The notes under the pieces: generated by a model | The model's input: the letters and a program-made list of their open reading frames with translations, nothing else | What the model was told of the DNA's origin: nothing | Database searches by the model: none | Virus record (IMG/VR): IMGVR_UViG_3300036985_001643 | Span: 15,280 to 79,279 of that record | Length of the DNA stretch: 64,000 nt | Source: a virus | Direction: 5' to 3' (one strand) | Position numbers and translations under genes: made by a program | Part shown: positions 1 through 64,000 of the stretch, in pieces | Layout of the letters: every line of letters starts with the position of its first letter | Position numbering within the stretch: position 1 is the first letter of the stretch

Positions 1-1
1 A

Positions 2-541
2 TCTACTAAATCCTATACTGTAGGTACTAACCCAGGAGGTTGGGGAACACCTAACGATAGTGCATCAGCTATTACAGTAGCTAATGTTAAAGTATACGAT
101 TCAACAGCAACAACATTATTGCAAACATTTCCCCTTAAAAGCACTAGTGTTAACTTATATGCTGGTAATATAAACTATCCAACTTCTGACGAGTTTGTTA
201 TTCTACAAGACGCTTTGTGGACACAACCTGACGGTATATACAAAATAGTTTATACTATTACTACTACAGCTACAGTTGTTACTAATACTTACGAATTATT
301 CTTATGTAATTTGTGTAACTGTAGAGACAATTTAATTGTCAAATTGATAGACGCTTGTTCAACAGAAACCGTTAAAAGGTTAAAAGATCAAGTAGATCAA
401 ATGGAAATATTTATTTACGGAATAGAATCATCTTTTGCATGTGGTGACTTTGATACTGCTGAGGCTATACTTACAGCAGCTAGTACTTATTGTACTACTA
501 TATCAGGTTGTTTAGATTGTGGATGTGGAGGTAACTGTTAA
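2..541 (+). CDS. Virion structural protein, 5'-truncated by the window edge, with Cys-rich C-terminus
   Basis: Frame is open from nt 2 (STKSYTVGTNPGGWGTPNDS...), so the ORF-track start at 119 is internal; ends CLDCGCGGNC; lies in the structural arm. Confidence 0.6.
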   Translation, partial: STKSYTVGTNPGGWGTPNDSASAITVANVKVYDSTATTLLQTFPLKSTSVNLYAGNINYPTSDEFVILQDALWTQPDGIYKIVYTITTTATVVTNTYELFLCNLCNCRDNLIVKLIDACSTETVKRLKDQVDQMEIFIYGIESSFACGDFDTAEAILTAASTYCTTISGCLDCGCGGNC

Positions 542-552
542 TTTTAATTATT

Positions 553-1803
553 ATGTGTAAAGATTGTAAAGGTATTACTCTTATAAAAGGAGAGGACGGA
601 GTAGGAATAGTAAATATAGCAAATAATCCTAATGGGACAATTACTGTTTTATTATCTAATGGAACTAGTTATACTACTACTAGTCTTATGGGACCTGCTG
701 GAGCAGCAGGAGCTCAAGGAGCTTACGGAGGATGGTCAAGTAATTGGTTGTATAATACTGCTACTACTAATACTCCTGCAACTACTACAATGAGGTTTAA
801 TACTGTAAATCCTGCAGCAGCTACTAAGATTTATATTAATCAAGTTAATGCAGCTGGAACAACTATTTCTGACTTCTTAGATTCTTTTAAGAATACTAAC
901 GACAGTATTAATTATTACGGATTTCTTAAAATTTATAGAGAAGCTTCTCAAGAAGATGATTTCTTATACGTTAAAATTACAGGTTATTCTTTAGTTTCAG
1001 GTGTTGCTACTATAGATATTACACAGTTAGTTGCTAATGGTAGTTTTACAGCTAATGATTCTTTAGTTGTAGACTTTACTCCTCAAGGACCAACAGGTAC
1101 AACAGGTGGTTGGTCAAGCAAGTGGTCATTTAGTACTGCAGTAACAAGTACTCCCGTAGCTACAAAGTTACAGTTTAACAATGTTGATTTAGATATTGCT
1201 AATATTATCTATATTAACAAGATTAATATCACTAATACTCTTTCTTTAGGAGATTTCTTAAATGCTTTTAAAAACACTGTTGGTGGTGTAAATTACTACG
1301 GATTACTTAAAATCTACAACATAAATTCTCCAGAAACTAACTTTTGGATAGGAGAAATTACAGGATATACAGCAGTAGGTAGTGTAGTTCACTTGAATGT
1401 AACAATGATTCAACGTGAAGGTGTTTTCTTAGCAAACGATACTTTAGCAGTAGACTTTACACCTAATGGTTCTACAGATTTTAGACCTTATAAAGTGTAT
1501 TCAGCTTTAATCTCACAATCAAGTACTTCTGCTCCAACAGCTGTAGTATTAGAAAATAATTTAAGTGGACCTATTGTTTGGACTAGAGATTCATTAGGTA
1601 CTTACTTTGGAACTCTTGTAGGAGCATTTACTGCTTCTAAAACAATGGTATTATTAACTTTAAATTATGCTGCTGCATCAGTAACAGGTTATGCAGTTAG
1701 AAGTAGTACCGATGTTGTTATGTTGCAAACAATTAATGCTGGAAATACAGCAACAGATGGTAAATTAGTATCTGCTTCTTTAGAGATTAGAGTTTATAAT
1801 TAA
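553..1803 (+). CDS. Tail/capsid fibre-like protein with short collagen-like GXX stretch and tandem ~126-aa domain duplication
   Basis: GPAGAAGAQG stretch; two copies of GGWSS.W...VDFTP.G; C-terminal YKVYSALISQ...LEIRVYN domain of the kind seen in Bacteroidota phage fibres. Confidence 0.6.
   Translation: MCKDCKGITLIKGEDGVGIVNIANNPNGTITVLLSNGTSYTTTSLMGPAGAAGAQGAYGGWSSNWLYNTATTNTPATTTMRFNTVNPAAATKIYINQVNAAGTTISDFLDSFKNTNDSINYYGFLKIYREASQEDDFLYVKITGYSLVSGVATIDITQLVANGSFTANDSLVVDFTPQGPTGTTGGWSSKWSFSTAVTSTPVATKLQFNNVDLDIANIIYINKINITNTLSLGDFLNAFKNTVGGVNYYGLLKIYNINSPETNFWIGEITGYTAVGSVVHLNVTMIQREGVFLANDTLAVDFTPNGSTDFRPYKVYSALISQSSTSAPTAVVLENNLSGPIVWTRDSLGTYFGTLVGAFTASKTMVLLTLNYAAASVTGYAVRSSTDVVMLQTINAGNTATDGKLVSASLEIRVYN
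727..1470 (+). repeat. Intragenic tandem duplication, two copies, 378-nt period
   Basis: GGWSSNW at 727 and GGWSSKW at 1105; both units contain INYYG/VNYYG, ITGY and VDFTP.G. Confidence 0.85.
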
Positions 1804-1821
1804 TCAATAACACAATAGGTA

Positions 1822-2838
1822 ATGGGTGCTTGTAAATGCAATATTAGACTTACTTTCCAATTAGATAGTGGAGGAGCTTATCCTTTTACAACTACAGGAT
1901 TAGTTTCTCCTGAAGCTACTCTAATCAACGGACGTAATTATTACGAAACTCGTATTACTTATATCGATTACAGTGTTGATCCTTATGTAACAACTACAAA
2001 ATTAATAAGAATATTTTGGGATTCTACAAGTAACCTTTGGAAAGTTGTAGCGTTAGAAGCATGGGCAGGTTGGTGGAACAATGGAGATACTCTATTAACA
2101 TTAAACCTTAATCAAGATTGTCCTACTAGTACTTCAGGATGGACACTTGTTGATATAGTTGCTGGTAATATTAAATATCTACAAACAAGATGTGATACTG
2201 CAGAAGCTGTTGAAATATGTGCTAATTGGAGAACAAGAGCTTCAGAGACTGATCCTTTTTTAGACGTACCTTGTATTTGGGATCCTTACATATTTGCATT
2301 TACTTATTACGATCCTACACAATTATCTGTAGGAGATCCTATATCAATATTACAGTCTGATTTACCTGCAACTAGCACATTAGGTGCTACTATTGCTTTC
2401 TTGGTATATCAAGATGTTAATACTCCTACGTTATTTTACTTAGAACCAGGTATTGACAGAGATTTTATTGGAGCAATGTTATATGGTCCTACTGGTCTTT
2501 TATTACCTACAAATTATAACGGAAGTACATCTGCACCTAACTATGGTTATTTATGTCTTTACAAGTCTTCTTCTATTTCTACACCTACACAACAAGAAAT
2601 TGATGAAGAGTGTTATAACATATTAGTGTGGGATAAACAGTGCGAGTTTGGTAAAAACGTACATCACTATTTATTAAAATTAAAATTCGGTATTCAAACT
2701 TGTGAGGAGTTAGAGTGTTTAAAGAATCAACGTAGAGCTTTAAAAATACTAAACTGTTACGATACAAGAGATTTAGGTAGTATCATCCCTGAATACAATG
2801 CTTTACCTTATTCAACAATAAAAAAATTACTTGATTAA
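1822..2838 (+). CDS. Putative structural (tail hub/fibre-associated) protein
   Basis: 338-aa ORF among fibre genes; N-terminal MGACKC, Cys-containing helical C-terminus. Confidence 0.45.
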   Translation: MGACKCNIRLTFQLDSGGAYPFTTTGLVSPEATLINGRNYYETRITYIDYSVDPYVTTTKLIRIFWDSTSNLWKVVALEAWAGWWNNGDTLLTLNLNQDCPTSTSGWTLVDIVAGNIKYLQTRCDTAEAVEICANWRTRASETDPFLDVPCIWDPYIFAFTYYDPTQLSVGDPISILQSDLPATSTLGATIAFLVYQDVNTPTLFYLEPGIDRDFIGAMLYGPTGLLLPTNYNGSTSAPNYGYLCLYKSSSISTPTQQEIDEECYNILVWDKQCEFGKNVHHYLLKLKFGIQTCEELECLKNQRRALKILNCYDTRDLGSIIPEYNALPYSTIKKLLD

Positions 2839-2902
2839 TTCAAGTTACTTATATATTTATAAACAAATAAATCGTAAATTAGCGATTAAATATTTTTGAG
2901 AT

Positions 2903-3256
2903 ATGTCACAAAGAGAAGTATCAATCGTTGGAGGTCCTTACGGTACTAAAGCAAAGGTAACAGGACAAGAAGAATTAGTAGTTACCTTATCTAGTGGGGG
3001 TACAGTAGTACCTGTAGGAGGTGCTCCTAAAACACCTAACTTTATTAGAGCTACAGGTTCTAGTTCTATTGCAAGTGATTGTACTAGTGTATCAGTTGCT
3101 AACGTAGGAGCTGCTAATGGTACTTTCTTAGGAACTACTATTAAAACAGGTGAAACATTAAGTTTTGATGCAGGAGCAATAGGTAATTATTTTGCTGCAG
3201 GTTCTATCACATATAATGGTACAGGAACAGAATTATTAATTATTTATATCGTATAG
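2903..3256 (+). CDS. Small beta-rich virion protein
   Basis: 117 aa, G/T/S-rich, precedes the tailspike. Confidence 0.45.
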   Translation: MSQREVSIVGGPYGTKAKVTGQEELVVTLSSGGTVVPVGGAPKTPNFIRATGSSSIASDCTSVSVANVGAANGTFLGTTIKTGETLSFDAGAIGNYFAAGSITYNGTGTELLIIYIV

Positions 3257-3258
3257 TT

Positions 3259-5022
3259 ATGCCTACAGGAATTAGTATATCTTCAGGTGGTTCAATAACT
3301 ACCAATAATGCAGTATATGTTGCAGCTAATGGTGTAGATGCTACCGGAGCTAGAAACAATCTTGCTAAACCTTTTCTTACTTTAGAAGCAGCTAAAGCTG
3401 TAGCTGTATCAGGTGACACTATCTATGTATATCCTGGTACTTATACTATCACAACTACAGAAACAAGTGGTGTTGCTAAATCAGGTGTAAACTATGTGTT
3501 TGCTCCAGGTTGTATTATTAACAAATCTTCAGCAGGAGATATGTTTAATGACAATGGTTTTGCGTTACCTTGTAATGTATTTGGTTATGGATCAGCATTT
3601 TCTAAAACAGGTTCTGTAGGTGTTATCTACAAACAATATATAGCTAATGCTATTTTTGAAGCTACTACTGTAACTAATACTATCTCTCATTGTTTTGTAA
3701 CATATAGAGGTGAAATACACTTTAAAGTAGATTATGCTACTTCTACAGCTGGTGTTGTATTAGGTATGGCTCAATCTAATAGTTATGCAACCAATAGAGT
3801 AAGAGTAGATATGGTTACTTGGAGATCTACAGCTGCTAATGTTATAGGTGGATTCTCTTGGTGGTATTATACAGATTTAATTGTTAATGGTTCAGTAATG
3901 GAATCTACAGCTGCAAATGCAGTGGATAGTACACAATTAGCTACTTGTGTATTTAATGTTGTAAAAATATTAGGTACTAGTTATGGAATTACAGCTAATG
4001 ATTTTGGTGCTAATATAACTATAAATTGTACTTACTGTACAGGTTTTTCAGGTGGAGGTCAAGTAAAATTAAATGGTCATTTACAAAATGTTAACTATGG
4101 TGGATCTTTCTATACTAGTCTTATAGGAGGTACTTGTTCAAATGTGACAATTTTAGGAGGTACAGTTGACACAACTGTTCAAAATTATAATAGTGGTGAA
4201 AATACTAATATAACTATATCAGGAGGTAGTGCAAATATTAAAATTGGTACTAGTCATTACGGTTTTGGTATAAGTTCAACAGGTGGTTTATTAAATCTTT
4301 ATGGTACGCTTGTACAACAACAACAATCAGCTACTAGAGAAAGAACTATTAATGGTGGTACAGTAAATGTATACGCTAACTTTACACATGGAGGTAATCC
4401 TGATGCTGCAAGATGGTATTTCTTTAGACTTCAATCTGGTACTTTAAGATTAAAAAGTGCTAACATGAGAAACAACTTTAATTTTACAACAGCTCACGGT
4501 ATTGTGTGGACAGGTGGTACTTTAATAGTTGATGGTGTAAGTATGTACATTACTAATACTGGAGCATATCCTATTCAAGCATTAACAGCAGGTTTAAATT
4601 TAAAAGTTCTTTCAGGTGGTTTATCTACTAATCGTGTAGAAAGTGGTGGTGTATTAGCAGGTAAGAAAAGAAAAGATACACAAACTGTAGGATCTGTAAT
4701 TACTACATCTATACAATTAAACGATAATATAGCAGGTGGTTTTGAAACATTTACTGTTACAGATTTAGTTACTTATAATACAACAGCTAAAATAGCTCAA
4801 CAAATGGTAGCTCTTATTAACGCTTCTGCTACTTTAGATATAACAGCTAGTCAAGATATTCCAGGTACAGATACTTATTTCTATATAGAAGCAGACACAG
4901 TAGGAGTATCTTATACTCAACAAAGTGTAGTTAATATTGCTACAACTGCTATTAGAGAAAGTGCTTACGCTATTACTAACATTACAGGTGGTACTATTAT
5001 AGAAGATGCTGACGTAGAATAA
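3259..5022 (+). CDS. Tailspike / right-handed beta-helix (pectin lyase-like) receptor-binding protein, possible depolymerase
   Basis: N-terminal VYVAANG.D..G...KPFLTLEAA...SGDTIYVYPGTY beta-helix capping motif, followed by G/N/T-rich beta repeats. Confidence 0.7.
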   Translation: MPTGISISSGGSITTNNAVYVAANGVDATGARNNLAKPFLTLEAAKAVAVSGDTIYVYPGTYTITTTETSGVAKSGVNYVFAPGCIINKSSAGDMFNDNGFALPCNVFGYGSAFSKTGSVGVIYKQYIANAIFEATTVTNTISHCFVTYRGEIHFKVDYATSTAGVVLGMAQSNSYATNRVRVDMVTWRSTAANVIGGFSWWYYTDLIVNGSVMESTAANAVDSTQLATCVFNVVKILGTSYGITANDFGANITINCTYCTGFSGGGQVKLNGHLQNVNYGGSFYTSLIGGTCSNVTILGGTVDTTVQNYNSGENTNITISGGSANIKIGTSHYGFGISSTGGLLNLYGTLVQQQQSATRERTINGGTVNVYANFTHGGNPDAARWYFFRLQSGTLRLKSANMRNNFNFTTAHGIVWTGGTLIVDGVSMYITNTGAYPIQALTAGLNLKVLSGGLSTNRVESGGVLAGKKRKDTQTVGSVITTSIQLNDNIAGGFETFTVTDLVTYNTTAKIAQQMVALINASATLDITASQDIPGTDTYFYIEADTVGVSYTQQSVVNIATTAIRESAYAITNITGGTIIEDADVE

Positions 5023-5032
5023 AACAATAATC

Positions 5033-6535
5033 ATGGCTATAGAAATTATAAATAAAACAGGAGGAGCATTTCCTGTTACTAGACAAGTAGGAAGTTCTGC
5101 CGACCATGCAGGATTACCTAACAATTGTTACTTTGAACAAATAGATTTAAACTATCTTGTAAGATATAAAGATGCTACAGGTGCTATTATTGATGCTTTT
5201 AGTGCAGCAGCAGGTGGTTTAACATACTTCACAGAAGCTCAAAATAGTTCAGCACCAAATGCAACTGTAAAAGTTGATTCATTAACAGCTGTTTCAAGTA
5301 CAGCAAATGCTGATATTTCAATTGTGCCTAAAGGTACTGGAGCATTTCAATTAGCTGTTCCAGATAATACAACAACTGGTGGAAATAAAAGAGGCACTTA
5401 TGCAGTAGATTTACAAATATCTAGGATTAGTAACTCTCAAGTATCAAGTGGCGTTTATTCTACTATTTTAGGTGGAAGAGATAATACTGCATCAGGTTCT
5501 TATTCAGTTTGTATAGGTGGATATTCTAATTCATCTTCATCTTCTTATAGTTTATCAGGGGGACTTTATGCTCAATCTAGTGGAGTAGGATCTGTTGCAT
5601 TTGGTTTAAGAACAAAAGCAACAAATGATGGGGCTGTTTCTTTGGGTGGTAGTGCAAGTAGTGATAATACTGCTAGTGGTCAAAATTCTGTTGCAATAGG
5701 AATTAGTAATATATCAAATAATTTAGCTTCAGTTGCATTAGGGAATTCTAATACAGCGAGTGGTTCTGGTTCAGTATCATTAGGAGTATCAAATACAGCA
5801 AGTGGTTTATATAGTGTGTCAATTGGTTATGGAAATAACAATACTGGTACTTATGGTGCATTAGCTACTGGGTGGGTTAATACAATGTCTTCACAAGGTG
5901 GTTTTGTAGGTGGTTATAGTTGCAATCATTCTGGTAGTTATGGTCTTACAATGGGTTATGGTTCTTCTAATAGTGGTTCACAAACAATTGTTATTGGTCA
6001 AAGTATTACATCCACAACTGCATATTCTTTAGTTGTGGGACAAAATCATAATGTAACTGGGGGAAATAATTCAGTTGTTGGTGCTGGTGGAGTTATTATA
6101 AATGGTTTTGGAAGGCAAGTACAAGCTTTTTATAACACAGTTGTTGGAGATGCTCAAAATACAAAAATGGTTCTTACTAAAAGAACAACAGATGCCACAT
6201 TAACCCCATTAACAGTTGGTGGTACAGCACCTTATTTTGGTCAAAATGAATTTTCATTACAAGATAATAGCTGTGTAAGATTCAGAGGAACAATAGTTGG
6301 AAAACAAACTGGAAGTGCTAATATTGGAGTTTGGGATATAGATGGAGTTATATCTAAAGTTGGAACAATTACTATAAATGTAAATAATGTAACAGTTGTA
6401 ACAAATACTTCGGCATGGGGTACACCAACTTTAACTGTAAATGGTTTGCAAGGATTAAGAATAAATGTTTCAGGATTAGCAGGAACAAATATTCAATGGA
6501 CTTGTTATATAGATGCAACTGAAGTAGTATATTAA
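5033..6535 (+). CDS. Tail fibre with YadA/Hep-Hag-like head repeats
   Basis: Repeated ~14-aa NTASG..SVA.G motifs, about aa 135-350. Confidence 0.75.
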   Translation: MAIEIINKTGGAFPVTRQVGSSADHAGLPNNCYFEQIDLNYLVRYKDATGAIIDAFSAAAGGLTYFTEAQNSSAPNATVKVDSLTAVSSTANADISIVPKGTGAFQLAVPDNTTTGGNKRGTYAVDLQISRISNSQVSSGVYSTILGGRDNTASGSYSVCIGGYSNSSSSSYSLSGGLYAQSSGVGSVAFGLRTKATNDGAVSLGGSASSDNTASGQNSVAIGISNISNNLASVALGNSNTASGSGSVSLGVSNTASGLYSVSIGYGNNNTGTYGALATGWVNTMSSQGGFVGGYSCNHSGSYGLTMGYGSSNSGSQTIVIGQSITSTTAYSLVVGQNHNVTGGNNSVVGAGGVIINGFGRQVQAFYNTVVGDAQNTKMVLTKRTTDATLTPLTVGGTAPYFGQNEFSLQDNSCVRFRGTIVGKQTGSANIGVWDIDGVISKVGTITINVNNVTVVTNTSAWGTPTLTVNGLQGLRINVSGLAGTNIQWTCYIDATEVVY

Positions 6536-6552
6536 TATTTAATAATATAAAA

Positions 6553-6900
6553 ATGAAAATACAAACATTAATACCAGTAACTTATAATTCTGGAATCGCA
6601 AGTCAAGAAACATCAATTGTAAATGGTGTTTTAAACATGGTAGGTCAAGATTATTATAGAGATATGTATAACTTCAACTTCGCTTACACAAATGCTGAAG
6701 GAGTAAATATAAACACGACATCTTCTAGTTTTAGCTTAACAAAAGAACAAGTAGATGCTTTTTATGATGTAATTAAATTAGGAGTGCCAACAGATTTAGA
6801 ATACTTTGAAACTACTCAATATATTTACTATTTAGGTTTTAAAATTGAAATGGCTAACACTTTTGGAATTACACCTAACGACATCGAAATAATTTTATAA
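6553..6900 (+). CDS. Hypothetical protein (possible fibre assembly chaperone)
   Basis: 115-aa ORF directly after a fibre gene. Confidence 0.4.
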   Translation: MKIQTLIPVTYNSGIASQETSIVNGVLNMVGQDYYRDMYNFNFAYTNAEGVNINTTSSSFSLTKEQVDAFYDVIKLGVPTDLEYFETTQYIYYLGFKIEMANTFGITPNDIEIIL

Positions 6901-6909
6901 TTTAACAAA

Positions 6910-7098
6910 ATGGAGAAAGAATTGACAGCAGTAGAACAAGCACAAGCTATACTACAACAAGAGAAAGAAGAACGTGTACATAAATGTATCGAAGAGTTAA
7001 AAGAGTTATTAAAAGCTAATAACTGTGATTTAACTATTATACATTCAGTAAACGATCAGAATCAAATTTTAAGTAATATTCAATTAGTAGCTTTATAA
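6910..7098 (+). CDS. Small hypothetical protein (coiled coil)
   Basis: 62 aa, TAATG-coupled to the next gene. Confidence 0.45.
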   Translation: MEKELTAVEQAQAILQQEKEERVHKCIEELKELLKANNCDLTIIHSVNDQNQILSNIQLVAL

Positions 7099-7442
7099 TG
7101 GAATTACAAAATATAACAGTAGACTTCATTAAAAACGAAGTATTTACAATGTTCAACGAAGAGCATTACCAAGTAGACGTATTAGATAGTATCTTACCTA
7201 TCAAGGAAGAGTTTGAATCTACATACGGTATTACTTTTGAGAAAGTAGTAGTACAGTTAACAGAGGATCAACATCTATGTGAGGCACGTATATTGTGTCA
7301 GAACCCAGGTGATGATTTAGCACCTATTACTTTAGCTAGTATTGCAACAGAACATCCTAGTTTAATGACAACTCTACACAACATGAGGTTGGCTATTGAA
7401 GTAAAAGTACAAGAACAAATTGATGCTAAAATACCTGCATAA
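7098..7442 (+). CDS. Hypothetical protein
   Basis: 114 aa, TAATG-coupled on both sides. Confidence 0.5.
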   Translation: MELQNITVDFIKNEVFTMFNEEHYQVDVLDSILPIKEEFESTYGITFEKVVVQLTEDQHLCEARILCQNPGDDLAPITLASIATEHPSLMTTLHNMRLAIEVKVQEQIDAKIPA

Positions 7443-9349
7443 TGGCAATAAGATCGGTAAATATATCAGGAGGTAATGGTTTTCCTGTAAAGTTTGAGAT
7501 AGACACTGACGCAGATCATAGTGGTTTACCTAATAGTGTATTCTTCAAACAAGCAGATAAAGACTTTGTAGTTAGATACAAAGATGCTTTAGGTAATATA
7601 GTAGACGCATTCTTATCTCCAGGTAGTGGTGCAGGTCCTACTGTAGTAGCTAACTATTCAGCGTTACCTGCAGCTGCTGCAGCTATAGGATTATTTTATT
7701 GGGCTAGTAGTTCTCAAGGAACAAAATGGTTACCTGGTTCAGTAGGAGGAACTTATTATCCTAATGGATTATACTACTCAAATGGAACTAGTTGGGAATA
7801 TTTTGAAAGTCCTTACCAAGCTACACAGTCTGAAGTAAATACAGGAACAAATACTGATAAATTCGTTACTCCTTCTACTCTTTCTAATTCTACTCAATGG
7901 GCAACTAAATTAGATGCTAATAGTTCAATCAATGCTTTAAACGATGTAACTGTTTCAAGTCCTACTAATGGTCAATTATTGCAATACAACTTTACTACTT
8001 CACAGTGGGAAAACCAAAGTATTACAATAGGAACAGGTGATATGCAGAAAACAACTTATGACACAGATAATGATGGAATAGTTGATTACTCTGAAACTGT
8101 GCCAGTATTAGTAAGAAATAATAGTTCAGTTGATACATTAAGAAGAGGAACAATTGTTTATTTAAGTGGTTCAACTGGTTATAGACCAAATGCTGTAAAG
8201 GCTCAAGCAAATGCAGAAAGTACATCTAGTGGAACTTTTGGAAGTATTATTTCAGATATTGCTCCAAATTCTGATGGTTTAGTTTGTGCGATGGGAACTC
8301 TTCATAATTTAGATACAAGAAGTGGTGCACCTTTTCCATTTACTGCTGATACTTTAGTTGATGGAGATGCTTTATGGTTAGATCCTAATAATGCTGGTTA
8401 TGTAACTAAAACAAAACCACAAGCTCCAAATCATATAGTTTTTATTGGAATAGTTGCTAGAACACACCCTAGTTTGGGTCGTGTTGTTTACCGTATTTCA
8501 AATGGTTTTGAATTAGATGAATTACATAATGTTAAAATTGATAGTGGAACATTAGCAAATAATGACATCATTCAATATAATAGTTCAACTTCTTTATGGG
8601 AAAATAAACAACCTATAACATTTTTAAATCCTATTGAAACTTATAGAGGTATTTCATTTAATAATAATAGTACAACTGTTGTTTCTGAAGGTGGAATAAC
8701 AATGTCTAGTTCAGCTTCGACAACTGCTCAATCGGTTGCTTCTACTAATTTTGCTACAAAACAAATAAGATTAAGATATAGTGCAACAGTTGTTTCTGGT
8801 GGTCGATATACTGGAACTCGTGGAAGTGCATTACTTTGGTACATTCATGGTGGGTTTAGATATGTTTGTGATTTTAATATTTCAGATACTGCATATTCTG
8901 CTGGTTGCCAACAATTTTATGGGCTAGCTTCACAAACTACTGACTTAGCTTATGGTGGTGTTGGTGGTACTTTAGTAAGTACTTTAACTAATATTATAGG
9001 AGTAGGTTCTGAAAATGGAGATACTAATTTACAAGTTTTTCATAATGATGCAACAGGTACAGCAACTAAAGTAGATTTAGGAGTTAATTTTCCAGCTAAT
9101 AGAACGGTAGGAGCAATTTCAACAACTGTATATTCAATTGAATTATACAATGAACCTAGTTCTACAAATGTAAAATACAAGGTTACAAATAGCGAAACTG
9201 GAGCAATTGCAAACGGTACAATTTCAACAAACTTACCTTTAAGCTCTCAAGGTTTAAACTTTTTTGCTAGTAGGTGTATGTCAGTAACTTCAGTAACTAG
9301 TACTGGTCAATTTGACTTAATGAAATTAGGCGTTTATTCTCAATTATAA
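7442..9349 (+). CDS. Tail fibre protein
   Basis: N-terminus paralogous to that of 5033..6535; two L.(D/N)V.(V/I)......(Q/D)..QYN..TS.WEN fibre repeats; lectin-like beta-rich C-terminus. Confidence 0.7.
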   Translation: MAIRSVNISGGNGFPVKFEIDTDADHSGLPNSVFFKQADKDFVVRYKDALGNIVDAFLSPGSGAGPTVVANYSALPAAAAAIGLFYWASSSQGTKWLPGSVGGTYYPNGLYYSNGTSWEYFESPYQATQSEVNTGTNTDKFVTPSTLSNSTQWATKLDANSSINALNDVTVSSPTNGQLLQYNFTTSQWENQSITIGTGDMQKTTYDTDNDGIVDYSETVPVLVRNNSSVDTLRRGTIVYLSGSTGYRPNAVKAQANAESTSSGTFGSIISDIAPNSDGLVCAMGTLHNLDTRSGAPFPFTADTLVDGDALWLDPNNAGYVTKTKPQAPNHIVFIGIVARTHPSLGRVVYRISNGFELDELHNVKIDSGTLANNDIIQYNSSTSLWENKQPITFLNPIETYRGISFNNNSTTVVSEGGITMSSSASTTAQSVASTNFATKQIRLRYSATVVSGGRYTGTRGSALLWYIHGGFRYVCDFNISDTAYSAGCQQFYGLASQTTDLAYGGVGGTLVSTLTNIIGVGSENGDTNLQVFHNDATGTATKVDLGVNFPANRTVGAISTTVYSIELYNEPSSTNVKYKVTNSETGAIANGTISTNLPLSSQGLNFFASRCMSVTSVTSTGQFDLMKLGVYSQL

Positions 9350-9352
9350 AAT

Positions 9353-9583
9353 ATGCAACAATTTATATTAACAGCAGAAACAATTACTTTAGACGATGGT
9401 AATTATAACATAATGCTACACCCAAATGAAGCTATACATAATTACACACACACTTATAAATTTGTAGAAAGTGGAAGTTTAAATCAAGCATTAATTGATA
9501 ATTTCATTATTGAACAAACTCCTTTATTATTTAATACTTTACAAACTTATTATCCTGCTATTGCAGCTAATTATTATTTATAG
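9353..9583 (+). CDS. Hypothetical protein (possible fibre chaperone)
   Basis: 76-aa ORF right after a fibre gene. Confidence 0.4.
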   Translation: MQQFILTAETITLDDGNYNIMLHPNEAIHNYTHTYKFVESGSLNQALIDNFIIEQTPLLFNTLQTYYPAIAANYYL

Positions 9584-9618
9584 TATTAAAATAAAAATTA
9601 ATTATTAAATTTACAGTT

Positions 9619-9861
9619 ATGAATATTAAAGAAAGATTTTTAGGAAAAACTCCAAAGTTTTGGAAAAAAGTACAACGCATAGGAGTAGTAGCGTTAGGAA
9701 TATCAGGTGTTATTATGGCATCTCCTATTGCATTACCTGCTGCAGCTATTACAGCTGCTGGATACTTAGCTACTGTAGGAGGTACTATTACAGCATTAAG
9801 TCAATTAACTGTAGAAGATTCTACTGCTACTACTACTAAAACTAAAAGAACTAGAAAATGA
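9619..9861 (+). CDS. Holin-like membrane protein
   Basis: KTPKFWKKV followed by two hydrophobic segments and a basic tail; heads the lysis cassette. Confidence 0.65.
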   Translation: MNIKERFLGKTPKFWKKVQRIGVVALGISGVIMASPIALPAAAITAAGYLATVGGTITALSQLTVEDSTATTTKTKRTRK

Positions 9862-10352
9862 ATCCAACTAACTTAAAAACAGGTGATGTATTACACTGTA
9901 GAGGTAAAAGATTATTAAGTAACCTAATTGCAGGTGCTACTAAATCTAAGTTTTCTCACACTGCTTTGTTTGTAGAAATATGGGGACAACCTTATGTTAT
10001 CGATGCACAAAAAGATGGAGTTAACGTAAGACCTTGGGATGCTTGGATGAAAGAGTACGACTATACTATTACAGCAATGAGATCTCCTAATAAATTACAA
10101 GAGAAATCTTTTGCTGCAAGAGCTTTAACTAAAGTAGGTCATACAGGATACGACTTTGAAAGTTTATTCTTACGTCAACCTAGTAAGTTACTTACAGGTA
10201 AATGGAAGGTTAAAGGTAACGAAGACGAGCGTATGTATTGTAGTGAATACGTAGCTTGGGTATACGGTGTAGAAAAAAGTTACAGAATGTCACCAGAAGA
10301 CTTTTACAATTGGTGTATTATTAATAACTTTACAGAAATTAAACTATCATGA
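9858..10352 (+). CDS. Permuted papain-like (YiiX/YaeF, NlpC/P60 superfamily) amidase
   Basis: GDVL...FSHTALFV (His first), YDF, YCSEYVAWVY (Cys last): circularly permuted order. Confidence 0.85.
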   Translation: MNPTNLKTGDVLHCRGKRLLSNLIAGATKSKFSHTALFVEIWGQPYVIDAQKDGVNVRPWDAWMKEYDYTITAMRSPNKLQEKSFAARALTKVGHTGYDFESLFLRQPSKLLTGKWKVKGNEDERMYCSEYVAWVYGVEKSYRMSPEDFYNWCIINNFTEIKLS

Positions 10353-10807
10353 AGTTAAGCGAACATGTAACATTAAAGGAGTTTTGTGATTCTAACACAG
10401 CAACTGCTAGAGGGATAAATAATACTATTACTAATCCTGTACATTTAGAGAATGCTAAAAAGTGGGCTATTAATGTGTTTGAACCATTAAGAGCTCATGT
10501 AGGTCACGCTATTAGGATTAACTCAGGTTATAGAAGTGCTGCTTTAAACAAAGCTATTCCTGGCTCTTCTACTACTTCTCAACATTGCTTCGGTGAAGCA
10601 GGGGATTTAGATTTACATGATAGAGATCTTTTTGAGTGGATTATAGACAATATTACTTTCGATCAAATGATTTTTGAAGGAGGTACAGAAGATAAAGCTA
10701 ATTGGTTCCACATCTCGTATAGAGAAGGTAGAAACCGTAAAGAAGTATTACGTATGGTAAAAAAAGGTGGTAAATCTACTTACCTTCCTTACAAACGTAA
10801 AAGTTAA
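10349..10807 (+). CDS. Endolysin, peptidase M15A (Zn D-Ala-D-Ala peptidase) family
   Basis: INSGYRS..LN...SQH..GEA.D and WFHISY Zn-ligand motifs. Confidence 0.88.
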   Translation: MKLSEHVTLKEFCDSNTATARGINNTITNPVHLENAKKWAINVFEPLRAHVGHAIRINSGYRSAALNKAIPGSSTTSQHCFGEAGDLDLHDRDLFEWIIDNITFDQMIFEGGTEDKANWFHISYREGRNRKEVLRMVKKGGKSTYLPYKRKS

Positions 10808-10843
10808 TCCTCATAATCCTTTAATACATAAACCCTCTGCAAC

Positions 10844-11161
10844 ATGAACAATCCTATAGAAGATTTAGTAAAATACATTATTGGTCTAGCAATAGTAATT
10901 ATCGGTTACTTTTTAAAAGACATAATGGCTAAATTTAAGAAATTAGAAGAAACTACTACGAAAGATAAAGAGTCTATCTTATTACTTAAATCTAAAGTAC
11001 ATCAACTAGAAGAGAATCATGAGAGTGGTTTTATACAGTTAGAGAAGTTATTTGAAGAAAAGTTTAAACGTTTTGAAGAAAAGTTTACACACATGGAAGG
11101 AACTTTAAAAAACTTTAACGAGTATATTAAGCTTCTTACAGAAGAAATTAAAAAAAAATAA
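10844..11161 (+). CDS. Single-pass membrane coiled-coil protein (holin/spanin-like lysis accessory)
   Basis: N-terminal TM segment YIIGLAIVIIGYFL plus long coiled coil; follows the endolysin. Confidence 0.5.
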   Translation: MNNPIEDLVKYIIGLAIVIIGYFLKDIMAKFKKLEETTTKDKESILLLKSKVHQLEENHESGFIQLEKLFEEKFKRFEEKFTHMEGTLKNFNEYIKLLTEEIKKK

Positions 11162-11191
11162 TCTAATTATTTAACTATAAAATTAGTAGCA

Positions 11192-11326
11192 ATGGCAAAA
11201 GCGACTACAGGTAGTGTTAAAGAAACTATTAAAGTTTCAAGACCAGGAATCCACAGCAAGACCAAAGTGTCTAAGTCTAAGGGTTCTAAGCTTTATGCAA
11301 AAAAGTATAAAGGACAAGGAAGATAA
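11192..11326 (+). CDS. Small highly basic protein (44 aa), not in the ORF track
   Basis: MAKATTGSVKETIKVSRPGIHSKTKVSKSKGSKLYAKKYKGQGR*; fills the gap, A-rich leader. Confidence 0.7.
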   Translation: MAKATTGSVKETIKVSRPGIHSKTKVSKSKGSKLYAKKYKGQGR

Positions 11327-11336
11327 AAAAATAATT

Positions 11337-11348
11337 GTATATTTGTTA
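11337..11348 (+). promoter_or_regulatory. Bacteroidota-type -7 promoter box (TAnnTTTG) within GTATATTTGTTA
   Basis: Identical 12-mer also at 25218..25229; both intergenic. Confidence 0.5.
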
Positions 11349-11350
11349 TT

Positions 11351-12052
11351 ATGTTATCATTAGAAGATTATCACGCACAGATTGATGAGCTATTAGCTAT
11401 CAACTCTATAGAGTCGAGTTACTCTTACGAGATGTATACAGATTTAATCAACGAGCAAAGAGCCTTGTGGATAAGAAACGAGTATAACAAAAATAGATCA
11501 ATAGATCCTTATATTCTACAAGACTTAAATTGTCTAGAGTTAGAACTAGTTAATCCTATTGATTGTTGTATCGATGTACCTGCAGGTTGTAAGGTATTAA
11601 GAACTAAAAAGAAAATACCTAATACTATAGAGTTTTACTTTACTAAAGGTTTAAGCACTGTAGGACCAGCAGATATAATGAAACCTAGATTCGTTCTTAT
11701 AGACTATTCTAGAGTACCTTATATAGGACACGGAAGAACCACAAGTAAATCTATTTATGCTTTCTTATACGGAGGTTATTTATATCTTACTAGTAGAAAT
11801 CTTAGTTACACATTAATTAACTATATTACAGCAAGAGGTATTTTTGAAGATCCTACTGCTTTAGCAGATTATACTAACTGTAGTACTTCAGCAGCTTGTT
11901 GGTCACCTAGTGATCCTTATCCTATGAATCAATGGATGTGGGCATATGTTAAACAACAAGTGTTACAACAATTGATGCAGAAAGGACAGTTTAATACGGA
12001 TGATAATAACAATGCTGATGATCAAAGAGTAGAGAATAATAATTCTAAGTAA
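11351..12052 (+). CDS. crAss-like tail ring/adaptor protein
   Basis: 233 aa with 'RGIFEDP' and 'W..SDPYPM' motifs; position before the IHF-like and tubular genes as in crAss-like tail modules. Confidence 0.55.
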   Translation: MLSLEDYHAQIDELLAINSIESSYSYEMYTDLINEQRALWIRNEYNKNRSIDPYILQDLNCLELELVNPIDCCIDVPAGCKVLRTKKKIPNTIEFYFTKGLSTVGPADIMKPRFVLIDYSRVPYIGHGRTTSKSIYAFLYGGYLYLTSRNLSYTLINYITARGIFEDPTALADYTNCSTSAACWSPSDPYPMNQWMWAYVKQQVLQQLMQKGQFNTDDNNNADDQRVENNNSK

Positions 12053-12056
12053 CTAT

Positions 12057-12569
12057 ATGAGGCAACCACAAGTAACAGCTAATATTAAGAAAAAAGATTT
12101 CAGAGATTTCTACATGAAGAATCATAAAGAAAAATCTTTAACAACTTCTCAGTATAATGCTTTTTTATCAGACTTGTTAAAACGATTAGCAACGGCTATT
12201 GTAGAAGAAGGAATAGAAGTTAAAATAGCTAGAGTAGGGAAAATCAGAGTAAAGACTGAGAAAATGCCAATACTAAACAAAGAGTCTAAGTTTAATAAAC
12301 TTAGTCCTGATTGGCAAGCTACTAAAGCTTATTGGGCAGTTAAGTATCCTGGTTTAACACCAGAGGAACTAAAAGCTATTCCTAATAAAACTTTAATATA
12401 TCACGAAAACAATCACACTGATGGTGAACATTATCGCCATTATTGGGACAAGACAACAAGTATACTAATGAGAGTACACTTGTATAAATTTAAAGCAGCT
12501 AGACAGTTCTCAAGACTAATAGCTAAAACAGTTAAAGATCCAAACCGAAAAGTATTTTATTATGGATAA
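12057..12569 (+). CDS. crAss-like IHF/HU-related DNA-binding protein
   Basis: Basic; IVEEGIEVKIARVGKIRVK HU-like strand, plus DWQATK..W, YHENNHTDG..Y..YWDK and YKFKAAR motifs. Confidence 0.65.
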   Translation: MRQPQVTANIKKKDFRDFYMKNHKEKSLTTSQYNAFLSDLLKRLATAIVEEGIEVKIARVGKIRVKTEKMPILNKESKFNKLSPDWQATKAYWAVKYPGLTPEELKAIPNKTLIYHENNHTDGEHYRHYWDKTTSILMRVHLYKFKAARQFSRLIAKTVKDPNRKVFYYG

Positions 12570-12837
12570 TGAATTAGTACAAAACGAAAAATCTTCTACA
12601 GGTGTAGAATCAGTAGTAAAGATAACTCGTAAAGAGTTTGAAGACGGTGGTTACGAAGAGACTAGAATAGAAGAAGTTGAAGGAGGTTTTATTACAACTG
12701 TGTGTACTCGTAAAAAAGTAAATGGAGAGTGGGAGTATAAAGACGAGAAGTCTGTAAGCACTACTGATCCTACACAAGACAAATCTTCTGAAGGTATAGC
12801 AAACAGATTAGAATCAATCCTTAAAGGCTTAGTATAA
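12562..12837 (+). CDS. Hypothetical acidic protein
   Basis: 91 aa, overlaps both neighbours in an operon-like manner. Confidence 0.5.
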   Translation: MDNELVQNEKSSTGVESVVKITRKEFEDGGYEETRIEEVEGGFITTVCTRKKVNGEWEYKDEKSVSTTDPTQDKSSEGIANRLESILKGLV

Positions 12838-13667
12838 TGCACGCAGGTAAAACAGTTTCCTATAAAGCAATCCTTGATAAAGTTATCAGGGATTTCGGCT
12901 TTAATTACGACATTCAAGAAGAAGAAGGAGTAGAATGGTTGGCAGAGTTCATGGCTCACACTAATGTAGGTGTTACCATGGAGGAGAAAATCGAGTACAT
13001 CCAAATATGTGACGGTAGAGGAGACTTACCTTTTGACTTATACAAGATAGGACAAACTGCTCATATTGAAGGAGTTGACACTATTGAAGAAGCTCAATGT
13101 GGAGAAGGTAAAATGTATCCAATGCGTTGGAAGACTGATTACTTTCACAAACGCTATCACCACGATACTAGAGATTATACTACGGAAGGTAGAGAGACTT
13201 ACACTGTAGGACAAGGTTATATCTTTCCTTCTTTTGATAAAGGTTTTGTAGCAATGTCGTATAGTGCTATCCCTACAGATGACTGTGGATATCCTACTAT
13301 ACCAGCAGAACAAGAATGGTTAGAAGCAGGAGCTCATTATATAGCTCACCGTATATCTCGTAAACTATGGATTAGAGGAGAGTTATCTTCAGAAAAGATG
13401 CAGTTTATTGAAAGAGATAAAGAATGGTACTTCGCTCAAGCTGTTAATCATGCTAAACAATGGAACGGTGTTGACGAAGCAGAAACTGTTAAGAATAGTG
13501 TAGTAAGAACTATACCTGACTTACAGGCTCACTCATCATTCTTTGCTAACATGCAATTACCGGAACAACGTAAATTTAGACCTAAAGCAGGTACAGGTTT
13601 AGTATCTACTATTAATGTACTTAGCCAAAACGCTCAAGGTTCTAATCCAGCAACCGTAACACCGTAA
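12837..13667 (+). CDS. Tail tubular/ring protein (P22 gp4-like, crAss type)
   Basis: LP.DL, YTVGQGYIFPSF..G...MSY.AIPTD.CGYP.IP motifs; directly upstream of the muzzle gene. Confidence 0.7.
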   Translation: MHAGKTVSYKAILDKVIRDFGFNYDIQEEEGVEWLAEFMAHTNVGVTMEEKIEYIQICDGRGDLPFDLYKIGQTAHIEGVDTIEEAQCGEGKMYPMRWKTDYFHKRYHHDTRDYTTEGRETYTVGQGYIFPSFDKGFVAMSYSAIPTDDCGYPTIPAEQEWLEAGAHYIAHRISRKLWIRGELSSEKMQFIERDKEWYFAQAVNHAKQWNGVDEAETVKNSVVRTIPDLQAHSSFFANMQLPEQRKFRPKAGTGLVSTINVLSQNAQGSNPATVTP

Positions 13668-13673
13668 AACAAT

Positions 13674-16600
13674 ATGGAAACTCACGTAAATACTTATCAA
13701 GGATTAAACAAGGATACTGCTTACGATAGTATTCCTGCTAATCAATATATAGATGCCAAAGATATTAGAATAACTACTACTAGTGGGGAATCCCAAGGTG
13801 CTTATACTAATATCAAAGGTAACACTTTGAGTTTCTCAATTCCTACATCAGGTACTTTTAATGGTGGTTCTTGGACAGCTTTAAACCCTGAAGTAATAGG
13901 ACACACTACTATTAGAAATAGAATAATATTATTAGTAGCTGATGATTCAGATACTAAAGGTTGGGTATATGTAGTAGAGTATGATCCTGCTACTAAAGCT
14001 ATTAACCCAGGTTTTCCCGAGTTAAAATACTACAATCCTAATTTTAATTTTAAAAAAGAATGGCCAATAGAAGCATTAGGTAGATTCGAATCTAACTGTA
14101 TGCAAAGATTATATTGGTCAGATTACAATAACTTCTTTAGGTCTCTAAACTTAGAAGATCCTAATATAACTACTCTTACTGCAGGAGAAATAGATTTGTT
14201 TCCTGATGTACAATACTATACTCCATTAATTAAAGTAATAGCTTCAGGTTCTTTACTAACAGGTGAATGGCAGTTTGCTTACCGTTTAACAACAGCTGAT
14301 GGTAAACAATCTTTAATATCTCCTCCAAGTGCTTTAACTCACATTGTATCTAAGTCTGAATCTTTAGTACAGTCTGCTCAATATGTAGGTAATATTACAC
14401 CTGCAGGTTCGGGAAAATCTGTATCTATCGATATCAACACTGCTAGTTATACAGCCTTTGATAAGATAGAACTTATCTCTATCTATACTGGTTCTAGTAC
14501 TGCTACTCCTGTAGTCAAAAGTGTTGAAACTAAGTCTATTAATGGGCAAAGTACTATCAACTTTGTATGTACAGGTAGCGAAACAGAGGCTTATGTTATT
14601 GAGTTACTTACTTATACTAACAAAAACTATTCTTTTAAGACTCCTAAAACGATGACTCAAAAGGATAATAGTTTAGTTATAGCTAACATAAAAACTTCTT
14701 CTATATCAATCAATGAGTTATTACCTCAAGGAGAAAGTTTTAACGCTAATACTTTAAGATACTTAAGTGACGGAGTTACTCCTTGTAGTAACTCTTTTAA
14801 TAAAGAATTAAACGATGATGCTCAGTGGAATAGTACTTGGCATTCTACTAAACAATATAAATTTCAACCTGCTCCTAACAATACTATACTAGGAGGTAAA
14901 GGACCAAACATCAGTTACAAGTTCTCTTTAGAACCTTTTACTTTAGATGCTTCCAATACACCAGGTTTTGTTAACATTTCTAATACACCCGATTATGTTC
15001 TTACTCACAATTTTAATGACGGTTATGGGACTTACACTAATAGTACTTACCCTAACTTCGCTTCACCTTTCCTTTCTGGAGTCATGCGAGGATACAAACG
15101 AGGAGAAACCTACAGATTTGGAATTGTTTTCTACACCAAAAAAGGAGAAGCAACGTTTGTAGAACATATTGGAGACATTAAGTTTCCCGATATTTCTGAA
15201 CCAAACGGTGTAGACACTGTCCCAGGAACAGGTATTAAGTATTGGCCATTAACTTTAGTTGATGCAACTAGTTTTGCTTATCCTGTAACTATAGGTTATT
15301 CTATGGGTATAGAGTTTACTATTGACTTTAGTACGTGTCCTTCTTTAGCTTTAGAAATCGAGAGTTATCAAATAGTAAGAGTAAAAAGAGAGGAAGCTGA
15401 TAAACGTAGATTAACTCAAGGAGTTGTTAAAAGTTTCTATAATGCTCCTACAGGTAACACTACTCCTAAAGATTTTGACCTACGTGTTAGTGGAAGTGTT
15501 AACTCTTTACACTTATTTCCTGTGTACCCCAAAGGTAATTTTGGATCTATTTCAGGTACTACTACTAATGCTAATTTTTTAACACTTGGTGATAATAACG
15601 AAGGAAATAGTGCTATTGCTCAATTCGAAAATTACTATCTAAAAGGACAATACTTAAGTATGTATTCTCCAGAAATAAGTTACGGATGGGATAACGTAAG
15701 AGGTTTAACTTCTAATGTATCAAGTAATCCTTGTTTGCTTATAACAGGTGCTTATTCTACAAGAACAGAAAACGTTGTAGACGCAGGAAGAGATTTATCT
15801 GCTAAAAACATAGGACAACACGATCAAGATATTAGATATCATCATAAATTAACATTACCTGTTAACTTTCAAACAATAGAGAATATTAAACAAATAGTTA
15901 ATGCTACGACTATAACTATGGAAGACACTTCTGTTATTGATGATAAAGTAACAGGTCTTTGGGGAAGTTCTTACTTACGTAATTACTATGCTATTCCTGA
16001 TTATAATAAAAATACAGCTACGTTAAACGATCCTCAAGATGGTGCAGGTACTTCAGATAGAGCAGAGTTATATAGAGCAGGTACTAGTGTACTCACTCAA
16101 ATAGCTAAAATATCTACTGACTTCTTAACAGGTGCTACTATAACACCTACTGCTTATAATAGTTTTACCTACGGTTCATCAAAAGTTATAGTAGAAGACG
16201 CTGTAACAAGAGCTAATGCTAGTGCTACTGTACAAGAAGAATCTTTTCCAATAGTAGAAGTAGTAATACCTAGAGTAGAAGTATATGGTGGAGCCGATCA
16301 AAACGCACTAGAAGCTAATATTTTTATTCAAGCTTCACCTGTTATTGATATTGCTAATACTAATCCTACTGTTTACGGAGGAGATACTTTTATTAACATG
16401 TATACTCTACAGTCTAGTATGTTAGAAATTACTAATACTTCGTACTATGGTAATAACAAATATCACACTAACAGTGCTCACACTGAAGTATATCCAGTAG
16501 AGTCTTTTATCAATATAGACTTAGACTGTGGAGCTACTATTAAGAGAGGTGTTAAATATACTTTTGATGGTTTACAAGATACTATTCTTAGACAAGAAGG

Positions 16601-17972
16601 TAATAATAGTCAAACAGATTATGGGTATGATTACGCAATGTACAAGTACAATGCTGTATACTCTGTAGAGAACAGTGACGTAACATTCTTTGTTAAACCT
16701 TCTAATAGTTTAGATTGTTCGGTAATCACTAATGATACTAGAGCTTATCTTTCTGATGTTAAAACTAACGGAGAGTTAGTAGATTCATGGACAAAGTTTG
16801 GTACTAATAACTTTTACGATATTGATGACTACGGTCCTATTAATAAGATAGTTAACTGGCAAGATCAAGTACACTTTATTCAAGATAGAGCTGTAGGTGT
16901 TTATGCTATTAATAGAGCTGCTATTACTACTACTTCTGATGGTGTTCCTACTTCTTTAGGAACAGGTCAAGGTTTTGGTAAACACCAATACTATACTAAA
17001 GAATATGGAAGTATTCACCAATGGGGTATCAAAACTACGGATCAAGGTATCTACTTTTTTGATGCTTTACACCGTAAGATATTTATGACTGCTGGACAAT
17101 CTGCTCCTCTATCAGAGATAAAAGGTATCCATAGTTTATTACAAACTTTACCTGACCAAGTGTTCTTAAGAAAAGAACATGGAGGTGATGCTCCAACTAT
17201 GGGAGTAGGAGTAGTGTTAGGAAGAGATGCTATTAATGATGAAGTATTGTTTACTTTTTTAAGTGGAAATAAACCTACAGGTTTACTTTTATCTTATACT
17301 TTTCCTATAGGTTCTATTATTTGGGTAGGTCAATACTACTATGTTACTAGTGAATTTACTACTACTGAAGATCCTACAGCTTCGTTAGTACTAATGTTTC
17401 AGAATGTTACACAAGCTACTCAAGAACAGTTACTTAACGGTACTACTTTAGTATATGACGAACTTGCACAACAATTCTCTTCTTTCTATTCTACTACTCC
17501 TAAAACTTGGATAGAGAACTCTGACATTCTAATGTCTCCTAATCCTTTACAAGGTAAAGATATCTACACTCACAATATAGGTAACTATGGTGAGTTCTAC
17601 GGTATTGTAGAAGAATGCTCTATATCTATTGTGATTAATCCACAAGCAGATATCAACAAGATATTAAGAACTATAGAGTTTAACTCTGTAGTAAGAGATG
17701 CTAACAAAGTAGTAGACCGTACACAGACTATTACAGGTTTTAGAATTAATAACCAATACCAAGATACGGGTGTTGTTCCTTATTCATCAGGTAGAATTAA
17801 ACGTAAGTTTGACAAGTGGAGAGTAAAGATTCCTAGAGATCAAAACACTATTAATAAACACGGACGTTTGAGAAGTTCTTATTTTGTATTAACTTTATAC
17901 TTTGATAACTCTTATAACAAAGAGTTAATAATGAACAGAGTGCTTACTTATTTTGATTATCAAGTATTTTAA
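13674..17972 (+). CDS. Tail stabilisation/muzzle protein (P22 gp10-like, crAss type)
   Basis: 1432 aa; N-terminal GLNKD...DAKDIR, LYWSDYNN..R.LN, GYKRGETYRFGIVFY, GGDTFI, YGPI, YFFD motifs; synteny. Confidence 0.8.
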   Translation: METHVNTYQGLNKDTAYDSIPANQYIDAKDIRITTTSGESQGAYTNIKGNTLSFSIPTSGTFNGGSWTALNPEVIGHTTIRNRIILLVADDSDTKGWVYVVEYDPATKAINPGFPELKYYNPNFNFKKEWPIEALGRFESNCMQRLYWSDYNNFFRSLNLEDPNITTLTAGEIDLFPDVQYYTPLIKVIASGSLLTGEWQFAYRLTTADGKQSLISPPSALTHIVSKSESLVQSAQYVGNITPAGSGKSVSIDINTASYTAFDKIELISIYTGSSTATPVVKSVETKSINGQSTINFVCTGSETEAYVIELLTYTNKNYSFKTPKTMTQKDNSLVIANIKTSSISINELLPQGESFNANTLRYLSDGVTPCSNSFNKELNDDAQWNSTWHSTKQYKFQPAPNNTILGGKGPNISYKFSLEPFTLDASNTPGFVNISNTPDYVLTHNFNDGYGTYTNSTYPNFASPFLSGVMRGYKRGETYRFGIVFYTKKGEATFVEHIGDIKFPDISEPNGVDTVPGTGIKYWPLTLVDATSFAYPVTIGYSMGIEFTIDFSTCPSLALEIESYQIVRVKREEADKRRLTQGVVKSFYNAPTGNTTPKDFDLRVSGSVNSLHLFPVYPKGNFGSISGTTTNANFLTLGDNNEGNSAIAQFENYYLKGQYLSMYSPEISYGWDNVRGLTSNVSSNPCLLITGAYSTRTENVVDAGRDLSAKNIGQHDQDIRYHHKLTLPVNFQTIENIKQIVNATTITMEDTSVIDDKVTGLWGSSYLRNYYAIPDYNKNTATLNDPQDGAGTSDRAELYRAGTSVLTQIAKISTDFLTGATITPTAYNSFTYGSSKVIVEDAVTRANASATVQEESFPIVEVVIPRVEVYGGADQNALEANIFIQASPVIDIANTNPTVYGGDTFINMYTLQSSMLEITNTSYYGNNKYHTNSAHTEVYPVESFINIDLDCGATIKRGVKYTFDGLQDTILRQEGNNSQTDYGYDYAMYKYNAVYSVENSDVTFFVKPSNSLDCSVITNDTRAYLSDVKTNGELVDSWTKFGTNNFYDIDDYGPINKIVNWQDQVHFIQDRAVGVYAINRAAITTTSDGVPTSLGTGQGFGKHQYYTKEYGSIHQWGIKTTDQGIYFFDALHRKIFMTAGQSAPLSEIKGIHSLLQTLPDQVFLRKEHGGDAPTMGVGVVLGRDAINDEVLFTFLSGNKPTGLLLSYTFPIGSIIWVGQYYYVTSEFTTTEDPTASLVLMFQNVTQATQEQLLNGTTLVYDELAQQFSSFYSTTPKTWIENSDILMSPNPLQGKDIYTHNIGNYGEFYGIVEECSISIVINPQADINKILRTIEFNSVVRDANKVVDRTQTITGFRINNQYQDTGVVPYSSGRIKRKFDKWRVKIPRDQNTINKHGRLRSSYFVLTLYFDNSYNKELIMNRVLTYFDYQVF

Positions 17973-17974
17973 TT

Positions 17975-20900
17975 ATGGCAAAGCAGAATATTCCCCCAAG
18001 AAAACCGTTAGCAATAAGTAATCCTAAAGAGTTTGCTTATAGAGATCAAATGTATTCGGATAGTTTAAGTTTATACAATACAAATAAAGCAGACTTGCTT
18101 TTTGGTAATCTTAAAAAGACAGATAAAAATACGTACAATAAATACGAAAAAGAAAGAGAACTTGTAAATAATGCAAATCCAAGATGGAACTCTAAAGGTA
18201 AATTTCCAGTAACTACTAAAGAAGGGTTGATTAAAACTTCTACATGGTTAGATAAAAATGGAAATCCTGAATGGGGAAAATATAAAACATTTAATCCTGT
18301 TACAGGCACTACTAAAGAATATACTATTGGAAATAAATTATATGAGGTATCCAATGATCATATTAAACCTATTAAAACTGATTACTTTACAGGTACTACA
18401 CAATTTGGACGTATACAGGAGAAAAAAAATTATTATAAAAAACCTGTACAACCTGTAACGTTTGTACCTGAAACTCCTAAAGCAGTAAACTCTTCAAAGC
18501 CACCAATAAACCAATATAAAAAATCTATTTCATCTGAACCTGTTAAAAAACAAATGACAGTACCTGTACAAAATTCTGTACAAAAAACAATGCGTGTACC
18601 AGTTCAGGGTGTAGAAGAGTATTGGGTTAAAGATCCTGTATTAGGAAATGTAAAAAGACAAAAACCAGTTACTACATATAGAGAAGTTCCTTGGACAGAT
18701 GAGGCTCCTAGTAGTCAAAATTATAATATTAATACCGGTACTCTTCAAGACAATAAAAATAAAGCAAAAACATATGATGTACCAGATTCTGTAAAAGGTA
18801 TTACATTTGCAGGTGGTGGATCATTAGGTGACGGAACCTCTTCTTCAAAATTAGTAATACGTCAGAGTAAAAATCCTAGCAAGTTAGAATTTTCTCCATA
18901 TACAGTATCACAAGAAAACCCATATGGTAGTGGGGCTATGAGTACTATAAAGTATACTAGTCCTGCTCTTAAACCTATAAAAGGAGGGTTAGCAGGTAAC
19001 AAACCTTATTTAACAGGTAGATTGGGTTTAGGTTTAAACGATTCTAGTAAAGATATACAATTAGGAATAACATCGGTGGGACCAAAAACACCAGGTAAAG
19101 TAGCAACAGATTCTTATGCAAATTTAGGTTATAACACAGAAAATGGTTTAAACGCAAATGCAGGATGGAATACTAGATTAAATTTTGGTAATGCTGCAAA
19201 CTTAAGAAAACCAGGAGACGTAAATGCTTACATGGGAGTATCTCCACAAATAAGTGTAGGTAAAAAATTAGATGCTTCTGTACCATTGACTGCAGGTCTT
19301 GAATATAAACCTAGCAAGCTTCCTTTGTCTTTATATGCTAATGCATCATATGCTCCTCAAATTGCTCAAAGAATATCGGATAAGTTTAACCCTAACGAAA
19401 AGTTTAATGTTTCAGCAGGTTTAAAACTAAACATACCTAGTGCAAAAATAAAGAAAAGTCCAAAACCAAAAACTACTCCTTCTCCAATCCCTGAAGCTAA
19501 TTGGGTAAAAGAGTTAGGAGGACAATTATTTGCAGATGGTGGTCCATTAAACGATATAAACAACGGTCAATACTTAAACAGTGTATATGCTTCAGCTTTA
19601 GGTAATTACTATCCTGATGGTGGTCCTATTAATACAGACGGACCAAGAGCAACAGAACCAGGTTACCTTACAGATTCACAAATGAAAGCTAAAATGGCTT
19701 ATGAACAAGCTATTGGTAATCCGGCAGCTAGTCGTATGTTATCATTAAACCCTAAAACAGGTATGACACCTGAAGGAATGGGTACTCATTATATGTCAAG
19801 TTTTGATAATTATGCTGTTCCTACCTTACAAGATAGAGGAGGTTCAGAATTAGAATATAACGAGAATCCTTCACCAAGTAGAGAAGACTTTAGATTTCAA
19901 ACTCCTGAGGAAGCAAATTACTTTGCGACACATTATAAAACAGTTGCTCCTATGATGACAGGGCAATATAAAAACGGAGGACAATTTCCTACACCTTATT
20001 CTTTACCTGAGGATAATTTTAAACAAGGAGGTAACAATTTACACAACAGTGTATATGCATCGTCTCCTGCTCAATACCCTGCTCCTTATGGGTTAGGAGG
20101 TTACATAGGAGAATCTACACGTCAACAAATGTACATGCCTTTAGATCATGTAACTAAAAATGGTGGTAGTATTTTATCAATGTCTAACACTCCACAATTA
20201 GAAGGAGAAGGTAAAGACTTAAGTGAACCAAAAAATTCTTATATTTACAATCAAGGAGGTTTAATAAACAACAATATGAAAAATAGTTTCAACAACCAAG
20301 GTTTTATGTCTTTACCTAAGGAGGTACAAGATAAAATTAGAGCTAACAGTTTTGCTAACGGAGGTCCTTTAACAGAGTTCAACGAAGGTGGTACACATGA
20401 AGAAAATCCATTAGGTGGTATCCCTCAAGGTGTGGCTCCAGACGGAGGTACAAACCTTGTAGAACAAGGAGAGACTAAATTAAATAGTGCTAACTATATA
20501 TTCTCTGATACTTTAAAAGTAGATAAAGAAACTGCAGCAAGTTTAGGAATAAACAACGCTGTAGGTAAAACTTTTGCAGAGTTGTCTAAAAAGATGAATA
20601 GACCAAACTCTCGTAGAGAGAATGATACTATTGAAGAGAATGCTAAGAAAAGAGATTTAGATTCTTTAATGCAAGCTCAAGAAGAGTTTAAACAAAAAGA
20701 AGCTCTTAAAAAGTTAGAAGAAATACAATCATTAGATCCTAACTTATTAGGAAGTTTAATGGGACAAGGACAAGGACAACCTGTTGAGCCTCAACAAGAT
20801 CCTAATCTTATGCAGCAGCCGATGGGTAGTGAACAACCTGGAGGGCAACCTCCCGTTGATCCTGCAATGCAACAAATGATGGCTCAGCAAGGAGGTTCTC

Positions 20901-22399
20901 TTGGAGGAATAGTACCTATGGCTATGGGTGGTTCTTTACAACATAGTTATGGTTTAGGAGGTTTTGGTGAGGTAATGCGTAACTACGGTTTAGGTATGGC
21001 TGATACAGCTTTAAGTACTTTAGGTGCTAAAAACGTAGTACAAGACTCTGCTTATAAAGGACAAGGTTCAGAGTTTATGAGAAAAGCTTCTGGTATCGCA
21101 GGAGGAATAGGTGGTGCTTTATTACCTATGGCTGCTAATATAGTAGCTCCAGGTATGGGAGGTATGATTGCAGGGGCTGCACAACAAGGTATAGGTATGT
21201 TAGATCCTGAAGATGAACGTACTAAACAATTAAGAATGGGTGACAATAATCAAAATGGTGTTAATCAACAACAAGGTTTACCTATTGGTACTAATTATAA
21301 AACAGGTGGTCACATGTATGCTGTAGGAGGTTATCCACAGTTAACACCTGGTACAATATCGTATATTAAGCAAGATCCTATAGGAAAACTTCCTTTAAGA
21401 AGTTATGCTCCTTTAACACTTAATGCAGAGTCTTCAAAAACTCCTCAAAATCCTTGGAGTTTTCAAGCACCTGATGTAGTAGATGACGGCTTAGGTTTAG
21501 AATATTTTCAAGGAGATTCTCCTGAAGCAATTGCTGAATACGAAAAATTCGGTATGGTTAAAAACGAAAACGGAGATTGGGTAGATAGAAACCCTACACC
21601 TGAAGAAAGACCTTTTACAAACGAAACTGATGAAGAATATCCTATTAGTGAATTAGAATACGAAGAAGAAGAAATTCCTACAGGAGAATTTGTAGACGAA
21701 GCAGGTAATCCTATTACAGAAGCTGAGTACAAATCTAAATTAGCTAAACACGATGAGTCTTTAAAAGACAAAAACTTAAATTTAAACATGGATCCTAAGT
21801 GGTATCAAACTGTAGGACAAGCTTTACCTGCAGCTTACAATATAGGAACAGGTTTGTTTGAAAAAGCTCAACAGTTAAATGCTAATGATTACTATACTAA
21901 AGCTAACATTAAACCTTGGGAGTATAACGCAGATCCTGAATTAGCTGCAGTAAGAGAAGCTTATGCAGGTGCTTCTGCAGGATTAAAGAACACAATGCCA
22001 GGAGCGGGTGCTTATTTAACTAACAGAGCTAATCTTGCTAATCAAGAAGCTATGAGTAAGAAACAAGTATTAGCTAACAAACAAAACATTGATGCTCAAA
22101 ACTATATGCAGGCTCAATTAGCTAACAAGCAAATAGAAGGTCAAAACGCAGGTACTAAATTAAACGTTGTAAATTGGAACGCTCAAGCTAAAGCAGCTAA
22201 ACGTAAAAACTTACAGACAGGTTTAAGTCAATTAGGTGACGTTGCTCAAAACGATCAAGCGTTAGCTATGCAAAAAGCTTATTTACAAACAGTAAGTCCA
22301 GATTTTGCTAATTCGCTAAGTGTTGATAACTTTGCTAAACTTTATTTCGCAAATCAAAAAGCAAAAAAAGCTAATACAAATACAGAAGAAGGACAATAA
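17975..22399 (+). CDS. Virion cargo/ejection protein 1 (crAss-like), modular with [FYM]xxGG repeats
   Basis: GGTHEENPLGG...EQGET...YIFSDTL core, Gly/Ala-rich hydrophobic segment, C-terminal A/Q/N-rich helices; first gene after the muzzle. Confidence 0.65.
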   Translation: MAKQNIPPRKPLAISNPKEFAYRDQMYSDSLSLYNTNKADLLFGNLKKTDKNTYNKYEKERELVNNANPRWNSKGKFPVTTKEGLIKTSTWLDKNGNPEWGKYKTFNPVTGTTKEYTIGNKLYEVSNDHIKPIKTDYFTGTTQFGRIQEKKNYYKKPVQPVTFVPETPKAVNSSKPPINQYKKSISSEPVKKQMTVPVQNSVQKTMRVPVQGVEEYWVKDPVLGNVKRQKPVTTYREVPWTDEAPSSQNYNINTGTLQDNKNKAKTYDVPDSVKGITFAGGGSLGDGTSSSKLVIRQSKNPSKLEFSPYTVSQENPYGSGAMSTIKYTSPALKPIKGGLAGNKPYLTGRLGLGLNDSSKDIQLGITSVGPKTPGKVATDSYANLGYNTENGLNANAGWNTRLNFGNAANLRKPGDVNAYMGVSPQISVGKKLDASVPLTAGLEYKPSKLPLSLYANASYAPQIAQRISDKFNPNEKFNVSAGLKLNIPSAKIKKSPKPKTTPSPIPEANWVKELGGQLFADGGPLNDINNGQYLNSVYASALGNYYPDGGPINTDGPRATEPGYLTDSQMKAKMAYEQAIGNPAASRMLSLNPKTGMTPEGMGTHYMSSFDNYAVPTLQDRGGSELEYNENPSPSREDFRFQTPEEANYFATHYKTVAPMMTGQYKNGGQFPTPYSLPEDNFKQGGNNLHNSVYASSPAQYPAPYGLGGYIGESTRQQMYMPLDHVTKNGGSILSMSNTPQLEGEGKDLSEPKNSYIYNQGGLINNNMKNSFNNQGFMSLPKEVQDKIRANSFANGGPLTEFNEGGTHEENPLGGIPQGVAPDGGTNLVEQGETKLNSANYIFSDTLKVDKETAASLGINNAVGKTFAELSKKMNRPNSRRENDTIEENAKKRDLDSLMQAQEEFKQKEALKKLEEIQSLDPNLLGSLMGQGQGQPVEPQQDPNLMQQPMGSEQPGGQPPVDPAMQQMMAQQGGSLGGIVPMAMGGSLQHSYGLGGFGEVMRNYGLGMADTALSTLGAKNVVQDSAYKGQGSEFMRKASGIAGGIGGALLPMAANIVAPGMGGMIAGAAQQGIGMLDPEDERTKQLRMGDNNQNGVNQQQGLPIGTNYKTGGHMYAVGGYPQLTPGTISYIKQDPIGKLPLRSYAPLTLNAESSKTPQNPWSFQAPDVVDDGLGLEYFQGDSPEAIAEYEKFGMVKNENGDWVDRNPTPEERPFTNETDEEYPISELEYEEEEIPTGEFVDEAGNPITEAEYKSKLAKHDESLKDKNLNLNMDPKWYQTVGQALPAAYNIGTGLFEKAQQLNANDYYTKANIKPWEYNADPELAAVREAYAGASAGLKNTMPGAGAYLTNRANLANQEAMSKKQVLANKQNIDAQNYMQAQLANKQIEGQNAGTKLNVVNWNAQAKAAKRKNLQTGLSQLGDVAQNDQALAMQKAYLQTVSPDFANSLSVDNFAKLYFANQKAKKANTNTEEGQ

Positions 22400-22414
22400 T
22401 TAATAATAAATATT

Positions 22415-25207
22415 ATGGCATTTACTCCCTATAGTACTCCAATACAATACGAATACAAACCGTTAAACTTAATGGGTTTCGCAGCTCCTTTAAGCGAAAT
22501 GCAAAAGGAATTTGATACTACTACTTCTGCAATTGACGAAGCAGATGTAGACTTGTCACATTTAGATTTAGGAAAGGATCCTGAAAAAGCTAAAGCTTTA
22601 AAAGAATTATATCGAAGTAAAACAGAAGAATTAGCTAAAAACTTATATACTTCTAAAAACTATAGACAAGCTGCGTCTAAGTTAAAAGAATTAAATCGTT
22701 TATTTCAAACAGATCCTGAAAAGTTAGCATTAGAAGCTAATTACAAAGCTAGACAAGAATATCATAAAGCTCAAAAAGAACGTATTGATAAACCAGGTGG
22801 TATTACTAGAGATCAATACTATGAAGATATTGCTCGTAAAGATAGGGAGTATGTCAGTAAAGAAGGAACAAATTGGAAAAACGATCCTAATTTAGAAACA
22901 GGAGATTATAATCTTTATGGTACTAAAGCTAGACTTGAAGACTTAGAAAAAGAATTTCAAGAAATTTCTTTTAAAGTAGCAAGTGCTGTATCTGGAGATA
23001 AACGTACAGGAGCTTTAAAAGAAATGGGAATAGATCCTGAGTTAATGGATAAACAGTATTCTCAAACAATCATTGATGAACGAGATCCTAAAAAAGTACA
23101 AGTTGCTGTAGAGAATTATTTAAAGACTTTACCAAGATTTAAAAATTGGGCATTGGAAGTTGCTGATTATAAATATGATGCTTTAGCACAAAACCCTGAA
23201 GCATTAAAAGAAAAAAATGATGCATTAGCTACTAGTGCTTTAAAAAGTATTGATGCTCAATTAGCTAGTTTAGAAAAATCTGCTAAAAAAGATAAAGCCG
23301 TTTTAAACAGTGATGAATATAAAGAATTAGTAGAGTTTAAGCAAGAGTTAGAGCAAGGTAAAACTACAGGAGAATATGATAATGATTTAATGTCTTCTTT
23401 GTATAAACAAGAACACTTAGGTAATGTTTACGACATGAAAGCATTAGGAGAAGTGTTTAAGTATAAAAACGTTGATGTTAACTACAGTTGGAGAGCTATA
23501 CCAAAAGAAGACACAGGAGATGGTGGTGACGGAAGTGATAATTCTTTTAGTTCAGAAACAGGATACTTTATTCCTAATTCTGAAGAAAAATGGTCAATTG
23601 ATGCTTTAGCTACTAATAAAAACAATAGTGCTAAAGCTCTATGGGGTGTTGTAGGAAAAGTAAACGATTTAGTAAGCGGTAATGTTAGAGCAGTAGTAAT
23701 GGGAGGTGATAAAAATTCTGCTTCTTATAAAAAGTTATTACAAGATCCTTCTGCTATTAGAGCAAGACAAGCACAATTACTTGGAGCTATTTCTGAAACT
23801 TTAGAAGGTGGAGGAGATTGGAAAGCCTTTAAAAATAAGGCTGCACAAAAAGGTCTTAAAATGGAAGACGGTAGAGCATATACTATTTGGAAAAGTTTAA
23901 CTAAAAACGGTAATCAAGGTATTGCTGATTTTAAAGCTTCTATAGATGCTACTGAAGAAGACGCTAATCAATATATTAATTCTCAAAAGTTATTAAACAC
24001 TATTCAAAAGAATGTAACTGAAACACAAGAATTTAAAAGTTTTGCTAATACATTAGGTTCATATGTACCTGGTGATACTGAATTAGGTTACAATTCAGGT
24101 ATAGGTCAAGATTACGTACCAAGTAGAGCTGATGAAGAACGTGATAAAAAAGCACAAAAATTATTTAACCCTGATTCATATAGTAAAGAAGCTTTAAATA
24201 AAATAGGTTTTATATCAGGATCATCATTTTCAAAAGCATTAGGAACTGTTTTCAAAGGATTTACTAAATACTTAAGTATGGATCAAGTGGCTCAATTACA
24301 TGGTTATAAAAATGCTTTAGACGCTGCAAATAAAGGATACGACTTTGCAGGGTTTAAACCTGTTATTAATGCAAAAGGAGAACTAGGAAGTACTAATATT
24401 ATTTGGGGTGATGCTAAATATACAGGAAAAACAGCTCCTCAAATATTTCAAGAAAAACAAAACGAAGTTTATAGTAAAGGATTAGTAGCTAATGAGATGT
24501 CTTATCGTTTTATTAATGATAAAAATTTAGATAAACAAATGTCTAAATTCTTTTTAAGTGCTGGAGACTTAGCTAGTTATGTACCTGCTTATAGTAAAAA
24601 TTGGAAAAATGTACCAGGTTTTACAGAGGAAGGTGGTTTAGCTGCAGGTACTAAATTAAACATTAACGAAAATAGAGCTCCTAAAATAGTAATGCACGGT
24701 AATCAAATGTTATACGAAATTCCTATTTCATACGAAAAAGATGGAGTATCTACTGAGACTACTGTTACTGTTAAACCTAAAAAAGGAATGAATGTCAGAC
24801 ACGATAAATTATTAAAAGATTTAGATTGGGCGTCAGGTGGAGGAACAGCTACAGAAGCTGCTGATAGTGAAACTAATACAATGATAAAAGCTATGAGATT
24901 TGATAACAAATTTCAAAACAATAATTTATCACCTCAATTAATACAGTCTATTGATGTAGCTAAAGGACAATCTCCTGTAGAGTTATTCTCTGCTCCTTTT
25001 AGTAATACTACAAAATTAGTAGTATACAAAGCGAATACTAATGGTACAGATCCTTCTTTAAACATAGCTCAAGTAGATAAAAATTCAGGAAAAGTATTAG
25101 GTTATCTTAATAACCCTAAAACGGGAAAACCTTTCTACACACACGCTGATGATCCAGAAGCTTACGTTGAAGTAAAAAATCTTATAATGCAAGCTTTAGG
25201 AGATTAA
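22415..25207 (+). CDS. Virion cargo/ejection protein 2
   Basis: 930 aa, helical N-terminus (Y.Y.PL..), no Cys seen; synteny within the cargo locus. Confidence 0.55.
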   Translation: MAFTPYSTPIQYEYKPLNLMGFAAPLSEMQKEFDTTTSAIDEADVDLSHLDLGKDPEKAKALKELYRSKTEELAKNLYTSKNYRQAASKLKELNRLFQTDPEKLALEANYKARQEYHKAQKERIDKPGGITRDQYYEDIARKDREYVSKEGTNWKNDPNLETGDYNLYGTKARLEDLEKEFQEISFKVASAVSGDKRTGALKEMGIDPELMDKQYSQTIIDERDPKKVQVAVENYLKTLPRFKNWALEVADYKYDALAQNPEALKEKNDALATSALKSIDAQLASLEKSAKKDKAVLNSDEYKELVEFKQELEQGKTTGEYDNDLMSSLYKQEHLGNVYDMKALGEVFKYKNVDVNYSWRAIPKEDTGDGGDGSDNSFSSETGYFIPNSEEKWSIDALATNKNNSAKALWGVVGKVNDLVSGNVRAVVMGGDKNSASYKKLLQDPSAIRARQAQLLGAISETLEGGGDWKAFKNKAAQKGLKMEDGRAYTIWKSLTKNGNQGIADFKASIDATEEDANQYINSQKLLNTIQKNVTETQEFKSFANTLGSYVPGDTELGYNSGIGQDYVPSRADEERDKKAQKLFNPDSYSKEALNKIGFISGSSFSKALGTVFKGFTKYLSMDQVAQLHGYKNALDAANKGYDFAGFKPVINAKGELGSTNIIWGDAKYTGKTAPQIFQEKQNEVYSKGLVANEMSYRFINDKNLDKQMSKFFLSAGDLASYVPAYSKNWKNVPGFTEEGGLAAGTKLNINENRAPKIVMHGNQMLYEIPISYEKDGVSTETTVTVKPKKGMNVRHDKLLKDLDWASGGGTATEAADSETNTMIKAMRFDNKFQNNNLSPQLIQSIDVAKGQSPVELFSAPFSNTTKLVVYKANTNGTDPSLNIAQVDKNSGKVLGYLNNPKTGKPFYTHADDPEAYVEVKNLIMQALGD

Positions 25208-25217
25208 ACTAAATTTA

Positions 25218-25229
25218 GTATATTTGTTA
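25218..25229 (+). promoter_or_regulatory. Bacteroidota-type -7 promoter box upstream of the giant RNAP gene
   Basis: GTATATTTGTTA, identical to 11337..11348. Confidence 0.5.
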
Positions 25230-25245
25230 GATAATATTATACCTC

Positions 25246-28200
25246 ATGGCAAAGAAAAAAATTGTTCCCCCACCACCAAGTCCTGTTAGGTTACAGGCTT
25301 TATCTTTAGATACTAAATCAGATAAAACTTTAGGATATAATTCAGATATTATTGACGAAGTAGGTGCAGGAGAAGAGGCAGACAGTGGTGTTATGCAAAA
25401 ACACTACGCTCAAAAAGATGCTAATTTTTTTGATCCTTATGAGGATTATGTAGATAGAAAAACTTTACATGGTGGGCAATTTGATATAGAAGAATTAAAT
25501 ACTATTAGAGCAACTAATCAATCTAATTGGGAACAAGCAGGTCATGCTGTTGCTAGAGTTGCTACTAACATTGTACCTCAAATTATATCAGGGTTTGCTT
25601 CTATGGTAGATTTACCAGGTTATATAGACGCTGAACATGCTGCTAGTAATAAGATTGTCAATTGGGCAATGGATTTAAAAAAGGAAGTTGATGAAGATTG
25701 GTTTCCTATTTACGAAGAAAAACCTGGACAATCTATGAGTCTTTCCGATCCTGCTTGGTGGATGTCAAGAGGTTCAGGATTAGTAGAATCGGTAGGTTCT
25801 TTTCTTGCTCAAGGTTTTGGAGTAGGTAAAGTAGTTTCTTTAGGAGCAAAAGGAATAGGTAGTGTTTTACAAGGTAAGAAGTTATTCGCAGCTTTAGAGG
25901 CTATACCTGGAGTTACAAGTGGAGCAAACGTAGCTAAAAGAATAGGAGGAGCTACTCAAAGTTTAACTACAGCTGCAATGTTAAATCAATCTGAAGCTGT
26001 AATAGAAGCTACTCAAGTATTTAATGATACTTATAAAGCTAGACTAGACGAAGGTTGGGATTATGCTAAAGCTAAAAAAGCGGCTGCTGAAGCTGCTTCT
26101 ACTACTATGAATCTTAACAGGATTAATATCTTGTTAAACTTAAGTTCTGCTACAGCGTTCTTAAAAGGACAAAAGTATACTAGACAATTATTAAAAAACC
26201 CTACGTTAGGACATACTTCAAAAGAATTAGTAAAAGAAGGTTCTCAAGAAGCAGTTGAAGAGTTAATCAATCATGTTGCTTCTAAAGCAGGTATGGCTAA
26301 AGGAGCTGAGAAAAATTATACTTTTGAAAATGCTTTAAACGATATCCATTCTATGGAAGGTTTAGAAGCTGCATTTTTAGGAGCTATTGGAGGTATTGCT
26401 CAAACAGGTGGTACTAAAGCTTTAGAATACAGTAAGTATGGACCAGGAAGTACTACAGACGAATCAGGTGTTAAGATAAGTAAAGTACAAGATGCTCGTA
26501 ATAGATACCAACAACAACAAGAAGTTATTAACGAATTAAAGGATAAAGGTGTTAAAATCACAGATGCTTTAAATAGTGTTAAAGAACAACTTGTATTTGA
26601 AGAAAAATTAAATGCTGCTTACGCAAGTGGTAACGTAGAAGAGGTTAAAACTTTACACGCTCAAATGTTTGAGAATGTAGCAGCTAAACATTTTTCTGCA
26701 GGTACTACTGAAGTATTAGAAAACTTATTAAAAGCAGAGTCTCAAAAAGATCCTGAAGAAGTAGGACAAGACTATATTGATAGAGCTAAACAAGCTGTTA
26801 AAGATTTAAGAACCTTAGAAAACATCTATAACAATGCTGAAGAATACGCTAATGTAGATGAAGTATATAGAAATAGAGCTAGTAAATTAAGAGCAGAAAA
26901 AGTTGTTCCTGAGGCTACTACGTTACAAAAAGAATCTGAGTTCCAACTTAATCAAGAAGTTGACGCTATTGCTAAAAAACACATGTTTGATAGAGAGCGT
27001 CAAGTATTAATTAAGAAAAACGGAGTAGTAGTAGACACAGAAACTAAAACAGAGAAAGCTCCTATTACATATTCTCTTTCTGACTTAGAAAACAATACTG
27101 GAGACACTGATGCTAACAAGGCTGTATATGAGAAATTCTTAGCAGAAGTAAAAGCATTACCTTCTTATGAAAGTACTAATTTTTATACTGAACAATTAGA
27201 TGCTTTACAAAAGCAAATAAGAGATTTAGATAAAGATTATAAAAATATTACTTCAGATGCTTATCAAAAAACAGCTAAAGCTAAAGCAGCTGAAAAAACT
27301 AAAGTAGAACAACTTACTAAAGATTTACCTAAAGTATCTACTATCTCTGAAGTAGAAAAAATGAAAGAATCTACTACAGATAAAGACTTTCACAAAGCTG
27401 CTGATGCTAAAATCGAAGAGATCAAAAAGAGTAACGATGCTCAAGCTAAACAGAAGAAGACTCAAGCTACAGTTGCAGAGCTTAACACTAGAATAGAAAA
27501 AGCTACTGAAGAAGAATTAGAAGGGTTATTAGAAGAAATTAATAATGCAGAATTAAGTCAAACACATAAGACTAATCTACGTAACGCTTACGATAGAAGA
27601 GCAAGTATACTTAACGGTACACCTGTAGCTGTATCTCCTGAAGAAGAAAACCCTTTAGGTGCTTTTGGTTTTACTAATAATAACCCTAACGATACAGCAG
27701 AGGAAATAAAAAGAGAAGAGGAATCTCGTGCTACTAATCTTCCTAAGGATTTACCTAATCCTAAAACAGAGACTAAAGATGTAGAACAACAAGTTGCTGA
27801 TACAGCAACTAAGTTATTAGAAACAGATACTACTAGAGTTACAGGACAAGATACTCAAGGTAACTTAACTTATGCTTACGGTAAGTCTACAGAAGGTCAC
27901 AACTCTGGAGCAGTATTAAGTAGAGAGTTTACACAAACAGAAAATGGAGGAATAGTAACAAGAGAGGAATCTACAGATGATATAGAAAATCTACAAGTGT
28001 TAGATCCTGAAGTATTACAATCAGGTACTCCGTTAATAATGGAAGTAGATACTGATTACATAGGTCCTAAGTATGATCCTTCTTCTAGTACTAGAGAAAC
28101 TACTTCTTGGGTAGATAGATTAGCAGTGTTAAAAGCTAAAGCTGAACAACAAGGTATTCCTTTAACACAGTTAAAGGAGTATATTGCTGAAGTACCTATT

Positions 28201-31200
28201 AAGGTAACTATGGAAGACGGTACTACTGTATTCTACGTACACGATAATGCTTGGTTTAGAGAAGAAAACCTTGACAATACACCTGATGCTATTGCTCAAG
28301 ATAAAGCTAACAACTTTAAAATCAGAGAACAAATAATCAAAAAAGGTAAAGTTACTACTAAAGTATCTTATAAAAGTTTTGGTCATTTATTCAGAGCTTA
28401 CGATGGCTCTAAGATTACTACTTCTGAAGCAATGCCAGATAGTGACTTAGCGTTATCTGTTTGTAAGAATGAATCTTTAGATTTTACAAAAGGTAAACTA
28501 TTACCAACTACTTTACAAGAAGGTAGAACTTATGCAATAGTACCTGTAGGACCAGATACTTACTTACCTGTTCCTTTAGAAAGAGCTCCTATTACTCAAG
28601 AGATAGTTGATTCTATTATGATTGCTGTAGAGGCTCACCTTTCAGGTGACACTGAGAATCCTGTTGTACAGGCTATCGGTAACTCTAACTTAGGCTTAGA
28701 CATTACTACTACTGAAGGTTTAAATAAATATGTTCAACAATTTATCTACTTGTATCCTACAGAGAAACAAGAAGGTATTGAGAATCTTTTAATTAACCAA
28801 GGTGGTTCTAAAAGTACTTTGTCTTCTAGTAGACCTATTATTGCAATAACAGCAACAGGTATCGAGTTTGGTAAACCTGGTGTACAAATGGGTTCTTTTA
28901 CTAATCAAGATGGTGTTAAAGTACAATCTTTTGCTGTAGTTCTTTCTAAGAACTTTAAGAAAGATGCTAAGACTACAAAAGGTTTAGCAGCGTTAAGAGC
29001 TATCTTAGAAAGTGGTAATATACTTTCTCATACTCGTTTAGAAAACTTACAAAAGAATCTTGACAGTGTTATCTTATTAGATAACCAAGGAGCTACTAGA
29101 ACTATTAAGTACTCTCAACAAGTAAAAGATTCTACAGTTACTAATCTACGTTCTATTAATATAGGTACAGAGGAAGCACCTAAGTATGTGTATACTATAC
29201 AACCTACTATTAAGTTTGATGTAGCGTTTGCTAAATTAGATAAAGTTAAAAAAGCTAGTTCTACTACTAAGAAAAAAGTTACTGTTCCTAAAGTTACTGT
29301 AACTCCTGTTGCTACTAAAACTACTATTCCTGTTACTACTACAGTTGCTGTATTACAACCAAATGATCTTCAACTTAATGTATCTGCTACTACTAAAAAA
29401 GCAGGTATGGATTCTATTACAAAGCAAGATTCTAGCATAGAGTCATTTGATGAAAATAAGTTTATCAGAGTAACAAAAGCTAATGCAGATGATGTTAATG
29501 GTAAATATTATGCTATTGATAATGGAGTACTAAGAATAAGAATTAATGGAAAAGATGCTGTTTCAGGCAGAACAGGAGGAGCAACCCAAATAAGTGTTAA
29601 AGTCCCAGTAGGATTTAATGAAAAAGTCTTTGCGGAAAAACTTAAAAACATAAGTCATAAAGACGGTGTTACTACTGATAAAGCTGTACAACAAGTTGTT
29701 AATGATGTTAGAAAAGCAATCATAGAAGCACAATCAACTTCCGCAACTACTTCTACTATAGAAGCTAAGAAAGCTGATATAGAAAGAAGAAGACAGACAG
29801 GAACTAATGTTAGAGGTACAACTTATAAAGGAGAAACTACTGAAAAAGATGAATTAAAAGTTACTAAGTATTCTGAGTTTTTTCCTGATGGAAAAAGGAT
29901 CTCTAAAGGAGGTAGAATAATGTTACCTGCTGAATTTATAGAAGAGTACAATATAACTGATCAAGATTATTTAGATAGTCTTGAAGGAGCTACAGAAATA
30001 AGAATATATGAAGTAAGAGTAGGAAAAGATGGTAGATCAGGTATAAGCATACAAGGAACTTTTCCAGAAGGAAACATAGAAACGGATGTTGCTGGTACAG
30101 AACTAACTGCTTTAAGTGAAACTCGAGATGACATAGAAGCTCAAAAAGCTGATGTAGAAAGAAGAACTACAAAAGTAATATCTTCAGAAATTGTAGAAAA
30201 AGGGAACAGAAAAGGTCAAACAAGAACAGTAACTCAAACTAATTCTATAAAAGATGTAGAAGGTACAATAGTAAGTGTAACAGAATATGAAGCAAAAGTT
30301 GGAGATACTACTATCACACTGGGAGGTAAATCAATGACTGTTAAAGAGTTCAAAGAAGAATTTCCATTAGATGAGGATTATGAAGAAATATTTGCAAGTT
30401 GGCCAGATTTAAATGATGATACAATAATTACAGTAAGAAAAGTAAAAAGAACGCCTACTAACTCAAGGTATAAAACTGTTGTGAATATTTTCAACCCTGT
30501 GTTAGGGGGTGAGATGGATATAACTATTAAAAAAGATGATACTAAATATGATGCAGAACTAGCTGCTTTAAAGCAACCTGTTGCTGGTAAACAAGTTCAG
30601 ATAGATGATATAGAAAGAAGACAAAGAGTGGCTGATATAATTACATCTCAGTTTGAATTAGGTGTTGAACTTCCAAAAATTTTAGAAACATTAGCTGAAC
30701 AAGGTTATGTAGAAAAGATTAATAATAGTGCATTTTTTAAACAAAGTGTTGGTAGAGATGCTATAGTTTTTAATATTGATGGTGCAATAGTACCTATATA
30801 TAGAAGCTCAGAAGGAACAAGTAGTAAAACAAAAGGTAAGTGGTATCCTTTTTTCTTTAATGCAGGAGACTGGTTAGTTAAAGGAATGGCTGATAGTTAT
30901 AAAGATGGTTACAATAATCCTATTATTAAACAAATATTAAATAGTTTAAATACTAATTATACCTATGACAAACCAATTGCAAAAGTAAATGGTAACAATA
31001 AAGAGGTATTAGTATTATTAGGTCTTGAAGGATTTGATGAAGAAAATAATGGTATCTATGATTACCAAAATTATCTTGCAGCATCTATAGTATTAAAAGA
31101 TTGGCAAAGTAAATTAGGTAATATTGATGTGTCAGGTTATCAAGAGTATCTTGATGGTGCATTATCTGGGTTAATAAAAGCTAATCCAACTTTAAAATCA

Positions 31201-34200
31201 GAAATAGAAAGTGCATTTAAAACTGCATCAGATAGTTTTGCAGAACTAGCTGCTTTAGAACAAAGCACAAGTGTTGTAAAAACTCAAAAAACAGAATTAG
31301 AGAAAGTAGAACAGGTTAAAGATGTAGTAATAAATGGAGAAAAATATTCATATTATCCATTAGCTGTAAGCCAATCTTCAGGAGCATCTGTGTTAATAGC
31401 AAACAAAAAATCTATTTTAATATCAGACGATTATGGAAATATTTCTGAGTTAGAAACAGCTGAAGAAAAGATTACAGAAAACGATATTACAGCAGGTAAT
31501 ATTTTTTACATGACTGTAGAAAAAGGAGTTCCTAGAATTGTTTCAATAGAAGAAAGTTTACCTGAATTAGGTAATGAAAATGGTTTAAGAACTTATTCAA
31601 TGAGAATAACTTCTTATGACGCAGGAGGATCAAAAGAAATAGAGTCAGGAATTGGTGATTTAGGAAAAATAAAATCATTAGAAAGTAGTATTGGTAAAAG
31701 TGATCTTAGTAAAAAAGAATTAGCTTCAGAGTTAAATAAACTAGGAGTAAAGAAATTAAAAGTAAAGCAAGGACTTATTGTACCTACAATACCTTCAATT
31801 ACAAATCAAGGAAACTTTGAAGAAGATAATACTATTGAGTTACCTAACGATTTAAAGATAGATGCTGCTATTACTTTTACATCTAGTAATGTTTTTCAAA
31901 AAACTTTTAAATCTATAACTACAGCAATTGTAGCAAGTAAGTTGCAATTTACTAAACCTGGTAGATTTATAACTAAAGAAGGAACTTTAACTAAAGAAGG
32001 TGAAGAAATATTAAAAAAATTAACTTCTACTGCTTCTCCTAAAAATTTAAGAGAGTTAGATGCTTTAATTTCTAGCAACTTAGATAAACAACTTTGGGAA
32101 AACGAAAAAGAAAATAGTATAAACTCTATTGTTTTAGACGCTATTACTCAAAATAAAAAAGTAGCTAATTCGTTATTAAGTACAGGAAGGGTAAAATTTA
32201 ATTCTGAATATAGTAATGCATTTGTTGCTACTAGAGAAACTATTAGAGCTAAAAACAAAGAAAATATACAACAGTCCTTTAATAATATTCCAAGTTTAAA
32301 AGAATTAAATTCTCCTGCTTTAGAACAAACTACAGAGCAAGTTATTGCTAACTCTCCTATTCCTTCTGCTGAACAGCAAGTTGAAGAAGCTATTGATCCT
32401 GAAACAATCATAGAACAAGAGGCTATTCAAATGTTAGCTGATCATACAATTGAAGAAATTAATGGATTCTTAGACAATATTAATATAGGTTTAATCACTG
32501 AAGAAGATTTACAAGGACAATCTTTAGAACAAGTTAAACAAGCAATTAACAGAGCTAAAGAAATACATAAAAAGAATAGTGAGAAGAAAACAACTTTCCA
32601 ATTTCCTGGAAAAAAGAGTATTACCGTTGATGGTAACACTAAAGATTCTACGGATATCTCAGAGGATACTTTTGATTATTTAATTAGTCCTCTAAACGAA
32701 GAACAAGTAGACGAGTTAAACGCTGAGGTTGAAGCAATGATTATTAGAGGTGTAGACTCTGAGACACAACGTTCTTTAATTGCTTATATATCTGCAGAGA
32801 TTATTCAAAAAACTCTTGCTGAGAAAGAAGTAGGTGGAGCGAGAACAGTGAAGGTTAAAGATATAATGGATACCAATAAAGAATACTTTATTGCCTTAGC
32901 AGAGTACTACAAGGAAAACGGTTTACCTAACAAAGCTAAAAGATTAGAAGCTGTTGTAGAACAGTTTGATAAAGTAGATAGGTTAGTACAACAATACATG
33001 AGTCTTCTTACTACAGGTACAGTAACTTCTAAACCAAAAACAGAAAGTGAAGAATCAGTAGGATTAGAGAAGACTTTATACACTGATGATTGGGCGTTTA
33101 CTATCGATTCTAAATCTACAGCTTCTGGAGATTTAAAGAAATTCTTTGCTAATATACAAGCACAGGATAAAGACGGATTAAAACAAAACAGTCTAGGGTT
33201 AGAAGAGATAATGCCTTTTGATGCAGTATACGATACTCTTCACGAGATATTAGCTAACAAACCTGCTGACTATACAACAATGATGGAGATTCTTAAGTTG
33301 TATGCAGAGAATTTCCCTTGGATAAACTCTGTAGTAGAATCTATAGAAAAAGCTCCTGAACGTATTAAAAACGAATTTGTTTCAGATATGGCTAAACACC
33401 ATATAGAGATGTCGTTTGTAATGTGGGAAAGAAACAAAAACGGTACTTATAACCTACAACGTTGGTCAAGTAACTCTGCATCTAAAGAGAATAGATTAAG
33501 AGCGATGTGGCAATCTAACTTAAGAGGTGTAGGTACTTCTAGTAACATTGTAGTAGTTAATGACGAAGACGAATACGTATTTGACCACGTAGTTGTAGAT
33601 AGATTAATAACTCAAGCAGAGAAGTTTGCTGAGGATCCTTCTGTGGTTACTAACGATGATATTGCTAATTGGTTAGGTCAATTAGGTATTGTACTTGCTG
33701 ATGACACTTACGATGACTTACGTAACGGTTTATTCAACAATAAAGGTAAGAAAACCTTTAACCAATTATTTACTCATTCTCAAGGGTTATTTAAAGTACT
33801 TACTGCTAAATTAAAAACTATCAGTAATGGTAGACCTAAACCAGGAAAACCTAATACTAACTTAGTAGATAACGCTAATTTAATGACGGATAGTGTTGTT
33901 AAAGCATTGGCTAAATTAGACGCTACTAATAGTCTTAATACTTCTTCTAACTCTTTCCAATCGGGTGGTAAAACTGTTTACTCTTACGGTAACAATAACT
34001 ACTTAGTAAACCGTATGAGAGACTTAACGGCTCACAATGGAGAAAAGTTTATTAACGAAGAACTTATTAAGCATTTACAAGATACTTCTTTTACTAAAGA
34101 TAGTTTATGGTTAAAAGATATTACTTCTACAGATGCTTTAGGAGAAGCTGCTAGAAGAGAGTTAGGGTTAAACTACTTATCGTTAGAAGCGTTAAAGAAA

Positions 34201-36171
34201 AAGTTTACACCTTCTCAAGATGATCGTAAACTAAACAACTTGACACCTGCAGAACACGAGGTAATTAAGTTAGGTTTATTCTTAAATAATTCTGGACAAA
34301 CAATAGGTAAAGAAACTAGACGTAGTGTACAATTCTTTTATCCTACAATGTCGGATAAAACTACTATGTTGAGTATCACTGCTTTAGCTAGAGAGTTAAC
34401 ACTTGAAGAAGGAGTAATATCTAAAGACAACATCAAGTTGTTATTTGATGCTTTAGTACAACCGGAAATTAATCGTATTAGAGATAAACAGGCTTCTGAC
34501 ATTAAAGGTTACGAACCAAACTACTTTTACTTTCTTCCTGCTCTTAATACTCACCCTATTACTATTAATGGTAAAGAGAAAACAGTGTTAGACTTTGTTA
34601 AAGATAAAGACGATAGTATTTACTCACAAGAGTTTAAAGATCAAGTAGAGGCTAAAATTAAAGAAACATACGAACAGTTAGTAGAAGACAAATTAAAAGA
34701 CTGGAAAACTTTAGGTATTGGTAAAACAGTTAAAGACAATAAAGGAAGAGTATCTGAACAATATATGTTTTTAAATTCTTCTTACATGGCCGATGTAGCT
34801 AAAGGTATAGGAGAAGCTAAAGTTAAATATGCAGCAATGGATTACATATTTAACAGTTTAATAGCTAACTCTGAATCGTTTAAGTTATTTGCTGGAGATC
34901 CTGCGTTGTATGCTAAGTTTAAAAAAGATAAAACTTTACAACAAAACCTTGAAGAAACTTTTATCAATATTGGTAAACGTCTTGCTGGAGATATTGCTCC
35001 AGGTATAGAGTTAGCCAACAGTACTAACAATAAGTACCTTCAAGTATTCTTAGAAGATAAGGAGTTAAACAGTAACAATGTTAACGATTCTGTGCAGTTA
35101 GAGTACTTCTCTAAGATAATGAAGGACTATAAGAAAAACTATTCAGGGATAGAAGGATCGGATGCTCAAGAGTATACTACTTGGCAAGAACACATCTACG
35201 TAATGAAACAATTAGGTAGAATTACAGATAACCAATTTGAAGTATTTAATCGTAAGTTGACTGCTCAAACAGATAAAGCTGCTAAAGGTATTCCTTTAAG
35301 CAAAGCTGATAAACTTACATACGAAGAGTTAGGTTTAGTAATGCAACCTATCAAACCTGTATACGTAGGTAACATCGCTGTAACAGATGACAACGTAGAC
35401 AGAAGAATCTATATTAAGTCTTCTAGTTTCCCATTGATTCCTGAGTTAACTGCAGGTCTACAAATAGAGAAAGTACGTAAAGCTATAGAAAAGTTTGAAA
35501 AAGAAGTAGGTGGTAATATATCTTCAGATGGTAACCCTGCTTTTGTTAGAGCTTCTTTTGGTACAGCCAACAAAGTAGGAGCTGTTAAAAACGCAGTAAA
35601 ACTATTTGATGATAATGGTAACGTAAATGATAACTTAGAAATTAAAGAAGAAAACTCTTTAGTACTAAATCGTTCAAACTTCCGTATCCAACAAGACGTA
35701 CCTTACAAAAGAGAAAAGAACGAAATCAACGTAGGTTCTCAAGAGATGAAGTTATTGTTCGTTAACTTATTAGACGTACAAATCGATGAGAATCACACAG
35801 GGGAACAATTGTTAACTAGTTACAATCAAGCATATAAAGAATTGTACGAATATGCTAACGAAAAATTAGCAGAAAGATTAGGATTAGTTACCGAGACTAC
35901 TTCTACTCCAGAGTTAGTAAGTTTGTTAGAAACTCCTACAACTACTGCTGTTGCTGATACTCACGCATTAAAAGAATCTTTGAAAGGTAAATCTACTGTA
36001 CAAAATGTAATAGCTAAACAAAAATTCTCTGAAGAAAAAGGTGAAAATACAATAGATAGAGTTAAATTTATAGACAAAAACTTTGACAAGATTGTAGCAT
36101 CTTTACTTAAAGACGAGCAAATTAAAGTCTTATTCCAAGACGAGAATAACCAAAATAAAAAATGTGAATAA
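25246..36171 (+). CDS. Giant virion cargo protein (3641 aa) carrying the N-terminal part of the crAss-type virion RNA polymerase
   Basis: C-terminal ~1000 aa has KRLAG, DAQEY, QPIKP..YIKSSSFPL, NKVGA, RIQQD, GSQ.MKL motifs as recalled for crAss RNAPs; N-terminal hydrophobic Gly/Ala segments; central repeat-bounded inserts. Confidence 0.75.
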   Translation: MAKKKIVPPPPSPVRLQALSLDTKSDKTLGYNSDIIDEVGAGEEADSGVMQKHYAQKDANFFDPYEDYVDRKTLHGGQFDIEELNTIRATNQSNWEQAGHAVARVATNIVPQIISGFASMVDLPGYIDAEHAASNKIVNWAMDLKKEVDEDWFPIYEEKPGQSMSLSDPAWWMSRGSGLVESVGSFLAQGFGVGKVVSLGAKGIGSVLQGKKLFAALEAIPGVTSGANVAKRIGGATQSLTTAAMLNQSEAVIEATQVFNDTYKARLDEGWDYAKAKKAAAEAASTTMNLNRINILLNLSSATAFLKGQKYTRQLLKNPTLGHTSKELVKEGSQEAVEELINHVASKAGMAKGAEKNYTFENALNDIHSMEGLEAAFLGAIGGIAQTGGTKALEYSKYGPGSTTDESGVKISKVQDARNRYQQQQEVINELKDKGVKITDALNSVKEQLVFEEKLNAAYASGNVEEVKTLHAQMFENVAAKHFSAGTTEVLENLLKAESQKDPEEVGQDYIDRAKQAVKDLRTLENIYNNAEEYANVDEVYRNRASKLRAEKVVPEATTLQKESEFQLNQEVDAIAKKHMFDRERQVLIKKNGVVVDTETKTEKAPITYSLSDLENNTGDTDANKAVYEKFLAEVKALPSYESTNFYTEQLDALQKQIRDLDKDYKNITSDAYQKTAKAKAAEKTKVEQLTKDLPKVSTISEVEKMKESTTDKDFHKAADAKIEEIKKSNDAQAKQKKTQATVAELNTRIEKATEEELEGLLEEINNAELSQTHKTNLRNAYDRRASILNGTPVAVSPEEENPLGAFGFTNNNPNDTAEEIKREEESRATNLPKDLPNPKTETKDVEQQVADTATKLLETDTTRVTGQDTQGNLTYAYGKSTEGHNSGAVLSREFTQTENGGIVTREESTDDIENLQVLDPEVLQSGTPLIMEVDTDYIGPKYDPSSSTRETTSWVDRLAVLKAKAEQQGIPLTQLKEYIAEVPIKVTMEDGTTVFYVHDNAWFREENLDNTPDAIAQDKANNFKIREQIIKKGKVTTKVSYKSFGHLFRAYDGSKITTSEAMPDSDLALSVCKNESLDFTKGKLLPTTLQEGRTYAIVPVGPDTYLPVPLERAPITQEIVDSIMIAVEAHLSGDTENPVVQAIGNSNLGLDITTTEGLNKYVQQFIYLYPTEKQEGIENLLINQGGSKSTLSSSRPIIAITATGIEFGKPGVQMGSFTNQDGVKVQSFAVVLSKNFKKDAKTTKGLAALRAILESGNILSHTRLENLQKNLDSVILLDNQGATRTIKYSQQVKDSTVTNLRSINIGTEEAPKYVYTIQPTIKFDVAFAKLDKVKKASSTTKKKVTVPKVTVTPVATKTTIPVTTTVAVLQPNDLQLNVSATTKKAGMDSITKQDSSIESFDENKFIRVTKANADDVNGKYYAIDNGVLRIRINGKDAVSGRTGGATQISVKVPVGFNEKVFAEKLKNISHKDGVTTDKAVQQVVNDVRKAIIEAQSTSATTSTIEAKKADIERRRQTGTNVRGTTYKGETTEKDELKVTKYSEFFPDGKRISKGGRIMLPAEFIEEYNITDQDYLDSLEGATEIRIYEVRVGKDGRSGISIQGTFPEGNIETDVAGTELTALSETRDDIEAQKADVERRTTKVISSEIVEKGNRKGQTRTVTQTNSIKDVEGTIVSVTEYEAKVGDTTITLGGKSMTVKEFKEEFPLDEDYEEIFASWPDLNDDTIITVRKVKRTPTNSRYKTVVNIFNPVLGGEMDITIKKDDTKYDAELAALKQPVAGKQVQIDDIERRQRVADIITSQFELGVELPKILETLAEQGYVEKINNSAFFKQSVGRDAIVFNIDGAIVPIYRSSEGTSSKTKGKWYPFFFNAGDWLVKGMADSYKDGYNNPIIKQILNSLNTNYTYDKPIAKVNGNNKEVLVLLGLEGFDEENNGIYDYQNYLAASIVLKDWQSKLGNIDVSGYQEYLDGALSGLIKANPTLKSEIESAFKTASDSFAELAALEQSTSVVKTQKTELEKVEQVKDVVINGEKYSYYPLAVSQSSGASVLIANKKSILISDDYGNISELETAEEKITENDITAGNIFYMTVEKGVPRIVSIEESLPELGNENGLRTYSMRITSYDAGGSKEIESGIGDLGKIKSLESSIGKSDLSKKELASELNKLGVKKLKVKQGLIVPTIPSITNQGNFEEDNTIELPNDLKIDAAITFTSSNVFQKTFKSITTAIVASKLQFTKPGRFITKEGTLTKEGEEILKKLTSTASPKNLRELDALISSNLDKQLWENEKENSINSIVLDAITQNKKVANSLLSTGRVKFNSEYSNAFVATRETIRAKNKENIQQSFNNIPSLKELNSPALEQTTEQVIANSPIPSAEQQVEEAIDPETIIEQEAIQMLADHTIEEINGFLDNINIGLITEEDLQGQSLEQVKQAINRAKEIHKKNSEKKTTFQFPGKKSITVDGNTKDSTDISEDTFDYLISPLNEEQVDELNAEVEAMIIRGVDSETQRSLIAYISAEIIQKTLAEKEVGGARTVKVKDIMDTNKEYFIALAEYYKENGLPNKAKRLEAVVEQFDKVDRLVQQYMSLLTTGTVTSKPKTESEESVGLEKTLYTDDWAFTIDSKSTASGDLKKFFANIQAQDKDGLKQNSLGLEEIMPFDAVYDTLHEILANKPADYTTMMEILKLYAENFPWINSVVESIEKAPERIKNEFVSDMAKHHIEMSFVMWERNKNGTYNLQRWSSNSASKENRLRAMWQSNLRGVGTSSNIVVVNDEDEYVFDHVVVDRLITQAEKFAEDPSVVTNDDIANWLGQLGIVLADDTYDDLRNGLFNNKGKKTFNQLFTHSQGLFKVLTAKLKTISNGRPKPGKPNTNLVDNANLMTDSVVKALAKLDATNSLNTSSNSFQSGGKTVYSYGNNNYLVNRMRDLTAHNGEKFINEELIKHLQDTSFTKDSLWLKDITSTDALGEAARRELGLNYLSLEALKKKFTPSQDDRKLNNLTPAEHEVIKLGLFLNNSGQTIGKETRRSVQFFYPTMSDKTTMLSITALARELTLEEGVISKDNIKLLFDALVQPEINRIRDKQASDIKGYEPNYFYFLPALNTHPITINGKEKTVLDFVKDKDDSIYSQEFKDQVEAKIKETYEQLVEDKLKDWKTLGIGKTVKDNKGRVSEQYMFLNSSYMADVAKGIGEAKVKYAAMDYIFNSLIANSESFKLFAGDPALYAKFKKDKTLQQNLEETFINIGKRLAGDIAPGIELANSTNNKYLQVFLEDKELNSNNVNDSVQLEYFSKIMKDYKKNYSGIEGSDAQEYTTWQEHIYVMKQLGRITDNQFEVFNRKLTAQTDKAAKGIPLSKADKLTYEELGLVMQPIKPVYVGNIAVTDDNVDRRIYIKSSSFPLIPELTAGLQIEKVRKAIEKFEKEVGGNISSDGNPAFVRASFGTANKVGAVKNAVKLFDDNGNVNDNLEIKEENSLVLNRSNFRIQQDVPYKREKNEINVGSQEMKLLFVNLLDVQIDENHTGEQLLTSYNQAYKELYEYANEKLAERLGLVTETTSTPELVSLLETPTTTAVADTHALKESLKGKSTVQNVIAKQKFSEEKGENTIDRVKFIDKNFDKIVASLLKDEQIKVLFQDENNQNKKCE
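29758..31260 (+). repeat. Dispersed repeats (IEA.KA)D(I/V)ERR and (A/T)EL(A/T)AL bounding variable domains
   Basis: gat(a/g)tagaaagaaga at 29776, 30151, 30607; cagaacta(g/a)ctgcttta at 30098, 30554, 31241. Confidence 0.85.
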
Positions 36172-36644
36172 TGGAAAAATTACTTACTGACGTAGAGCAA
36201 AAAGAATTAAATAAGTTTGGTAAATTAGAGTTAACAGCTTCACAAGCTTACTTACACCTTACTAATAGAATGAAGACATTGGGTTACTTTGGTGCAGAGA
36301 AGTTCTTTGCAGGTGAATCTAACGATGAAAGAGAGCACTATGCTAAACATGAAGACTTTATGAACAAGTTTAATTGTGAATTAAGTGTTGAAGCATTGAG
36401 CCCTATTGCTTCTGATGTTAGTAACATTAAAGAAGCTTTAGAAATGGCTTACCAAATGGAGGTAGACTTATTAAACGAGTACGAAAAGTCTTGTAAACTT
36501 CCAGAGTTATCAATAAAAGTTGTACTTTTGTTACAAGAGTTTGTTGAAATACAAAGTGGTGCAGTTGGAGAATACGGAGATCTATTAGCTAGATTAACTC
36601 TAACAGACAACATGTTATTATTCGATCAAGAACTAGGAAACTAA
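36171..36644 (+). CDS. ftn: Ferritin (ferroxidase centre apparently intact)
   Basis: E20, Y27, E53-x-x-H56, E97, Q128 spacing of a ferritin four-helix bundle; G.F.GA.KFF and EYGDL motifs. Confidence 0.85.
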   Translation: MEKLLTDVEQKELNKFGKLELTASQAYLHLTNRMKTLGYFGAEKFFAGESNDEREHYAKHEDFMNKFNCELSVEALSPIASDVSNIKEALEMAYQMEVDLLNEYEKSCKLPELSIKVVLLLQEFVEIQSGAVGEYGDLLARLTLTDNMLLFDQELGN

Positions 36645-36654
36645 AAGTACAATT

Positions 36655-39600
36655 ATGGCTTGTCAATATTTTGTAAACGGAGAATGGATCTCTGAGGAAC
36701 AGTTTAAAGAAGTTTTAAACAATGGTTTATTAGATAATTTAGTAGCCAACGGTACTGTTAAAGAAGAAGGATTTCCCGTAGATAATACTAAACTCCTTAA
36801 AACTGAGACAGTTACTACTACTAAAACAACTGTACCTGTAGAAAAACTAGCAGCAATCTTAGCAAAAGAAGTGAGTACTCGTTCAGGGTATCCATTAAAC
36901 ATGTTAAGTGCTCTAGAGTTGAAAGAAGACAAGTCAGACTTTAAAATTCCTTTATGGGCTTCTCCTTACGCAAGTAAGTTTGAGTCTTTATTAACTTCTT
37001 TAGTAAGTAATAAAGTAGTTAAACAAAAGTTTGCTGGTACATCAAGTGTATTAGGTTCGGAAGAAGGGTTTAGAATTAAACAAGGTGACGAAGCAGCAGG
37101 TAGTTTAAAGGACTCCTCTATTGTATTTTCAGACAACTTTGATCCTGAGAAAGGTTTACAACCGATGAGGGTAGATCCTAAAACAGGTAAAATATTACCT
37201 GCTCAAATAATGTTACCTTTTAAGTTTAGAGACGAGTCAGGTAACATATTGTTTATCAACGATTTCCTTAAATTAGATTCTTCAGGAAGACCTTTAAGAA
37301 CTCCAGACGGAAGAGTAACTATTGACGATAGTAAATTACCTGCTAAATTAAGACAGTTATTTGGTTTCCGTATTCCTACACAGGAGCGTAACTCTATGGC
37401 TGCTGTAGAAATAGTAGGGTTTTTACCTGAAGCAATGGGAGATTTAGTACTAGCTCCTAGAGATTTTACTAAACAGATGGGTTCGGATTTTGACGTTGAT
37501 AAGTTGTACAGTTACTTGTATAACCACTTCTATAAAGACGGTAAATTATACACTAATTTCCCAAGTGATAAGAAGACTATTAAAAAACTAACAGATGCTG
37601 CTAAAGAACATTTAGCTACATTGAAAAGTTCTTTAAAACTAAATAGTGCAGAACAAGCATTGTTAAATGCTTACATTGATAACAAGTTAGAAAAAAACGA
37701 TGATAACGATCAAGACGAGTTGCTTACTAAAGCTACTACTCTTATCGCTAGACTTACTAATTCTCCAATAATGGAGGAGATAGAAAACGTTACTAACGAT
37801 TTATCTATTTACAACAGAGCTTACAAAGCTTCTCGTCAAAATAAAATATTAGACATTCACTTATCAGTGATGTTGAGTAATAACCCTGAGGTTATTAAAT
37901 CTATTATTGCATTAGATTCCTTTGGAGATTTTGAGCAATTAGCTCAAGACTTATATAAAGTAAGAAGTGAGCGAGGTTTAATTCCTCCTATTACCACTAT
38001 TCTTTCAGATACTTATCAAAGAACTAAATACATTAACGCTACAGCAGGTAAAACTGGGGTAGGTTCTTTCTCTTTAGATTCTACTTTTAATGCATCTGCT
38101 CAAGGTAAAGAGTTGACCATCATCAATATGGACGATGAGACTCAAACAAATGTATTTGGTACCCCTATAGAACCTAAGAATCCTACTGCTGCTGAAGTAT
38201 TAGAAGCTAATATGACTGTTGCTGCTTTTGGAACTAACGTTTCTAAAGGAGATTTATCAGACAAATATACACTACGTTCTAGAAACTTAATCAACAAAGC
38301 TAAAGAAGAAGGTAGAGAACTTACAGAGGAAGAAAAAGATTCTTTAAAGATGAAGTCTACTATTATTAGATCTTTACAATCTACAGCTGTGGATAATGAA
38401 AAAGCTCAAATATTAGATAAACTTAACATCAACGATCAAACTATGGATGCTGTTAGAGCCCTTACTATATTAGGGTTTGAAGAGAAAGAAATAGTAGGAT
38501 TGATAACACAAGAGATTATTTGGGAGTTTACTGCAGCATTAAAGGATAACGGTTCTTCACTGACTCCTTTCCAAGCTAACGCTGCAGAAACTTTATTTAT
38601 TGATTTAGTAAAGAAATACGATCCTGAAGGTAAACTAGCAGAATTAAAACCTTACGAATTAGAAGCTTTACAAAGTGCTACTAGTGAGTCATTAATGAGT
38701 GACATCAATACTCAAACGTTACAAGAGTTAAGCGTAGGACCAACACCAGATGCTAATCTTAGACAGTTAGCTGCTTTAGCTAAATTCCTTAAACTTACTC
38801 AAATAGGTAAAGATATTAAGACCTTACAGTCTACTATAAATACTGATTCTAAAGGTGTTCCTAAATCTTTAGTAGAAACAGATGCTAAAGTAAAACAAAT
38901 AGAAAGGTTAGCTGCTTCTAACATCTTTAATGCTACTAAGTTGTTAGGAGAATATGAAGGATCTAAATTAGTTACACCTACTACTCTAAATGGTTTTGCT
39001 TCTAAATACGGTACTATGTTTGCAGATACTATCTACAAACAATATTTCCCTTATCATACTACAGGTTTTAAAGTATTAGTAGATGAGTTACTACAATATA
39101 TACCTAAAGGTAAAAATGCTTCGTTAACTAAACAAGCAGAGTTACAATTAGAGTTAATGGACGCTGTTAAGTCTTTCCTTTATGGTAATGCTAATACAAA
39201 CTTGTTTACAGAAAACCCTGATAGTGAACGTGCTAGATTGTTTATAGACACTAAAACTAACAAAAGTTTAGCTACTATACTACAGTCAGTTTCTGAAGAA
39301 AAGTGGTATACTTCTAATGGTTTCCTTAATAAGTTATCGTTAGACCAACAAAAGAATGGTCAAGTTTCTAGAGTAAACTTCGAATCTGCTTCAGGAGAAA
39401 ACTTAGACGAAAGAGATATCTATGACGGGTTTAACTACTTGTTATCTAAGAATTTCCCTATTGGTACTTTTAACGGTATCGATTATACTTCTCGTATGTT
39501 GGCTCAAGATTTAGTAGCTTCAGCGTTCTTAGAAGGAGGTCAACAAGGTTCTAAACAATACTTGAAGTATGTACCTACTGCTTACCTTAAAACTATAGGT

Positions 39601-42600
39601 TTTGGAGATTACTTATCAAATACTTCTTTTAATTACCTTGATACTTTCTTAGGTAATTTAAGCCCTGAAGGACAGTTAATGTATAACAATCCTTCTAGTT
39701 TTATGAGACAATACTTCCAAAATAATGCTGATAAAGCTAAAAAGGTATCGTTGTCTGACTTACAAGGTAAAATATCAGCTGTTCCTGAAGGATACTTTAC
39801 ACTAAACGAAGAAGCTCTAAAGGACAATATAGTAGAGATTACGGATCCTTACACAGGTGAACCAACTACTACACAGACTAAGTTCTTATCTATCTATGAT
39901 AGTAAAGTACCAGGTAAGTATGCATTATTCGAGTTTGACGCTGTAGATAGATTGTACCGTAGAATACCTACTTTACAAGGTTCTTTCGGTTTTGTATCGT
40001 ATAACTCACAAGTTGGTACACCGTTACCTATTGAAAAAGCTAACAGAACTGTTAAACAAGAAGGTAACCAAGAAATACCAGGTTATACTTTACCTCATAC
40101 ACCTACTACTCCTACAAAGTCTTTTGATGTAAACGTGGTTAACAATACTGTTAAACCAGTAACTGCTAATACTTTACCTATTTCAAAAACATTGTCTGGT
40201 ACTAAAGAAGCACTAGACGATTTAATTAATAATATACAATTTGAAGACGGAGTATCTAGTTTAAACAGACAGTTGTTAAGTTCTTTAAGAGATTTACAAT
40301 TACCTGATAACTTTAAAGTAGTGTATGATGATACTTTAAGTAGTAGAGGAGGTTATAGTTATGACAAACAAATATTGTTTATTAACTTAAAACATGAAGC
40401 TAATCAAAATATTGACGGTTTAGCTACCGCTGTTGCTCACGAATTAATACATGCTTTAACAAGTGAGGCTATTTATGAATACCAAAAAGGTGATTTAAGT
40501 AAGTTAACAGCTGACCAAATTAAAGCTATTGAGTCTTTAAAAGCTTTACAAGATAAGTATATTGATCATTTAAAAACTAAAGGTGAAGCAGGTGCTTTAC
40601 AAGCATTTAAAGATAAATATGAAGCTTGGGTAGCACGAGGTAAAACAGGAAAAGTAGGAGTTTCTGCAGAAGATATTTCTAAGTTTTATGCAGGTATTAA
40701 ACTATCAGAGTTTGTTACTATGACTCTTAGTGATCCAGGTTTTCAACAACATCTAGCTTCTGTTATCGATGAGTCAGGAAAATCTCTTTGGGAACAAATT
40801 AAAGAAGTTTTAGGAGAATTGTTAAATACTTTAGGTTTAGATATTAAACCAGGTTCTGCTTTAGCATCTGCTGTAAAAAGCTCTATGGATTTAATTACTG
40901 CTAACCAACAAGCAATGGGTACTAAATTATTTGTTACTAAAATTGATCAATTTAACTACTCTTACGATGCTGTTAATAACGTTGTTATCCACAATGCTAA
41001 AACAGGTGATAAAGTAGAAACTAACGATACACAAATTAATAAGGTATTAGTACAATATGCATTAGCTAATAATAAGGAACAACGTGTGTTTAATGGTTCT
41101 ACTTATGTTGCTATTGCTGATAGAATATTAAACATTAAAAACGCTAACGAAGTAAGTCTAGAAACTTGGGAGTCTGCTAAATCTACTAAGCCATCTACTA
41201 GTATTAAACCTACAATAGATACATCAAGAGAATGGAAAGGTGATTTAGAATCAAGACCTGTCTATACTTCTGAAGGAGTTAATACTATGAGAACTACTTC
41301 TGCTAAAGCTGATGAACATTTTGGTAATCCGTTTAGTGAAGCAGGCTATGGTAATACTATAAAAGTAGCTAGCATAGGTGCGGCTGTCAGAATGTATAAG
41401 GATTGGTTATTAAACAATGCTGTAACTGAATCAGAAATTGTAAAAGGAAATGTTAGTGACTTAGCTAAATTTGATAACCAAAGAGCTTGGATACTTAATC
41501 AAATTAATCAAGGTAAACTTGATGGAGCTACATTGCTTTATGCTGGTAAATCTGAAGCAAGAGGTCAAGGTATGCACCCTACAGCATTAGCTGAAGTAGT
41601 AGAACAATTAAGAAGTAAATCAACTCAACCATCTACTCAACAACAAACTCCAGTAAGTGAAGTTAAAGAAGGTGTGCAAGAAATATTTGAATCTAATCCT
41701 GAATTAGCTAATATAGGTACACCTGAACAATACTCTCAATATCTTGATACTATATTTCCTGATAGTAAAGTAAAAGATATTCTTTATCATGGTACAGCTT
41801 CTCCTAACACTATTGAGAAATTACAACCTCAAAATGATAGAATATACTTTAGTGATAATCTTACAGCTGCAAGATATGCTAGTTGGGATCAAGATAATAG
41901 AGTACAATTTGAACCAGGTTCTCAAACAAAGTTACAAGTAATACCTGCTATTATAAATTTAACAAATCCTGTAAAATTATCAGACGTTAACTTTAAAGAA
42001 ACAGAGACTAATAAAGAAGGAGACGGTATTATTGGTACTAATATAGAAGATCCATTAGGAGGTAGAGAAAATCAAATAGTAGTAAGAAATGCTGATCAAG
42101 TTTATGAATTAGGTACTAAACAAGATTTAGAAGGATTTAAAAAGTTTATTGCTAAAGATACTAAATACGAACTATTCCCAGGTGTATATGCTAATCAAGG
42201 TCAAACAGAAGCTTTAGATAAGTTAACAGATTTCTTAAGCTCTGATAAACAAGCATTCTTACTACAAGGAAAAGGTGGTACAGGTAAAACTACTATTATT
42301 AAAAAGATTGTTAAAGAAGCTCAAGCTCAAGGTAACAGTGTATTAGCAATTGCTCCTACTCATAAAGCTAAAAAAGTATTAGCTAAATCATTAAACGATC
42401 CAGGTATTAAGTCTACTACTTTAGCAGCTGCTTTAGCTATTAAACTTGATGAAACTACAGGTAAATTTACACCTGATGAGTTTGCTAGAAAAATGGATAA
42501 AGTTCCTATTACAAAAACATCTTTAGTAATTATTGATGAGTCTTCTATGATTTCTGATAAACTATTAGAAGAGATTAAAGAGTTACTACCTAAAGGTACT

Positions 42601-43752
42601 AAGATTATTTTTATGGGAGATAAGGCACAGTTACCTCCTGTAGGTCAAGAGAAAGACAGTGCTGTATTTGATGTTAAAAATAACTATACATTAACAGAGA
42701 AAATGCGTCAAGCTGCTACTTCTCCTATTATTAATATAGGAACTAAAGTAGCACAAAACGTAGAAACTACTGGACAAAGAGTTGCTAATCCTATTACAAA
42801 AGAAGATAGAGTAAATGCATTTGATGAAGTAAGTGGTTCTTCTATAATTTGGGAGGACAGTGAAAACAAAGCTTTGGATACCTTTGTAGAAGATATAAAA
42901 AATGCTAATGGTAATGTTGATTTTGCAAAAGTTATTACTTTTAATAATCAAAACCACAATAGTCCTCAATCTGTAAAAAGTTTAAATACTAAGATTAGAT
43001 TAAAATTATACGGAGAACAAGCAAATCAACAACAATTTATACCAGGTGAGATATTAACAGCGTACGATACTTTTGGAGGTGAAGATATTTTATTTTACAA
43101 TAGTGAAGATCTTATAGTAAAAGAAGCTACTGAGCCAGCAAGAAAAACAATTTCTGTAAATGTTACTTCAAGACAACAAGGTAATCGTTCTAAAAGTTTT
43201 GAGTTTAATATAATAAATCTTACTCTTAAAAACGAAGAAGGTAAAGATATAACAGTTCCTATTATTGCTGAATCAAGTAAGGAAGAGTATCAAAGAACGT
43301 TAAGTCAATTGTTTAAAACAGATAAACAAATGGGTTATGCTTTAAGTAGTAAATTTGGTAATTTAGAGTATGGATACGCTATCACTTCTCATAAAGCCCA
43401 AGGATCTACGTATACTAATGTTTACGTGATGGAAGACAATATTATGGGTAGTTCTAACGGAGGTTCTATGAAGGCTAAAAGTCAATCATTATACGTAGCT
43501 GTTTCTAGACCTACTACTAAGTTGGTAATGGTTAGTCAAAAAAACAACCAAAATATCACAGAGGGTACTTTTAGTATGAGTAACTTAGGAGATATCGATT
43601 TAGGTAATTATACAGATAAAGATAATGCTTATAACAACGATGATTACGAAGCTTATTCTAGAGAAATGTATAACAATGACCAAGATCAATTGTTAGCAGA
43701 ATCTCCAATAAGTAGAGATAGATTAGAAAATTATTTGTTACTTTGTAAATAA
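36655..43752 (+). CDS. Virion RNA polymerase catalytic half fused to zincin, DUF4326-like, ADP-ribosyltransferase-like and Dda/RecD-like SF1B helicase domains
   Basis: GFRIPTQ and GSDFDVDK (DxDxD, 37486-37500); HELIH (40438); GNPF (41323); YHGT..IYFS..NQIVV (41785 on); GKGGTGKT, IIDESSM, GDKAQLPPV, HKAQGST, LYVAVSR. Confidence 0.85.
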   Translation: MACQYFVNGEWISEEQFKEVLNNGLLDNLVANGTVKEEGFPVDNTKLLKTETVTTTKTTVPVEKLAAILAKEVSTRSGYPLNMLSALELKEDKSDFKIPLWASPYASKFESLLTSLVSNKVVKQKFAGTSSVLGSEEGFRIKQGDEAAGSLKDSSIVFSDNFDPEKGLQPMRVDPKTGKILPAQIMLPFKFRDESGNILFINDFLKLDSSGRPLRTPDGRVTIDDSKLPAKLRQLFGFRIPTQERNSMAAVEIVGFLPEAMGDLVLAPRDFTKQMGSDFDVDKLYSYLYNHFYKDGKLYTNFPSDKKTIKKLTDAAKEHLATLKSSLKLNSAEQALLNAYIDNKLEKNDDNDQDELLTKATTLIARLTNSPIMEEIENVTNDLSIYNRAYKASRQNKILDIHLSVMLSNNPEVIKSIIALDSFGDFEQLAQDLYKVRSERGLIPPITTILSDTYQRTKYINATAGKTGVGSFSLDSTFNASAQGKELTIINMDDETQTNVFGTPIEPKNPTAAEVLEANMTVAAFGTNVSKGDLSDKYTLRSRNLINKAKEEGRELTEEEKDSLKMKSTIIRSLQSTAVDNEKAQILDKLNINDQTMDAVRALTILGFEEKEIVGLITQEIIWEFTAALKDNGSSLTPFQANAAETLFIDLVKKYDPEGKLAELKPYELEALQSATSESLMSDINTQTLQELSVGPTPDANLRQLAALAKFLKLTQIGKDIKTLQSTINTDSKGVPKSLVETDAKVKQIERLAASNIFNATKLLGEYEGSKLVTPTTLNGFASKYGTMFADTIYKQYFPYHTTGFKVLVDELLQYIPKGKNASLTKQAELQLELMDAVKSFLYGNANTNLFTENPDSERARLFIDTKTNKSLATILQSVSEEKWYTSNGFLNKLSLDQQKNGQVSRVNFESASGENLDERDIYDGFNYLLSKNFPIGTFNGIDYTSRMLAQDLVASAFLEGGQQGSKQYLKYVPTAYLKTIGFGDYLSNTSFNYLDTFLGNLSPEGQLMYNNPSSFMRQYFQNNADKAKKVSLSDLQGKISAVPEGYFTLNEEALKDNIVEITDPYTGEPTTTQTKFLSIYDSKVPGKYALFEFDAVDRLYRRIPTLQGSFGFVSYNSQVGTPLPIEKANRTVKQEGNQEIPGYTLPHTPTTPTKSFDVNVVNNTVKPVTANTLPISKTLSGTKEALDDLINNIQFEDGVSSLNRQLLSSLRDLQLPDNFKVVYDDTLSSRGGYSYDKQILFINLKHEANQNIDGLATAVAHELIHALTSEAIYEYQKGDLSKLTADQIKAIESLKALQDKYIDHLKTKGEAGALQAFKDKYEAWVARGKTGKVGVSAEDISKFYAGIKLSEFVTMTLSDPGFQQHLASVIDESGKSLWEQIKEVLGELLNTLGLDIKPGSALASAVKSSMDLITANQQAMGTKLFVTKIDQFNYSYDAVNNVVIHNAKTGDKVETNDTQINKVLVQYALANNKEQRVFNGSTYVAIADRILNIKNANEVSLETWESAKSTKPSTSIKPTIDTSREWKGDLESRPVYTSEGVNTMRTTSAKADEHFGNPFSEAGYGNTIKVASIGAAVRMYKDWLLNNAVTESEIVKGNVSDLAKFDNQRAWILNQINQGKLDGATLLYAGKSEARGQGMHPTALAEVVEQLRSKSTQPSTQQQTPVSEVKEGVQEIFESNPELANIGTPEQYSQYLDTIFPDSKVKDILYHGTASPNTIEKLQPQNDRIYFSDNLTAARYASWDQDNRVQFEPGSQTKLQVIPAIINLTNPVKLSDVNFKETETNKEGDGIIGTNIEDPLGGRENQIVVRNADQVYELGTKQDLEGFKKFIAKDTKYELFPGVYANQGQTEALDKLTDFLSSDKQAFLLQGKGGTGKTTIIKKIVKEAQAQGNSVLAIAPTHKAKKVLAKSLNDPGIKSTTLAAALAIKLDETTGKFTPDEFARKMDKVPITKTSLVIIDESSMISDKLLEEIKELLPKGTKIIFMGDKAQLPPVGQEKDSAVFDVKNNYTLTEKMRQAATSPIINIGTKVAQNVETTGQRVANPITKEDRVNAFDEVSGSSIIWEDSENKALDTFVEDIKNANGNVDFAKVITFNNQNHNSPQSVKSLNTKIRLKLYGEQANQQQFIPGEILTAYDTFGGEDILFYNSEDLIVKEATEPARKTISVNVTSRQQGNRSKSFEFNIINLTLKNEEGKDITVPIIAESSKEEYQRTLSQLFKTDKQMGYALSSKFGNLEYGYAITSHKAQGSTYTNVYVMEDNIMGSSNGGSMKAKSQSLYVAVSRPTTKLVMVSQKNNQNITEGTFSMSNLGDIDLGNYTDKDNAYNNDDYEAYSREMYNNDQDQLLAESPISRDRLENYLLLCK

Positions 43753-43762
43753 AGAAGACAGT

Positions 43763-46700
43763 ATGAGTGCAGCAACATGTATCAATAAAAATACCCCAGA
43801 GTATAAAGCATTGCTAAGTCAAGTAGGAAGCGAAAGACTAGCAGTGTTAGCTATATTAAACAATGGTTACGAAGTACCAGATGTACGACCTATTACAGAG
43901 ATTAAGAATGCTATCAAGTTTAAATCTGAGGTAGAAAACTTTGCAGGTATTGCTGCTAACTTAAGAAGATATAATACTAAAAATAATACTTCCCACTACT
44001 TTACTTTTACTAAAGCTTTTGGTAATACGTTTAAACTAGAGTTGAAGTATAACTACTTACCTGTTGACTTAGAAAGACAACGTCAGCGTAAAGCTAGACA
44101 AGGTGATCCTATGTATATGGTGGTAGGGTTTAATCAACAAGGTTTTAACCAAGTGTATCCTAACAATAATAGACAAAGTAACCTTTTTGAAGGAGCTATT
44201 ACAGGTAAAGAAACACCTACTACATCTACTTCTACTATAGAGGAAGAAAGAGATTTAGGTTTTTACAATGGTGATGCTGCATTACTAGAACAAGAATCTA
44301 GAGACATGGATTTCTTAATAGAAGGTTCAGGAAAGAAAGTAGTTGACTTAGAAAAACGTAGAGAAAGAAAGATTAATGACGAGATTATTAAGCAACGTCA
44401 GTTACTAAAAAATGTAACAGATGCTGATTCTCTACGTTCGATTATTAATAAGATTGAGGGACTAAGAAAACAATTAGACCAAGCTGAAGGAAGAGTAGTT
44501 GTAGCACAAAACATTAATGCGTTTGAGGACGTATTACAATTTGGTAATTCTCAAGTTAATGAGATACAAAAATTACTTAGCAATCCTGCAGTTAGTTACG
44601 AAGATGTTTATTATGCTCAAAAAGTATTAAACCTTTGGTTAAAAGCAGGTGACTTCTCAACACCAAGTGAGGAACATATTTTCCTAGACGAATACGAGTT
44701 TAATACTCCAGAAATACGTAGTGCTTTTAGAGAGATAGCTTCTAAAGCATCGGACTTACAAAGTCACTTAACAACACTTAAAACTAACTATGTATCTAAC
44801 TTTGTTAGACAGTACACAGATGGTAAATTAAGTAAAGAAGAAATCTTTAAGCATTTAAAACAAGTTGGTAAAATAGGTACTACTACCTTAAACTTATCTC
44901 GTCACGATGACGCAATGTTACAAGCTATCTTCTCTGCGGTAGAACAAGCAAATATGAATGCTAAGTTAGAAGCAGGAGAAGTATGGGAAAAACTAGATGT
45001 ATTATCTAAAGCTTTCTTAAAGAAATCAGGAGGTAATTTTGATATACTTAAACAAGTAGACGAGAACGGTTTAGAAACAGGTAGAGCAGTATCTAGATTT
45101 GCTACTAGTTTCTACGAGACTAGAAACCAATTGATGAAGAATGCTTTCTGGTCCAGAGACGCTGTTACGGGTAAGTTAAAAAAAAATGATGCCGGTGTAA
45201 AAGCTTATTATGATTGGATTAATAAGAATACAGCATCTTTTGATCCTAGAATATTGCTCCCTGATAGTAACCTAGAAGACGGAGTTATTCCTGAAAGTGC
45301 ACTATATAAGAGAGTTAAGTTTGACGAAGGTTCTAGACAAAAACATATTGCCGAATTAAAGTCTCACTTAGGAGAAAAAGGTTACGAGTACTACATTAAA
45401 AGAGTAGAAGCTAAGATAGAGAAGTTTAAGATTCGTAGAGAAGTAGCTTATTCTTCTATTCAATTAGAAGAAGGACTATCTCAACAAGAGAAAGACAGTT
45501 TGTTTGATACTTGGCAAAAAGAACATTCTCCTTATTGGGGTATGGATATGGCAGAAAACCCTGTTAGTAGAAGAAAAGGTAAAGATTCTTTCTATTCTCC
45601 TAAAGGTATTAGAGAATACGTAGAACAAGTTCCTAAGAAAACTGTAGACGGTGTTACTACTAAGTGGTACGATCAAAACTTTGCTAAGATAGAAGCTGAC
45701 GAAGATTTATTAGCTTACCATTCTTTCATGATGGAAACGTTAAATACCTTACGCTATACTCTTCCTCAACAGAAACAAGCATTATTAGGAGTAGGTGTAT
45801 TACCTACTATCCAAAAAAGCTTAATGGATATCTTTCAGGAAAAAGGAGTAATGATGGGTATAGTTCCTTTTTGGGACAAAATGAAACAGTTGCAAACTAC
45901 TACAGATTTTGCTACTACTGTACACTCTGACGTTGATTCTTTTACAGGTGATATTGAAAAAAATATTCAACTACAATTTATCGAAGATACTAGTGCTAAA
46001 GTTCGAGAAATAGTAAAAGAAAAAACTATAGCTCATAAACAAGCAACTGGGAAACCAGCTACTACAGCAGAGATAAACCAATTTACTGCTGAAGCTAGAG
46101 ACTTCTTATCAAAAAATAAGTCTTGGGATATCACTAAGATCTTAAAAGCATACTCTTTAACAGTATTGGCCCACAAACACAAATCTTTTATAGAACCTCA
46201 AATACGTCTTGCTGAACAAGCGTTTAAGAGTCGTAAACAATTGGTTACCAATAAAGCAGGTGAAGTACAGAAGGATGTTCAAGGTAACGTATTAGTACAA
46301 GAAGGTAACGATAACCTTAAATCTGCATTAGAGTTTTTCCTAGATTCTGAATATTGGGGTGTAGGAGGACGTAAAGTAGAAGGTGTTACTAAAACTAAGT
46401 TATACACTAAAGAAGAAACTGCCCACAAGAAAGAGTTAGAAGCTTTACTTGCTGAAGCTACTACAGATGAGGATAAACAATTCCTACAAGATCGTATTGA
46501 TTCTCTAGGAGGTTTCCGTACTATGAGTGGTGTAGGAGATGCAGCTTTAAAGTATATGACACTTAAAGGTTTAGGGTGGAACTTTTTCTCAGCATTTTCT
46601 AATATTGGTTTTGGTGCTATTTCTAATATTATCCAAGCTTCGGACGGTAGAGAATACTCAGCTAAACACTTAAGAGACGCTTATTTACTTGTTACTAATT

Positions 46701-47902
46701 CTATAGGTAGAAACGCTTCCTTCAATACTTGGGAAGGTGTTAACGGTAATGCTTTAAAAATTAGAAAATTAATGGACAAGTGGGATTTATTACAGACATC
46801 CAACAAAGAGATGTTTGATACATCTAACAAGTCATCAATGAGTAAGTTAAACAGGTTTGGTCCTTTTACCTTACAAGAACGTTCAGAGTACTTAAATATT
46901 GCTCCTGTAATGGTAGCAATAATGATGGAGTTCCCTGCTACTAACCCTGATGGTAAAGCTACTACAATGTGGGAAGCTTACGACATGTCTACTGGATCTT
47001 TAAAAGAAGGATACACTACTACTACCGATGAGGTAAAGATGTTCCAAAAGATTAAACGTGTAGTAGAAATGAATCATGGTGATTACAATAATGCACTACA
47101 AGTTAAAGCTACTATAGGTGGTAGAGCTCTTTCACAATTTCGTACTTGGATGTTTGAAGGTTTTGCTAACAGATTTGAAGCAGAAAAAGTAGATTACGCA
47201 TTATCTTACGGATTAGACGAAGCTTATGTACGTAAAGGTAGATACAAAAGTTATACTAAAGGGCAACTTAATGTAACAGGTGCTGCAATAGGTACTATGA
47301 TTCTTCCAGGTATCGGAACAGCTGTAGGTGCAGGTGCAGGTTATCTGGCGGGTAAATTTTTTGGCATGCAGACTGAAGAGTCAGCAATGGGGGATACTTT
47401 GTACACTCTTAAACATTTAGCTCGTAAGTTAATGTTTAGTAAGAGTAGAAGTACAGATTTTAACGAAAAGTTTTCTAAAGTAGATGCAGCCAACATGCGT
47501 AAAAACATGACCGAATTATACATAATTTTAGGTCTTATGGGGCTTGCTTTAATGTTAAAAGCTTTAGCCGGAGGAGACGATGAAGAAGAAGATGCATCAT
47601 TCGCTACTAACTTCTTATTAAACCAAACTATTCGTCTACGTACAGATATTGGGTTCTATACTAACCCTTTAGAGTTTGAGAAACTTACTAAAACAGCTGT
47701 ACCAATGGCTCAATTAGTATCTGATGTTACTCAAGTTATGAGTGACATAGGAACACACTTAAACGATAAAAAAGATGACGAAGTATTTAATTCAGGATCT
47801 TTTAAAGGTGTCCCAAAATGGTTAATACATACAGGACAATTACTTCCTGGACCTGCTCAAGGTATACGTTTGTATAAAACAGGTGACAAAGTAATAGATT
47901 AA
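43763..47902 (+). CDS. Virion cargo/ejection protein (last large cargo gene)
   Basis: 1379 aa, helical, C-terminal hydrophobic segments and QFRTWM motif; synteny after RNAP. Confidence 0.6.
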   Translation: MSAATCINKNTPEYKALLSQVGSERLAVLAILNNGYEVPDVRPITEIKNAIKFKSEVENFAGIAANLRRYNTKNNTSHYFTFTKAFGNTFKLELKYNYLPVDLERQRQRKARQGDPMYMVVGFNQQGFNQVYPNNNRQSNLFEGAITGKETPTTSTSTIEEERDLGFYNGDAALLEQESRDMDFLIEGSGKKVVDLEKRRERKINDEIIKQRQLLKNVTDADSLRSIINKIEGLRKQLDQAEGRVVVAQNINAFEDVLQFGNSQVNEIQKLLSNPAVSYEDVYYAQKVLNLWLKAGDFSTPSEEHIFLDEYEFNTPEIRSAFREIASKASDLQSHLTTLKTNYVSNFVRQYTDGKLSKEEIFKHLKQVGKIGTTTLNLSRHDDAMLQAIFSAVEQANMNAKLEAGEVWEKLDVLSKAFLKKSGGNFDILKQVDENGLETGRAVSRFATSFYETRNQLMKNAFWSRDAVTGKLKKNDAGVKAYYDWINKNTASFDPRILLPDSNLEDGVIPESALYKRVKFDEGSRQKHIAELKSHLGEKGYEYYIKRVEAKIEKFKIRREVAYSSIQLEEGLSQQEKDSLFDTWQKEHSPYWGMDMAENPVSRRKGKDSFYSPKGIREYVEQVPKKTVDGVTTKWYDQNFAKIEADEDLLAYHSFMMETLNTLRYTLPQQKQALLGVGVLPTIQKSLMDIFQEKGVMMGIVPFWDKMKQLQTTTDFATTVHSDVDSFTGDIEKNIQLQFIEDTSAKVREIVKEKTIAHKQATGKPATTAEINQFTAEARDFLSKNKSWDITKILKAYSLTVLAHKHKSFIEPQIRLAEQAFKSRKQLVTNKAGEVQKDVQGNVLVQEGNDNLKSALEFFLDSEYWGVGGRKVEGVTKTKLYTKEETAHKKELEALLAEATTDEDKQFLQDRIDSLGGFRTMSGVGDAALKYMTLKGLGWNFFSAFSNIGFGAISNIIQASDGREYSAKHLRDAYLLVTNSIGRNASFNTWEGVNGNALKIRKLMDKWDLLQTSNKEMFDTSNKSSMSKLNRFGPFTLQERSEYLNIAPVMVAIMMEFPATNPDGKATTMWEAYDMSTGSLKEGYTTTTDEVKMFQKIKRVVEMNHGDYNNALQVKATIGGRALSQFRTWMFEGFANRFEAEKVDYALSYGLDEAYVRKGRYKSYTKGQLNVTGAAIGTMILPGIGTAVGAGAGYLAGKFFGMQTEESAMGDTLYTLKHLARKLMFSKSRSTDFNEKFSKVDAANMRKNMTELYIILGLMGLALMLKALAGGDDEEEDASFATNFLLNQTIRLRTDIGFYTNPLEFEKLTKTAVPMAQLVSDVTQVMSDIGTHLNDKKDDEVFNSGSFKGVPKWLIHTGQLLPGPAQGIRLYKTGDKVID

Positions 47903-47911
47903 TATCAATAT

Positions 47912-47961
47912 ACCCCCTCGGCTTCCCGTTAGAACAGCTCGCTTAGAGGGGGTTTTCTTTT
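47912..47961 (+). terminator. Intrinsic terminator at the convergence of the two arms
   Basis: ACCCCCTC (47912-47919) pairs with GAGGGGGT (47946-47953) and is followed by a T-run; unusually long 26-nt loop. Confidence 0.65.
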
Positions 47962-48140
47962 TAATTTAGTAAGTCTTCACAAGCATTTACAAAATGATAG
48001 TACTCGTTACTAGGACTTTCTCCACATTCTATTTCGTCCAACATCAATTGGAAAAAATCTTCTACATCATCCTTTGTATGAGGATGTTTGACTATAAAGT
48101 CTTTCTTGAAGTTAATAGCTTCTGTTAATACTTCTTTCAT
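47961..48140 (-). CDS. Hypothetical protein (59 aa)
   Basis: ATG at 48140 (MKEVLTEA...) follows the upstream stop; the ORF-track start at 48158 lies inside the upstream gene. Confidence 0.55.
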   Translation of the reverse strand: MKEVLTEAINFKKDFIVKHPHTKDDVEDFFQLMLDEIECGESPSNEYYHFVNACEDLLN

Positions 48141-48141
48141 A

Positions 48142-48246
48142 TTAAATAAGTTTACCACAGCGTGTACATGCTGTTACATTATGGTTTACAATTATTGCGT
48201 CACAGTAATAACAACGCATTACTGCTTGATATCTATAAGTCTTCAT
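48142..48246 (-). CDS. Tiny zinc-ribbon protein (34 aa), not in the ORF track
   Basis: MKTYRYQAVMRCYYCDAIIVNHNVTACTRCGKLI*; ATGA overlap with the upstream stop; two CxxC motifs. Confidence 0.7.
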   Translation of the reverse strand: MKTYRYQAVMRCYYCDAIIVNHNVTACTRCGKLI

Positions 48247-48494
48247 AGTACTATTTTATCAAGTTTATACTTTAATACTTTGTAAGCAGCTTTCAATGCT
48301 GCAGATTCTTTAGTACCATCAATAGTAGTATCTTTTGCAGGTGTGTGTTTTCGATTTGCTCTTTCATCGTAAAACTTCATTCTTTCATTATAATACGATA
48401 AGTGTAGTTTAGTTTTAGTATGGTAATCAGTAAGAACTTCCATAAAACTAATAACCTCTTGTTCTATCTTTTTAACTTTGTGTAGACTCTGCAT
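48243..48494 (-). CDS. Hypothetical protein
   Basis: 83-aa ORF in a tightly packed - strand operon. Confidence 0.5.
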   Translation of the reverse strand: MQSLHKVKKIEQEVISFMEVLTDYHTKTKLHLSYYNERMKFYDERANRKHTPAKDTTIDGTKESAALKAAYKVLKYKLDKIVL

Positions 48495-48891
48495 CTTGTT
48501 GTTTCATTTTAGTTACTACATTCTTTACCTGTCTTTCCGTCAACTCTGTTACCACACATCTTCCAAGATCGTATTTATCTCTTACTAACTTAGTAATCAA
48601 GTGTAAAGCATTACCATCACCTGTTGCTATTTGTTTCCCAATTTGAGCAATAGCAAAAGACATGTTAGCAGCAACTACCTCATCAACTTTCCAAATCTTG
48701 TCTCGATTCTTTGCGTTCTTTAGTGTAGCCATGTTGATGGCCTCACGTACTTTTTCTTTAACTTTCCCTTGCATAAAAGGAGTGTTCTCTAATTCTAAAG
48801 AACACTCCAATAATACTTGCAAAGCTGATAACATTATAATATAAGTAACTGCTTCCGGAGAAGCTTTACCTGTTTGTTTTTCTTTGCTCAT
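48472..48891 (-). CDS. Hypothetical protein
   Basis: 139-aa ORF, ATGA overlap. Confidence 0.55.
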   Translation of the reverse strand: MSKEKQTGKASPEAVTYIIMLSALQVLLECSLELENTPFMQGKVKEKVREAINMATLKNAKNRDKIWKVDEVVAANMSFAIAQIGKQIATGDGNALHLITKLVRDKYDLGRCVVTELTERQVKNVVTKMKQQDAESTQS

Positions 48892-49217
48892 AGTTTTAAT
48901 ATTTCTTCAACCATTGTTTCTATTGTAAGAAATTCTTTTTCTTCTTCTTCCTCTTCGTATTCGTCTAGAGGTTTAAATCTATGTAAAGAAAATGCAGGTT
49001 CTTGTTCTCTGTTTAATAAAGTGATAAACACTGTAGGATTCTTTAGTTCTTTAAGAAGCAATCCAGGTACTATATCATCATTATCTAATAGAGCTCTTAC
49101 TGTATACGTAGTACCTTCTTTAACCCAATAAGGAAAAGTTACATACGTAAAAGATTCTTTACCAGGTTTAACCTTATCGTCTATACAAACTACTTTCTGT
49201 CCTACTCTAACACTCAT
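48888..49217 (-). CDS. Hypothetical phage protein (SH3-like, VGQKVVC..D motif)
   Basis: VGQKVVCIDD...G..YTV...F...RF.PL pattern common in phage small proteins. Confidence 0.55.
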   Translation of the reverse strand: MSVRVGQKVVCIDDKVKPGKESFTYVTFPYWVKEGTTYTVRALLDNDDIVPGLLLKELKNPTVFITLLNREQEPAFSLHRFKPLDEYEEEEEEKEFLTIETMVEEILKL

Positions 49218-49870
49218 AATAATTTCTCTAATATTAATACTTTCTCTACTTTATCGACTAGATCTTTAATATTACTATCATTGATTATAGTATATTTAAA
49301 CCTAGCGACATCTAAAGAACACTCAGAAGGATGTTCAGGTTTAGAATAATCTTTACCGTATAGTAAACCGTCTTTGTCTCTACGTATAACTTGTATCGTA
49401 ATACCTTTTAACTTCTCTACAGCTTTTAACTCATTAGGAAACCTTGTATCCGTAATAATCCAACTATCATCTTTAGTATAACTTTGTACTAGAGAGTTAA
49501 CCCATACGTTAATATGTAAGTGATCTCTCATAGCATTAGTTCCTAAACGTTGTAAAAACTCTCTTACAGTCATTTGTTTACTAAAACCATGTTGGTCTAC
49601 GTAATTCCATATTTCAGGTAGATAAGATTCTTTATAAGTCTGAGACTCTAAATCTTTACGTGTACAACCTAACATTAGACACGCAATGTCTTTTAGTTTA
49701 TCAGCAAACTTCTTGATTTCCCAAGTAGATTCTTCTAATAAAGGTTCTACGTCACCATTATTTATAAAATCTACTATAACCTCTTTAGGATAATCTAGAA
49801 GTAGTAATCTGATAATAGAAGCTGTCAAGTCCTTACCGTGTGAGATTCTTGCTGAAATACTAATAATCAT
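49214..49870 (-). CDS. Deoxynucleoside monophosphate kinase
   Basis: IISISARISHGKD P-loop, FADKLK, REFLQRLGT, IITDTRFPNE, HPSE. Confidence 0.85.
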   Translation of the reverse strand: MIISISARISHGKDLTASIIRLLLLDYPKEVIVDFINNGDVEPLLEESTWEIKKFADKLKDIACLMLGCTRKDLESQTYKESYLPEIWNYVDQHGFSKQMTVREFLQRLGTNAMRDHLHINVWVNSLVQSYTKDDSWIITDTRFPNELKAVEKLKGITIQVIRRDKDGLLYGKDYSKPEHPSECSLDVARFKYTIINDSNIKDLVDKVEKVLILEKLL

Positions 49871-50004
49871 TCTTCTTCTCTAATATCGATTAAAGTTCCT
49901 GCTATAAAATCCTTAACAGCTTTTTCTATAGAAACAGCTTCTACAGCTATCCATTCTTTATCCTCTCTTCCGTGAGGTACATAAGTTACTATAAACGTTT
50001 TCAT
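49867..50004 (-). CDS. Small hypothetical protein (45 aa), not in the ORF track
   Basis: MKTFIVTYVPHGREDKEWIAVEAVSIEKAVKDFIAGTLIDIREEE*; ATGA overlaps at both ends. Confidence 0.65.
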   Translation of the reverse strand: MKTFIVTYVPHGREDKEWIAVEAVSIEKAVKDFIAGTLIDIREEE

Positions 50005-50453
50005 AATTGTGGTTGTTTAAATTTGTGTGACTTTAATACTTTGTTCGTATCTGCGTTATAAGTTATATATAACCCATTAACAAATCGACTATACGTTGTT
50101 ATACCTTTTGCCAAGTAAGTTTCGTGAGTGATAACAGTGTCTTCCAACGTAGTATCTGCTTTAGACATATTACTTTCATAGATTGCATTGATAGTACTTT
50201 CTGGATCAATACCTAATTCCATCATTGCTCTAATAGTAACCCATAGTAAATCTCCTAAACCATCTTTTGCTTCTGTGAAGTCGTTTTCTGCACAAGCTAA
50301 GTATGTTTCTTTGTACTCCTCTTCTATTAATGCAAGAGCTAATGTAACTCTTTCTCTAGCAGGAAATCCTTCTTCTTTCTTAATTGGTAACCCAAAGGTA
50401 TCACTCCAATGTGCTATTTTCTCTATCATCATATATTTGTTTTTCTGTTTCAC
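50001..50453 (-). CDS. MazG-like nucleotide pyrophosphohydrolase
   Basis: LIEEEYKE, DGLGDLLWV, ESNMSK, KVLK motifs; true start probably 50432. Confidence 0.8.
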   Translation of the reverse strand: MKQKNKYMMIEKIAHWSDTFGLPIKKEEGFPARERVTLALALIEEEYKETYLACAENDFTEAKDGLGDLLWVTIRAMMELGIDPESTINAIYESNMSKADTTLEDTVITHETYLAKGITTYSRFVNGLYITYNADTNKVLKSHKFKQPQL

Positions 50454-50724
50454 TTAAACTTTTGTAACTATAACTAGGTGTAGTTAAAGCTTCTTGTTCT
50501 GTACAATAGGCTACATTCTTATGTCCTATATTAGCATTGCTACCATCTTTTTTAAAACTTAATTGCTCTAATAAGTCTGAGTATCTATTACCTATTGCAG
50601 TAGCACTTACATTAAACATCTTAGCTACCTGATACAAAGGTACTCCATCTATTAAACACTGTCTTAAATCTAGTTTTTGCTTTCTGTTAAGGTCCTTATA
50701 CCAATCTGACTTATTTTCTACCAT
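50401..50724 (-). CDS. Helix-turn-helix DNA-binding protein
   Basis: GVPLYQVAKMFNVSATAI HTH. Confidence 0.6.
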   Translation of the reverse strand: MVENKSDWYKDLNRKQKLDLRQCLIDGVPLYQVAKMFNVSATAIGNRYSDLLEQLSFKKDGSNANIGHKNVAYCTEQEALTTPSYSYKSLSETEKQIYDDRENSTLE

Positions 50725-51395
50725 CTAAACTTATCTTTACCTATACTCTTTCTATATTGGTCAATTTGTTCAAAATTTGGACATTCCCAATTACGGTATT
50801 CGCTATTAGCCTTCATCGGATGTTCCCAACTAAACACAGGGTGATCTTGGGACAATAATTCACTGTACACTTGTGCTTCTTTACCCCATAGGACTATTGG
50901 TGTCTCTGGTTTATACTTAAGTATGTTATACACAACTGATCCAAAAAATTGTTTCCATAAATCTCTGTGACTTCTAGGTTCTCCTACTCTACATGTCAAG
51001 CTACGATTAAGGAGTAACACTCCTCTTTCTGCCCATTCTACCATAGTAGTATCAAAATCTAATAGTAACGTTTTGTTTTGTCTTTCCAAACAGTTTCTAA
51101 TTTGACACACAGCAGGATTCATTGCTGTAAACATTATATCGGAGTAGGCCAATGGACCTACTCCCGATAATGTATTTGGCTCTGTGCCAATAATTACAAT
51201 TTGTAATTTCTCCCACGGACATAACCTTAACGCATCAAACACTGTACTTTGATTATAAGGCATTACCTTATTCATAGCGTATTCCATTGCTAGTTTGTCC
51301 ATTAAGGAATCCATTGAAGGATCTTTTAATAAAGGTCTAAGCTGCATAGCCCAACCTTCTCCTAGGGTTTTTACCCAATACTCTCTACCTCTCAT
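50718..51395 (-). CDS. ung: Uracil-DNA glycosylase, family-1-like, with divergent catalytic motifs
   Basis: IVIIGTEP (cf. GQDP), WAERGVLLLNRSLT, SH...W, LWGKEAQ, EHP. Confidence 0.8.
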   Translation of the reverse strand: MRGREYWVKTLGEGWAMQLRPLLKDPSMDSLMDKLAMEYAMNKVMPYNQSTVFDALRLCPWEKLQIVIIGTEPNTLSGVGPLAYSDIMFTAMNPAVCQIRNCLERQNKTLLLDFDTTMVEWAERGVLLLNRSLTCRVGEPRSHRDLWKQFFGSVVYNILKYKPETPIVLWGKEAQVYSELLSQDHPVFSWEHPMKANSEYRNWECPNFEQIDQYRKSIGKDKFRW

Positions 51396-51404
51396 ATTTA
51401 ACGA

Positions 51405-51435
51405 AATAAAAAAAGGAGAGTTTAAAACTCTCCTT
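51405..51435 (-). terminator. Intrinsic terminator overlapping the stop of 51422..52045
   Basis: AAGGAGAGTT-TTA-AACTCTCCTT followed by a U-run on the - strand. Confidence 0.7.
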
Positions 51436-52045
51436 GTGGTTGTAAAACTTTCTTCTTTAGAAGTGAGTCTAAAACTTTTTCGTTTAACTCCTCCTTGTTT
51501 AAATTAAGTATCGGCCATACTTCTTGGTCTTTTAAATCTACCTCTGAACCTGGGTTAGATAATCGCTCTTCCCAGCTGTCTTTTAGCACTGATGACTTAT
51601 TTAATATTAAAGGAAGGGTAAAAGGTTTTCCTGTATAAAAGTTATTTCCTAAGATTGCTTTTTTAGCCTCTTGAGATACTTCAGAATACTTACCGTTATA
51701 AATAAGGTTATAGTCTTCTAGGTTCTCTTCAGGAACTCTGAATATAATTACTAGACAATCACCTTTATCGTAATCGTCTACATAATTAGGGAAAGCTGTT
51801 ATAGTAGAATAAAAAGTTCCAAAATCAACATCTTGATAATTCTCTAATACTAAAAATACATACTTGTTCTCATCGTCATTCACATATTTAGAAATAGTAG
51901 TGTCTGAACAATAAGCGTTAATAAATCTATTCGTGTATTTCAAGCGTCCCCACGGATCTTTAATACTACACTCGAACATAGATTTTGGTACATTTAGTAA
52001 AGGGAATAAAAAAGTAGCTGTTTTTGTGAATTTTTTTCTACTCAT
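51422..52045 (-). CDS. Hypothetical protein of the replication module
   Basis: 207 aa; FLFPLL and GKYSE.S motifs. Confidence 0.55.
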   Translation of the reverse strand: MSRKKFTKTATFLFPLLNVPKSMFECSIKDPWGRLKYTNRFINAYCSDTTISKYVNDDENKYVFLVLENYQDVDFGTFYSTITAFPNYVDDYDKGDCLVIIFRVPEENLEDYNLIYNGKYSEVSQEAKKAILGNNFYTGKPFTLPLILNKSSVLKDSWEERLSNPGSEVDLKDQEVWPILNLNKEELNEKVLDSLLKKKVLQPQGEF

Positions 52046-53064
52046 AGTTCAAGTTTTAGTCGTCCTTTTTGTTTATAATATTCCATCGGATATAACCAAG
52101 CATCGTTCTCTTGAGCATATTGTAATCTCTCAATAGCTTGCTTAAAACCTTCGTACTTAAGACCTCTAGAAGTTTCTCCTCCTTCGTAACCCAACTTAAT
52201 TAAGTCTTGAGTTACTTCAAATACCATCGGATTACTTCTTAAGTCTTTTTCCACTACAATATACAAAAAGTTTTCTATATGATAACCATCTCTCAACAAA
52301 GTTATTACAGTAGGATGTTCATACAAACCTTTTTCATAAGTAGCTGCTTGGAAATCATACCTGTATGTTAAAAACTCATAAGGAAACGATAAGATAGGTT
52401 TACCACTAGTCTTGAAGTCAATAGGAATAATCTTTTTAGTGTTGTGGTTTATTACTACTCTATCTAATTCTCCCTTGATTTGTACACCTTCATAATCAAA
52501 CTCTATGATAAACTTATCCCAAAACTCTACATTAGGTTGACCTTTAGCTACTACATATTGTTTTGTGTATTCGTCAGATTTTAAAGACATTACACAGTTT
52601 AATGCTTTAGCATATTCACTTTCTGTAATTGGTGTTTTACCTGCAATAGATTTTAGTAAATCAAAATATTCACTACCTTCTTTAATAATTTTATCAATTC
52701 TAGTATCATCTTTCCAATTACCTTGATAATTGTTATAGTTACAAGCGTCTAAAATATCTTCTCTATAACTTTCTAAAGGACAATCTATTGTTTCTGTTTG
52801 AAATACTACACCTGCTACAATATCTATTATTGCTTTTACTGCTTCACTACATTTTGTTTCATCAGGTATTTTAACAAACTTTTCATCAAACTCGTCTTTA
52901 CTACCTGTCAACATTATATCTACTACTGTTCCAAATATAAAGTGATCAGCTACTACTTCTTCTTTTTCTTGTTGTCTTTTCTTCGCTTCTAAATAAGCTT
53001 GAGGACTAGTTAATATCCTCTTTAGGCAACTTTGGTTTTCTTTGTCTATTTCTTGATAACCCAT
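52042..53064 (-). CDS. PD-(D/E)XK exonuclease (RecE/ExoVIII/DUF3799-like)
   Basis: FGTVVD, KGELDRV...IDFKT, YRYDFQAATY. Confidence 0.8.
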   Translation of the reverse strand: MGYQEIDKENQSCLKRILTSPQAYLEAKKRQQEKEEVVADHFIFGTVVDIMLTGSKDEFDEKFVKIPDETKCSEAVKAIIDIVAGVVFQTETIDCPLESYREDILDACNYNNYQGNWKDDTRIDKIIKEGSEYFDLLKSIAGKTPITESEYAKALNCVMSLKSDEYTKQYVVAKGQPNVEFWDKFIIEFDYEGVQIKGELDRVVINHNTKKIIPIDFKTSGKPILSFPYEFLTYRYDFQAATYEKGLYEHPTVITLLRDGYHIENFLYIVVEKDLRSNPMVFEVTQDLIKLGYEGGETSRGLKYEGFKQAIERLQYAQENDAWLYPMEYYKQKGRLKLEL

Positions 53065-53557
53065 TCTTTTTAATAGTTTTTAATTCGTATACTAATTTAC
53101 GTTCGTCCAATGTTTCTACCGGAATAAATTCATAGGTTGTTTTTTGTATGTATTTTACAGTATCGTCAGGTAATATACCTTTATTAATAACTACATCATC
53201 CATACACTTTAACCACACCATTGCTAAATTACTAATATCCCAATTTGGTACATAGTCTTTAGCTGCTGGTTTCCATTGTATCTTTCTTCTACCAGTCGTT
53301 CTATCTACCACCATTTTAACGCTTCCAAAATTAATAGGAGCATATACTTTAATATGTGTTTCTATCGGACCTTCAATAGTAAGATTATCGGGAATATGAT
53401 CGCTAATATACCCATGCATGGCTGCTACTAGAGCAGCCCTTGCAGAGTAATGCATTCCTGTGTGAATCTTATTGTAACCTATTTTAATAAAAGTTTTTTT
53501 ATTCTGTGGAATATGAGTGATAAAACGAGGAAACTCTAATGTTAACTCTGTTACCAT
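53006..53557 (-). CDS. RusA-like Holliday junction resolvase
   Basis: WDISNL..W.K...D.....GILPDDTVKYI. Confidence 0.7.
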   Translation of the reverse strand: MVTELTLEFPRFITHIPQNKKTFIKIGYNKIHTGMHYSARAALVAAMHGYISDHIPDNLTIEGPIETHIKVYAPINFGSVKMVVDRTTGRRKIQWKPAAKDYVPNWDISNLAMVWLKCMDDVVINKGILPDDTVKYIQKTTYEFIPVETLDERKLVYELKTIKKNGLSRNRQRKPKLPKEDIN

Positions 53558-54837
53558 TATACACGTCTTATACGGTTGTTGACAATAATTGTCATCTCTT
53601 CCAAACTACCTTTTAAACCTGTAAGTGCTTGTCTTAGAGAAGATAAAGATAATTCTTTAGGTAATACTTCATGCTCTTTCAACGACTCTAAAGAACTATT
53701 AGACAACAATCGTTCTAATTCTTCTTGTGATTGTGTAACATAATCGATATCTAACGTTTTAACATCAACAGGTTTAATATAACCTTCTTCGTTATACTCT
53801 GCTAAAGCAATAGGTAGATACTCTATACAACGCATTTTACCGTAATCTTCATAAGGTACACTAACAGCATTCATCGGATTAACCAATACTACTAAACCTA
53901 CCGAACCAAAGTAATCTTTTCTTAACCAACTTGCGTTACCTACATGCAAACCTTTAGAACAAGTACGTTCAGGATTAGCATCAGCATCTTTTCTATCTAG
54001 TTTTACTGGTGTTCCAATACTAATCTCGGTAGTACCTGAATAAGCATCAGTGTATACTGTTCTTTCCGTAGAAGTTTTTAATTCGTGATAAAGAACTTCT
54101 AAGTTTCCTAAATAGTTAATCTCTGGAAAATCGTCTTCTAAATCACTAATTTCTCCCCAATTGTTAATAAATTTCTCAATCTTTTTAACATTGTACTCTT
54201 GATCATCGTAGTGATAGTAAACACAATAGTCTTCTGGGTTTTTACCTTTTAGTTTTTTAGATAACCACGCTGCAGCTACTATATCATTTTGTTCTTTAGA
54301 ACCTGCAAACTTAACGTTAGCATTTCTATAAGCTACAAAACAACCACTTTGAGTAAGAGTTAAACCGTTACGTTGGATAAACCCAAATAAGTCTTCTCTA
54401 CAACGAGGATCAGGATTTAAAGCACATAATCTCCAAAAGTTCATCATTGCTGTTAAATCTTCTTGATCTTCTCTTCTTACAGCAAATTCTTTAGCTAAGA
54501 ACTCAGGTACAGTGATGTTGATACCTTTCATATACAGTTTAAAACCGTCTACTTCAAAGTGTTCGTCACCTAAGTTTTTGATATTTTCCATCCACTCTAT
54601 TAGTGTTTGGTTATCTTGTAACTCTTCTTCTTGTCTTTCTAGTTCTAACTCTAATTGATTCTTTGGTGGAATCATCATAGCTACTAATTCTGCTACTTCT
54701 TCTTCGTTACTATCGTCAGTTTGTAACGCTTGATCGTATAAGTCTAGAATTTCTTCTGTACTCTCACAAGTCTTTTTATACATTTTCCCATGGATGTTAC
54801 AGATTACTGTGTTACCCACTCTCATTGCTTTAATCAT
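53557..54837 (-). CDS. rIIB: rIIB-like protein
   Basis: LFGF, G.FVAYR, CSKGLHVG, V.VNP...VSVP.D..KMRC..Y. Confidence 0.85.
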   Translation of the reverse strand: MIKAMRVGNTVICNIHGKMYKKTCESTEEILDLYDQALQTDDSNEEEVAELVAMMIPPKNQLELELERQEEELQDNQTLIEWMENIKNLGDEHFEVDGFKLYMKGINITVPEFLAKEFAVRREDQEDLTAMMNFWRLCALNPDPRCREDLFGFIQRNGLTLTQSGCFVAYRNANVKFAGSKEQNDIVAAAWLSKKLKGKNPEDYCVYYHYDDQEYNVKKIEKFINNWGEISDLEDDFPEINYLGNLEVLYHELKTSTERTVYTDAYSGTTEISIGTPVKLDRKDADANPERTCSKGLHVGNASWLRKDYFGSVGLVVLVNPMNAVSVPYEDYGKMRCIEYLPIALAEYNEEGYIKPVDVKTLDIDYVTQSQEELERLLSNSSLESLKEHEVLPKELSLSSLRQALTGLKGSLEEMTIIVNNRIRRV

Positions 54838-55091
54838 ACTAAATTTGCTTTTGTTAAATTTATAAATCTTTTTGAAGGATAATAAGGATCGTTCATTTGT
54901 ACTCTTAATACAGCGTCTACGTAACCCCTAGCTTTACTATCCCATCGTTTATGAGTAATATACAATGCTTTAGGAGTTATTCTAATAACAACATGTTGTT
55001 TAAGATTTGTATAGTCCAACATTCCAGGCATACTCCTTAATATTGTATCTCCTACTTCAATAGGTTTGTCAAAATAATCTAAATGATTCAT
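54834..55091 (-). CDS. Hypothetical protein between rIIA and rIIB
   Basis: 85 aa, D...KPIEVGD N-terminus, ATGA overlaps. Confidence 0.55.
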   Translation of the reverse strand: MNHLDYFDKPIEVGDTILRSMPGMLDYTNLKQHVVIRITPKALYITHKRWDSKARGYVDAVLRVQMNDPYYPSKRFINLTKANLV

Positions 55092-57523
55092 ACTAATAAG
55101 TTTTCGATTTCTTTTACAACTTGCTGTTTCTCAACAGCTTTAGACTTTTTTATTACTCCATACTTCTCTCTAAAGTACATTTTCCAATGTACGGAAAGAG
55201 GAACTTTAGGAAAGTTAGGATTAACCAATGCTTGAGTATAACAATAATCAGCAACTACTTCTATCAAAGGATTAAAATCACCACTACGGTTGTGTTCAAT
55301 CTTTGAGTAATTAAATAAATCTAATACCTTAAGACTTTTAAAACAAGATATTAACTCTGTTAAGTCAGCTTCTAGTTCTAAATCCCAAAAGTTATTATTT
55401 TCAGCTAATTTGTAACAAATATCAGTAAAGAAGTTTTTACTACCTGACCAACGAGAATCTAACGATACTAATTCGTTAATGTTTTTTACAATACCTATAC
55501 GTTTAGTAATAATTTTATACAACGTAGGACTAAACCCTTGAATAGTATTTAATTTGTTACCTTCTTTTATTGTTTTACTAATAAAATCTATCTCTTTTTT
55601 ATAGCTTTTATACACTTTAAGGGCACTCATAATACTCTTAAACTCTTGATTATCACCTTTCATAAAACCTTCTTTTGTTAATGCATTTTTGAAATTAATC
55701 TTTTTAAGATTTGTAGGAGCTATTTCTAAATGCTGTAAATGCTTACCAAATAACATTTGAAAAGCAACACAAATTCTTGATAAGTCTGTACGATCATTTT
55801 CTGTACCTACTACTGTTAAAGTGTTTATATCTTCTAAATCAGCAATAGTCTTTTTAGCAGTATTATTATTACCTGTTGGATACCAACTAGCTGTAGACCA
55901 ACTATAATACTTAACGTTTACTACAGAGTTATCTCTTACCCCTCTTACTTTCTTAATAGAATCTAAATACTCTTGAGTAATTACTTCTTTATCATAAGAA
56001 ATAGTATTAGCAATAACGCATTTTTGTAGTTCTTTTTGAAAAGCTGTAATTTGGGATCTCCAAGTATCTTTAGGTGTTTTCTTAAGATTTAACTGTGAAA
56101 TATAAGTTTTTAAAGAAACAAACTTTTTCTTACGAATAAAGTATAACGTATTAATCTTGTATTTTTGCTGTAAGAATCTACTCTTTTTAGCATCAGTGTC
56201 TTCTTTAACTCTAAATATACCTCTAAAAGATTGTAGGGCTCCATCTATTAAATAAGTTCCTGGATCATAGTTAGCTGCTTGAAATCTTTCTGTAAAGTGT
56301 CCTGCAACTGTATACTCAAAGAAACAATTACTAAATCTATAAGGAAGATTTTTAGAAGGTAAATTAGCATCTTTAAAAGGTTTGTAGTAATAACCATTAT
56401 CTGTAAATCCTAAATTACCTAAATTAAATACAATACTACCGTTATCAAACTTTAAACAAGGTACTTCGTCTCTTACTTCGTAAAAATCTTTTAAGTTTGT
56501 GTATTCTTTAGGTACACTATTCCAACGATCTTCCAACTCTTGTTTAAACTCTGCAAGTTTTTTGTGGATAGCTTCTTTAGTTTTAGGAGTATACTTAACA
56601 TCCTCTCTTGTTTGGATAATATCTAACTCTCCAATACCAAATTGTAAAGCACAAGGAAAGTATATAGGAGTTAATTCTAAGATTTTCCAATCAATAGGAT
56701 AAGCTACTTTACCAATACACATGTGTAACTCTGCCCAAGGTGTTTCACCTGTTGTAGTTATCCAAGTATCACCTTTAATAATCTCGAAATCGTTTCTAAT
56801 ATTACATCCATCAGAGAAGAATACATTGTCAAAATAAGCTAACTGTACTCTACATTCCTTTTGGAAAGGATAAATATCGTTAGAGTTTTCTAAATAGATT
56901 TTAATTTGAGTACCGTTTCTTTCTGTTGTAGGAGTAGCATCTTCGATAATGTCTAATCTAGGTCCGTTCTCTCCCTTACGTAACATGTACAAGTACTCTA
57001 AACCATTGTATCTTGTTCTAATAAAGAAAGCATCTGAGTAACTTAATCCTGACTTTGAACCTAATCCGAAAGCACCTATTGCATTGTTACTTAACTCTTT
57101 AGTAGATTTTAAGTAACTAACAAATACATCTTTTACTCTATCTGGAGATAGACCTATACCAAAGTCTTCTGTTGACCAATACCAACCTGCTTCGTCCTTT
57201 GCAATTGATACAGTAACTGCATCATCATTGAAAAACGCTAGGTATTTTTTTAAGATTAATAAGTCAGCATCAGAAGTAGTAGCATAGATGGAGAACTCTT
57301 TACGTATTGCCTCGAGTGTATTTTCTTTAATAAATTTAGCTTCTGCGTGAGAATCAAAACTATTAGAAACATATTCTCTTACTACTGCTCCAATATTATT
57401 CTTGTAGGGATTTTGTAACATGTCCCAAAGTTTATGCATGTCTGAGCTACTAATAGTAGCATCAAAACCATCGAAGTCTGCATTAGAACTAAAGTCTATT
57501 TGTTTCTTGGTTTCTAATTTCAT
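55088..57523 (-). CDS. rIIA: rIIA-like protein (N-terminal GHKL/HSP90-like ATPase)
   Basis: YKNNIGAVVREYVSNSFDSH, DFGIGLS, STK..SN..IGAFGLGSKS, NGT.I, IGELDI..TRE. Confidence 0.85.
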   Translation of the reverse strand: MKLETKKQIDFSSNADFDGFDATISSSDMHKLWDMLQNPYKNNIGAVVREYVSNSFDSHAEAKFIKENTLEAIRKEFSIYATTSDADLLILKKYLAFFNDDAVTVSIAKDEAGWYWSTEDFGIGLSPDRVKDVFVSYLKSTKELSNNAIGAFGLGSKSGLSYSDAFFIRTRYNGLEYLYMLRKGENGPRLDIIEDATPTTERNGTQIKIYLENSNDIYPFQKECRVQLAYFDNVFFSDGCNIRNDFEIIKGDTWITTTGETPWAELHMCIGKVAYPIDWKILELTPIYFPCALQFGIGELDIIQTREDVKYTPKTKEAIHKKLAEFKQELEDRWNSVPKEYTNLKDFYEVRDEVPCLKFDNGSIVFNLGNLGFTDNGYYYKPFKDANLPSKNLPYRFSNCFFEYTVAGHFTERFQAANYDPGTYLIDGALQSFRGIFRVKEDTDAKKSRFLQQKYKINTLYFIRKKKFVSLKTYISQLNLKKTPKDTWRSQITAFQKELQKCVIANTISYDKEVITQEYLDSIKKVRGVRDNSVVNVKYYSWSTASWYPTGNNNTAKKTIADLEDINTLTVVGTENDRTDLSRICVAFQMLFGKHLQHLEIAPTNLKKINFKNALTKEGFMKGDNQEFKSIMSALKVYKSYKKEIDFISKTIKEGNKLNTIQGFSPTLYKIITKRIGIVKNINELVSLDSRWSGSKNFFTDICYKLAENNNFWDLELEADLTELISCFKSLKVLDLFNYSKIEHNRSGDFNPLIEVVADYCYTQALVNPNFPKVPLSVHWKMYFREKYGVIKKSKAVEKQQVVKEIENLLV

Positions 57524-57526
57524 TGT

Positions 57527-58525
57527 TTAATGAATAAATTGTTTAACAATTTGTATCGCATCTTCTTTACCTATACCTTTAACTAGGTCACTAAAGTCAG
57601 TGACATTGGGTAATTCTGGTACAAAGAAGTGTGGTACATCATACTTTTCTGTAAAACTTACAGAAAGTTTTTTACCTGCTTGATCATTATCGAACAAACA
57701 TATTACTTTATTGAATCGTGATTTATACTCGTCCATTACTGAGTCTTTCATCATTACTGATTCTGATTGTAGGCCAATAGCACTTACACCTAAACAATCG
57801 TGTAAACTCATTACGTCCTTTAAAGACTTAGTTATAATCAATAACCATCCTTTAGGAGGCAGTTGTGTATAACCTTGATGCACACTATAGTTAGCATTAT
57901 TGATCCACTTACGCTGTTTAGCCTCATACGGTTGATATATCTTATAACTAATAACACCGTCTTTATCTTCTACATAGCAATAAGCATAATCATGAACCTT
58001 TACTGCCACATCATTATAAAACACATGGCTTATAGGATAGACTCTAAACTTTTCTAAAGTAGCTTTGGTAATACCAAAAGCTGTCCAATATTCTCTATCT
58101 CTTAAAAACCAAGGTCTTAATTTGATTCCCAATTCTACTTTTTCTTTAGTTACTATACGAGTGTAATTAACAGTAGCTTTTTGTAAATCTACGTTTAACG
58201 ATGATAGTCCTAAATCAAAAGCTATCTTTTTAAGAGCTTCTGGATAATTAACATTAAACATCTTCATTACCAATACTACAAAGTCACCTGTATCGTTAGT
58301 AGCAAAATCTCTAAACATTATAACGTTTCGTTCATCTCTGTGAAAGTATAAGGCAAAAGAAGGAATATTGTCATCTCTTAAAGGACTATGGAATACACCT
58401 AGATTACTTGCATCATCTTTAAGGTAATAAGAAAACACATCTTCTTGAGTAACGTGTTTAAGTATATCTTCTTTGGTTATTAAACCATTATAAGTAATTG
58501 AATTAAGATTTATAAGTTCTCCCAT
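57527..58525 (-). CDS. dnaG: DNA primase (DnaG/TOPRIM, crAss type)
   Basis: SPLRDDNIPSF, KIYQP, IITKSLKDVM, QSE, LFDNDQAG, DFSD; start placed at ATG 58525, downstream of the hairpin. Confidence 0.8.
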   Translation of the reverse strand: MGELINLNSITYNGLITKEDILKHVTQEDVFSYYLKDDASNLGVFHSPLRDDNIPSFALYFHRDERNVIMFRDFATNDTGDFVVLVMKMFNVNYPEALKKIAFDLGLSSLNVDLQKATVNYTRIVTKEKVELGIKLRPWFLRDREYWTAFGITKATLEKFRVYPISHVFYNDVAVKVHDYAYCYVEDKDGVISYKIYQPYEAKQRKWINNANYSVHQGYTQLPPKGWLLIITKSLKDVMSLHDCLGVSAIGLQSESVMMKDSVMDEYKSRFNKVICLFDNDQAGKKLSVSFTEKYDVPHFFVPELPNVTDFSDLVKGIGKEDAIQIVKQFIH

Positions 58526-58529
58526 AAGG

Positions 58530-58563
58530 TTAAAATAAGAGAGCCTCATTAGTGAGACTCTCT
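58530..58563 (-). terminator. Hairpin/terminator between the SSB-like gene and primase
   Basis: - strand AGAGAGTCTCA-CTAA-TGAGGCTCTCT (one G-U pair) followed by TATTTT. Confidence 0.6.
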
Positions 58564-58583
58564 GTAAAATTAGCAATTATATA

Positions 58584-59177
58584 CTACCAATCTTCACCTG
58601 CTGGTGTAGAAGTAGAACCTGCTGAAGTACTAGCTACAAAAGTATCTTTCTCAACTCTTGCTAACGCATCTAACGTACCTGCTTTTAACACAGTAGATTC
58701 GATAGGTGTACTCATTGTTTCCATAAAAGGAACCCAGCTACGTGGTTGAATGTATTGTTTAACACTAGAAGTAGTACCGTAGTTAGCAAAGATTCTAAAT
58801 TTACCTGCATTAGGTAAACCTTCTCTAATTAACTTCATACAACCATTCAACATCTCTGCTGCAGATTGAAACTGAGGTAATTGGAAATCTTTACCGTAGA
58901 TAGCATGTAAAACGTGTTTTAACACTTTACCTTGTTTTTGGATTTGCTCTTCAATAGTAGCGTAATCTGTAGCTTTAGTAATAGTCCAGAAAGAACTGTT
59001 ACAAGAACCACCGTCAGCATCTGTGAAAGTTAACTTGTAGTCAGGAGAACCTTCTTTATCTTCAGGTTTCTTTTTATCTACTGATAAAGTTACATCATTA
59101 GCAATACCTGCATTTCCACCGTTGAAAACTGCTTTCCCTTCTTTTGCATCAAACGTGCTGTCATTCAAATTAATCAT
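58584..59177 (-). CDS. Putative single-stranded DNA-binding protein
   Basis: Position between the AAA ATPase and primase; beta-rich N-terminus; flexible tail ending in acidic + aromatic GEDW. Confidence 0.5.
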   Translation of the reverse strand: MINLNDSTFDAKEGKAVFNGGNAGIANDVTLSVDKKKPEDKEGSPDYKLTFTDADGGSCNSSFWTITKATDYATIEEQIQKQGKVLKHVLHAIYGKDFQLPQFQSAAEMLNGCMKLIREGLPNAGKFRIFANYGTTSSVKQYIQPRSWVPFMETMSTPIESTVLKAGTLDALARVEKDTFVASTSAGSTSTPAGEDW

Positions 59178-59234
59178 CGTACTTGTTTTTTAAAATTATT
59201 ATTTACTTATTTATTTACTTAATTCTCCCTAGGA

Positions 59235-59978
59235 TTACCACTCATCCTCTTCTTCTGCTTCTTCTTCAGGTGCAGGAACCGTAGCTACTTCTTCTTCTGT
59301 ATTGTCTACAGCGAATTTTACTCTTTTAGGAGCAGTTTCCGGCATTACCTCTACGTTGTCAACATCGAAAGGCATTTCTACCTCTACTTGATCAACAACA
59401 TCGTTAGCATCATGCTCAATAGTAGTATCGATACCTGACTCAAAAGTAGGCTCTTCTACATATTCTACTCCTCCTTGAGGTATTTCAGGTAACGAAGATA
59501 AATCTGCTTCTAACTCTTCCTCATCACTTATTTCTCCTAATTCTACTTTAGAAATAGTAAGTGTAGGAATATCAGCAATAATACTAGCTCCGATTACTCG
59601 TAATTCGTAAGCACCTTCAGCAATAGAAGCTGGTAATAAGTCAAACTCTGCACCTTCTTCGATGTTAATACCAAAGTTTTTAGCAATGTACTCGTAAGTT
59701 CTTTTGTCACTTAAAGTACAAGTTTGAGTAAGCTCTAAAGCAGTATCTAACGTTGATTTACGTAAGAATACTCTTTTCTCTGCAGCGTTGTAACCGAAAG
59801 AAACTTTATCTTTACCTACTATACCTAAAGCTGTTTGAGCAGCTTTATTAAACTCGAACTTTCTAGCTCCACCTACTTTCTCTACCTTGTGCATTGTTAA
59901 CACAGCTGTTGAATACTTTTCTTCTTTCTTTTTTCTTTGTGTTGGGACTGCATCCCATAAAATTGTGTTCTCCATCAC
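59235..59978 (-). CDS. Hypothetical protein with long acidic C-terminal half
   Basis: 247 aa, ends EEEAEEEDEW. Confidence 0.55.
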   Translation of the reverse strand: MMENTILWDAVPTQRKKKEEKYSTAVLTMHKVEKVGGARKFEFNKAAQTALGIVGKDKVSFGYNAAEKRVFLRKSTLDTALELTQTCTLSDKRTYEYIAKNFGINIEEGAEFDLLPASIAEGAYELRVIGASIIADIPTLTISKVELGEISDEEELEADLSSLPEIPQGGVEYVEEPTFESGIDTTIEHDANDVVDQVEVEMPFDVDNVEVMPETAPKRVKFAVDNTEEEVATVPAPEEEAEEEDEW

Positions 59979-60001
59979 TTGTTTATTAAATTGTTTGCTT
60001 T

Positions 60002-60673
60002 TTAATTACCGTAATATTCACGGATTGTTTTACTTACTTCTATCAAATCGTTAGGAACTAAACGTTCTTCAAACATATCGATAGGTGTTTTACAAGTATC
60101 ATTATTACATACTGTTCTAAAGAAATACTCGTTAGCTTTTCCTGGTGTTTTAGCAACATCTGTGTATAATACGATAGAACTAAACGATTCTAACACAAAG
60201 TTGTTTAATTGTTTACCAGGCATTAATAATCTCTCACTGCTGAAACCTGCTTCATCGTAAGTTACTTCAGGATGAGCAAATACATAAACAATAATGTCTT
60301 CTCTCATCTTGTCGTTGATAATGTTGATAATATCATAGATACTACCACTCATACGGTTCCACTTGTCAAAACCTTTCTCTGCTCTAAACGCATTACTCAT
60401 AATATAATCAGTACCTAAACGACTAATTGTATCAATGATTACTGTTTTCACATTAGGGTTTTTGTGAGCTTCTTTTAACTTATCCACTACTCTTGTAGTA
60501 TCAGCTGTTTGTAAGTAATTACCTTTCTCTTCGTTATAAAGTTCTTTAAACTTTCTAAAAGGTAATGCTTTTTGATCACTGTTAATGATTACTGTTTCCT
60601 CAGGTTTTAAGTTCCTAATAGAGGTAGATTTTCCTGTTCCTGATCGTCCGATCACGAATACTAATTCTGCCAT
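60002..60673 (-). CDS. AAA_24/Sak4-like P-loop ATPase
   Basis: GRSGTGKSTSIRNL, IIDT, GFDKW, AH, KTP..MF..PND. Confidence 0.8.
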   Translation of the reverse strand: MAELVFVIGRSGTGKSTSIRNLKPEETVIINSDQKALPFRKFKELYNEEKGNYLQTADTTRVVDKLKEAHKNPNVKTVIIDTISRLGTDYIMSNAFRAEKGFDKWNRMSGSIYDIINIINDKMREDIIVYVFAHPEVTYDEAGFSSERLLMPGKQLNNFVLESFSSIVLYTDVAKTPGKANEYFFRTVCNNDTCKTPIDMFEERLVPNDLIEVSKTIREYYGN

Positions 60674-60705
60674 AAATAAATTATTTTTTGATTGTTTTTA
60701 CTTAA

Positions 60706-60715
60706 TAAAGATACG
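60706..60715 (-). promoter_or_regulatory. Possible Bacteroidota-type -7 promoter variant (CGTATCTTTA)
   Basis: Intergenic, about 30 nt upstream of the ATPase ATG; one mismatch to TAnnTTTG. Confidence 0.35.
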
Positions 60716-60719
60716 AAAT

Positions 60720-60980
60720 TTAATTCGATTTTTCACCTTCTACAGTTACTTTTATTGACACTACGTCTTGATTTTTCTTTAACCATTCTTTAGCTCTAAT
60801 AACGTCTTCGGCAGTATGGTGTCTTTCCTTAAATAGCTCATAATGACCACCGTGGTAGCTTAACCCCATTCTATAGAATAAGATCTTTGTTGCTTCCACT
60901 GTAGCTTCTTCAGCTGTTTGAGCAGTAATCGTTCCTGCTATACCGTGAGGTGTTCCCCATTCTCTTATACTACTTCTCAT
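60720..60980 (-). CDS. Hypothetical protein
   Basis: 86-aa ORF in operon. Confidence 0.5.
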   Translation of the reverse strand: MRSSIREWGTPHGIAGTITAQTAEEATVEATKILFYRMGLSYHGGHYELFKERHHTAEDVIRAKEWLKKNQDVVSIKVTVEGEKSN

Positions 60981-61422
60981 ACTCTACTACGATAAATAAT
61001 AAATGTTCATACTTATTCATTAAGTCTTTTACGATTACCCAATTACCACCCCCAATACCACATCCTATTTGAGGAGTATGTATTTCCATATACTCTTCTC
61101 GTTTGATGGCTATACGGTTTAACTTATCTAAACAACTTTTTAAAGCTGCATACTCAAAGTTAGCACCAGGTAGTAATTGTGTATAACAGTTTAATATTAA
61201 ACCGTGAGGTGTAGTTCCTACAGAGTAAGTACCTAATCTACTTATTGTAGATAATAGATAATCCTTATCTGCTTGATAGACTTCAGGAAATTGTCGAGAA
61301 ATTTGTCCAGCAATACCTGCTCCCATTATTTGATAACAATTTGCACCGTGAATCACTAAAGGAGCTTTACCGTCTTTATGTAACTGTAGTAAGTCTCCTT
61401 TGATTGTTTTAACTATTCCCAT
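60970..61422 (-). CDS. Macrodomain (ADP-ribose binding/hydrolase, T4 Tk.4-like)
   Basis: KGDLL, HGANC...MGAGIA.QI, N.YTQ, PQIGCGIGGGNW. Confidence 0.88.
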   Translation of the reverse strand: MGIVKTIKGDLLQLHKDGKAPLVIHGANCYQIMGAGIAGQISRQFPEVYQADKDYLLSTISRLGTYSVGTTPHGLILNCYTQLLPGANFEYAALKSCLDKLNRIAIKREEYMEIHTPQIGCGIGGGNWVIVKDLMNKYEHLLFIVVEYEK

Positions 61423-62497
61423 TCTTGTTGTGTTGTTTTGCGTAATACTCGTCTATTAATTTTAATTGTTCAGGTTTACCTATTTGATCTTCGGCTCTTG
61501 GTAATTGTGTATAACTACCAATCTCTCCGATAAATAAGAAACTTACTAAAAGATTAACATCACCATCTCTATTCTTACAGATTTTAGCAACACGATATCT
61601 ATTACGATATTTGGTAATATCGTAACCTAAACATTTGTCTACACTGTAGTAAAACGGAGAAGCTAGACCAATAGCTGTATTACAATCTTCAGAAAGATTA
61701 CCAGTATTCTTGATATCACTAAGCATTGGTAACCAATTATCGTTTTCTCTTCTGTCCATTTGTTCAGAAGAACGATTAATCTGCACTACAACAACAGGGC
61801 TAAAGTTGAACATATTACGAAAGAATACTAAACTTTTAGAGATTTTATCAATAGCTTCTTTTAAAGAACTATACTTTCCTAAATCTACTAATCCTATATG
61901 GTCAATAACAATAAGAGTAATCAACGAAGGATCTTTAGGAATATACTCCGTAATAATACCTTCACTATTCCTAACAACTGTACCTCTAGACTCGGCATAA
62001 CCCATTAAATCTTTATACAAATAGTCAGGATTCAAAGCACTACGAAAGAATAAGTATTTGTCTTGTATCTCTTGCATTTGTTGCTCATACATCGGTATAA
62101 GTTGCTCAACTTCAGGGCGAATAGACATTTTACCTCTAGACAATATTTCGTCTAAAGTAGTAAGTATGCCGTAATCTCTCCATATTAAACCTGCTATATG
62201 TTTAGCTATTTGATTCTCGGGAGGTATCTCTAAACTATAATAAATAACTTCTAAATTATGGATATAACCAGGGTTATTCTGTAGAAATTCAATAGCTCCA
62301 TAAACATACGCAGAGTTAACAAAAGCAGTCTTACCAACACTAGTACCTGCAAATATGAGGTCGTAACGTCCTTGCTGGATATTCTTAATGTGATCACTCA
62401 AACTATCAAAACCTTGAAAAGGAATACCAGTGTTTAAACCTTCCTTACCACGTTCTATTTGATGCTTAAGTCTGTCCCAATACTTTATCTTTGCCAT
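61409..62497 (-). CDS. dnaB: Replicative DnaB-like (SF4) helicase
   Basis: AGTSVGKT, YYSLEI, IVIDHIGL, VQINR, KNRDG. Confidence 0.85.
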   Translation of the reverse strand: MAKIKYWDRLKHQIERGKEGLNTGIPFQGFDSLSDHIKNIQQGRYDLIFAGTSVGKTAFVNSAYVYGAIEFLQNNPGYIHNLEVIYYSLEIPPENQIAKHIAGLIWRDYGILTTLDEILSRGKMSIRPEVEQLIPMYEQQMQEIQDKYLFFRSALNPDYLYKDLMGYAESRGTVVRNSEGIITEYIPKDPSLITLIVIDHIGLVDLGKYSSLKEAIDKISKSLVFFRNMFNFSPVVVVQINRSSEQMDRRENDNWLPMLSDIKNTGNLSEDCNTAIGLASPFYYSVDKCLGYDITKYRNRYRVAKICKNRDGDVNLLVSFLFIGEIGSYTQLPRAEDQIGKPEQLKLIDEYYAKQHNKNGNS

Positions 62498-62717
62498 TTC
62501 TTCTCCTTTCTTTTACTTTATTAGGTAATAGTCCTAACTCTAAAGAATTGTTATCCCATTGTACTACTAAACGGACTAAGTGGTTGTTAATCATCTCTAA
62601 AGTCTTTACTTCACTAGGTGTCAATCCTTCAAAATCGTTAATAAACTTACCTGTGATTCTAAACTTTTGCCAATTACGAATCTTTGCTAATCGTTGTTTA
62701 TTTGTTTCTTTATCCAT
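62466..62717 (-). CDS. Hypothetical protein
   Basis: 83-aa ORF in operon. Confidence 0.5.
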   Translation of the reverse strand: MDKETNKQRLAKIRNWQKFRITGKFINDFEGLTPSEVKTLEMINNHLVRLVVQWDNNSLELGLLPNKVKERRRNGKDKVLGQT

Positions 62718-62743
62718 GTTTCTTAATTAATACTAAATGTTTC

Positions 62744-63307
62744 TTAAATAGAATCGTTGTTCCAATCTAAGCCTTCTTTACCTACTTCATCGATAAACAC
62801 TTCCCAAGTTTCCCAAAGACAATTATTCATTACTGTTTCCATCATCGGTAAGAACTTCATACTGTTAGATTGTTTCTGTTTAGCAACAAAAGCTTCTAGT
62901 GAAAGAATTGCTTTTTCATGCTGTTCAACAGTTTTTATCTTATCCAGATACTTTTTCTCATGCTTTTTGGAAACGAGTGAAGAATCACTAGCACCTCTCA
63001 ATACTCTAGTTCCTACTTTAATAGGATAACTACTATAAAACTCCCAAAAGTTAATCTTATCGCTTCTAATACCAAATAGTTTCTCTACGTTTTTCTTACT
63101 TATTATAGTATCACGAAACTTAACACTACTATCACTAAGCAAGTAAGGAGTATCAACAAGAGTATTTCTAATGCTGATAGCTTCTTGTTTACCTATAAGT
63201 AGTGCTACTTCGTCAAACTTTTTATAGTATATTAACCATAGTACTACAGCTTGATTAAACGTTAAAGATTTGCTAATAAGTGTTCTTAAATCAATACTAA
63301 ACAGCAT
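62744..63307 (-). CDS. Putative replication-initiator/helicase-loader-like protein
   Basis: FWEFYSSYP.K and ETVMNN..WE motifs resemble phage replisome-organiser C-termini; upstream of dnaB. Confidence 0.45.
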   Translation of the reverse strand: MLFSIDLRTLISKSLTFNQAVVLWLIYYKKFDEVALLIGKQEAISIRNTLVDTPYLLSDSSVKFRDTIISKKNVEKLFGIRSDKINFWEFYSSYPIKVGTRVLRGASDSSLVSKKHEKKYLDKIKTVEQHEKAILSLEAFVAKQKQSNSMKFLPMMETVMNNCLWETWEVFIDEVGKEGLDWNNDSI

Positions 63308-63806
63308 CGTTTAATAGTTGGAAATCCCATAAAGTATGAAACTCTAAAGCGAAGTTATCGTACGCTAATTGTGCTAACTTACCAGTGACAAAGTACACAA
63401 AATGAGAAGTATACATGTAATTCTTAGCAGAAGAAATCCTAACACAAGGAGTTTCTTCGTTAAGGTTTAAGTAAGGTAAGAATTTTAAACTACCTTTCTT
63501 CCATTCTACTTTTGCTACATTGTTGTACAGTCTAGTAACTTCAGTAAGTATTGCAAAAGCGTTAATAGCTCGTTCTCTACTATCTTTTGGATCACTAATA
63601 GGTCTTACGTCATACTTTAAGTACTTATTAAGTGACGCTACATCTACTACTTCTTCCCATACTGTCTTCTTTGGTTTCCAAAAGTCTTTTCCAAAAGTGT
63701 TCTCGAATAACTCTTGAATAGCTTTAGGAGAAGTAGGGTATAAAGTAATAGCTAATTCCTCAGGAATTGCACACACACTAGGTGCTTCATTGTTTTTTGC
63801 TGTCAT
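63297..63806 (-). CDS. Hypothetical protein
   Basis: 169-aa ORF. Confidence 0.5.
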   Translation of the reverse strand: MTAKNNEAPSVCAIPEELAITLYPTSPKAIQELFENTFGKDFWKPKKTVWEEVVDVASLNKYLKYDVRPISDPKDSRERAINAFAILTEVTRLYNNVAKVEWKKGSLKFLPYLNLNEETPCVRISSAKNYMYTSHFVYFVTGKLAQLAYDNFALEFHTLWDFQLLNDAV

Positions 63807-63822
63807 AGCTGTCTTTATTTAA

Positions 63823-63999
63823 TTATACAAATTTAATTTTGTCTTGCTCAAAACCTTTTAAGGCTGAACGCATCCAGATTTCATCCTGGGTGTCTTTTAA
63901 ATACACTACATAGATCGTAGCCTTCTTACCTCCTTCCATGTTCATAGCTCTCATAGCTTGTTGAATTGCTAGATTTTCACCACTTTTAAGCTGATTAAA
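63823..63999 (-). CDS. C-terminal end of a probable SF2 helicase (truncated by the window edge)
   Basis: ...NLAIQQAMRAMN.EGGKKATIYVVYLKDTQDEIW...: degenerate motif VI plus the typical A.IY...TQDE.W tail. Confidence 0.5.
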   Translation of the reverse strand, partial: FNQLKSGENLAIQQAMRAMNMEGGKKATIYVVYLKDTQDEIWMRSALKGFEQDKIKFV

Positions 64000-64000
64000 T

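Follow-up and report, generated by a model that had tools for sequence, protein, structure and literature searches.

Introduction

Polyvalent proteins are giant proteins of phages and conjugative elements in which 2-15 unrelated domains are found in one polypeptide (Iyer, Burroughs, Anand, de Souza, Aravind 2017, PMC5512222). It is thought that they are delivered with the invading DNA, and their domain content varies among relatives (PMC5512222). These domains make up a conflict repertoire (peptidase, ART, nuclease, helicase, methylase and NUDIX-like), and virion RNA polymerase is listed among the phage-type domains (PMC5512222). It was also shown that unrelated phage proteins share fragments and that near-identical phages can have a swapped domain, which was ascribed to recombination (Smug et al. 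2023, PMC10684548). In crAss-like phages, mass spectrometry showed that the virions of phiCrAss001 contain RNAP-associated giant proteins, for which partial unfolding is needed to pass the tail (PMC10172136), and in the abstract of a preprint the DFDxD protein is described as virion-packaged (bioRxiv 10.1101/2020.03.07.982082).

Here we analyzed a 64 kb stretch of viral DNA (the window) that encodes a giant protein with an array of domain units. Like polyvalent proteins it is a many-domain polypeptide, with five units and two backbone halves in one viral ORF of 3641 residues. As for the conflict repertoire, the five units gave no family above threshold and a weak NADAR-like match, while NUDIX and AAA_33 domains were found at this site in orthologues and a Dda-like helicase in the ORF that follows. 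Unlike in this locus, the text of the polyvalent protein paper (by term search) contains neither linkers nor crAss-like phages, and it has no fixed hot spot, no opener/closer adaptor, no DNA-level conservation and no unit swaps between near-identical genomes (PMC5512222); moreover, most payloads found here match no described family. The phages compared here show the same kind of domain mosaicism as the survey of Smug et al., yet that survey deals with tail fibres, lysins and replication proteins, is agnostic on the mechanism and has no dedicated boundary element, with the words 'linker' and 'breakpoint' absent from its text (PMC10684548). Among the crAss-like virion RNAP and cargo proteins (phi14:2 gp66; phiCrAss001 gp47/gp49/gp50; FpV4 gp32), FpV4 gp32 is a homologue of the backbone, and the gene order of several giant ORFs together with a DFDVD motif fits the crAss-like transcription block. 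However, FpV4, a cultured relative, lacks the adaptor motif and leaves no space for cassettes at the corresponding site, and its gp32 is a single protein where the window phage has two ORFs.

Table 1. Features of the giant protein, its array and the neighboring genes, in window positions.
Feature	Position	Strand	Remarks
N-terminal backbone of giant protein	25246..29232	+	residues 1-1329, last residues ..YTIQPTIKFDVAFA
Thr/Val/Lys-rich linker, start of proposed hot spot	29233..29358	+	left breakpoint against L140 at ~29313-29331
Unit 0 (residues 1372-1504)	29359..29757	+	payload without canonical opener
Opener 1, IEAKKADIERRRQ	29758..29796	+	repeat and motif scans
Unit 1 payload, ~100 residues, beta-rich	29797..30096	+	recurs in other giant proteins
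Closer 1, TELTAL (degenerate)	30097..30114	+	motif and repeat scans
Opener 2, IEAQKADVERR	30133..30165	+	motif and repeat scans
Unit 2 payload, ~126 residues	30166..30546	+	recurs in other giant proteins
Closer 2, YDAELAAL	30547..30570	+	pan-phage consensus DNA TATGATGCAGAACTAGCTGCTTTA
Opener 3, DDIERRQ (shortened)	30604..30624	+	motif and repeat scans
Unit 3 payload, ~205 residues, mixed alpha/beta	30625..31236	+	recurs in other giant proteins
Closer 3, FAELAALEQ	31237..31263	+	motif and repeat scans
Unit 4 (residues 2007-2355)	31264..32310	+	recurs in orthologues P0071, P0086
Terminal closer-like joint SPALEQTTEQV	32311..32343	+	right breakpoint of the array
C-terminal backbone of giant protein	32344..36171	+	95-96% identity to P0068/P0069
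Next giant ORF	36655..43752	+	DFDVD catalytic motif (37486), Dda-like helicase; extends FpV4 gp32 homology
PD-(D/E)XK exonuclease (exonuclease VIII-like)	52042..53061	-	phrog_412 E 1.2e-29; Pfam DUF3799, PDDEXK_1; candidate annealase partner
Sak4-like single-strand annealing protein	60002..60670	-	phrog_2872 E 1.5e-57; Pfam AAA_24; candidate short-homology recombination engine

The giant protein

The giant protein is encoded by one uninterrupted reading frame of 3641 codons (25246-36171, plus strand). Its N-terminal backbone is 35-57% identical to that of its orthologues and 94% identical to P0068/P0069, and its C-terminal backbone matches phrog_16227, a 'virion structural protein' (PHROGs, E 2e-79). 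Similarity to FpV4/Fpv1-3 and Cellulophaga phages was found by tblastn (34% identity over 526 residues, E 3e-67). The gp32 of Flavobacterium phage FpV4 is a single protein of 4287 residues, annotated as virion structural protein and with a DYDID further on; residues 911-1325 of the giant protein align with its residues 1282-1686 and residues 2623-3549 with 1899-2886, and the ORF is the counterpart of the N-terminal two thirds of gp32. A search for DxDxD in a polymerase context gave nothing in this ORF, while DFDVD lies at residue 278 of ORF 36655-43752. As both ORFs jointly align with the single FpV4 gp32, the giant protein is the partner and not the catalytic chain, so that the virion RNAP protein is made here of two ORFs, separated by a 157-codon ORF. 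A reading made from the sequence alone (the sequence-only reading) had called the giant protein RNAP-bearing, and this has to be corrected. No direct match to the giant protein was found among solved structures. In our reading the virion RNA polymerase of this crAss-like phage of aquatic Bacteroidota is split, with the giant protein as its N-terminal partner, and judged by homologues the phage probably packs the giant protein into its particle.

Array units and adaptors

The motif D[IV]ERR is found in the giant protein only at residues 1511, 1636 and 1788, and [AT]EL[AT]AL only at residues 1618, 1770 and 1999. At the DNA level, GATRTAGAAAGAAGA has three copies in the window (29776, 30151 and 30607; 0.01 expected from shuffles), and GCAGAACTAGCTGCTTTA has exact copies at 30553 and 31240 and one with two mismatches at 30097 (0.02 expected); a repeat finder recovers the same families. 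The opener and closer motifs and their boundary DNA repeats are thus where the sequence-only reading had placed them and far beyond chance (3 compared with 0.01-0.02). A canonical unit starts with an opener ..DIEAKKADIE[RK]RRQEEL, which is followed by a payload of between 20 and ~265 residues, and finishes with a closer ..INAKYDAELAALE; short Thr/Pro-rich linkers join the units. Three of the five units in the window have somewhat worn adaptors, and in units 1-3 an unrelated payload is bracketed by an opener ..KADIE[RK]R.. and a closer ..[YF]xAELAAL. The suggested search for KADIERR...AELAAL in giant proteins proved productive, with a profile of the canonical adaptor forms matching 495 representative proteins at E <= 0.001. 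A published description of the adaptors was not found in the literature.

Four of the five units (0-3) recur in giant proteins of unrelated backbone. P0056, P0057 and P0060, whose backbones are unrelated, have copies of unit 0 at 63-64% identity that sit after an AELAAL closer and a linker; profile searches of unit 0, including Pfam and PHROGs, gave no family match. Unit 1 is found in 24 other giant proteins, of which just three are orthologues, with up to 93% identity, and the core of its predicted model (pLDDT ~70) gave nothing with Z >= 5 in a fold search. Unit 2 is found in 23 other giant proteins (four orthologues) at 66-86% identity. Unit 3 matches phrog_32390 (E 4e-14; model pLDDT 49), and 18 other giant proteins carry it with up to 81% identity, without an orthologue among them; residue 1788, in its opener, is the exact start of ten BLAST matches to other proteins. 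A search for unit 3 as a free-standing protein of 128-408 residues returned one contig-end fragment only.

Unit 4 is 36-46% identical in P0071 and P0086, where it comes immediately after the linker, and since its divergence equals that of the backbone it may have been at this site for long. It matches phrog_1017 (E 5.6e-6), and part of it (~31894-32193) has a weak match to Pfam NADAR (E 9e-4, under the curated cutoff); its atlas neighbors include NADAR clusters at 0.82-0.84, which serves as a lead only. L140 has an exact copy of the 30 nt at 32315-32344, at the right end of the array, inside its own array at a junction of units (8736-8765), and the arrays of P0069 and P0070 likewise finish in ..LEQTTEQ... 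The flanking inserts that had been noted on both sides of the array are real units, the left one recurring in three giant proteins of unrelated backbone and the right one in two orthologues.

The domains had been described as mutually unrelated. When units 1 and 2 were stripped of their adaptors, comparison of the remaining payload cores gave an hhalign probability of 85.6% (E 5.6e-6, 53 columns) and an identical order of predicted strands and helices, and for these reasons the two are probably distant paralogues; for every other pair of the five units no payload similarity was found, and there the description stands. The sequence-only reading had suggested effectors, for example anti-defence or host-takeover domains; searches with the five payloads gave no family above threshold and only the weak NADAR-like match of unit 4.

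Comparison with related phages

The array lies after a conserved anchor, ..NIGTEE.PK.VYTIQPT... In 118 orthologues this site holds 0-1044 residues in 110 different states, with the window array as the longest; a low-complexity linker is present in all of them, the site is empty in many, and others carry other units in other orders. In orthologues, units 1 and 2 are 66-87% identical while the backbone anchors are 41-50% identical, and in proteins without backbone similarity they reach 93% and 86% identity. Units 0 and 3 have matches in non-orthologues only. Some units move as blocks: P0002 carries units 1, 2 and 3 in the same order and contig IMGVR_UViG_3300042865_000182 has units 1 and 2 adjacent. 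Domains of other kinds at the same site in orthologues include NUDIX (PF00293) and P-loop kinase (AAA_33). Zincin-like HExxH motifs were also spotted there by eye.

Near-identical phages differ at this site by whole units or arrays. Three phages with backbones 94-99% identical (the window, L140/P0068 and P0069) have three different arrays. The window has five units in 2995 nt, L140/P0068 has two other units in 1150 nt, and P0069 has the first unit of L140/P0068 but a different second one, with 99.4% and 98.6% identity to P0068 on the two sides of the array; the two P0069 units are paralogues, 28% identical. In blastn the identity between window and L140, an independent assembly that is 95-97% identical in the flanks, stops at 29331 and restarts at 32327. 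The left breakpoint is inside the Thr/Val/Lys linker and not at KADIERR, the right one is ALEQTTEQV and not AELAAL proper, and the second L140 unit is flanked by a 15-nt direct repeat (TTEQV) instead of canonical adaptors. In the orthologues L050 and L207 (99.4-99.7% identical) a single payload is swapped, with identity reaching the end of the opener (..KADIERR..) and restarting at NAKYDAELAAL. L018 and L200 (96%) have one and two units respectively within the same opener and closer.

As near-identical phages have different domains here, with the cuts at the adaptors, they seem to trade ready-made domains in frame. From these alignments, units are exchanged, gained and lost among phages with breakpoints in the adaptors or the linker. 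The sequence-only reading had taken the repeats themselves as the breakpoints, which agrees with L050/L207 and L018/L200 and not with the left break between window and L140; the gain, loss and reordering for which it proposed to compare relatives were all observed. It had named three findings that would refute it, namely relatives with the same inserts in the same order, breakpoints off the repeats and units that are homologous copies of one structural repeat; we tested all three, and none holds.

Adaptor DNA and recombination genes

For the closer INAKYDAELAAL the codons were counted in 79 contexts with unrelated upstream payload, which is the only control for kinship among contigs that were picked for carrying the peptide, and Ile was ATC in 50 of the 79 (0.10 usage; P 2e-29). 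In the same contexts GCA was used in 65 (0.33 usage) and CTA in 40 (0.10), and the most frequent 36-mer made up 13.9%, with 0.009% expected. For the opener, ATA was used in 33 of 38 cases (0.39 usage) and GCT in 34 of 36 (0.55). Of 40 adaptor-type sites in other viral contigs, 17 have the exact 24-mer TATGATGCAGAACTAGCTGCTTTA, for which codon usage would predict 0.27%, and the 21-mer GCAGAACTAGCTGCTTTAGAA of closer 3 is exact in 49 of 231 fetched loci. The 39 nt of opener 1 (29757-29795) appear in dozens of other viral contigs as isolated islands of 37-39 nt with 95-100% identity. In the control, the octapeptide YDAELAAL at 76 tail-fibre-type sites, codon choice was free. By these comparisons the adaptor DNA is near-identical, synonymous sites included, in otherwise unrelated genes.

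Searches of ten large minus-strand ORFs (49214-62497, Pfam) and of the plus-strand ORFs (PHROGs) gave no integrase match, and with the units lying within one ORF this bears out the earlier description of an in-frame, integrase-free cassette array.

Discussion

We suggest, with a probability of about three in four, that positions 29233-32343 are a hot spot for in-frame domain cassettes, located in a disordered linker between the conserved halves of the backbone. In the mechanism that we propose, homologous recombination over the 25-40 nt adaptors during co-infection would swap the units, and the Sak4-like annealase and the exonuclease of the phage may plausibly drive the exchange. Because the adaptors share the reading frame and the domain-boundary position in a flexible linker, every exchange would result in an intact protein. 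By analogy with its homologues, the giant protein with its payloads would travel inside the capsid and enter the host alongside the ejected DNA, and the array would then be a changeable set of accessory domains at hand in the first moment of infection. Several observations speak against the proposal: the breakpoints between window and L140 are off the canonical adaptors, the second L140 unit has a 15-nt direct repeat in their place, some units move as blocks, and unit 4 has diverged as far as the backbone.

A wider option, which we offer tentatively and at somewhat less than even odds, is that openers and closers form a dedicated in-frame domain-exchange system. The adaptor DNA would be kept community-wide as annealase substrate in co-infection, the helices would clasp the payloads so that these are tolerated in a giant protein that is ejected and refolds after the tail, and several hundred payload families, mostly uncharacterized, would form a shared pool of first-minute takeover or anti-defence domains. 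If true, such a system would be the protein-level counterpart of gene cassettes.

Another explanation is that the adaptors are kept purely for a protein role, such as a helical clasp that draws together the ends of whatever domain is inserted, a packaging/ejection signal or a place where a virion or polyvalent-protein peptidase does its processing, with recombination being incidental and only the joints at domain boundaries surviving. The peptide motifs are indeed strongly conserved over hundreds of proteins, some breakpoints are in linkers and not in adaptors, and the minimal units of 56 residues look like helix-loop-helix hairpins; both unit models give helical adaptors, but with pLDDT of 50 and 49 they are too poor to reveal a pairing of opener and closer, be it an antiparallel hairpin or the coiled-coil stalk suggested in the sequence-only reading. 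It was also proposed that zincin-like peptidase domains cut polyvalent proteins into functional units (Iyer et al. 2017, PMC5512222), and breakpoints could cluster at adaptors merely through selection against other in-frame joints. Yet a protein role leaves unexplained the fixed synonymous positions, which include the rare ATC (10%) and CTA (10%) while the tail-fibre peptide uses all codons, as well as the isolated 37-39 nt islands with 95-100% DNA identity, and we find it unlikely. The two roles of the adaptors, in the protein and in recombination, are compatible.

Two other explanations seem highly improbable, to a similar degree. The units might be diverged copies of one structural repeat that was amplified in place and inherited vertically without cassette traffic, which would suit the common motifs at the unit ends, the probable paralogy of units 1 and 2 and the 28% identical units of P0069. 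However, the other payload pairs are dissimilar, payloads occur in unrelated backbones with identity above that of orthologous backbones, phages that are 99% identical differ by entire units, and the site is empty in many orthologues. Alternatively, the array might be a chimera, made by an assembler that joined different phages at short common repeats; exact repeats of 18-39 nt, common to many co-occurring phages, are a classic cause of such errors, and the giant protein of the window is known from a single contig. Against this, the frame is open through all 3641 codons, an independent assembly matches both flanks at 95-97% identity, another protein repeats the order of units 1-3, another contig has units 1 and 2 as well, different arrays at this site come from more than 100 independent assemblies, and the repeats, at <40 nt, are below read length.

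In integrons, a tyrosine recombinase moves whole genes at attC and attI sites. The array resembles them in logic only, as a fixed-site array of interchangeable units that come from a shared pool and have a conserved recombination element at their borders; in contrast, the units here are protein domains within one ORF, the scanned ORFs have no integrase match and we infer homologous recombination, and integron cassettes were ruled out on the first two grounds. Inteins were ruled out as well, since no Hint/intein family was found at E <= 0.1 in any unit and the helices at the ends of the units have Asp/Ile/Glu and Leu in place of Cys/Ser...His-Asn. In prokaryote genomes the adaptor gave five matches, all of them MAGs, among 185,579 species genomes, and because of this near absence it is not common to conjugative elements. 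A phage tail-fibre repeat, ..VQAYDAELAALAGLTSAA.., contains the identical octapeptide YDAELAAL, but in another sequence context and with free codons, and the ORFs that carry it are short and come from genomes of 51% G+C; it is a look-alike of the adaptor and served as the codon control.

Identity and setting of the giant protein

The source viral record is 79 kb long with an estimated completeness of 62%, and the window has a G+C content of 33%. A row of giant co-directional ORFs (1432, 1474, 930, 3641, 157, 2365 and 1379 codons) is followed by a replication block on the opposite strand. The 3641-codon ORF encodes P0001, the protein that houses the cassette array. Its closest cultured relatives are in the Flavobacterium psychrophilum phages FpV4 and Fpv1-3 and in Cellulophaga phages (34% identity, E 3e-67). 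Gp32 of FpV4, a protein of 4287 residues annotated as virion structural protein, aligns first with P0001 and second with the next giant ORF (36655-43752), in which DFDVD corresponds to DYDID of gp32. Because gp32 spans both ORFs, with its DYDID matching the DFDVD of the second, the crAss-like virion RNA-polymerase protein is split here, and P0001 is its N-terminal partner and not the catalytic chain itself. The small ORF between the two halves matched no PHROG family at E <=1e-5. No solved structure matched P0001 by sequence, and at the DNA level the region had 0 matches in 50,697 deposited phage genomes. Viral contigs, scanned for the downstream backbone (the conserved half of the protein behind the array) as a single protein, gave no relative; the close relative L140 came from metagenome contigs.

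Layout of the array

A canonical unit consists of a payload domain between two short adaptors, an opener (..KADIERR..) and a closer (..AELAAL). The opener motif D[IV]ERR is found at residues 1511, 1636 and 1788 of P0001 and the closer motif [AT]EL[AT]AL at residues 1618, 1770 and 1999, both nowhere else in the protein. At the DNA level the opener GATRTAGAAAGAAGA has 3 copies, with 0.01 expected, and the closer GCAGAACTAGCTGCTTTA has 2 exact copies and one with two mismatches, with 0.02 expected. Both the motifs and the DNA repeats claimed by the sequence-only reading are thus present well beyond chance (3 copies against 0.01-0.02). Its claim that the payloads are mutually unrelated holds by BLAST for all other pairs and probably fails for units 1 and 2, which with the adaptors removed match by profile at a probability of 85.6% (E 5.6e-6) and have predicted secondary-structure elements in the same order. 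The window's units carry somewhat worn forms of both adaptors, and openers in the unit 1 and unit 2 families stand in differing registers or are partly missing. The region 30001-32000, covering units 2-4, has the lowest G+C (0.300) and the highest GC skew (0.263) of the window, a slight oddity that fits a foreign origin.

Features of the array and related genes in the window
Feature	Coordinates	Strand	Remarks
Giant protein P0001	25246-36171	+	3641 codons, houses the cassette region
Thr/Val/Lys-rich linker	29233-29358
Unit 0	29359-29757		left flanking insert
Unit 1	29758-30114
Unit 2	30133-30570
Unit 3	30604-31263
Unit 4	31264-32310		right flanking insert
Terminal joint SPALEQTTEQV	32311-32343
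Small ORF between the halves of the FpV4 gp32 counterpart	36171-36644		157 codons
Exonuclease VIII-like PD-(D/E)XK nuclease	52042-53061	-	phrog_412, E 1.2e-29
Sak4-like single-strand annealing protein	60002-60670	-	phrog_2872, E 1.5e-57

Exchange of units at a fixed site

About 120 orthologues were found by searching with the downstream backbone, and two backbone anchors were projected onto 118 of them. The variable segment lies at one same point in 118/118, after ..NIGTEE.PK.VYTIQPT..F...FA and a low-complexity linker. It occurs in 110 distinct states and is 0 to 1044 residues long, the window's array being the longest and FpV4 having an empty site with no adaptor motif. Of the window's own units, unit 1 was found in 3 orthologues, unit 2 in 4 and unit 4 in 2; no orthologue carries unit 0 or unit 3. 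Other orthologues hold NUDIX and P-loop kinase domains (precomputed Pfam) and zincin-like HExxH segments, the latter recognised by eye. Clustering of the hot-spot contents by windows chained everything into one large component and was discarded.

The metagenome contig L140, which encodes the giant protein P0068, matches the window with 94.8% and 97.0% identity on either side of the array and shows no similarity to it between 29332 and 32326. At this site the window has 2995 nt with five units and L140 has 1150 nt with two other units; the left breakpoint lies in the linker and the right one at the terminal joint, of which 30 nt are also found exactly at the internal junction of L140. The first L140 unit is a coiled coil plus a domain with the C-terminal end KKELAALEQTTEQV, and the second, which matches no Pfam family, has the P-loop motif GHPGIGKSH and ends in ..LLPKTTEQV. 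This second unit (8765-9247) is flanked by a 15-nt direct repeat ACTACAGAGCAAGTT (TTEQV) and not by canonical adaptors, and looks like an insertion into the terminal joint. Another giant protein, P0069, is 99.4% and 98.6% identical to P0068 on the sides of the array and has a different second unit, a 28%-identical paralogue of its own first unit, with breakpoints (at the protein level only) at the closer KKEL[AN]AL and at ..EQTTEQ...

L050 and L207, two loci encoding orthologues of P0001, have DNA 99.4-99.7% identical and differ in one payload at the hot spot (79 vs 292 nt). On the left, identity carries on through the opener up to its last codons, apart from a cluster of three mismatches within it; on the right, it restarts at AATGCTAAATATGATGCAGAACTAGCTGCTTTAG, which encodes NAKYDAELAAL. 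In a further pair, L018 and L200 (96% identical), one unit and two units, respectively, stand between the same opener and closer. The comparisons therefore show a fixed hot spot where near-identical phages gain, lose and replace units, with the changes falling at adaptors or linkers. The sequence-only reading had named beforehand, as findings that would count against it, the same inserts in the same order in relatives, breakpoints away from the repeats, and units that are copies of one structural repeat. It stands on all three: near-identical phages hold differing units, their breakpoints coincide with repeats or the linker, and the payloads are mutually unrelated except units 1 and 2.

Movement of units between proteins and spread of the adaptors

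The search with the array found 64 other giant proteins of 2000-5300 residues, most of which have one unit in common with P0001 and nothing else. The BLAST matches begin and finish at adaptors, ten of them beginning exactly at residue 1788. In orthologues, units 1 and 2 are 66-87% identical where the backbone anchors are only 41-50% identical, and in proteins without backbone similarity unit 1 reaches 93% and unit 2 reaches 86% identity. Some blocks of units move together: P0002 carries units 1, 2 and 3 in the same order as the window, and a 107-kb viral contig has units 1 and 2 side by side. A free-standing unit 3 (128-408 residues) was not found among 5.8 billion clustered proteins, which gave one contig-end fragment only. 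The carriers of unit 3 P0003-P0016 and P0020 (2100-3000 residues) have a common N-terminal backbone, unrelated to P0001 by BLAST, and make up a second large family of cassette hosts. Several proteins of >4000 residues weakly match the polymerase region of ORF 36655-43752 and are thus very distant polymerase-type giants.

From the fetched loci, the grammar of a unit is ..DIEAKKADIE[RK]RRQEEL, a payload of 20 to ~265 unrelated residues and ..(K)INAKYDAELAALE; the shortest units have 56 residues and consist of helix, loop and helix. An adaptor profile built from 14 canonical units and searched against 1.84 billion proteins (50% identity cluster representatives) matched 495 representatives at E <=0.001 and 60 at <=1e-10, mostly of 1500-6700 residues. 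IMG/VR has 106 sites that encode the 12-residue closer; among 185,579 prokaryote species genomes only 5 encode it, and these are all metagenome bins from unrelated phyla. These bins (L152-L156) are labelled Nitrososphaeraceae, Paceibacteria, Cloacimonadota, Pontiellaceae and Polyangiaceae, and this implausible taxonomic spread suggests mis-binned phage contigs. The near absence of the closer from prokaryote genomes argues that the adaptor system belongs to uncultured lytic phages, and not to prophages or conjugative elements.

Conservation of the adaptor DNA and its possible reasons

A degenerate scan for YDAELAAL gave two classes of sites, 76 of tail-fibre type and 40 of adaptor type. The tail-fibre sites (..VQAYDAELAALAGLTSAA.., 51% G+C) use all synonymous codons and serve as a control; 17 of the 40 adaptor-type sites, which lie in giant ORFs of 34% G+C, have the exact 24-mer of window positions 30547-30570, for which the codon usage of the same ORFs predicts 0.27%. 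Among 79 contexts of INAKYDAELAAL whose preceding 25 residues are <50% identical, from contigs chosen for carrying the peptide, 50 use ATC for Ile (usage 0.10, P 2e-29), 65 use GCA for the first Ala of AELAAL (usage 0.33, P 5e-19) and 40 use CTA for the first Leu of this motif (usage 0.10, P 4e-19), with a mean pairwise nucleotide identity of 0.904 vs 0.815 expected. The opener behaves alike, with ATA in 33/38 (0.39 expected) and GCT in 34/36 (0.55), and dozens of other contigs have short isolated islands with 95-100% identity to opener 1 of the window (29757-29795). Adaptor DNA is, in these comparisons, nearly identical across unrelated genes.

One, less likely, explanation is that the adaptors are kept only for a role in the protein, as a clasp, a processing site or a packaging signal, with recombination being incidental. 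A putative helical clasp of opener and closer fits the minimal units and the helix predictions, and processing sites are compatible with the remaining evidence; processing of polyvalent proteins in general is proposed by Iyer et al. (PMC5512222). Yet selection on the peptide only does not, judging from the codons, explain the DNA identity, which frequent inter-genome copying (recombination or gene conversion) or selection on the DNA itself does. Among other readings of the array, an intein was rejected for want of a Hint domain, an integron-like element since no integrase matched among the ten large minus-strand ORFs (49214-62497, Pfam) or the plus-strand ORFs (PHROGs) and the units are in frame, and a single structural repeat since payload pairs other than units 1/2 are unrelated; an assembly chimera was also rejected, given a frame open over 3641 codons and differing arrays at this site in more than 100 independent assemblies.

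We infer that units are exchanged during co-infection by homologous recombination, for which the 25-40 nt adaptors provide the homology. Each exchange would keep the 10.9-kb reading frame because the adaptors, all in one frame, separate autonomous domains within a flexible linker. Annealase and exonuclease pairs in phages act on short homologies. The Sak4-like protein and the exonuclease VIII-like nuclease of the window make up the phage's own recombination module. Both multidomain virion giants and the shuffling of domains in phages are already known, the latter including domain mosaicism by recombination (PMC10684548). For the swapping of domains without breaking a 10-kb frame, an adaptor that is short, shared by all and conserved in its DNA offers a concrete, testable mechanism. 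Such an adaptor could also serve as a natural model for building foreign domains into phage proteins that are packaged.

Payloads, delivery and known systems

Units 0-4 gave nothing above threshold in Pfam, PHROGs, PADLOC and PDB sequences except phrog_32390 for unit 3, a family without known function, and the protein atlas had no usable match for unit 3. Unit 4 is weakly NADAR-like (Pfam E 9e-4, below cutoff; phrog_1017, E 5.6e-6; atlas neighbours 0.82-0.84), which is a lead only. Ten payloads from other phage loci matched no Pfam family. AlphaFold2 models had a pLDDT of 50 for units 1+2 and 49 for unit 3, and a fold search with the former gave no match at Z >=5.

By homology, the giant protein would be packed in the virion and ejected into the host: the FpV4 homologue bears its virion structural annotation, and mass spectrometry detected the RNAP-associated giants of phiCrAss001 in virions, and passage through the tail requires them to unfold in part (PMC10172136). 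The payloads could be called effectors only by analogy. The closest concept is that of polyvalent proteins (PMC5512222), with which P0001 agrees in joining many unrelated domains in one polypeptide. As to the domain repertoire, the window's units gave the weak NADAR-like match only and orthologues hold NUDIX and P-loop kinase domains; delivery together with the DNA would be predicted from the homologues. Within an incomplete coverage of the literature, we found no description in a phage context of the adaptor peptide motifs, and one passing mention only that ties crAss-like phages to polyvalent proteins. The same coverage gave no description of a shared opener/closer adaptor or its conservation at the nucleotide level, of a fixed hot spot in a crAss-like polymerase-associated giant, or of unit swaps between near-identical genomes. 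As a simple search handle, the two adaptor motifs delimit hundreds of uncharacterised domains, which apparently enter the cell with the phage at the very start of infection; such a catalogue holds anti-defence and host-takeover candidates in crAss-like phages, which are abundant and largely uncultured.

Other observations

The tail-fibre look-alike (loci L005-L124, e.g. L031:1857-2065) reads ..LGL.IGT.VQAYDAELAALAGLTSAADK.PYFTGSGTA.. and occurs in short ORFs, sometimes twice per ORF. This YDAELAAL repeat is unrelated to the adaptor, is much commoner and would contaminate any motif census. The loci L044 (5262-5467) and L196 are 99.98% identical and were rejected as an adaptor event: a frame-breaking 211-nt deletion inside an upstream domain interrupts the giant ORF of L196, with 16 stops downstream, and represents either a defective variant or an assembly error. 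In ORF 22415-25207, a patch of ~430 nt (24037-24470) falls below the blastn threshold against L140, with flanks 90-95% identical; since both proteins are still alignable there and similar in length, it is fast-diverging sequence rather than a cassette. Finally, residues ~250-350 of a 425-residue ORF (53557-54834, minus strand) match RIIB lysis-inhibitor families (phrog_609, E 4e-26).

What the first reader, a model, noticed from the sequence alone, without database searches (positions are those of the whole stretch)
34900..37510. Virion RNA polymerase split into two genes by an insert carrying a ferritin gene
Seen: RNAP motifs run KRLAG-DAQEY-QPIKP-IKSSSFPL-RIQQD-GSQEMKL at the end of the 3641-aa ORF and resume (KQKFAG...GFRIPTQ...GSDFDVDK) in the 2365-aa ORF. 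Between them is a 157-aa ferritin, TAATG-coupled to the first half and 10 nt from the second. The polymerase-like sequence appears to break at LAERLGLVTET and restart near KTETVTTTKTT.VEKLAAIL, leaving about 90 aa of extra C-tail and 50 aa of extra N-head. Known: the phi14:2 virion RNAP is a single chain holding both double-psi barrels, while some other crAss-like RNAPs are split. Inference: a whole gene junction (tail-stop-ferritin-start-head) was inserted into a surface loop, giving a two-chain enzyme co-expressed with an iron-sequestering protein.
Basis: partly seen in the sequence, partly recalled or inferred. Interest (0 to 1): 0.85.

Follow-up and report, generated by a model that had tools for sequence, protein, structure and literature searches.

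The report
Ferritin cassette splits phage RNA polymerase
This phage's injected RNA polymerase, one giant chain in every cultured relative checked, is cut in two by a small gene block (docking tail, ferritin gene, docking head) that also sits between giant virion proteins in unrelated phages.

Summary
ORFs of 3641 aa (25246-36171) and 2365 aa (36655-43752) carry the two halves of a crAss-like two-barrel virion RNA polymerase. A 157-aa ferritin gene (36171-36644) lies between them.

The nearest unsplit relative (4439 aa, 39-43% identical) is colinear across the break. About 86 extra C-terminal residues (tail) and 59 extra N-terminal residues (head) remain.

The break maps to about residue 1174 of phi14:2 gp66. 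That is inside the Connector domain (1095-1238) that links the two double-psi barrels.

Among 80 related polymerase loci, only this clade is split there, and always with ferritin.

The main new result is that tail, ferritin and head form a conserved cassette. It occurred in all 26 distinct contigs I could inspect, in three contexts:
- mid-polymerase, as here;
- upstream of an unsplit polymerase, in phages with 92-94% identical capsid protein;
- between two giant non-polymerase proteins, in phages with no detectable capsid, terminase or polymerase similarity.

A complex model supports tail-head docking, not ferritin contact: score 0.78; 0.00 with the head swapped out; 0.57 (best control) with the ferritin swapped out. 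The ferritin keeps all six ferroxidase ligands. Its role is unknown.

First readers of this scan noted the ferritin junction and terminal cysteines on other genomes.

The parts
25246..36171 (+). Giant virion protein P0001 (3641 aa). Its last ~1000 residues are the first half of the RNA polymerase.
   Evidence: ORF list. Colinear with unsplit L033 (residues 50-1324 and 2359-3561) and with FpV4 gp32.
33112..35910 (+). Polymerase N-half: the first double-psi barrel plus the N-terminal part of the Connector (P0001 residues about 2623-3555).
   Evidence: blastp to phi14:2 gp66 788-1127, E 1.9e-18. The only significant PDB fold match of a low-confidence model is 6VR4_A, E 6e-9. Core motifs are invariant in split and unsplit relatives alike.
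35911..36168 (+). Tail: 86 extra C-terminal residues with a conserved NFDxIV...FFxE...KKC-x end. The penultimate Cys is at 36163-36165.
   Evidence: Unsplit relatives have no counterpart. The tail HMM hits only ORF ends that abut ferritin, once per genome. F58, I61, E78, K83 and C85 are invariant.
36171..36644 (+). Ferritin gene (157 aa). Its ATG overlaps the stop of P0001.
   Evidence: Pfam PF00210. E20, Y27, E53, H56, E97 and Q128 are invariant in 16 sequences. AF2 model pLDDT 94.6 with five helices; TM 0.90-0.94 to FtnA-type ferritins.
36655..36831 (+). Head: 59 extra N-terminal residues, M-A-C-x-Y...W.SE..FK..L..GLLD. Cys3 is at 36661-36663.
   Evidence: Unsplit relatives have no counterpart. 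The profile finds 99 representative proteins, always at residues 1 to about 60 and always with a Cys in the first six residues.
36832..40896 (+). Polymerase C-half: the C-terminal part of the Connector, then the second barrel with DFDVD (37486-37500), then downstream polymerase regions (P0003 residues 60-1414).
   Evidence: blastp to gp66 1162-1407, E 1.4e-14, and to FpV4 gp32 2897-4217. DFDVD at residue 278 aligns to gp66 DFDID 1361.
40897..43752 (+). C-terminal accessory part of P0003, including a Dda/RecD-like SF1 helicase (about 42193-43539). It ends in Cys-Lys.
   Evidence: Pfam AAA_30 6.7e-29 and UvrD_C_2; phrog_325 2.4e-80. The only cysteines of P0003 are residues 3 and 2364.

Best explanation
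The phage is a 79-kb FpV4-like / crAss-like virus record. It makes its two-barrel virion RNA polymerase as two polypeptides.

The cut lies in the Connector domain between the barrels. The first barrel (beta-like) ends up at the C-terminus of a 3641-aa protein. The second barrel (beta-prime-like, DFDVD) ends up at the N-terminus of a 2365-aa protein.

The cut is filled by a portable three-part junction cassette that is older than the split:
1. a C-terminal tail ending in Cys-x;
2. a ferritin gene;
3. an N-terminal head beginning Met-Ala-Cys.

Shown:
- the split, its position, and colinearity with single-chain relatives;
- the strict co-occurrence of tail, ferritin and head in three genomic contexts;
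- intact ferroxidase ligands.

Supported by a model only: tail and head dock onto each other as a small helix-plus-strand module, with both cysteines in the interface.

Inferred:
- Docking, probably reinforced by a Cys-Cys link, holds the halves together so the barrels can form the active site. This would matter after both chains are ejected, unfolded and in very few copies, into the host.
- The three genes are co-transcribed and translationally coupled.
- The ferritin is a working ferritin made late, in step with the cargo proteins, and is not part of the polymerase itself. I put roughly even odds on two readings. One is that it serves the junction or cargo, by being packaged or by helping the junction mature. 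The other is that it is a general iron and oxidative-stress helper kept in place by descent.
For: Split and position:
- P0001 'TPELVSLL' (residue 3554) and P0003 'VPVEKLAAIL' (residue 60) both align to gp66 residue 1174.
- The gp66 Connector spans 1095-1238 and links the two barrels (bioRxiv 10.1101/2020.03.07.982082).

Rarity of the split:
- In 80 related DFDxD loci, the motif lies 265-279 aa from the ORF start only in the 5 ferritin-bearing type A loci (a sixth type A locus is cut before the motif).
- In 66 loci (64 distinct sequences) the 360 residues upstream of the motif, which include the connector, are open in one frame; in all 72 remaining loci the motif lies 469-3487 aa from the ORF start.
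- Two loci were not assessable (L057, cut at its end, and L099).
- crAss001 gp50, phi14:2 gp66 and FpV4 gp32 are single chains across the Connector.

Cassette:
- 19 ferritin loci split into 10 mid-polymerase and 9 upstream of an unsplit polymerase.
- The major capsid protein is 92-95% identical across both types, while the polymerases are only 23-30% identical.
- Four type C loci in RNAP-less, unrelated phages carry the same cassette, with ferritin 49% identical.
- Head and tail HMMs hit only the termini that flank ferritin.
- 99 head-bearing representatives are all N-terminal.

Docking:
- Complex prediction of tail, ferritin and head scored 0.78; the best control scored 0.57.
- That mark was reached by 58 of 80 solved complexes and 2 of 110 mismatched pairs.
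- Runs agree in at least 98% of contacts, and partner pLDDT is at least 81.
- Controls with the head swapped out scored 0.00.
- The reported interface is between tail and head only.

Ferritin.

No rejoining into one chain:
- There are at least 17 in-frame stops across the ferritin.
- No intron family was found.
- Neither giant ORF has a Hint or intein family.

No terminator lies in 35000-37600.
Against: - Nothing here is experimental. Virion packaging of these particular proteins, reassembly of the halves, a disulfide and iron binding are all inferred.
- The 0.57 control kept the tail, so it is not a true negative for the tail-head pair. The alignments were my own and shallow (13 rows). The tool's calibration used pairs of chains, not three.
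- Four type B loci carry a different, shorter tail (ending ...QGCK) with an almost identical head, so tail-head fit is not strictly co-evolving.
- Most crAss-like phages have Cys-bearing junctions and no ferritin, so ferritin is not generally needed for such junctions.
- A distant phage (L037) has another ferritin (30% identical) next to its polymerase gene with no tail or head.
Confidence: 0.68

Rival explanations
1. The ferritin is a pure passenger: a moron or auxiliary gene that landed once at a gene boundary. Tail and head dock independently of it. The constant order reflects only descent and transfer of a short block.
For: - No ferritin contact with the head appears in the reported interface.
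- The ferritin's cysteines are not conserved.
- No fused ferritin forms were found (weak evidence).
- Ferritin-less Cys junctions are the rule in crAss-like phages, including this window's second junction at 43752/43763.
- L037 carries a ferritin with no tail or head.
Against: - Tail-Cys, ferritin and head are adjacent in 26 of 26 contigs, across phages whose flanking giant proteins and capsid genes are no longer alignable. A dispensable passenger would be expected to be lost or moved in some of them.
- The ferritin is 49-92% conserved and its active site is invariant.
Confidence: 0.3
2. De novo fission: a ferritin gene inserted into a loop of this lineage's polymerase. Tail and head are new, lineage-specific extensions, or leftovers of a duplicated Connector.
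For: MAFFT placed the head and tail over Connector segments, and a short 'P..L..LL' stretch seems present on both sides of the break.
Against: - The same tail, ferritin and head lie at ordinary gene boundaries in type B and type C phages.
- Profile comparison of head and tail against a 72-sequence Connector alignment is not significant (E 0.058 and 0.26).
Confidence: 0.04
3. The two ORFs are not really separate. They are rejoined by an intron, intein, frameshift or readthrough, or the split is an assembly error or pseudogene.
For: P0001 and P0003 are in the same reading frame, 486 bases apart.
Against: - The intervening frame has at least 17 stops.
- No Rfam intron was found.
- Neither giant ORF has a Hint or intein family.
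- The tail ends in Cys-x rather than starting with Cys.
- The arrangement is conserved in many independent contigs and in 14 clusters, with catalytic motifs invariant in both halves.
Confidence: 0.02

Closest known systems
Virion RNA polymerase gp66 of Cellulophaga phage phi14:2 (PDB 6VR4; Drobysheva et al., bioRxiv 10.1101/2020.03.07.982082), with its homologues crAss001 gp50 and FpV4 gp32
   Same: Both have a two-barrel polymerase with DFD[IV]D in the second barrel, embedded in giant virion proteins with accessory domains. Sequence homology covers both barrels and the Connector. The termini follow the same Met-x-Cys start and Cys-x end pattern.
   Different: Those are single chains. Here the chain is cut at about gp66 residue 1174, inside the Connector (1095-1238). 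Each side gains a terminal module, and a ferritin gene lies between them.
Cellular multisubunit RNA polymerases (bacterial beta and beta-prime)
   Same: The two double-psi barrels sit on two different polypeptides encoded by successive genes, with the DxDxD barrel on the second (stated in the paper read). The split phage enzyme has the same topology.
   Different: The split is secondary, within a single-chain family. No alpha or omega assembly platform is evident. Assembly would rest on a short docking pair instead.
Docking domains of modular polyketide and non-ribosomal peptide synthases (from my own knowledge)
   Same: Short C-terminal and N-terminal modules on proteins encoded by successive genes pair up and set the order of giant polypeptides.
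   Different: No sequence relation was tested or is claimed. The modules here carry a conserved cysteine each, flank a ferritin gene, and sit on phage virion proteins.
Classical 24-mer ferritins (E. coli FtnA, V. cholerae ferritin, animal H chain)
   Same: The model has the five-helix fold (TM 0.90-0.94, rmsd 1.5-1.7 A). It has the Glu, Tyr, Glu-x-x-His, Glu and Gln di-iron ligands.
   Different: It is only 17-22% identical to solved ferritins. It is phage-encoded and always wedged between two giant virion-protein genes. I found no match in 50,697 GenBank phage records.
Terminal-cysteine rule of crAss-like cargo proteins
   Same: The cargo proteins are nearly Cys-free, with a Cys at each end that faces the next protein. 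I confirmed this here in 20 of 20 loci and in 99 of 99 head-bearing proteins.
   Different: The junction here also carries a recognisable docking domain pair and a ferritin gene, and it lies inside the polymerase.

Membership tests
crAss-like two-barrel virion RNA polymerase (gp66 family) | DFDxD metal-binding motif in the second double-psi barrel, with Ile or Val at the fourth position | tested here: met
   DFDVD is at P0003 278-282. It aligns to gp66 1361-1365 and is invariant in 9 aligned relatives.
crAss-like two-barrel virion RNA polymerase (gp66 family) | Homology to gp66 across the first barrel, the Connector and the second barrel | tested here: met
   blastp: P0001 3127-3510 to gp66 788-1127 (1.9e-18), and P0003 48-319 to gp66 1162-1407 (1.4e-14). 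Foldseek hit to 6VR4_A, E 6e-9.
crAss-like two-barrel virion RNA polymerase (gp66 family) | Both barrels within one polypeptide | tested here: not met
   A stop at 36169-36171, a separate ferritin ORF and at least 17 stops in frame. The split is conserved in 14 representative clusters.
crAss-like two-barrel virion RNA polymerase (gp66 family) | Packaged in the virion, ejected, and transcribes early genes | not testable with these tools
   Inferred only from homologues annotated as virion structural proteins: FpV4 gp32, and phi14:2 by MS/MS.
Classical ferritin (PF00210, 24-mer type) | Ferritin-like domain above the curated threshold, and a five-helix fold | tested here: met
   41.2 bits against a cut-off of 24.5. 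The model has helices A-E at pLDDT 94.6, and the top fold matches are FtnA-type ferritins.
Classical ferritin (PF00210, 24-mer type) | Complete ferroxidase-centre ligands | tested here: met
   E20, Y27, E53, H56, E97 and Q128 are invariant in 16 phage ferritins, including the 28%-identical L037 protein.
Classical ferritin (PF00210, 24-mer type) | Assembly into a 24-subunit cage and iron mineralisation | not testable with these tools
No oligomer model was made.
Split intein or intron-interrupted gene | Hint-domain blocks (Cys at the start of the N-part, His-Asn then Cys at the end of the C-part), or a group I/II intron RNA | tested here: not met
   No Hint or intein Pfam family in P0001 or P0003. 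The tail ends in Cys-x and the head starts Met-Ala-Cys. No intron family in 35500-37200.
Inter-protein docking domain pair | A C-terminal module of one protein binds the N-terminal module of the next | tested here: inconclusive
   The model supports binding but does not show it. Score 0.78, best control 0.57. The mark was reached by 58 of 80 solved complexes and 2 of 110 mismatched pairs. The interface is tail-head only.

The most novel reading that the evidence does not exclude
The ferritin is a working part of the junction, not a bystander. Its ferroxidase chemistry consumes O2 and can release peroxide. That chemistry, or its iron, would lock the tail cysteine to the head cysteine in the reducing cytoplasm before packaging, by a disulfide or an iron-bridged link. 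On this reading, tail, ferritin and head form a self-contained 'protein stapler' that phages move between giant ejected proteins. It can even turn a one-chain polymerase into a tethered two-chain one.
Probability: 0.12. Interest if true: 0.9.

Novelty: new variant of a known kind. Interest (0 to 1): 0.72.

Why it matters
Single-chain two-barrel polymerases (phi14:2 gp66, QDE-1) and multisubunit cellular polymerases are usually treated as separate architectures. This is a natural, evolutionarily stable case of the single-chain form cut exactly between the barrels. It offers a test of what is needed to reassemble such an enzyme from two ejected, refolding chains.

The cassette also gives the first recognisable domain pair at a cargo-protein junction. 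That makes the idea of ordered, tethered ejection of giant phage proteins directly testable.

A ferritin locked in this position across unrelated phages points to an unrecognised link between iron or oxidant chemistry and virion cargo. I found nothing like it in cultured phages or in the searchable literature.

Tried and rejected
- Origin of head and tail from a duplicated Connector: suggested by a MAFFT fragment alignment, but hhalign against 72 Connector sequences gave E 0.058 and 0.26, which is not significant.
- phmmer of either polymerase half against PDB sequences found nothing at E 0.01. blastp and Foldseek did find gp66 / 6VR4.
- The structure model of P0001 residues 3250-3641 was poor (pLDDT 63). 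I used it only for the 6VR4 hit.
- Ferritin contact with tail or head: the three-chain model listed no ferritin residues in the head's interface, and swapping the ferritin left the tail-head contacts in place. This gives no support for ferritin binding, but it is not evidence against it.
- Ferritin tree against cassette position: type A and type B ferritins are intermixed (about 5 changes; no better than shuffled labels in 58 of 500). One origin is not excluded by the well-supported branches. I take this as a sign of recombination, not proof.
- Fused ferritin forms of 276-2000 aa: none found (weak evidence).
- Cultured phages with the cassette: none among 50,697 GenBank records.
- Literature searches for phage ferritin or cargo-protein disulfides gave nothing relevant beyond tail disulfides in crAss001.
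- Promoter-like sites in the region are at chance level (8 found against 8.2 expected).


Full report
**1. What is in the sequence**

The + strand carries a run of giant ORFs. Three concern this finding:
- P0001, 25246-36171, 3641 aa;
- a 157-aa ORF, 36171-36644;
- P0003, 36655-43752, 2365 aa.

The stop of P0001 overlaps the ATG of the small ORF (TAATG). Ten bases separate the small ORF's stop from the ATG of P0003. No terminator-like site lies in 35000-37600, and promoter-like sites are at chance level.

The small ORF is a ferritin (Pfam PF00210, 41.2 bits against a cut-off of 24.5). P0003 ends with a Dda/RecD-like helicase.

The window belongs to a 79,279-base virus record. Its terminase, portal and major capsid genes lie just upstream of the window.

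**2. The polymerase really is split, and where**

One PHROG profile of 4401 positions (phrog_16227, 'virion structural protein') matches the end of P0001 (3298-3550 to profile 2749-2993). It then matches the start of P0003 (62-1039 to profile 3003-4005).

In Flavobacterium phage FpV4 the homologue is one 4287-aa protein, gp32. P0001 2623-3549 aligns to gp32 1899-2886, and P0003 62-1414 aligns to gp32 2897-4217.

The nearest unsplit relative I found is a 4439-aa metagenomic ORF in locus L033. It is 43% and 39% identical to the two halves and colinear along the whole of both proteins. P0001 up to 3561 reaches L033 residue 2759, and P0003 from 60 starts at residue 2750.

So about 80-90 residues at the end of P0001 (the tail) and 59 at the start of P0003 (the head) have no counterpart.

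Against phi14:2 gp66, P0001 3127-3510 aligns to 788-1127 and P0003 48-319 aligns to 1162-1407. DFDVD at P0003 278 sits on gp66 DFDID 1361. In a multiple alignment, the last homologous stretch of P0001 (residue 3554) and the first of P0003 (residue 60) both fall on gp66 residue 1174.

The gp66 paper places a 'Connector' domain at 1095-1238, which joins the two double-psi barrels (bioRxiv 10.1101/2020.03.07.982082). The break is therefore in the middle of the Connector. The first barrel is on P0001 and the DFDVD barrel is on P0003. This is the same division of labour as beta and beta-prime in cellular enzymes.

A low-confidence model of the P0001 end (pLDDT 63) still found 6VR4 as its only significant PDB match (E 6e-9).

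**3. The split is real and rare**

The same arrangement recurs in 12 other independent IMG/VR contigs (10 of the first set and 2 new ones in the second set) at 45-64% identity.

I fetched 80 loci that encode relatives of the DFDxD region. In the five ferritin-bearing type A loci, the motif lies 265-279 aa from the ORF start. A sixth type A locus is cut before the motif. Two loci could not be assessed: L057 is cut at its end, and L099 carries the motif in an ORF of only about 500 aa. In the other 72 loci the motif lies 469-3487 aa from the ORF start, and in 66 of them (64 distinct sequences) the 360 residues upstream of the motif, including the connector, are open in one frame.

crAss001 gp50 is also a single chain across the Connector.

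Rejoining into one chain is unlikely:
- The P0001 frame has at least 17 stops across the ferritin.
- No intron family matches.
- Neither giant ORF has a Hint or intein domain.

Core motifs of both halves are invariant between split and unsplit relatives, so both halves look functional.

**4. The cassette**

This is the main new result. The 19 loci found with the ferritin (60-76% identical) fall into two kinds.

Type A (10 loci) is like the window.

In type B (9 loci), the ferritin sits between a protein of roughly 1300-1700 aa, where it is complete in the locus, and a giant protein of 3119-3677 aa, in the two records where I read it whole. That giant protein starts with the same head. It contains an unsplit polymerase with DFDxD at residue 2012 or 2512, and one alignment to gp66 855-1751 crosses the Connector.

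Five type B upstream proteins end with the same tail motif (NFDxI...FF.E..FKKC). Four carry a shorter variant ending QGCK.

The major capsid protein is 92-95% identical between the window and phages of both types. Yet the type A and type B polymerases are only 23-30% identical. The cargo block is therefore mosaic within one close group of phages. The ferritin tree also mixes the two types.

A profile of the head was searched against 1.84 billion representative proteins. It gave 102 hits, 99 of them genuine. All matched at residues 1 to about 60, and all have a cysteine in the first six residues. They divide as follows:
- 14 have DFDxD about 270 aa from the start (split polymerase);
- 15 have DFDxD at about 1900-2200 (unsplit polymerase);
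- 28 are proteins of 1180-2461 aa with no DFDxD (type C);
- the rest are short fragments.

All four type C loci I could fetch show the same order. A giant protein ends ...KKKC or ...KKDCK, a ferritin of 155-161 aa overlaps or abuts it, and then comes the head-bearing protein.

One of these type C phages is a 97%-complete, 65.7-kb record. It has no detectable match to the window's capsid protein, terminase or polymerase. Its ferritin is nonetheless 49% identical. Outside the head, the flanking giant proteins are not alignable.

In all, 26 of 26 distinct contigs with a head have a tail-Cys and a ferritin directly upstream. HMMs of the head and tail hit nothing else in any locus, and each hits once in the window's own genome.

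**5. Docking**

I folded tail, ferritin and head together, each with its own alignment, and scored the head.
- The model supports binding but does not show it. The score was 0.78 and the best control 0.57.
- That mark was reached by 58 of 80 solved complexes and 2 of 110 mismatched pairs.
- The runs agree in at least 98% of contacts, and the partner's pLDDT is at least 81.
- These counts hold only roughly, because the alignments were mine and the job had three chains.
- With the head replaced by unrelated proteins the score was 0.00.
- With the ferritin replaced it stayed at 0.57, with the same number of contacts.
- The listed interface involves only tail residues (1-18 and 46-86 of the 86-residue piece) and head residues 1-48.
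- The conserved tail helix packs on the conserved head helix. A tail strand packs on the head's first strand. Both terminal stretches that carry the cysteines are in the interface.

My reading is that tail and head form a two-chain mini-domain that brings the penultimate Cys of P0001 next to Cys3 of P0003.

P0003 has cysteines only at residues 3 and 2364. P0001 has one at 3640 and one other. The terminal-Cys rule held in 20 of 20 loci. The same pattern is seen at the ends of FpV4 gp32/gp33 and phi14:2 gp66. Earlier AI notes of this scan report the rule in other crAss-like phages, and I checked it only on the loci above. The crAss001 structure paper reports disulfides in the tail but says nothing on cargo termini (PMC10172136).

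**6. The ferritin**

Six ferroxidase-centre positions (E20, Y27, E53, H56, E97, Q128) are invariant in 16 phage ferritins. The model (pLDDT 94.6) has the five ferritin helices. It superposes on FtnA-type ferritins at TM 0.90-0.94 with 17-22% identity.

At least 183 clusters at 90% identity exist in metagenomes. The 120 listed are 63-92% identical to P0002. I found none in 50,697 GenBank phage records.

Its cysteines are not conserved, and no fused forms were found.

A distant crAss-like phage (L037, capsid protein 30% identical) has a different ferritin, 30% identical over the 88 residues that BLAST aligns. It lies immediately downstream of that phage's unsplit polymerase gene, without a tail or head. 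Ferritin has therefore entered this gene block more than once.

**7. Interpretation**

The cassette is older and wider than the split, and the nearest unsplit relatives are colinear. The split therefore most likely arose when the cassette came to lie inside the Connector, either by insertion or by recombination on both sides.

The resulting enzyme would be held together by the native barrel interface plus the docking pair, and perhaps by a Cys-Cys link. That would matter for proteins that enter the cell unfolded and in very few copies.

The ferritin's function is open. Strict adjacency across unrelated phages argues for a tie to the junction or the cargo. The lack of any modelled contact, the many ferritin-less Cys junctions, and L037 argue for a co-expressed helper. 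I give the two readings about even odds.

I found no description of a barrel-split crAss-like polymerase, of this docking pair, or of a phage ferritin in this position in the library searches. The library does not hold most subscription-journal papers.

Noticed in passing
window 43740-43780: A second junction of the same chain. P0003 ends ...LLLCK, and 10 bases later the 1379-aa ORF starts MSAATC (its only Cys). There is no ferritin and no head or tail module here. Type B phages have the matching junction (...NC / MAFC, MSYC).
   Followed up: partly
window 25246-47902 compared with L003-L028: Phages with 92-95% identical capsid protein carry polymerase and cargo genes that are only 23-30% identical or not alignable at all. 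One set is FpV4-like and the other aligns better to phi14:2 gp66. The cargo block seems to be exchanged as alternative modules within one close group.
   Followed up: partly
L037:15076-15588: A distantly related crAss-like phage (capsid protein 30% identical) has a different 170-aa ferritin (Pfam 7.4e-22). It lies directly after its 2916-aa unsplit polymerase ORF and overlaps the next ORF, with no tail or head modules.
   Followed up: partly
L099:9806-11300: One relative carries the DFDxD motif in an ORF of only about 500 aa, 121 aa from its start, with no ferritin nearby. It may be a fragmented or differently expressed polymerase.
   Followed up: no
L110:14375-17013, L111:12352-14942, L112:14775-17356: In type C phages, the head-bearing giant protein is followed by three small, very cysteine-rich proteins (starts such as MSCNC, ends such as ...CNC or ...CCCS). 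One of them weakly matches a tail-fibre PHROG.
   Followed up: no
window 40897-43752, and L017-L021: The C-terminal accessory part of the DFDVD-bearing protein varies widely among type A relatives (total length 1479-2365 aa). The window's version has an HELIH zincin-like motif and a complete SF1 helicase.
   Followed up: partly
L112:8001-14723: A type C head-bearing giant protein has a GNAT acetyltransferase domain at residues 96-170, right after the head (Pfam 5.5e-07).
   Followed up: no

Follow-up and report, generated by a model that had tools for sequence, protein, structure and literature searches.

Four of the five cysteines in three giant cargo proteins encoded on the 64,000-nucleotide stretch of viral DNA analysed here (the window) lie where the end of one chain faces the start of the next. 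Because related phages keep this arrangement as long as the genes stay apart and lose it upon fusion, disulfides probably link the chains head to tail. Such inter-chain bonds would stand in for the peptide bonds between the separate chains of the module. The predicted pairs are C3640 (chain 1) with C3 (chain 2), and C2364 (chain 2) with C6 (chain 3). The features of the locus are as follows, with the muzzle gene opening the block of cargo genes:

13674..17972, + strand: muzzle protein, 1432 aa, 8 Cys (Pfam crAss_MUZ 6e-149, crAss_MUZ_C)
17975..22399, + strand: 1474-aa homologue of cargo protein 1 without any Cys (Pfam crAss_CARG1 1.3e-27; blastp match to crAss001 gp45)
22415..25207, + strand: 930-aa cargo-block ORF, zero Cys, no known family (Cys count, family searches)
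25246..36171, + strand: chain 1, 3641 aa, fusion of a g067/gp47-like protein with the polymerase N-half (blastp; phrog_16227)
36163..36165, + strand: codon of Cys3640, penultimate residue of chain 1 (..KKCE, stop; Cys count)
36171..36644, + strand: 157-aa ferritin-like ORF between the two polymerase halves, with two internal Cys (Pfam Ferritin 2e-10, Rubrerythrin 6e-06)
36655..43752, + strand: chain 2, 2365 aa, polymerase C-half, much extended and bearing an SF1 helicase domain (motif, PDB, Pfam, PHROG)
36661..36663, + strand: codon of Cys3 of chain 2 (MAC..; Cys count; recurrent head peptide MxC[KQE]Y..NG)
43744..43746, + strand: codon of Cys2364, penultimate residue of chain 2 (..LLLCK, stop; sole invariant column of C-terminal alignment A2)
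43763..47902, + strand: chain 3, 1379 aa, g065/gp49-like protein (blastp to phi14:2 g065 and crAss001 gp49)
43778..43780, + strand: codon of Cys6 of chain 3 (MSAATC..; Cys count; alignment A3)

Judged by homology and gene order, the three giant chains are the virion-RNA-polymerase module of the Crassvirales, which comprises g067-g066-g065 in phi14:2 and gp47-gp50-gp49 in crAss001. The conserved DFDxD motif of the two-barrel polymerase is found in the 2365-aa chain 2, where the catalytic motif reads GSDFDVDK (residues 276-283) and is invariant in alignment A1. Chain 2 also matches residues 1325-1450 of PDB 6VR4 (E 9.7e-12), and its SF1 helicase domain occupies residues 1847-2295 (Pfam AAA_30, PIF1 and UvrD_C_2; PHROG Dda-like helicase). 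The flanking g067-like and g065-like proteins keep their order, with the genes for the muzzle and cargo protein 1 upstream of them, and the blastp matches of the module are to g067, g066, g065, gp49 and gp50. In chain 1, residues 90-1911 are similar to phi14:2 g067 and residues 3127-3510 to residues 788-1127 of g066 (blastp). PHROG, Pfam and NCBIfam searches were blank over most of the 3641-aa length of chain 1, its C-terminal 641 aa had no PDB match, and the 930-aa ORF had no match in Pfam, PHROG or NCBIfam. Megablast of window positions 36000-44000 against phage records likewise returned no match. The module shares homologous proteins, their order, the DFDxD motif and the terminal-Cys pattern with phi14:2 and crAss001. 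It departs from them in a fusion of g067 with the polymerase N-half, in a Connector domain split around a ferritin-like gene, and in an added SF1 helicase domain. Packaging of the module proteins in the virion is established by mass spectrometry for phi14:2 and crAss001 only (bioRxiv 10.1101/2020.03.07.982082; PMC10172136).

We next consider the distribution of Cys in the window. The five cargo ORFs total 9,789 aa and contain 5 Cys (0.05%), compared with 0.4-5.6% in the other ORFs. Cys is therefore far below its level in the remaining proteome, as in ejected proteins of the N4 gp50 type. This computed count agrees to the base with an earlier note on this DNA, which had counted five Cys by eye in about 9,800 aa. 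Four of the five lie 1-6 residues from those termini of the 3641-, 2365- and 1379-aa proteins that face one another. With five Cys placed at random, the probability is 1.8e-10 that at least four come to lie no more than 6 residues from one of the four facing termini. Chain 2 contains only C3 and C2364, while C6 is the only Cys of chain 3, whose C-end has none. Chain 1 is free of Cys both at the N-end and at the fusion point, and carries a single sporadic internal one (C1073, nt 28462) in addition to C3640. The outer ends of the three-chain series (MAKKKIVP.. and ..KTGDKVID) are Cys-free, and the facing placement described in the earlier note (C3640/C3 and C2364/C6) also holds. That note had seen the full set of terminal Cys but overlooked that chain 1 is a fusion. 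It also missed the ferritin-like gene in the split, which separates the 3641- and 2365-aa genes.

The same pattern occurs in cultured crassviruses. In phi14:2, the sole Cys of g067 is its last residue, g066 contains only C3 and C2179, and g065 only C3. In crAss001, gp47 contains only C2339, gp50 has C5, C2404 and one internal Cys, and gp49 only C5; this holds though gp47 is encoded on the strand opposite to gp50. Fused polyprotein forms of the module were known before (bioRxiv 10.1101/2020.03.07.982082; PMC10172136), and inter-subunit disulfides are present in crAss001 virions (PMC10172136). The Cys of the module proteins go unmentioned in both of these studies, and we found no account of a terminal-Cys linkage in crassvirus papers.

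The pattern was then surveyed in 80 non-identical loci, with ORFs called from the first ATG, fusions mapped by blastp and trees built with FastTree; the sequences are related to one another. Both facing ends carry a Cys at 72 of the 76 junctions between module chains, whereas an outer end does so in 1 of 101 cases, that one being an ORF-calling artefact (Fisher P = 3e-63, uncorrected for shared ancestry). Terminal enrichment and pairing of Cys, proposed earlier as a check, are both present in these loci. Other gene junctions lack the pattern. Overall, Cys makes up 0.077% of the 410,626 module residues and 1.04% of the residues in neighbouring ORFs. The terminal Cys is the only invariant column of the termini, whose identity is otherwise 12-21%, and its distance from the chain end ranges from 0 to 14 residues. 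Among the 42 g065-like N-termini of alignment A3, M1 and the Cys are the only invariant columns.

Presence of the pair follows the state of the boundary. At the boundary between g067 and the polymerase, all 31 split cases have the pair and all 27 fused cases lack it, with zero discordant. At the boundary between the polymerase and g065, the pair is present in 60 split cases and in none of 14 fused ones. Zero Cys were found in the 13 polymerase-g065 fusions without any junction, eight of them complete (4,730-5,542 aa) and five cut by a contig end; all 13 were verified to include the g065 part to its end. Triple fusions of 4,700-6,900 aa likewise have zero Cys. On the polymerase tree, the split state changed independently at least 8 and at least 10 times for the two boundaries, and independent contrasts of split state against Cys were concordant in 5 of 5 cases for one boundary and about 6.5 of 7 for the other, with none in the opposite direction.

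Some loci depart from this regularity. At the junctions of loci L020 and L032, one side has no near-terminal Cys; an ORF intervenes, and 129-397 aa separate the last Cys from the terminus. The L017 junction is similar, again with one side lacking a near-terminal Cys. Among gut lineages, L070, L082 and L084 have many internal Cys. Loci L044, L045 and L084 were considered as polymerase-g065 fusions with a Cys doublet, but this was rejected, as each junction contains a single in-frame stop. Read with table 11, the three are perfect three-chain cases.

These data bear on a reading in which Cys was merely purged from the parts that pass the tail, the TGY codons near gene ends being due to chance or to a junction signal in the DNA. 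Cys depletion of ejected proteins is indeed a known trend (N4 gp50 and DEV gp71-73; PMC11445570). Neutral tolerance does not, however, predict an invariant Cys among variable neighbours, or other junctions and outer ends devoid of Cys, and the placement in the window has a chance of about 2e-10. A signal in the DNA fits poorly with a Cys whose distance from the end varies as it does, and was rejected since the pattern survives the gp47 inversion in crAss001. We consider this reading very unlikely.

The first of the two junctions in the window lies within an enzyme. The polymerase is newly split in the Connector domain, between its two double-psi beta-barrels, with the ferritin-like gene in the gap. 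This split is specific to a clade comprising the window, L008-L011 and L019, and it bears a new Cys pair; the C-terminal Cys of chain 1 is kept in L008-L011 and L019. Syntenic homologues of the ferritin-like ORF are found in L008, L009, L010 and L019, and the ORF matches viral ferritin-like clusters. None of the 74 unsplit polymerases has a Cys pair at the split position. The earlier remark that linkage would explain why the polymerase tolerates being split is reasonable; the Connector split bears a Cys pair of its own. A layout of gene half, small ORF and gene half, with about 130 and 47 extra residues beside the split relative to gp66, could also suggest a fractured gene with a split intein, its Cys being the splicing nucleophiles. 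However, Pfam detected no Hint/intein domain in chain 1 or chain 2, and the Cys sit 1-2 residues away from the chain termini and not at the start of an N-intein of about 100 aa or after a C-intein. Furthermore, the intervening ORF is ferritin-like and not a homing endonuclease, and the Cys rule extends to junctions that split no single enzyme. With no Hint domain and misplaced Cys, the split intein was rejected as very unlikely.

A disulfide between facing ends has a structural precedent outside the crassviruses. In cyanopodophage A4 (Anabaena phage A-4L), cryo-EM shows a disulfide between gp27 Cys1715 and gp26 Cys5 in the pre-ejectosome (PMC12002296). Cys1715 is the sole Cys of the 1717-aa gp27, Cys5 is the sole Cys of the 1114-aa gp26, and the neighbouring ejection protein gp29 is Cys-free. 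As in A4, where adjacent genes for large ejected proteins place a sole Cys 2 residues from the upstream C-end and at downstream residue 5, the window has sole or near-sole Cys near the upstream C-end and the next N-end. A4 differs in having one junction instead of two or more, no polymerase and no known fused forms, and the bond was presented as a structural detail of a single phage and not as a rule (PMC12002296). A4 gp26-gp29 had no blastp match to the crassvirus module at E 0.1 and an hhalign probability of 0.1%. From these comparisons, the likeness appears to be one in way of working and not in descent.

N4-like phages also combine a giant virion RNA polymerase and its partners with near-zero Cys. 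The lack of Cys in N4 gp50 and in DEV gp71, gp72 and gp73 was credited by the authors to exit from the virion and passage through the periplasm (PMC11445570). Unlike the window, these proteins have no Cys at all and no reported terminal pairs, and so resemble the fully fused, zero-Cys crassvirus forms.

Under the proposed disulfide linkage, ejected proteins of this module type would be kept Cys-free, and the linked chains would make up a single covalent thread some 7,400 residues long in the virion, equivalent to the one polyprotein of other crassviruses. The bonds may form once the termini have docked, either within the particle or when it has left the cell, and may hold the chains as a unit while they are packaged and pass through the tail in order. 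They might also fix packaging stoichiometry, as the earlier note suggested. Reduction in the host cytoplasm would then free the polymerase halves and the partner proteins. As a counterpoint, the cytoplasm in which the virions are made is reducing, and crassviruses of the gut live under anaerobic conditions. In addition, the head and tail peptides show no clear rule against wrong pairings, such as chain 1 with chain 3 or circles. Genes for Erv1/ALR or thioredoxin were not found in the window's record, which is about 62% complete; the Erv1 model missed the control genomes too.

Each terminal Cys could instead act independently, by binding a portal, inner capsid or tail protein or as a packaging or processing mark, with the chains unlinked. 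Many disulfides occur among crAss001 structural proteins. Co-folding of the last 120 aa of chain 2 (A2) with the first 400 aa of chain 3 (A3) gave run scores of 0.56, 0.12 and 0.02; it did not demonstrate docking of the termini and is taken neither for nor against it. Independent action leaves the facing pairing, the Cys-free outer ends and the joint loss on fusion, seen in the zero-Cys triple fusions, unexplained, and we regard it as unlikely. The facing Cys could also join the chains by other thiol chemistry, through a shared metal bound by thiolates and carboxylates or through another covalent link. The comparative pattern speaks to joint action of the two Cys and not to their chemistry, an acidic residue often precedes the C-terminal Cys by about 7 residues, and a ferritin-like iron protein is encoded within the split. 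Conversely, each end has a single Cys with no conserved His or second Cys nearby, which makes a shared metal site less likely, and the only solved case of this signature, in A4, is a plain disulfide. Non-disulfide chemistry is thus improbable as well. Both head-to-tail joining and a shared metal site had been put forward in the earlier note. As far as sequence can tell, joining is strongly supported, by the invariant Cys, their presence at nearly all junctions, their loss on fusion and the A4 precedent, while the metal site is not favoured.

More tentatively, the crassvirus polyprotein may be breakable because its separately made pieces are joined again covalently, inside the particle, by short Cys-bearing peptides at their heads and tails. 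Two head types, A (MxC[KQE]Y..NG) on the polymerase C-half and B (M..C[PI]NKN) on the g065-like chain, could order the chain, and the thread could exit whole and be reduced in the cell. We offer this fuller scheme as a possibility, and a doubtful one.

No phages of the human gut are more abundant than the crassviruses. How very large podovirus proteins are packed, ordered and ejected is an open problem, which here concerns the polymerase with which crassvirus infection begins. In the view of those who solved the crAss001 structure, extrusion order is probably set by packing and interactions of the proteins. A rule in which each chain break is bridged by a Cys pair would provide a concrete mechanism that can be tested at the bench. 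It would account for the interchangeable fused and split gene layouts and predicts a redox trigger that releases active polymerase. The terminal-Cys signature may also serve as a simple sequence handle on linked ejection proteins in uncultured phages.

The five plus-strand ORFs at 17975-47902, which total 9,789 aa, contain just five cysteines according to ORF calling and a cysteine count. The earlier note had given exactly this number, and its nucleotide positions were all correct. These ORFs and two neighbours are as follows:

13674-17972, plus strand, crassvirus muzzle protein (domain match)
1474-aa ORF, plus strand, zero cysteines (computed count)
930-aa ORF, plus strand, zero cysteines (computed count)
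3641-aa ORF, plus strand, C1073 and C3640 (..KKCE*)
36171-36644, plus strand, ferritin-like ORF, 157 aa (Pfam 2e-10)
2365-aa ORF, plus strand, C3 (MAC..) and C2364 (..LLLCK*)
1379-aa ORF, plus strand, C6 (MSAATC..)

Four of the five cysteines lie no more than six residues from the four facing ends of the 3641-, 2365- and 1379-aa chains (P ~1.8e-10 under random placement). The outer ends of this three-chain series have none, and here too the count bears out what had been claimed.

The ORF directly after the muzzle ORF has a cargo-protein-1 domain. In blastp, the 3641-aa protein matched phi14:2 g067 over its residues 90-1911, and its residues 3127-3510 matched the virion RNA polymerase g066 at 788-1127. 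In the 2365-aa protein, residues 48-319 matched g066 1162-1407, and alignment placed the invariant catalytic GSDFDVDK motif (PDB 6VR4 match) in this chain. The 1379-aa protein matched g065 and crAss001 gp49. Judging by these matches to g067, g066 and g065/gp49, the module encoded in the window is the known polymerase module, arranged in a new way. The N-half of the polymerase is joined to g067 in one ORF, and the polymerase break falls between gp66 residues 1127 and 1162, within the Connector domain (residues 1095-1238) that links its two double-psi beta-barrels. The relatives L008-L011 and L019 (labels of related loci in our survey) have the identical split with a ferritin-like ORF in the gap. 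New for the window are the Connector-domain split, which has its own cysteine pair, the joining of g067 to the polymerase and the ferritin-like gene resident in the gap.

The ferritin-like ORF (157-166 aa) sits exactly at the gap between the polymerase halves and is syntenic across the window clade, with these counterparts:

L008 9508-9993, ferritin-like ORF
L009 9489-9989, ferritin-like ORF
L010 9519-9995, ferritin-like ORF
L019 9517-9990, ferritin-like ORF

The earlier note overlooked this 157-aa ORF between the 3641-aa and 2365-aa ORFs. The clusters nearest to it are viral ferritin-like proteins, and virion cargo and iron or redox chemistry are possible roles. An SF1 helicase domain (Dda/RecD/PIF1-like; 42193-43539, plus strand; residues 1847-2295 of the 2365-aa chain) lies within a long extension of the polymerase C-half chain. 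This chain is cysteine-free around the helicase and is presumably ejected. Since its counterparts in L010 and L011 are far shorter (1664 and 1509 aa) with the same C-terminal tail, the helicase insert is variable.

The same cysteine pattern was found in cultured crassviruses. In phi14:2, the sole cysteine of g067 is its last residue, that of g065 is C3, and g066 has just two, C3 and C2179. In crAss001, single cysteines are found in gp47 (C2339) and gp49 (C5), and three in gp50 (C5, C1334 and C2404). The gp47 gene is on the strand opposite gp50 and gp49 with the pattern kept, which rules out a DNA-level junction signal.

A profile search with the polymerase C-half collected 80 diverse loci, in which ORFs were labelled by blastp against seeds of the g067, polymerase and g065 types; three loci were corrected where one stop had been read through. 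Across 80 non-identical loci, the window included, the pairing of terminal cysteines recurred, with cysteines on both facing ends at 72 of the 76 junctions between module chains. Chains ending in g065 had none at their C-ends (0/67), and the single cysteine at the N-ends of g067-starting chains (1/34) was an ORF-calling artefact. Cysteine frequency was 0.077% in the module versus 1.04% in neighbouring ORFs, and cysteine was the sole invariant column, M1 aside, in alignments of chain termini.

One of the four exceptions, L054, reflects a miscalled start. In L083, from a gut crassvirus lineage, a 255-aa LAGLIDADG/HTH endonuclease ORF interrupts the polymerase (4446-13321) ~205 residues before the catalytic motif; because the new chain ends lack cysteines, the interruption is probably due to a mobile intron and not to a genuine split of the protein. 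The others, L020 and L032, have an extra ORF between the polymerase and g065-like chains. Extra ORFs of 525-697 aa without a family match follow the polymerase chain in L017 (15684-17261), L020 (15134-17227) and L032 (16570-18324), where its last cysteine is 129-397 residues from its end. Of the departures from the terminal-cysteine rule that lack an explanation, these three loci are the main ones.

Several loci had unusual reading frames. In L004 (10795-11512), a chain ending ..KQICQ* is followed by one starting MPVTCKYIIN.. that stops at 61 aa, with the coding sequence picked up again in other frames, which is a frameshift or assembly error. Nine in-frame TAG codons in the L051 polymerase gene (5351-13222) point to true TAG recoding. 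L044, L045 and L084 each have a single in-frame stop at a chain junction, followed in L045 directly by an in-frame ATG; automatic recoding guesses can therefore yield false fusions.

Cysteine presence covaried with chain separation. Where g067 and the polymerase are separate (31 loci), both cysteines are present; where they form one ORF (27 loci), there is none at the N-terminus or the fusion, and no locus is discordant. Likewise, separate polymerase and g065 chains have the junction cysteines in 60 of 63 cases, and these are missing from all 14 fusions. Thirteen such fusions with no remaining junction contain no cysteine at all (eight complete, of 4,730-5,542 aa; five cut at the contig end, 2,312 to >6,892 aa), and the g065 part was traced to their very C-ends. 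An additional split in L069 comes with an additional cysteine pair, as does the new polymerase split of the window clade, a position where none of 74 unsplit polymerases has one. On a FastTree phylogeny of the polymerase core, the split/fused state changed at least eight times at the first boundary and at least ten at the second; independent contrasts were concordant in 5/5 and ~6.5/7, with none opposite. The cysteines thus track chain ends, not homologous positions.

Two recurrent cysteine-bearing N-terminal head peptides were seen in the window (36655-36720 and 43763-43830) and in L015, L047, L053, L055 and L062. Type A reads MxC[KQE]Y..NG..[ST]..E[LF] (core MxC[KQE]Y..NG) and type B M..C[PI]NKN..[EW]K.L (core M..C[PI]NKN). 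Phages with two junctions have the types at different junctions, in interchangeable places: type A is on the polymerase C-half and type B on g065 in the window, and the reverse holds for the polymerase and g065 in L053. Borne by different, non-homologous chains in different phages, the head peptides behave in sequence as if they were portable modules. They could be a source of pairing specificity; no clear rule matching upstream tails to head types was found.

Elsewhere in the window, three consecutive plus-strand ORFs of no known family (2-541, 553-1803 and 1822-2838) have cysteine-rich facing ends (..DCGCGGNC* / MCKDCKGI.. / MGACKCNI..), and the cysteines of MCKDCKGI.. are the only two of that 416-aa protein. 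L039, L046 and L048 also have CxC-rich facing ends of this kind, located after the module. Such ends may represent a second type of inter-chain clasp, based on disulfides or on metal, in proteins of the tail or fibres. A 500-aa ORF with a YadA-head repeat (5033-6535, plus strand; Pfam 8e-06) probably encodes a tail fibre or spike protein.

A solved precedent exists in cyanopodophage A4, where cryo-EM showed gp27 docked through its C-terminal helix in gp26, with a Cys1715-Cys5 disulfide (PMC12002296). The GenBank record gives a single cysteine, the bonded one, for each of gp27 (1717 aa) and gp26 (1114 aa), and none for gp29. No sequence similarity between the A4 proteins and the crassvirus module was detected, so the likeness is one of mechanism, not family membership. 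Inter-subunit disulfides are present in the tail and capsid of crAss001 virions, and ejected proteins of N4-like phages are known to be cysteine-depleted. Fused crassvirus polyproteins were described earlier, with cleavage assumed; a full-text search of a limited library found no mention of these cysteines in the crassvirus literature.

The head-to-tail link of chains proposed in the earlier note is a hypothesis strongly supported by the covariation and the A4 analogue; an ejection order set by the link and its release by reduction, also put forward there, would be further hypotheses. The terminal-cysteine observation itself is confirmed and valid across the order, and its simplest reading is that an inter-chain disulfide would replace the peptide bond at each module junction.

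Follow-up and report, generated by a model that had tools for sequence, protein, structure and literature searches.

The 2,365-amino-acid protein described here is best explained, with a probability of roughly 0.55, as a single polypeptide that would be carried in the virion and delivered to the host by ejection, and in which a constant frame carries a slot for effector modules. The frame would consist of the DFDVD half of a crAss-type two-barrel RNA polymerase (RNAP), a zincin-like domain, and a C-terminal docking tail. The gene belongs to an uncultured crAss-like phage and was found in a 64,000-nucleotide stretch of an IMG/VR virus record (IMGVR_UViG_3300036985_001643), which was analyzed as a whole and is referred to below as the window. 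The protein has at least five distinct domains in one polypeptide encoded among virion genes. It is a variant of a known theme, the polyvalent proteins, and looks like a fast-changing toolkit delivered together with the polymerase.

The ORF call on the window gave one uninterrupted frame at positions 36655-43752 of the + strand. Its domains follow in the order RNAP half, zincin, domain X, DUF4326-like module, ART-PolyVal-like module, SF1B helicase, and a tail ending in Cys (Table 1). The gene belongs to the crAss late block and lies downstream of the genes for the muzzle protein (Pfam crAss_MUZ, 6e-149) and cargo protein 1. Orthologous proteins were found by mass spectrometry in the virions of phi14:2 and crAss001 (PMC10172136; Drobysheva et al. 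2020/21; Bayfield et al. 2023). An earlier note on this DNA had placed the DFDVD, HELIH, GNPF, YHGT, and helicase motifs accurately, and their positions coincide with those in the 2,365-amino-acid ORF. Its four domain calls (zincin, DUF4326-like, ART-like, and Dda-like helicase) and its label of a polyvalent protein hold, but it overlooked the cassette polymorphism, the domain X, and the conserved C-terminal tail.

Table 1. Features of the 2,365-amino-acid ORF, with nucleotide positions in the window.
Feature	Residues	Position	Strand	Basis
C-terminal half of crAss-type virion RNAP	1-1180	36655..40194	+	phrog_16227, FpV4 match
Zincin-like metallopeptidase domain	~1181-1420	40195..40914	+	HExxH, structure matches
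Small beta-rich domain X	~1423-1500	40921..41154	+	alpha/beta model
22-nt direct repeat, left copy, KSTKPST linker		41178..41199	+	repeat pair
DUF4326-like module, Cys-free	~1517-1653	41203..41613	+	fold model, ESM Atlas
22-nt direct repeat, right copy, KSTQPST linker		41616..41637	+	repeat pair
ART-PolyVal-like ADP-ribosyltransferase module	~1669-1833	41659..42153	+	PF18760, His/Tyr motifs
SF1B (Dda/RecD-like) helicase, Cys-free	1837-2300	42163..43554	+	Pfam, PHROG, PDB, motifs
Conserved C-terminal tail, ending ...YLLLCK, with stop codon	2301-2365	43555..43752	+	kept in relatives

The polymerase half, the zincin, and the tail

The N-terminal part was assigned to the crAss-type virion RNAP by the catalytic motif DFDVD at aa 278-282 (nt 37486-37500), by phrog_16227, and by synteny. 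The PHROG search gave 3.5e-71 over profile positions 3003-4005 of 4401, and tblastn revealed 27% identity over 89% with gp32 of the Flavobacterium phage FpV4. The other half of the RNAP lies within the 3,641-aa ORF at 25246-36171. The distance from DFDxD to HExxH is ~984 aa in the window versus ~1064 aa across gp66 and gp65 of phi14:2. No PDB sequence search, whether with the whole protein, the RNAP profile, or the 3,641-aa neighbour, led to phi14:2 gp66. When the window segments were compared with phi14:2 gp65-gp71 by phmmer, the sole match was that of cargo protein 1 to gp70. With the ORF as query, megablast found nothing among the GenBank phages, and in tblastn with aa 1134-2365 the helicase alone was matched.

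The HELIH motif of the zincin is located at aa 1262-1266 (nt 40438-40452), and H1262, E1263, and H1266 are invariant in the seven homologues aligned. The candidate third ligand is E1352 in KLSEFVTM, where both residues of the 'EF' motif are nearly invariant. A profile search matched projannalysin (E 0.0078). The model (pLDDT 83.8) consists of three strands followed by long helices, and so has the zincin arrangement of an HExxH helix and a downstream Glu on a second helix after a three-stranded sheet. Its best structural matches in VIA-align were the phage ejectosome protein 8vb2_A (Z 8.1), anthrax lethal factor (1yqy, Z 7.3), and 3dl1 (Z 6.7). PPEPs, SPRTN, ArdC, and selecase were matched as well. 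The Z values of these matches, the best ones included, are moderate. Precomputed annotation assigns the SprT-like family PF10263 to three homologues. Single-sequence Pfam scans of the zincin segment gave nothing, and PF18818 was absent from the scans of the whole protein and of aa 1134-1482. The zincin call made earlier for HELIH (40438) holds at moderate strength. Domain X, which was modelled as a compact alpha/beta unit, is itself mobile as far as sequences tell, and it occurs separately in P0004, P0052, P0068, P0090, and P0131. It has no match in Pfam or ESM Atlas.

The zincin was found in nearly all RNAP relatives, with or without effector modules. Judged from this distribution, it is a conserved core of the RNAP block rather than an accessory added to release the effectors. 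The latter function is assumed by an alternative that we consider unlikely, in which the protein is a polyprotein precursor, as the earlier note had suggested by letting the zincin release the individual domains. Here, cleavage of the S/T-x-P-S-T linkers by the zincin, either inside the capsid or once the protein has been ejected, would free the RNAP, ART, DUF4326-like, and helicase parts. Such a reading is favoured by the conservation of HExxH and the downstream Glu and by the short conserved linkers that bound every module. Autoprocessing by the metallopeptidases (MPTases) of polyvalent proteins was proposed by Iyer et al. (PMC5512222), and cleavage of fused crAss polyproteins was suggested by Drobysheva et al. 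However, cassette-free relatives carry the zincin too, and the N4 virion RNAP, the nearest known parallel, enters the particle unprocessed although it has an MPTase (PMC5512222). Moreover, the Cys-ended tail is retained downstream of the helicase whatever intervenes, which suggests that the chain stays whole until delivery. In the preferred reading of a constant frame with an effector slot, the modules probably act while tethered, since the frame and the tail are kept whatever the slot contains.

Cassette exchange and the fused helicase

The stretch from the zincin to the tail is, as comparison of close relatives indicates, a slot of linker-bounded cassettes. They are exchanged at the strain level at conserved S/T-x-P-S-T linkers. 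Backbones that are 97-99.5% identical in the RNAP part carry no cassette, ART, NADAR-like plus ART, or, in the window, DUF4326-like plus ART. P0002 and the window protein are 99.5% identical over the RNAP part, 99.4% over ART, and 100% over the tail, which is preserved regardless of the preceding domain, but the figures drop to 65% for the zincin, 17.5% for slot 1, and 38.6% for the helicase. The replacement module of P0002 has weak transitive NADAR matches and no Pfam match at E ≤ 0.01; hence it is named 'NADAR-like'. The slot is rich in NAD/ADP-ribose families, with NADAR in 13 of the 120 homologues listed, plus ART-PolyVal and 2OG-Fe(II) oxygenase.

The helicase segment contains an intact core set of motifs: Walker A GKGGTGKTT (aa 1872), Walker B IIDESSM (aa 1959), III GDKAQLPPV (aa 1988), V TSHKAQGST (aa 2244), and VI VAVSRPT (aa 2281). 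All Pfam matches were above gathering: AAA_30 at 6.7e-29 (101.4 bits, cut-off 27), AAA_19 at 6.7e-22, PIF1 at 6.1e-11, and UvrD_C_2 at 1.6e-7 (31.5 bits, cut-off 27.4). The segment matched the Dda-like helicase in PHROG at 2.4e-80, and Dda (1e-10) and RecD2 (5.9e-10) in the PDB. The assignment of an SF1B Dda-like helicase made in the earlier note is thus strong. A survey of how often such a helicase is fused to crAss RNAPs, which the same note had proposed, revealed a helicase after the zincin in 76/119 homologues of the RNAP part (64%), so the fusion is the majority state in the clade. Among the IMG/VR loci, the fusion was found in 9 of 28. The remaining 36% of RNAP relatives have no helicase, nor does phi14:2 gp66, so that RNAP function in general does not depend on it. 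A helicase search in phi14:2 gp65-gp71 gave no match.

In a FastTree tree, which has long branches and includes fragments of uncertain class, the fused helicases are spread over several separately supported clades and interleaved with stand-alone ones. Its well-supported branches force at least five changes of the stand-alone label. Because the fused modules come from several SF1B clades, this phylogeny suggests that the helicase was captured repeatedly onto the RNAP protein. The nearest stand-alone helicases, Dda-like proteins of crAss phages, are 47-53% identical to the fused copy and start at the equivalent residue (KYELFPGV in the fusion, N-terminus MNKYELFP in the closest phage helicases). 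They are encoded among small early genes, a context examined in the IMG/VR relative L033, and have 2-9 internal Cys versus 0 in the fused copies. Both these helicases and T4 Dda and RecD2 share all SF1 motifs and the pair AAA_30 and UvrD_C_2 with the window helicase, which differs from them in being fused to a predicted virion protein, stripped of Cys, and followed by the docking tail. The idea that the fused copy is the sole helicase of the phage was rejected: a DnaB-like helicase is encoded at 61409-62497. A second helicase copy may also be present elsewhere in the genome, as the record is only ~62% complete.

The phi14:2 gp66 enzyme is strongly active in transcription of single-stranded DNA, and its relative QDE-1 requires a helicase. 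The idea of the earlier note that a helicase tethered to the polymerase acts as its helper is plausible and agrees with this preference of gp66. Family membership alone predicts a 5'->3' polarity; the enzyme would then travel 5'->3' along the non-template strand and move the same way as the RNAP, which follows the template strand. The helicase probably opens the entering double-stranded genome for an RNAP that would prefer single-stranded DNA, and it may help to pull the DNA in. For the start of transcription on entering DNA by the packaged crAss polymerase, the repeated capture suggests a built-in template opener. The crAss-like phages rank among the most abundant of all known viruses.

It is also conceivable, though doubtful, that the helicase is an anti-defence or DNA-protection tool instead of a transcription helper, and that the fusion just ensures its early arrival. 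Possible tasks would be the removal of host nucleases or nucleoid proteins from the incoming DNA, or the initiation of recombination or replication. Its alleles are swapped between near-identical backbones (38.6% vs 99.5% identity), a pattern more in keeping with an arms race than with a housekeeping partnership. The adjoining cassettes are conflict-type domains, and the closest stand-alone helicases are encoded in early or replication gene clusters. On the other hand, the fusion recurs, is specific to the RNAP-zincin protein, and places the helicase beside the tail, and the RNAP family favours single-stranded templates. The two roles are not exclusive.

The NAD/ADP-ribose modules

The DUF4326-like module contains the conserved motifs FGNPF (HFGNPF at aa 1555-1560, nt 41317), YKDWL, and LLYAGKSEARGQGMH. 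Copies with 60-85% identity occur in many unrelated giant proteins, and the alignment has 11 invariant and ~25 nearly invariant residues. None of 15 sequences (the window segment and 14 homologues) gave a Pfam match, and PF14216, the DUF4326 model of the rhodanese-phosphatase-like clade, was absent even at E ≤ 1. As the PF14216 match is absent, we call the module DUF4326-like and not a member of the family. Its AlphaFold model has a pLDDT of 81.6. DUF4326-named proteins dominate the top 27 BFVD matches of this model (best named E 6.3e-3, prob 1.00, TM 0.44/0.52); the top-ranked match is unnamed (E 4.1e-3, TM 0.50/0.67). The three nearest named ESM-Atlas clusters all have PF14216 (0.87-0.88). 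The model gave no significant match to a solved structure in the PDB with Foldseek or VIA-align. Structural kinship with NADAR, indicated by three PDB entries with Z about 3, was rejected as too weak. The domain call of the earlier note thus holds tentatively, at the fold and language-model level only, from BFVD and the Atlas. Cys residues are typical of the DUF4326 family. Because they are absent here and no Pfam match was found, the chemistry of the module may differ or be lost. ADP-ribose phosphates are the predicted substrates of the DUF4326 family, whose members often occur in fusions with NADAR, Macro, or SLOG (PMC9503650). The module is bracketed by two copies of a 22-nt repeat that are 86% identical.

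In the ART segment, the motifs LYHGT and RIYFS start at aa 1710 and 1729, and NQIVV...DQVYELG spans aa 1806-1820. The segment matched PF18760 (Tox-ART-HYD2 clade) with 22.1 bits (E 2.8e-4), below the gathering cut-off of 31.2, which is why we named it 'ART-PolyVal-like'. Among the homologues, 20/27 matched PF18760 at E ≤ 0.01 (best 1.1e-8). The ART-PolyVal signature consists of His in strand 1, Tyr in strand 2, and Asp in strand 5 (Iyer 2017). In our case, H1712 (YHGT) is invariant and Y1731 (IYFS) is present in the window. In the last strand, D1814 is variable among homologues and the adjacent Q1815 is nearly invariant, so that the third catalytic residue is ambiguous. All sequences of the alignment A2 share H45, and nearly all share Q148. 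When the ART alignment was run as a profile against the PDB, only spurious linker matches came up, and the result was discarded. The ART-like call stands at moderate strength.

Both cassettes are probably early NAD/ADP-ribose effectors, to judge from their family resemblances. The ART-PolyVal module would ADP-ribosylate host targets at the onset of infection, like T4 Alt. The DUF4326-like module, which is NADAR-like in the near-identical relative, would process ADP-ribose derivatives or adducts, either in counter-defence or as a guard against the co-delivered ART. A slot swapped between phages with 99.5% identical polymerase would mark a hot spot of phage-host conflict around NAD/ADP-ribose chemistry, and it could serve as a natural catalogue of early-acting counter-defence candidates.

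It is very unlikely that the accessory modules are decayed passengers, i.e., catalytically dead spacers or packing mass for the capsid. The missing Cys of the DUF4326-like module and the ART score below the Pfam threshold agree with decay. However, the loss of Cys is common to all proteins of the cargo block, the DUF4326-like module keeps its identity and invariant residues across very different giant proteins, the helicase motifs are all intact, and the ART retains its invariant His and, in the window, its IYFS Tyr motif. The earlier note had allowed that the fusion might be an assembly chimera. This explanation, or a missed stop or frameshift, has a negligible probability: its sole point is that the exact order DUF4326-like, ART, helicase was found on the window contig only, against a continuous frame, even GC content, clean module-sized gaps in P0153 and P0152 with ~97-99% identity across the remaining junctions, DUF4326-like modules in the equivalent slot of P0162/L008, P0179, and P0192 (L008 has all three modules, with ART and DUF4326-like swapped), and RNAP-zincin-helicase proteins on dozens of independent contigs. 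The RNAP-zincin-effector architecture recurs on many such contigs and is therefore no chance or assembly artefact.

Related systems and terminal cysteines

The window protein shares several features with the polyvalent proteins (Iyer, Burroughs, Anand, de Souza, Aravind 2017). These are the giant virion-associated format (here the virion link comes from orthologues), the zincin-like MPTase hub, an ART of the probable H-Y-D/PolyVal type, and a virion RNAP joined to effectors expected at the start of infection. The fusion of an N4-type virion RNAP to MPTase and ART has a published precedent in Roseovarius Plymouth podovirus 1 (PMC5512222). In contrast to the T7-like RNAP of N4, the window RNAP is of the two-barrel crAss/QDE-1 type. 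The helicases described by Iyer et al. are mainly SWI2/SNF2 and rarely UvrD, whereas the window helicase is SF1B Dda/RecD-like. Unlike those precedents, the window protein has a DUF4326-like module and contains just one half of a split RNAP.

The same virion RNAP late-gene block is represented by gp67-gp66-gp65 of phi14:2 and gp47-gp50-gp49 of crAss001, where DFD(I/V)D is likewise followed ~1,000 aa on by an HExxH zincin. These blocks are split elsewhere, and their proteins carry no ART, DUF4326-like module, or helicase. With T4 Alt, the window protein shares the concept of an ADP-ribosyltransferase delivered along with DNA. The T4 enzyme differs in being a free-standing member of the R-S-E clade; the window module is probably of the H-Y-D/Q PolyVal type and is RNAP-fused.

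We tentatively propose that the effector-carrying RNAP protein could be a link in a covalent head-to-tail disulfide chain of ejected proteins, in which the 3,641-aa, 2,365-aa, and 1,379-aa proteins would be connected via their only cysteines. Effectors would then be supplied in cis, as in the window, or as separate Cys-capped 'beads'. If this were true, slot and beads together would amount to a plug-in delivery line in which the helicase serves the RNAP as a built-in template opener.

The proteins of the cargo block are almost Cys-free except at their termini, exactly at the gene split points, and the same pattern was observed in phi14:2 and crAss001. In the window, the Cys-bearing ends are ...KKCE in the 3,641-aa protein, MAC...LLLCK in the 2,365-aa protein, and MSAATC... 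in the 1,379-aa protein. Stand-alone ART, DUF4326-like, and helicase proteins of the form M-x-C...C-K are examples of the Cys-capped type.

Domain composition of the RNAP protein

The target ORF is a single open frame encoding 2,365 aa, and all motifs named in the earlier note were found at the positions it gave. Residues 62-1039 matched phrog_16227 (profile positions 3003-4005 of 4401), and a search with aa 1-1182 returned gp32 of FpV4 with 89% of the query covered. The protein combines the DFDVD half of the RNAP (DFDVD at aa 278) with a zincin (HELIH at aa 1262), whereas in phi14:2 that zincin belongs to gp65. The spacing between the two motifs is similar to that from gp66 DFDID to gp65 HExxH in phi14:2, which indicates that the RNAP block of the window phage is split at other points.

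The zincin proposed from HELIH was borne out: HExxH is invariant, a Glu further downstream is nearly invariant, and the predicted structure has its closest counterparts in a phage ejectosome protein, anthrax lethal factor and other zincins. The best structural match was 8vb2_A, the ejectosome protein of podophage PhiM1, and a weak profile match was obtained with 9sfn_G, an 'internal virion protein' (E 0.058). Ejection proteins in general may carry zincin-like domains. The segment occupies the same location in many RNAP proteins and is a core part of the protein rather than an accessory. CrAss RNAP blocks with a zincin, occasionally fused into polyproteins, have been described (Drobysheva et al.), as have polyvalent proteins built around an MPTase hub and an N4-type virion RNAP fused to ART (PMC5512222). 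As regards possible cleavage of the linkers by the zincin, the N4 virion RNAP is unprocessed (PMC5512222).

The ART segment of the window by itself scored under the Pfam cut-off, but 20 of 27 short homologues matched ART-PolyVal; of the H-Y-D configuration (Iyer et al.), His and Tyr are both present. The DUF4326-like module gave no Pfam or PDB match. With its confident predicted model, a viral structure library returned mainly DUF4326 proteins, and the three best named matches of a protein-language-model search were PF14216 clusters. The module is labelled 'DUF4326-like', and family membership is not claimed.

Two segments were missing from the earlier list: domain X, 80 residues (aa 1423-1500) with no family match, and a conserved C-terminal tail of 65 residues. 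Domain X is a small alpha/beta module that also occurs alone in other giant proteins (P0004, P0052, P0068, P0090 and P0131).

Exchange of cassettes between relatives

Comparison with P0002, a homologue from another contig, revealed that identity differs sharply from module to module: 99.5% in the RNAP part, 65% in the zincin, 96.5% in X, 17.5% in slot 1 (DUF4326-like in the window), 99.4% in ART, 38.6% in the helicase and 100% in the tail. Weak evidence suggests that slot 1 of P0002 holds a NADAR-like module. Two further homologues carry clean, module-sized gaps; the DUF4326-like module is the only one missing from P0153, and P0152 has neither this module nor ART. The module boundaries are S/T-x-P-S-T-type linkers, and a 22-nt direct repeat (copies 86% identical) lies on both sides of the DUF4326-like module.

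When 1.84 billion representative proteins were searched by HMMER with aa 1181-1846, 1,469 matches were obtained. Copies of the DUF4326-like and ART segments, 40-85% identical, recur in numerous giant proteins of different kinds and also in short stand-alone proteins. Among 119 RNAP-part homologues, ART with helicase was found in 11 and the DUF4326-like module in 4, and the module order of the window is unique; one IMG/VR locus (L008) has the order ART, DUF4326-like, helicase. Further slot families among the homologues listed were NADAR (13 proteins), ART-PolyVal, 2OG-Fe(II) oxygenase, PF12694 and DUF7831. ART-PolyVal-like modules were also seen in the L022 counterpart (14940-18581) of the 1,379-aa protein encoded downstream and within the upstream giant part in L021 (908-16537), so the cassettes are not restricted to one slot. 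A cassette slot between zincin and tail was not found described in our literature search. The ART and DUF4326-like/NADAR-like modules would fit NAD/ADP-ribose conflict systems, which were surveyed by Iyer et al. 2022 (PMC9503650).

The fused helicase

From its sequence, aa 1837-2300 can be firmly assigned as an SF1B helicase, in agreement with the Dda-like helicase of the earlier note: four Pfam helicase models exceeded their cut-offs, the Dda-like helicase family of PHROG matched at 2.4e-80, Dda and RecD2 were matched in the PDB, and all motifs are present. How often such a fusion occurs, a point raised in that note, was surveyed among the RNAP-part homologues; a helicase follows the zincin in 76 of the 119 and is absent from 43. 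It is present in 9 of 28 IMG/VR loci, including L008. Our literature search returned no account in which SF1B helicases are the majority partner at the C-terminus of crAss RNAP.

In a FastTree tree, which has long branches, some fragmentary rows and heuristic fused/stand-alone labels, the fused helicases form several separately supported clades interspersed with stand-alone helicases. Nearest to the window clade are stand-alone crAss helicases starting MNKYELFP, a start that coincides exactly with that of the fused module; one such gene, in an IMG/VR relative (L033), lies amid small early genes. These stand-alone forms have 2-9 internal cysteines versus none in the fused ones. The stand-alone proteins P0310-P0322 (640-919 aa) have exactly two Cys, one per end (MSCYITYK...AKNAFTCK), and resemble a separately encoded, Cys-capped form of the helicase module of the target. 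The same caps occur on stand-alone ART and DUF4326-like proteins (e.g., P0027, P0033, P0064).

The phi14:2 enzyme strongly transcribes single-stranded DNA, and QDE-1, a eukaryotic relative of that enzyme, requires a helicase (Drobysheva et al.). Judging from known polarities, the SF1B helicase would track 5'->3' along the non-template strand, so that helicase and RNAP would travel the same way. This favours template opening as its role, perhaps together with help in DNA entry.

Gene order and terminal cysteines

The window belongs to a 79-kb record, ~62% complete, from a crAss-like phage with GC near 33%. Late genes lie on the + strand; early genes (dNMP kinase, exonuclease, rIIB, rIIA, primase, Sak4, DnaB-like helicase) occupy the - strand from 48 kb.

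Features of the window
Feature	Position	Strand	Match
Muzzle protein	13674-17972	+	Pfam crAss_MUZ 6e-149
Cargo protein 1	17975-22399	+	
930-aa ORF	between cargo protein 1 and 3,641-aa ORF	+	
3,641-aa ORF	25246-36171	+	
Ferritin-like ORF	36171-36644	+	PF00210 2e-10
Target ORF	36655-43752	+	
Domain X	40921-41154	+	
1,379-aa ORF	after target ORF	+	
rIIB-like gene	53557-54837	-	PHROG 4.2e-26
rIIA-like gene	55088-57523	-	PHROG 4.5e-51

A ferritin-like ORF (157-169 aa) separates the two RNAP halves in all relatives split there (L002-L010, L013, L014, L017-L019), and relatives with fused halves are without it.

The five cargo-block proteins (25246-47902) contain 5 Cys in 9,789 residues versus ~1.1% in other genes; the target has only C3 and C2364. 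Across loci (L002-L029, phi14:2, crAss001 and FpV4), the remaining Cys are terminal and mark the exact points at which the RNAP block is divided into genes. In split forms, the upstream protein ends ...KKC(D/E) and the next begins M-(A/S)-C; where two parts are fused the junction Cys are absent, and with all three parts in one ORF (~4,900-5,900 aa) there are none. In phi14:2, the sole Cys of gp67 is its final residue, C1797; gp66 contains C3 and C2179, and gp65 contains C3 alone. In crAss001, gp47 has only C2339, gp50 has C5, C1334 and C2404, and gp49 only C5, the terminal pattern being kept despite gp47 and gp50 lying on opposite strands. This pattern suggests, as a reasonable reading of the sequences, that the ejected cargo proteins may be linked head-to-tail by a disulfide chain. 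The crAss001 tail has documented disulfides; none are reported for these cargo proteins (PMC10172136). As an exception to the terminal placement, a second Cys of the 3,641-aa protein lies well inside the chain, at aa 1073.
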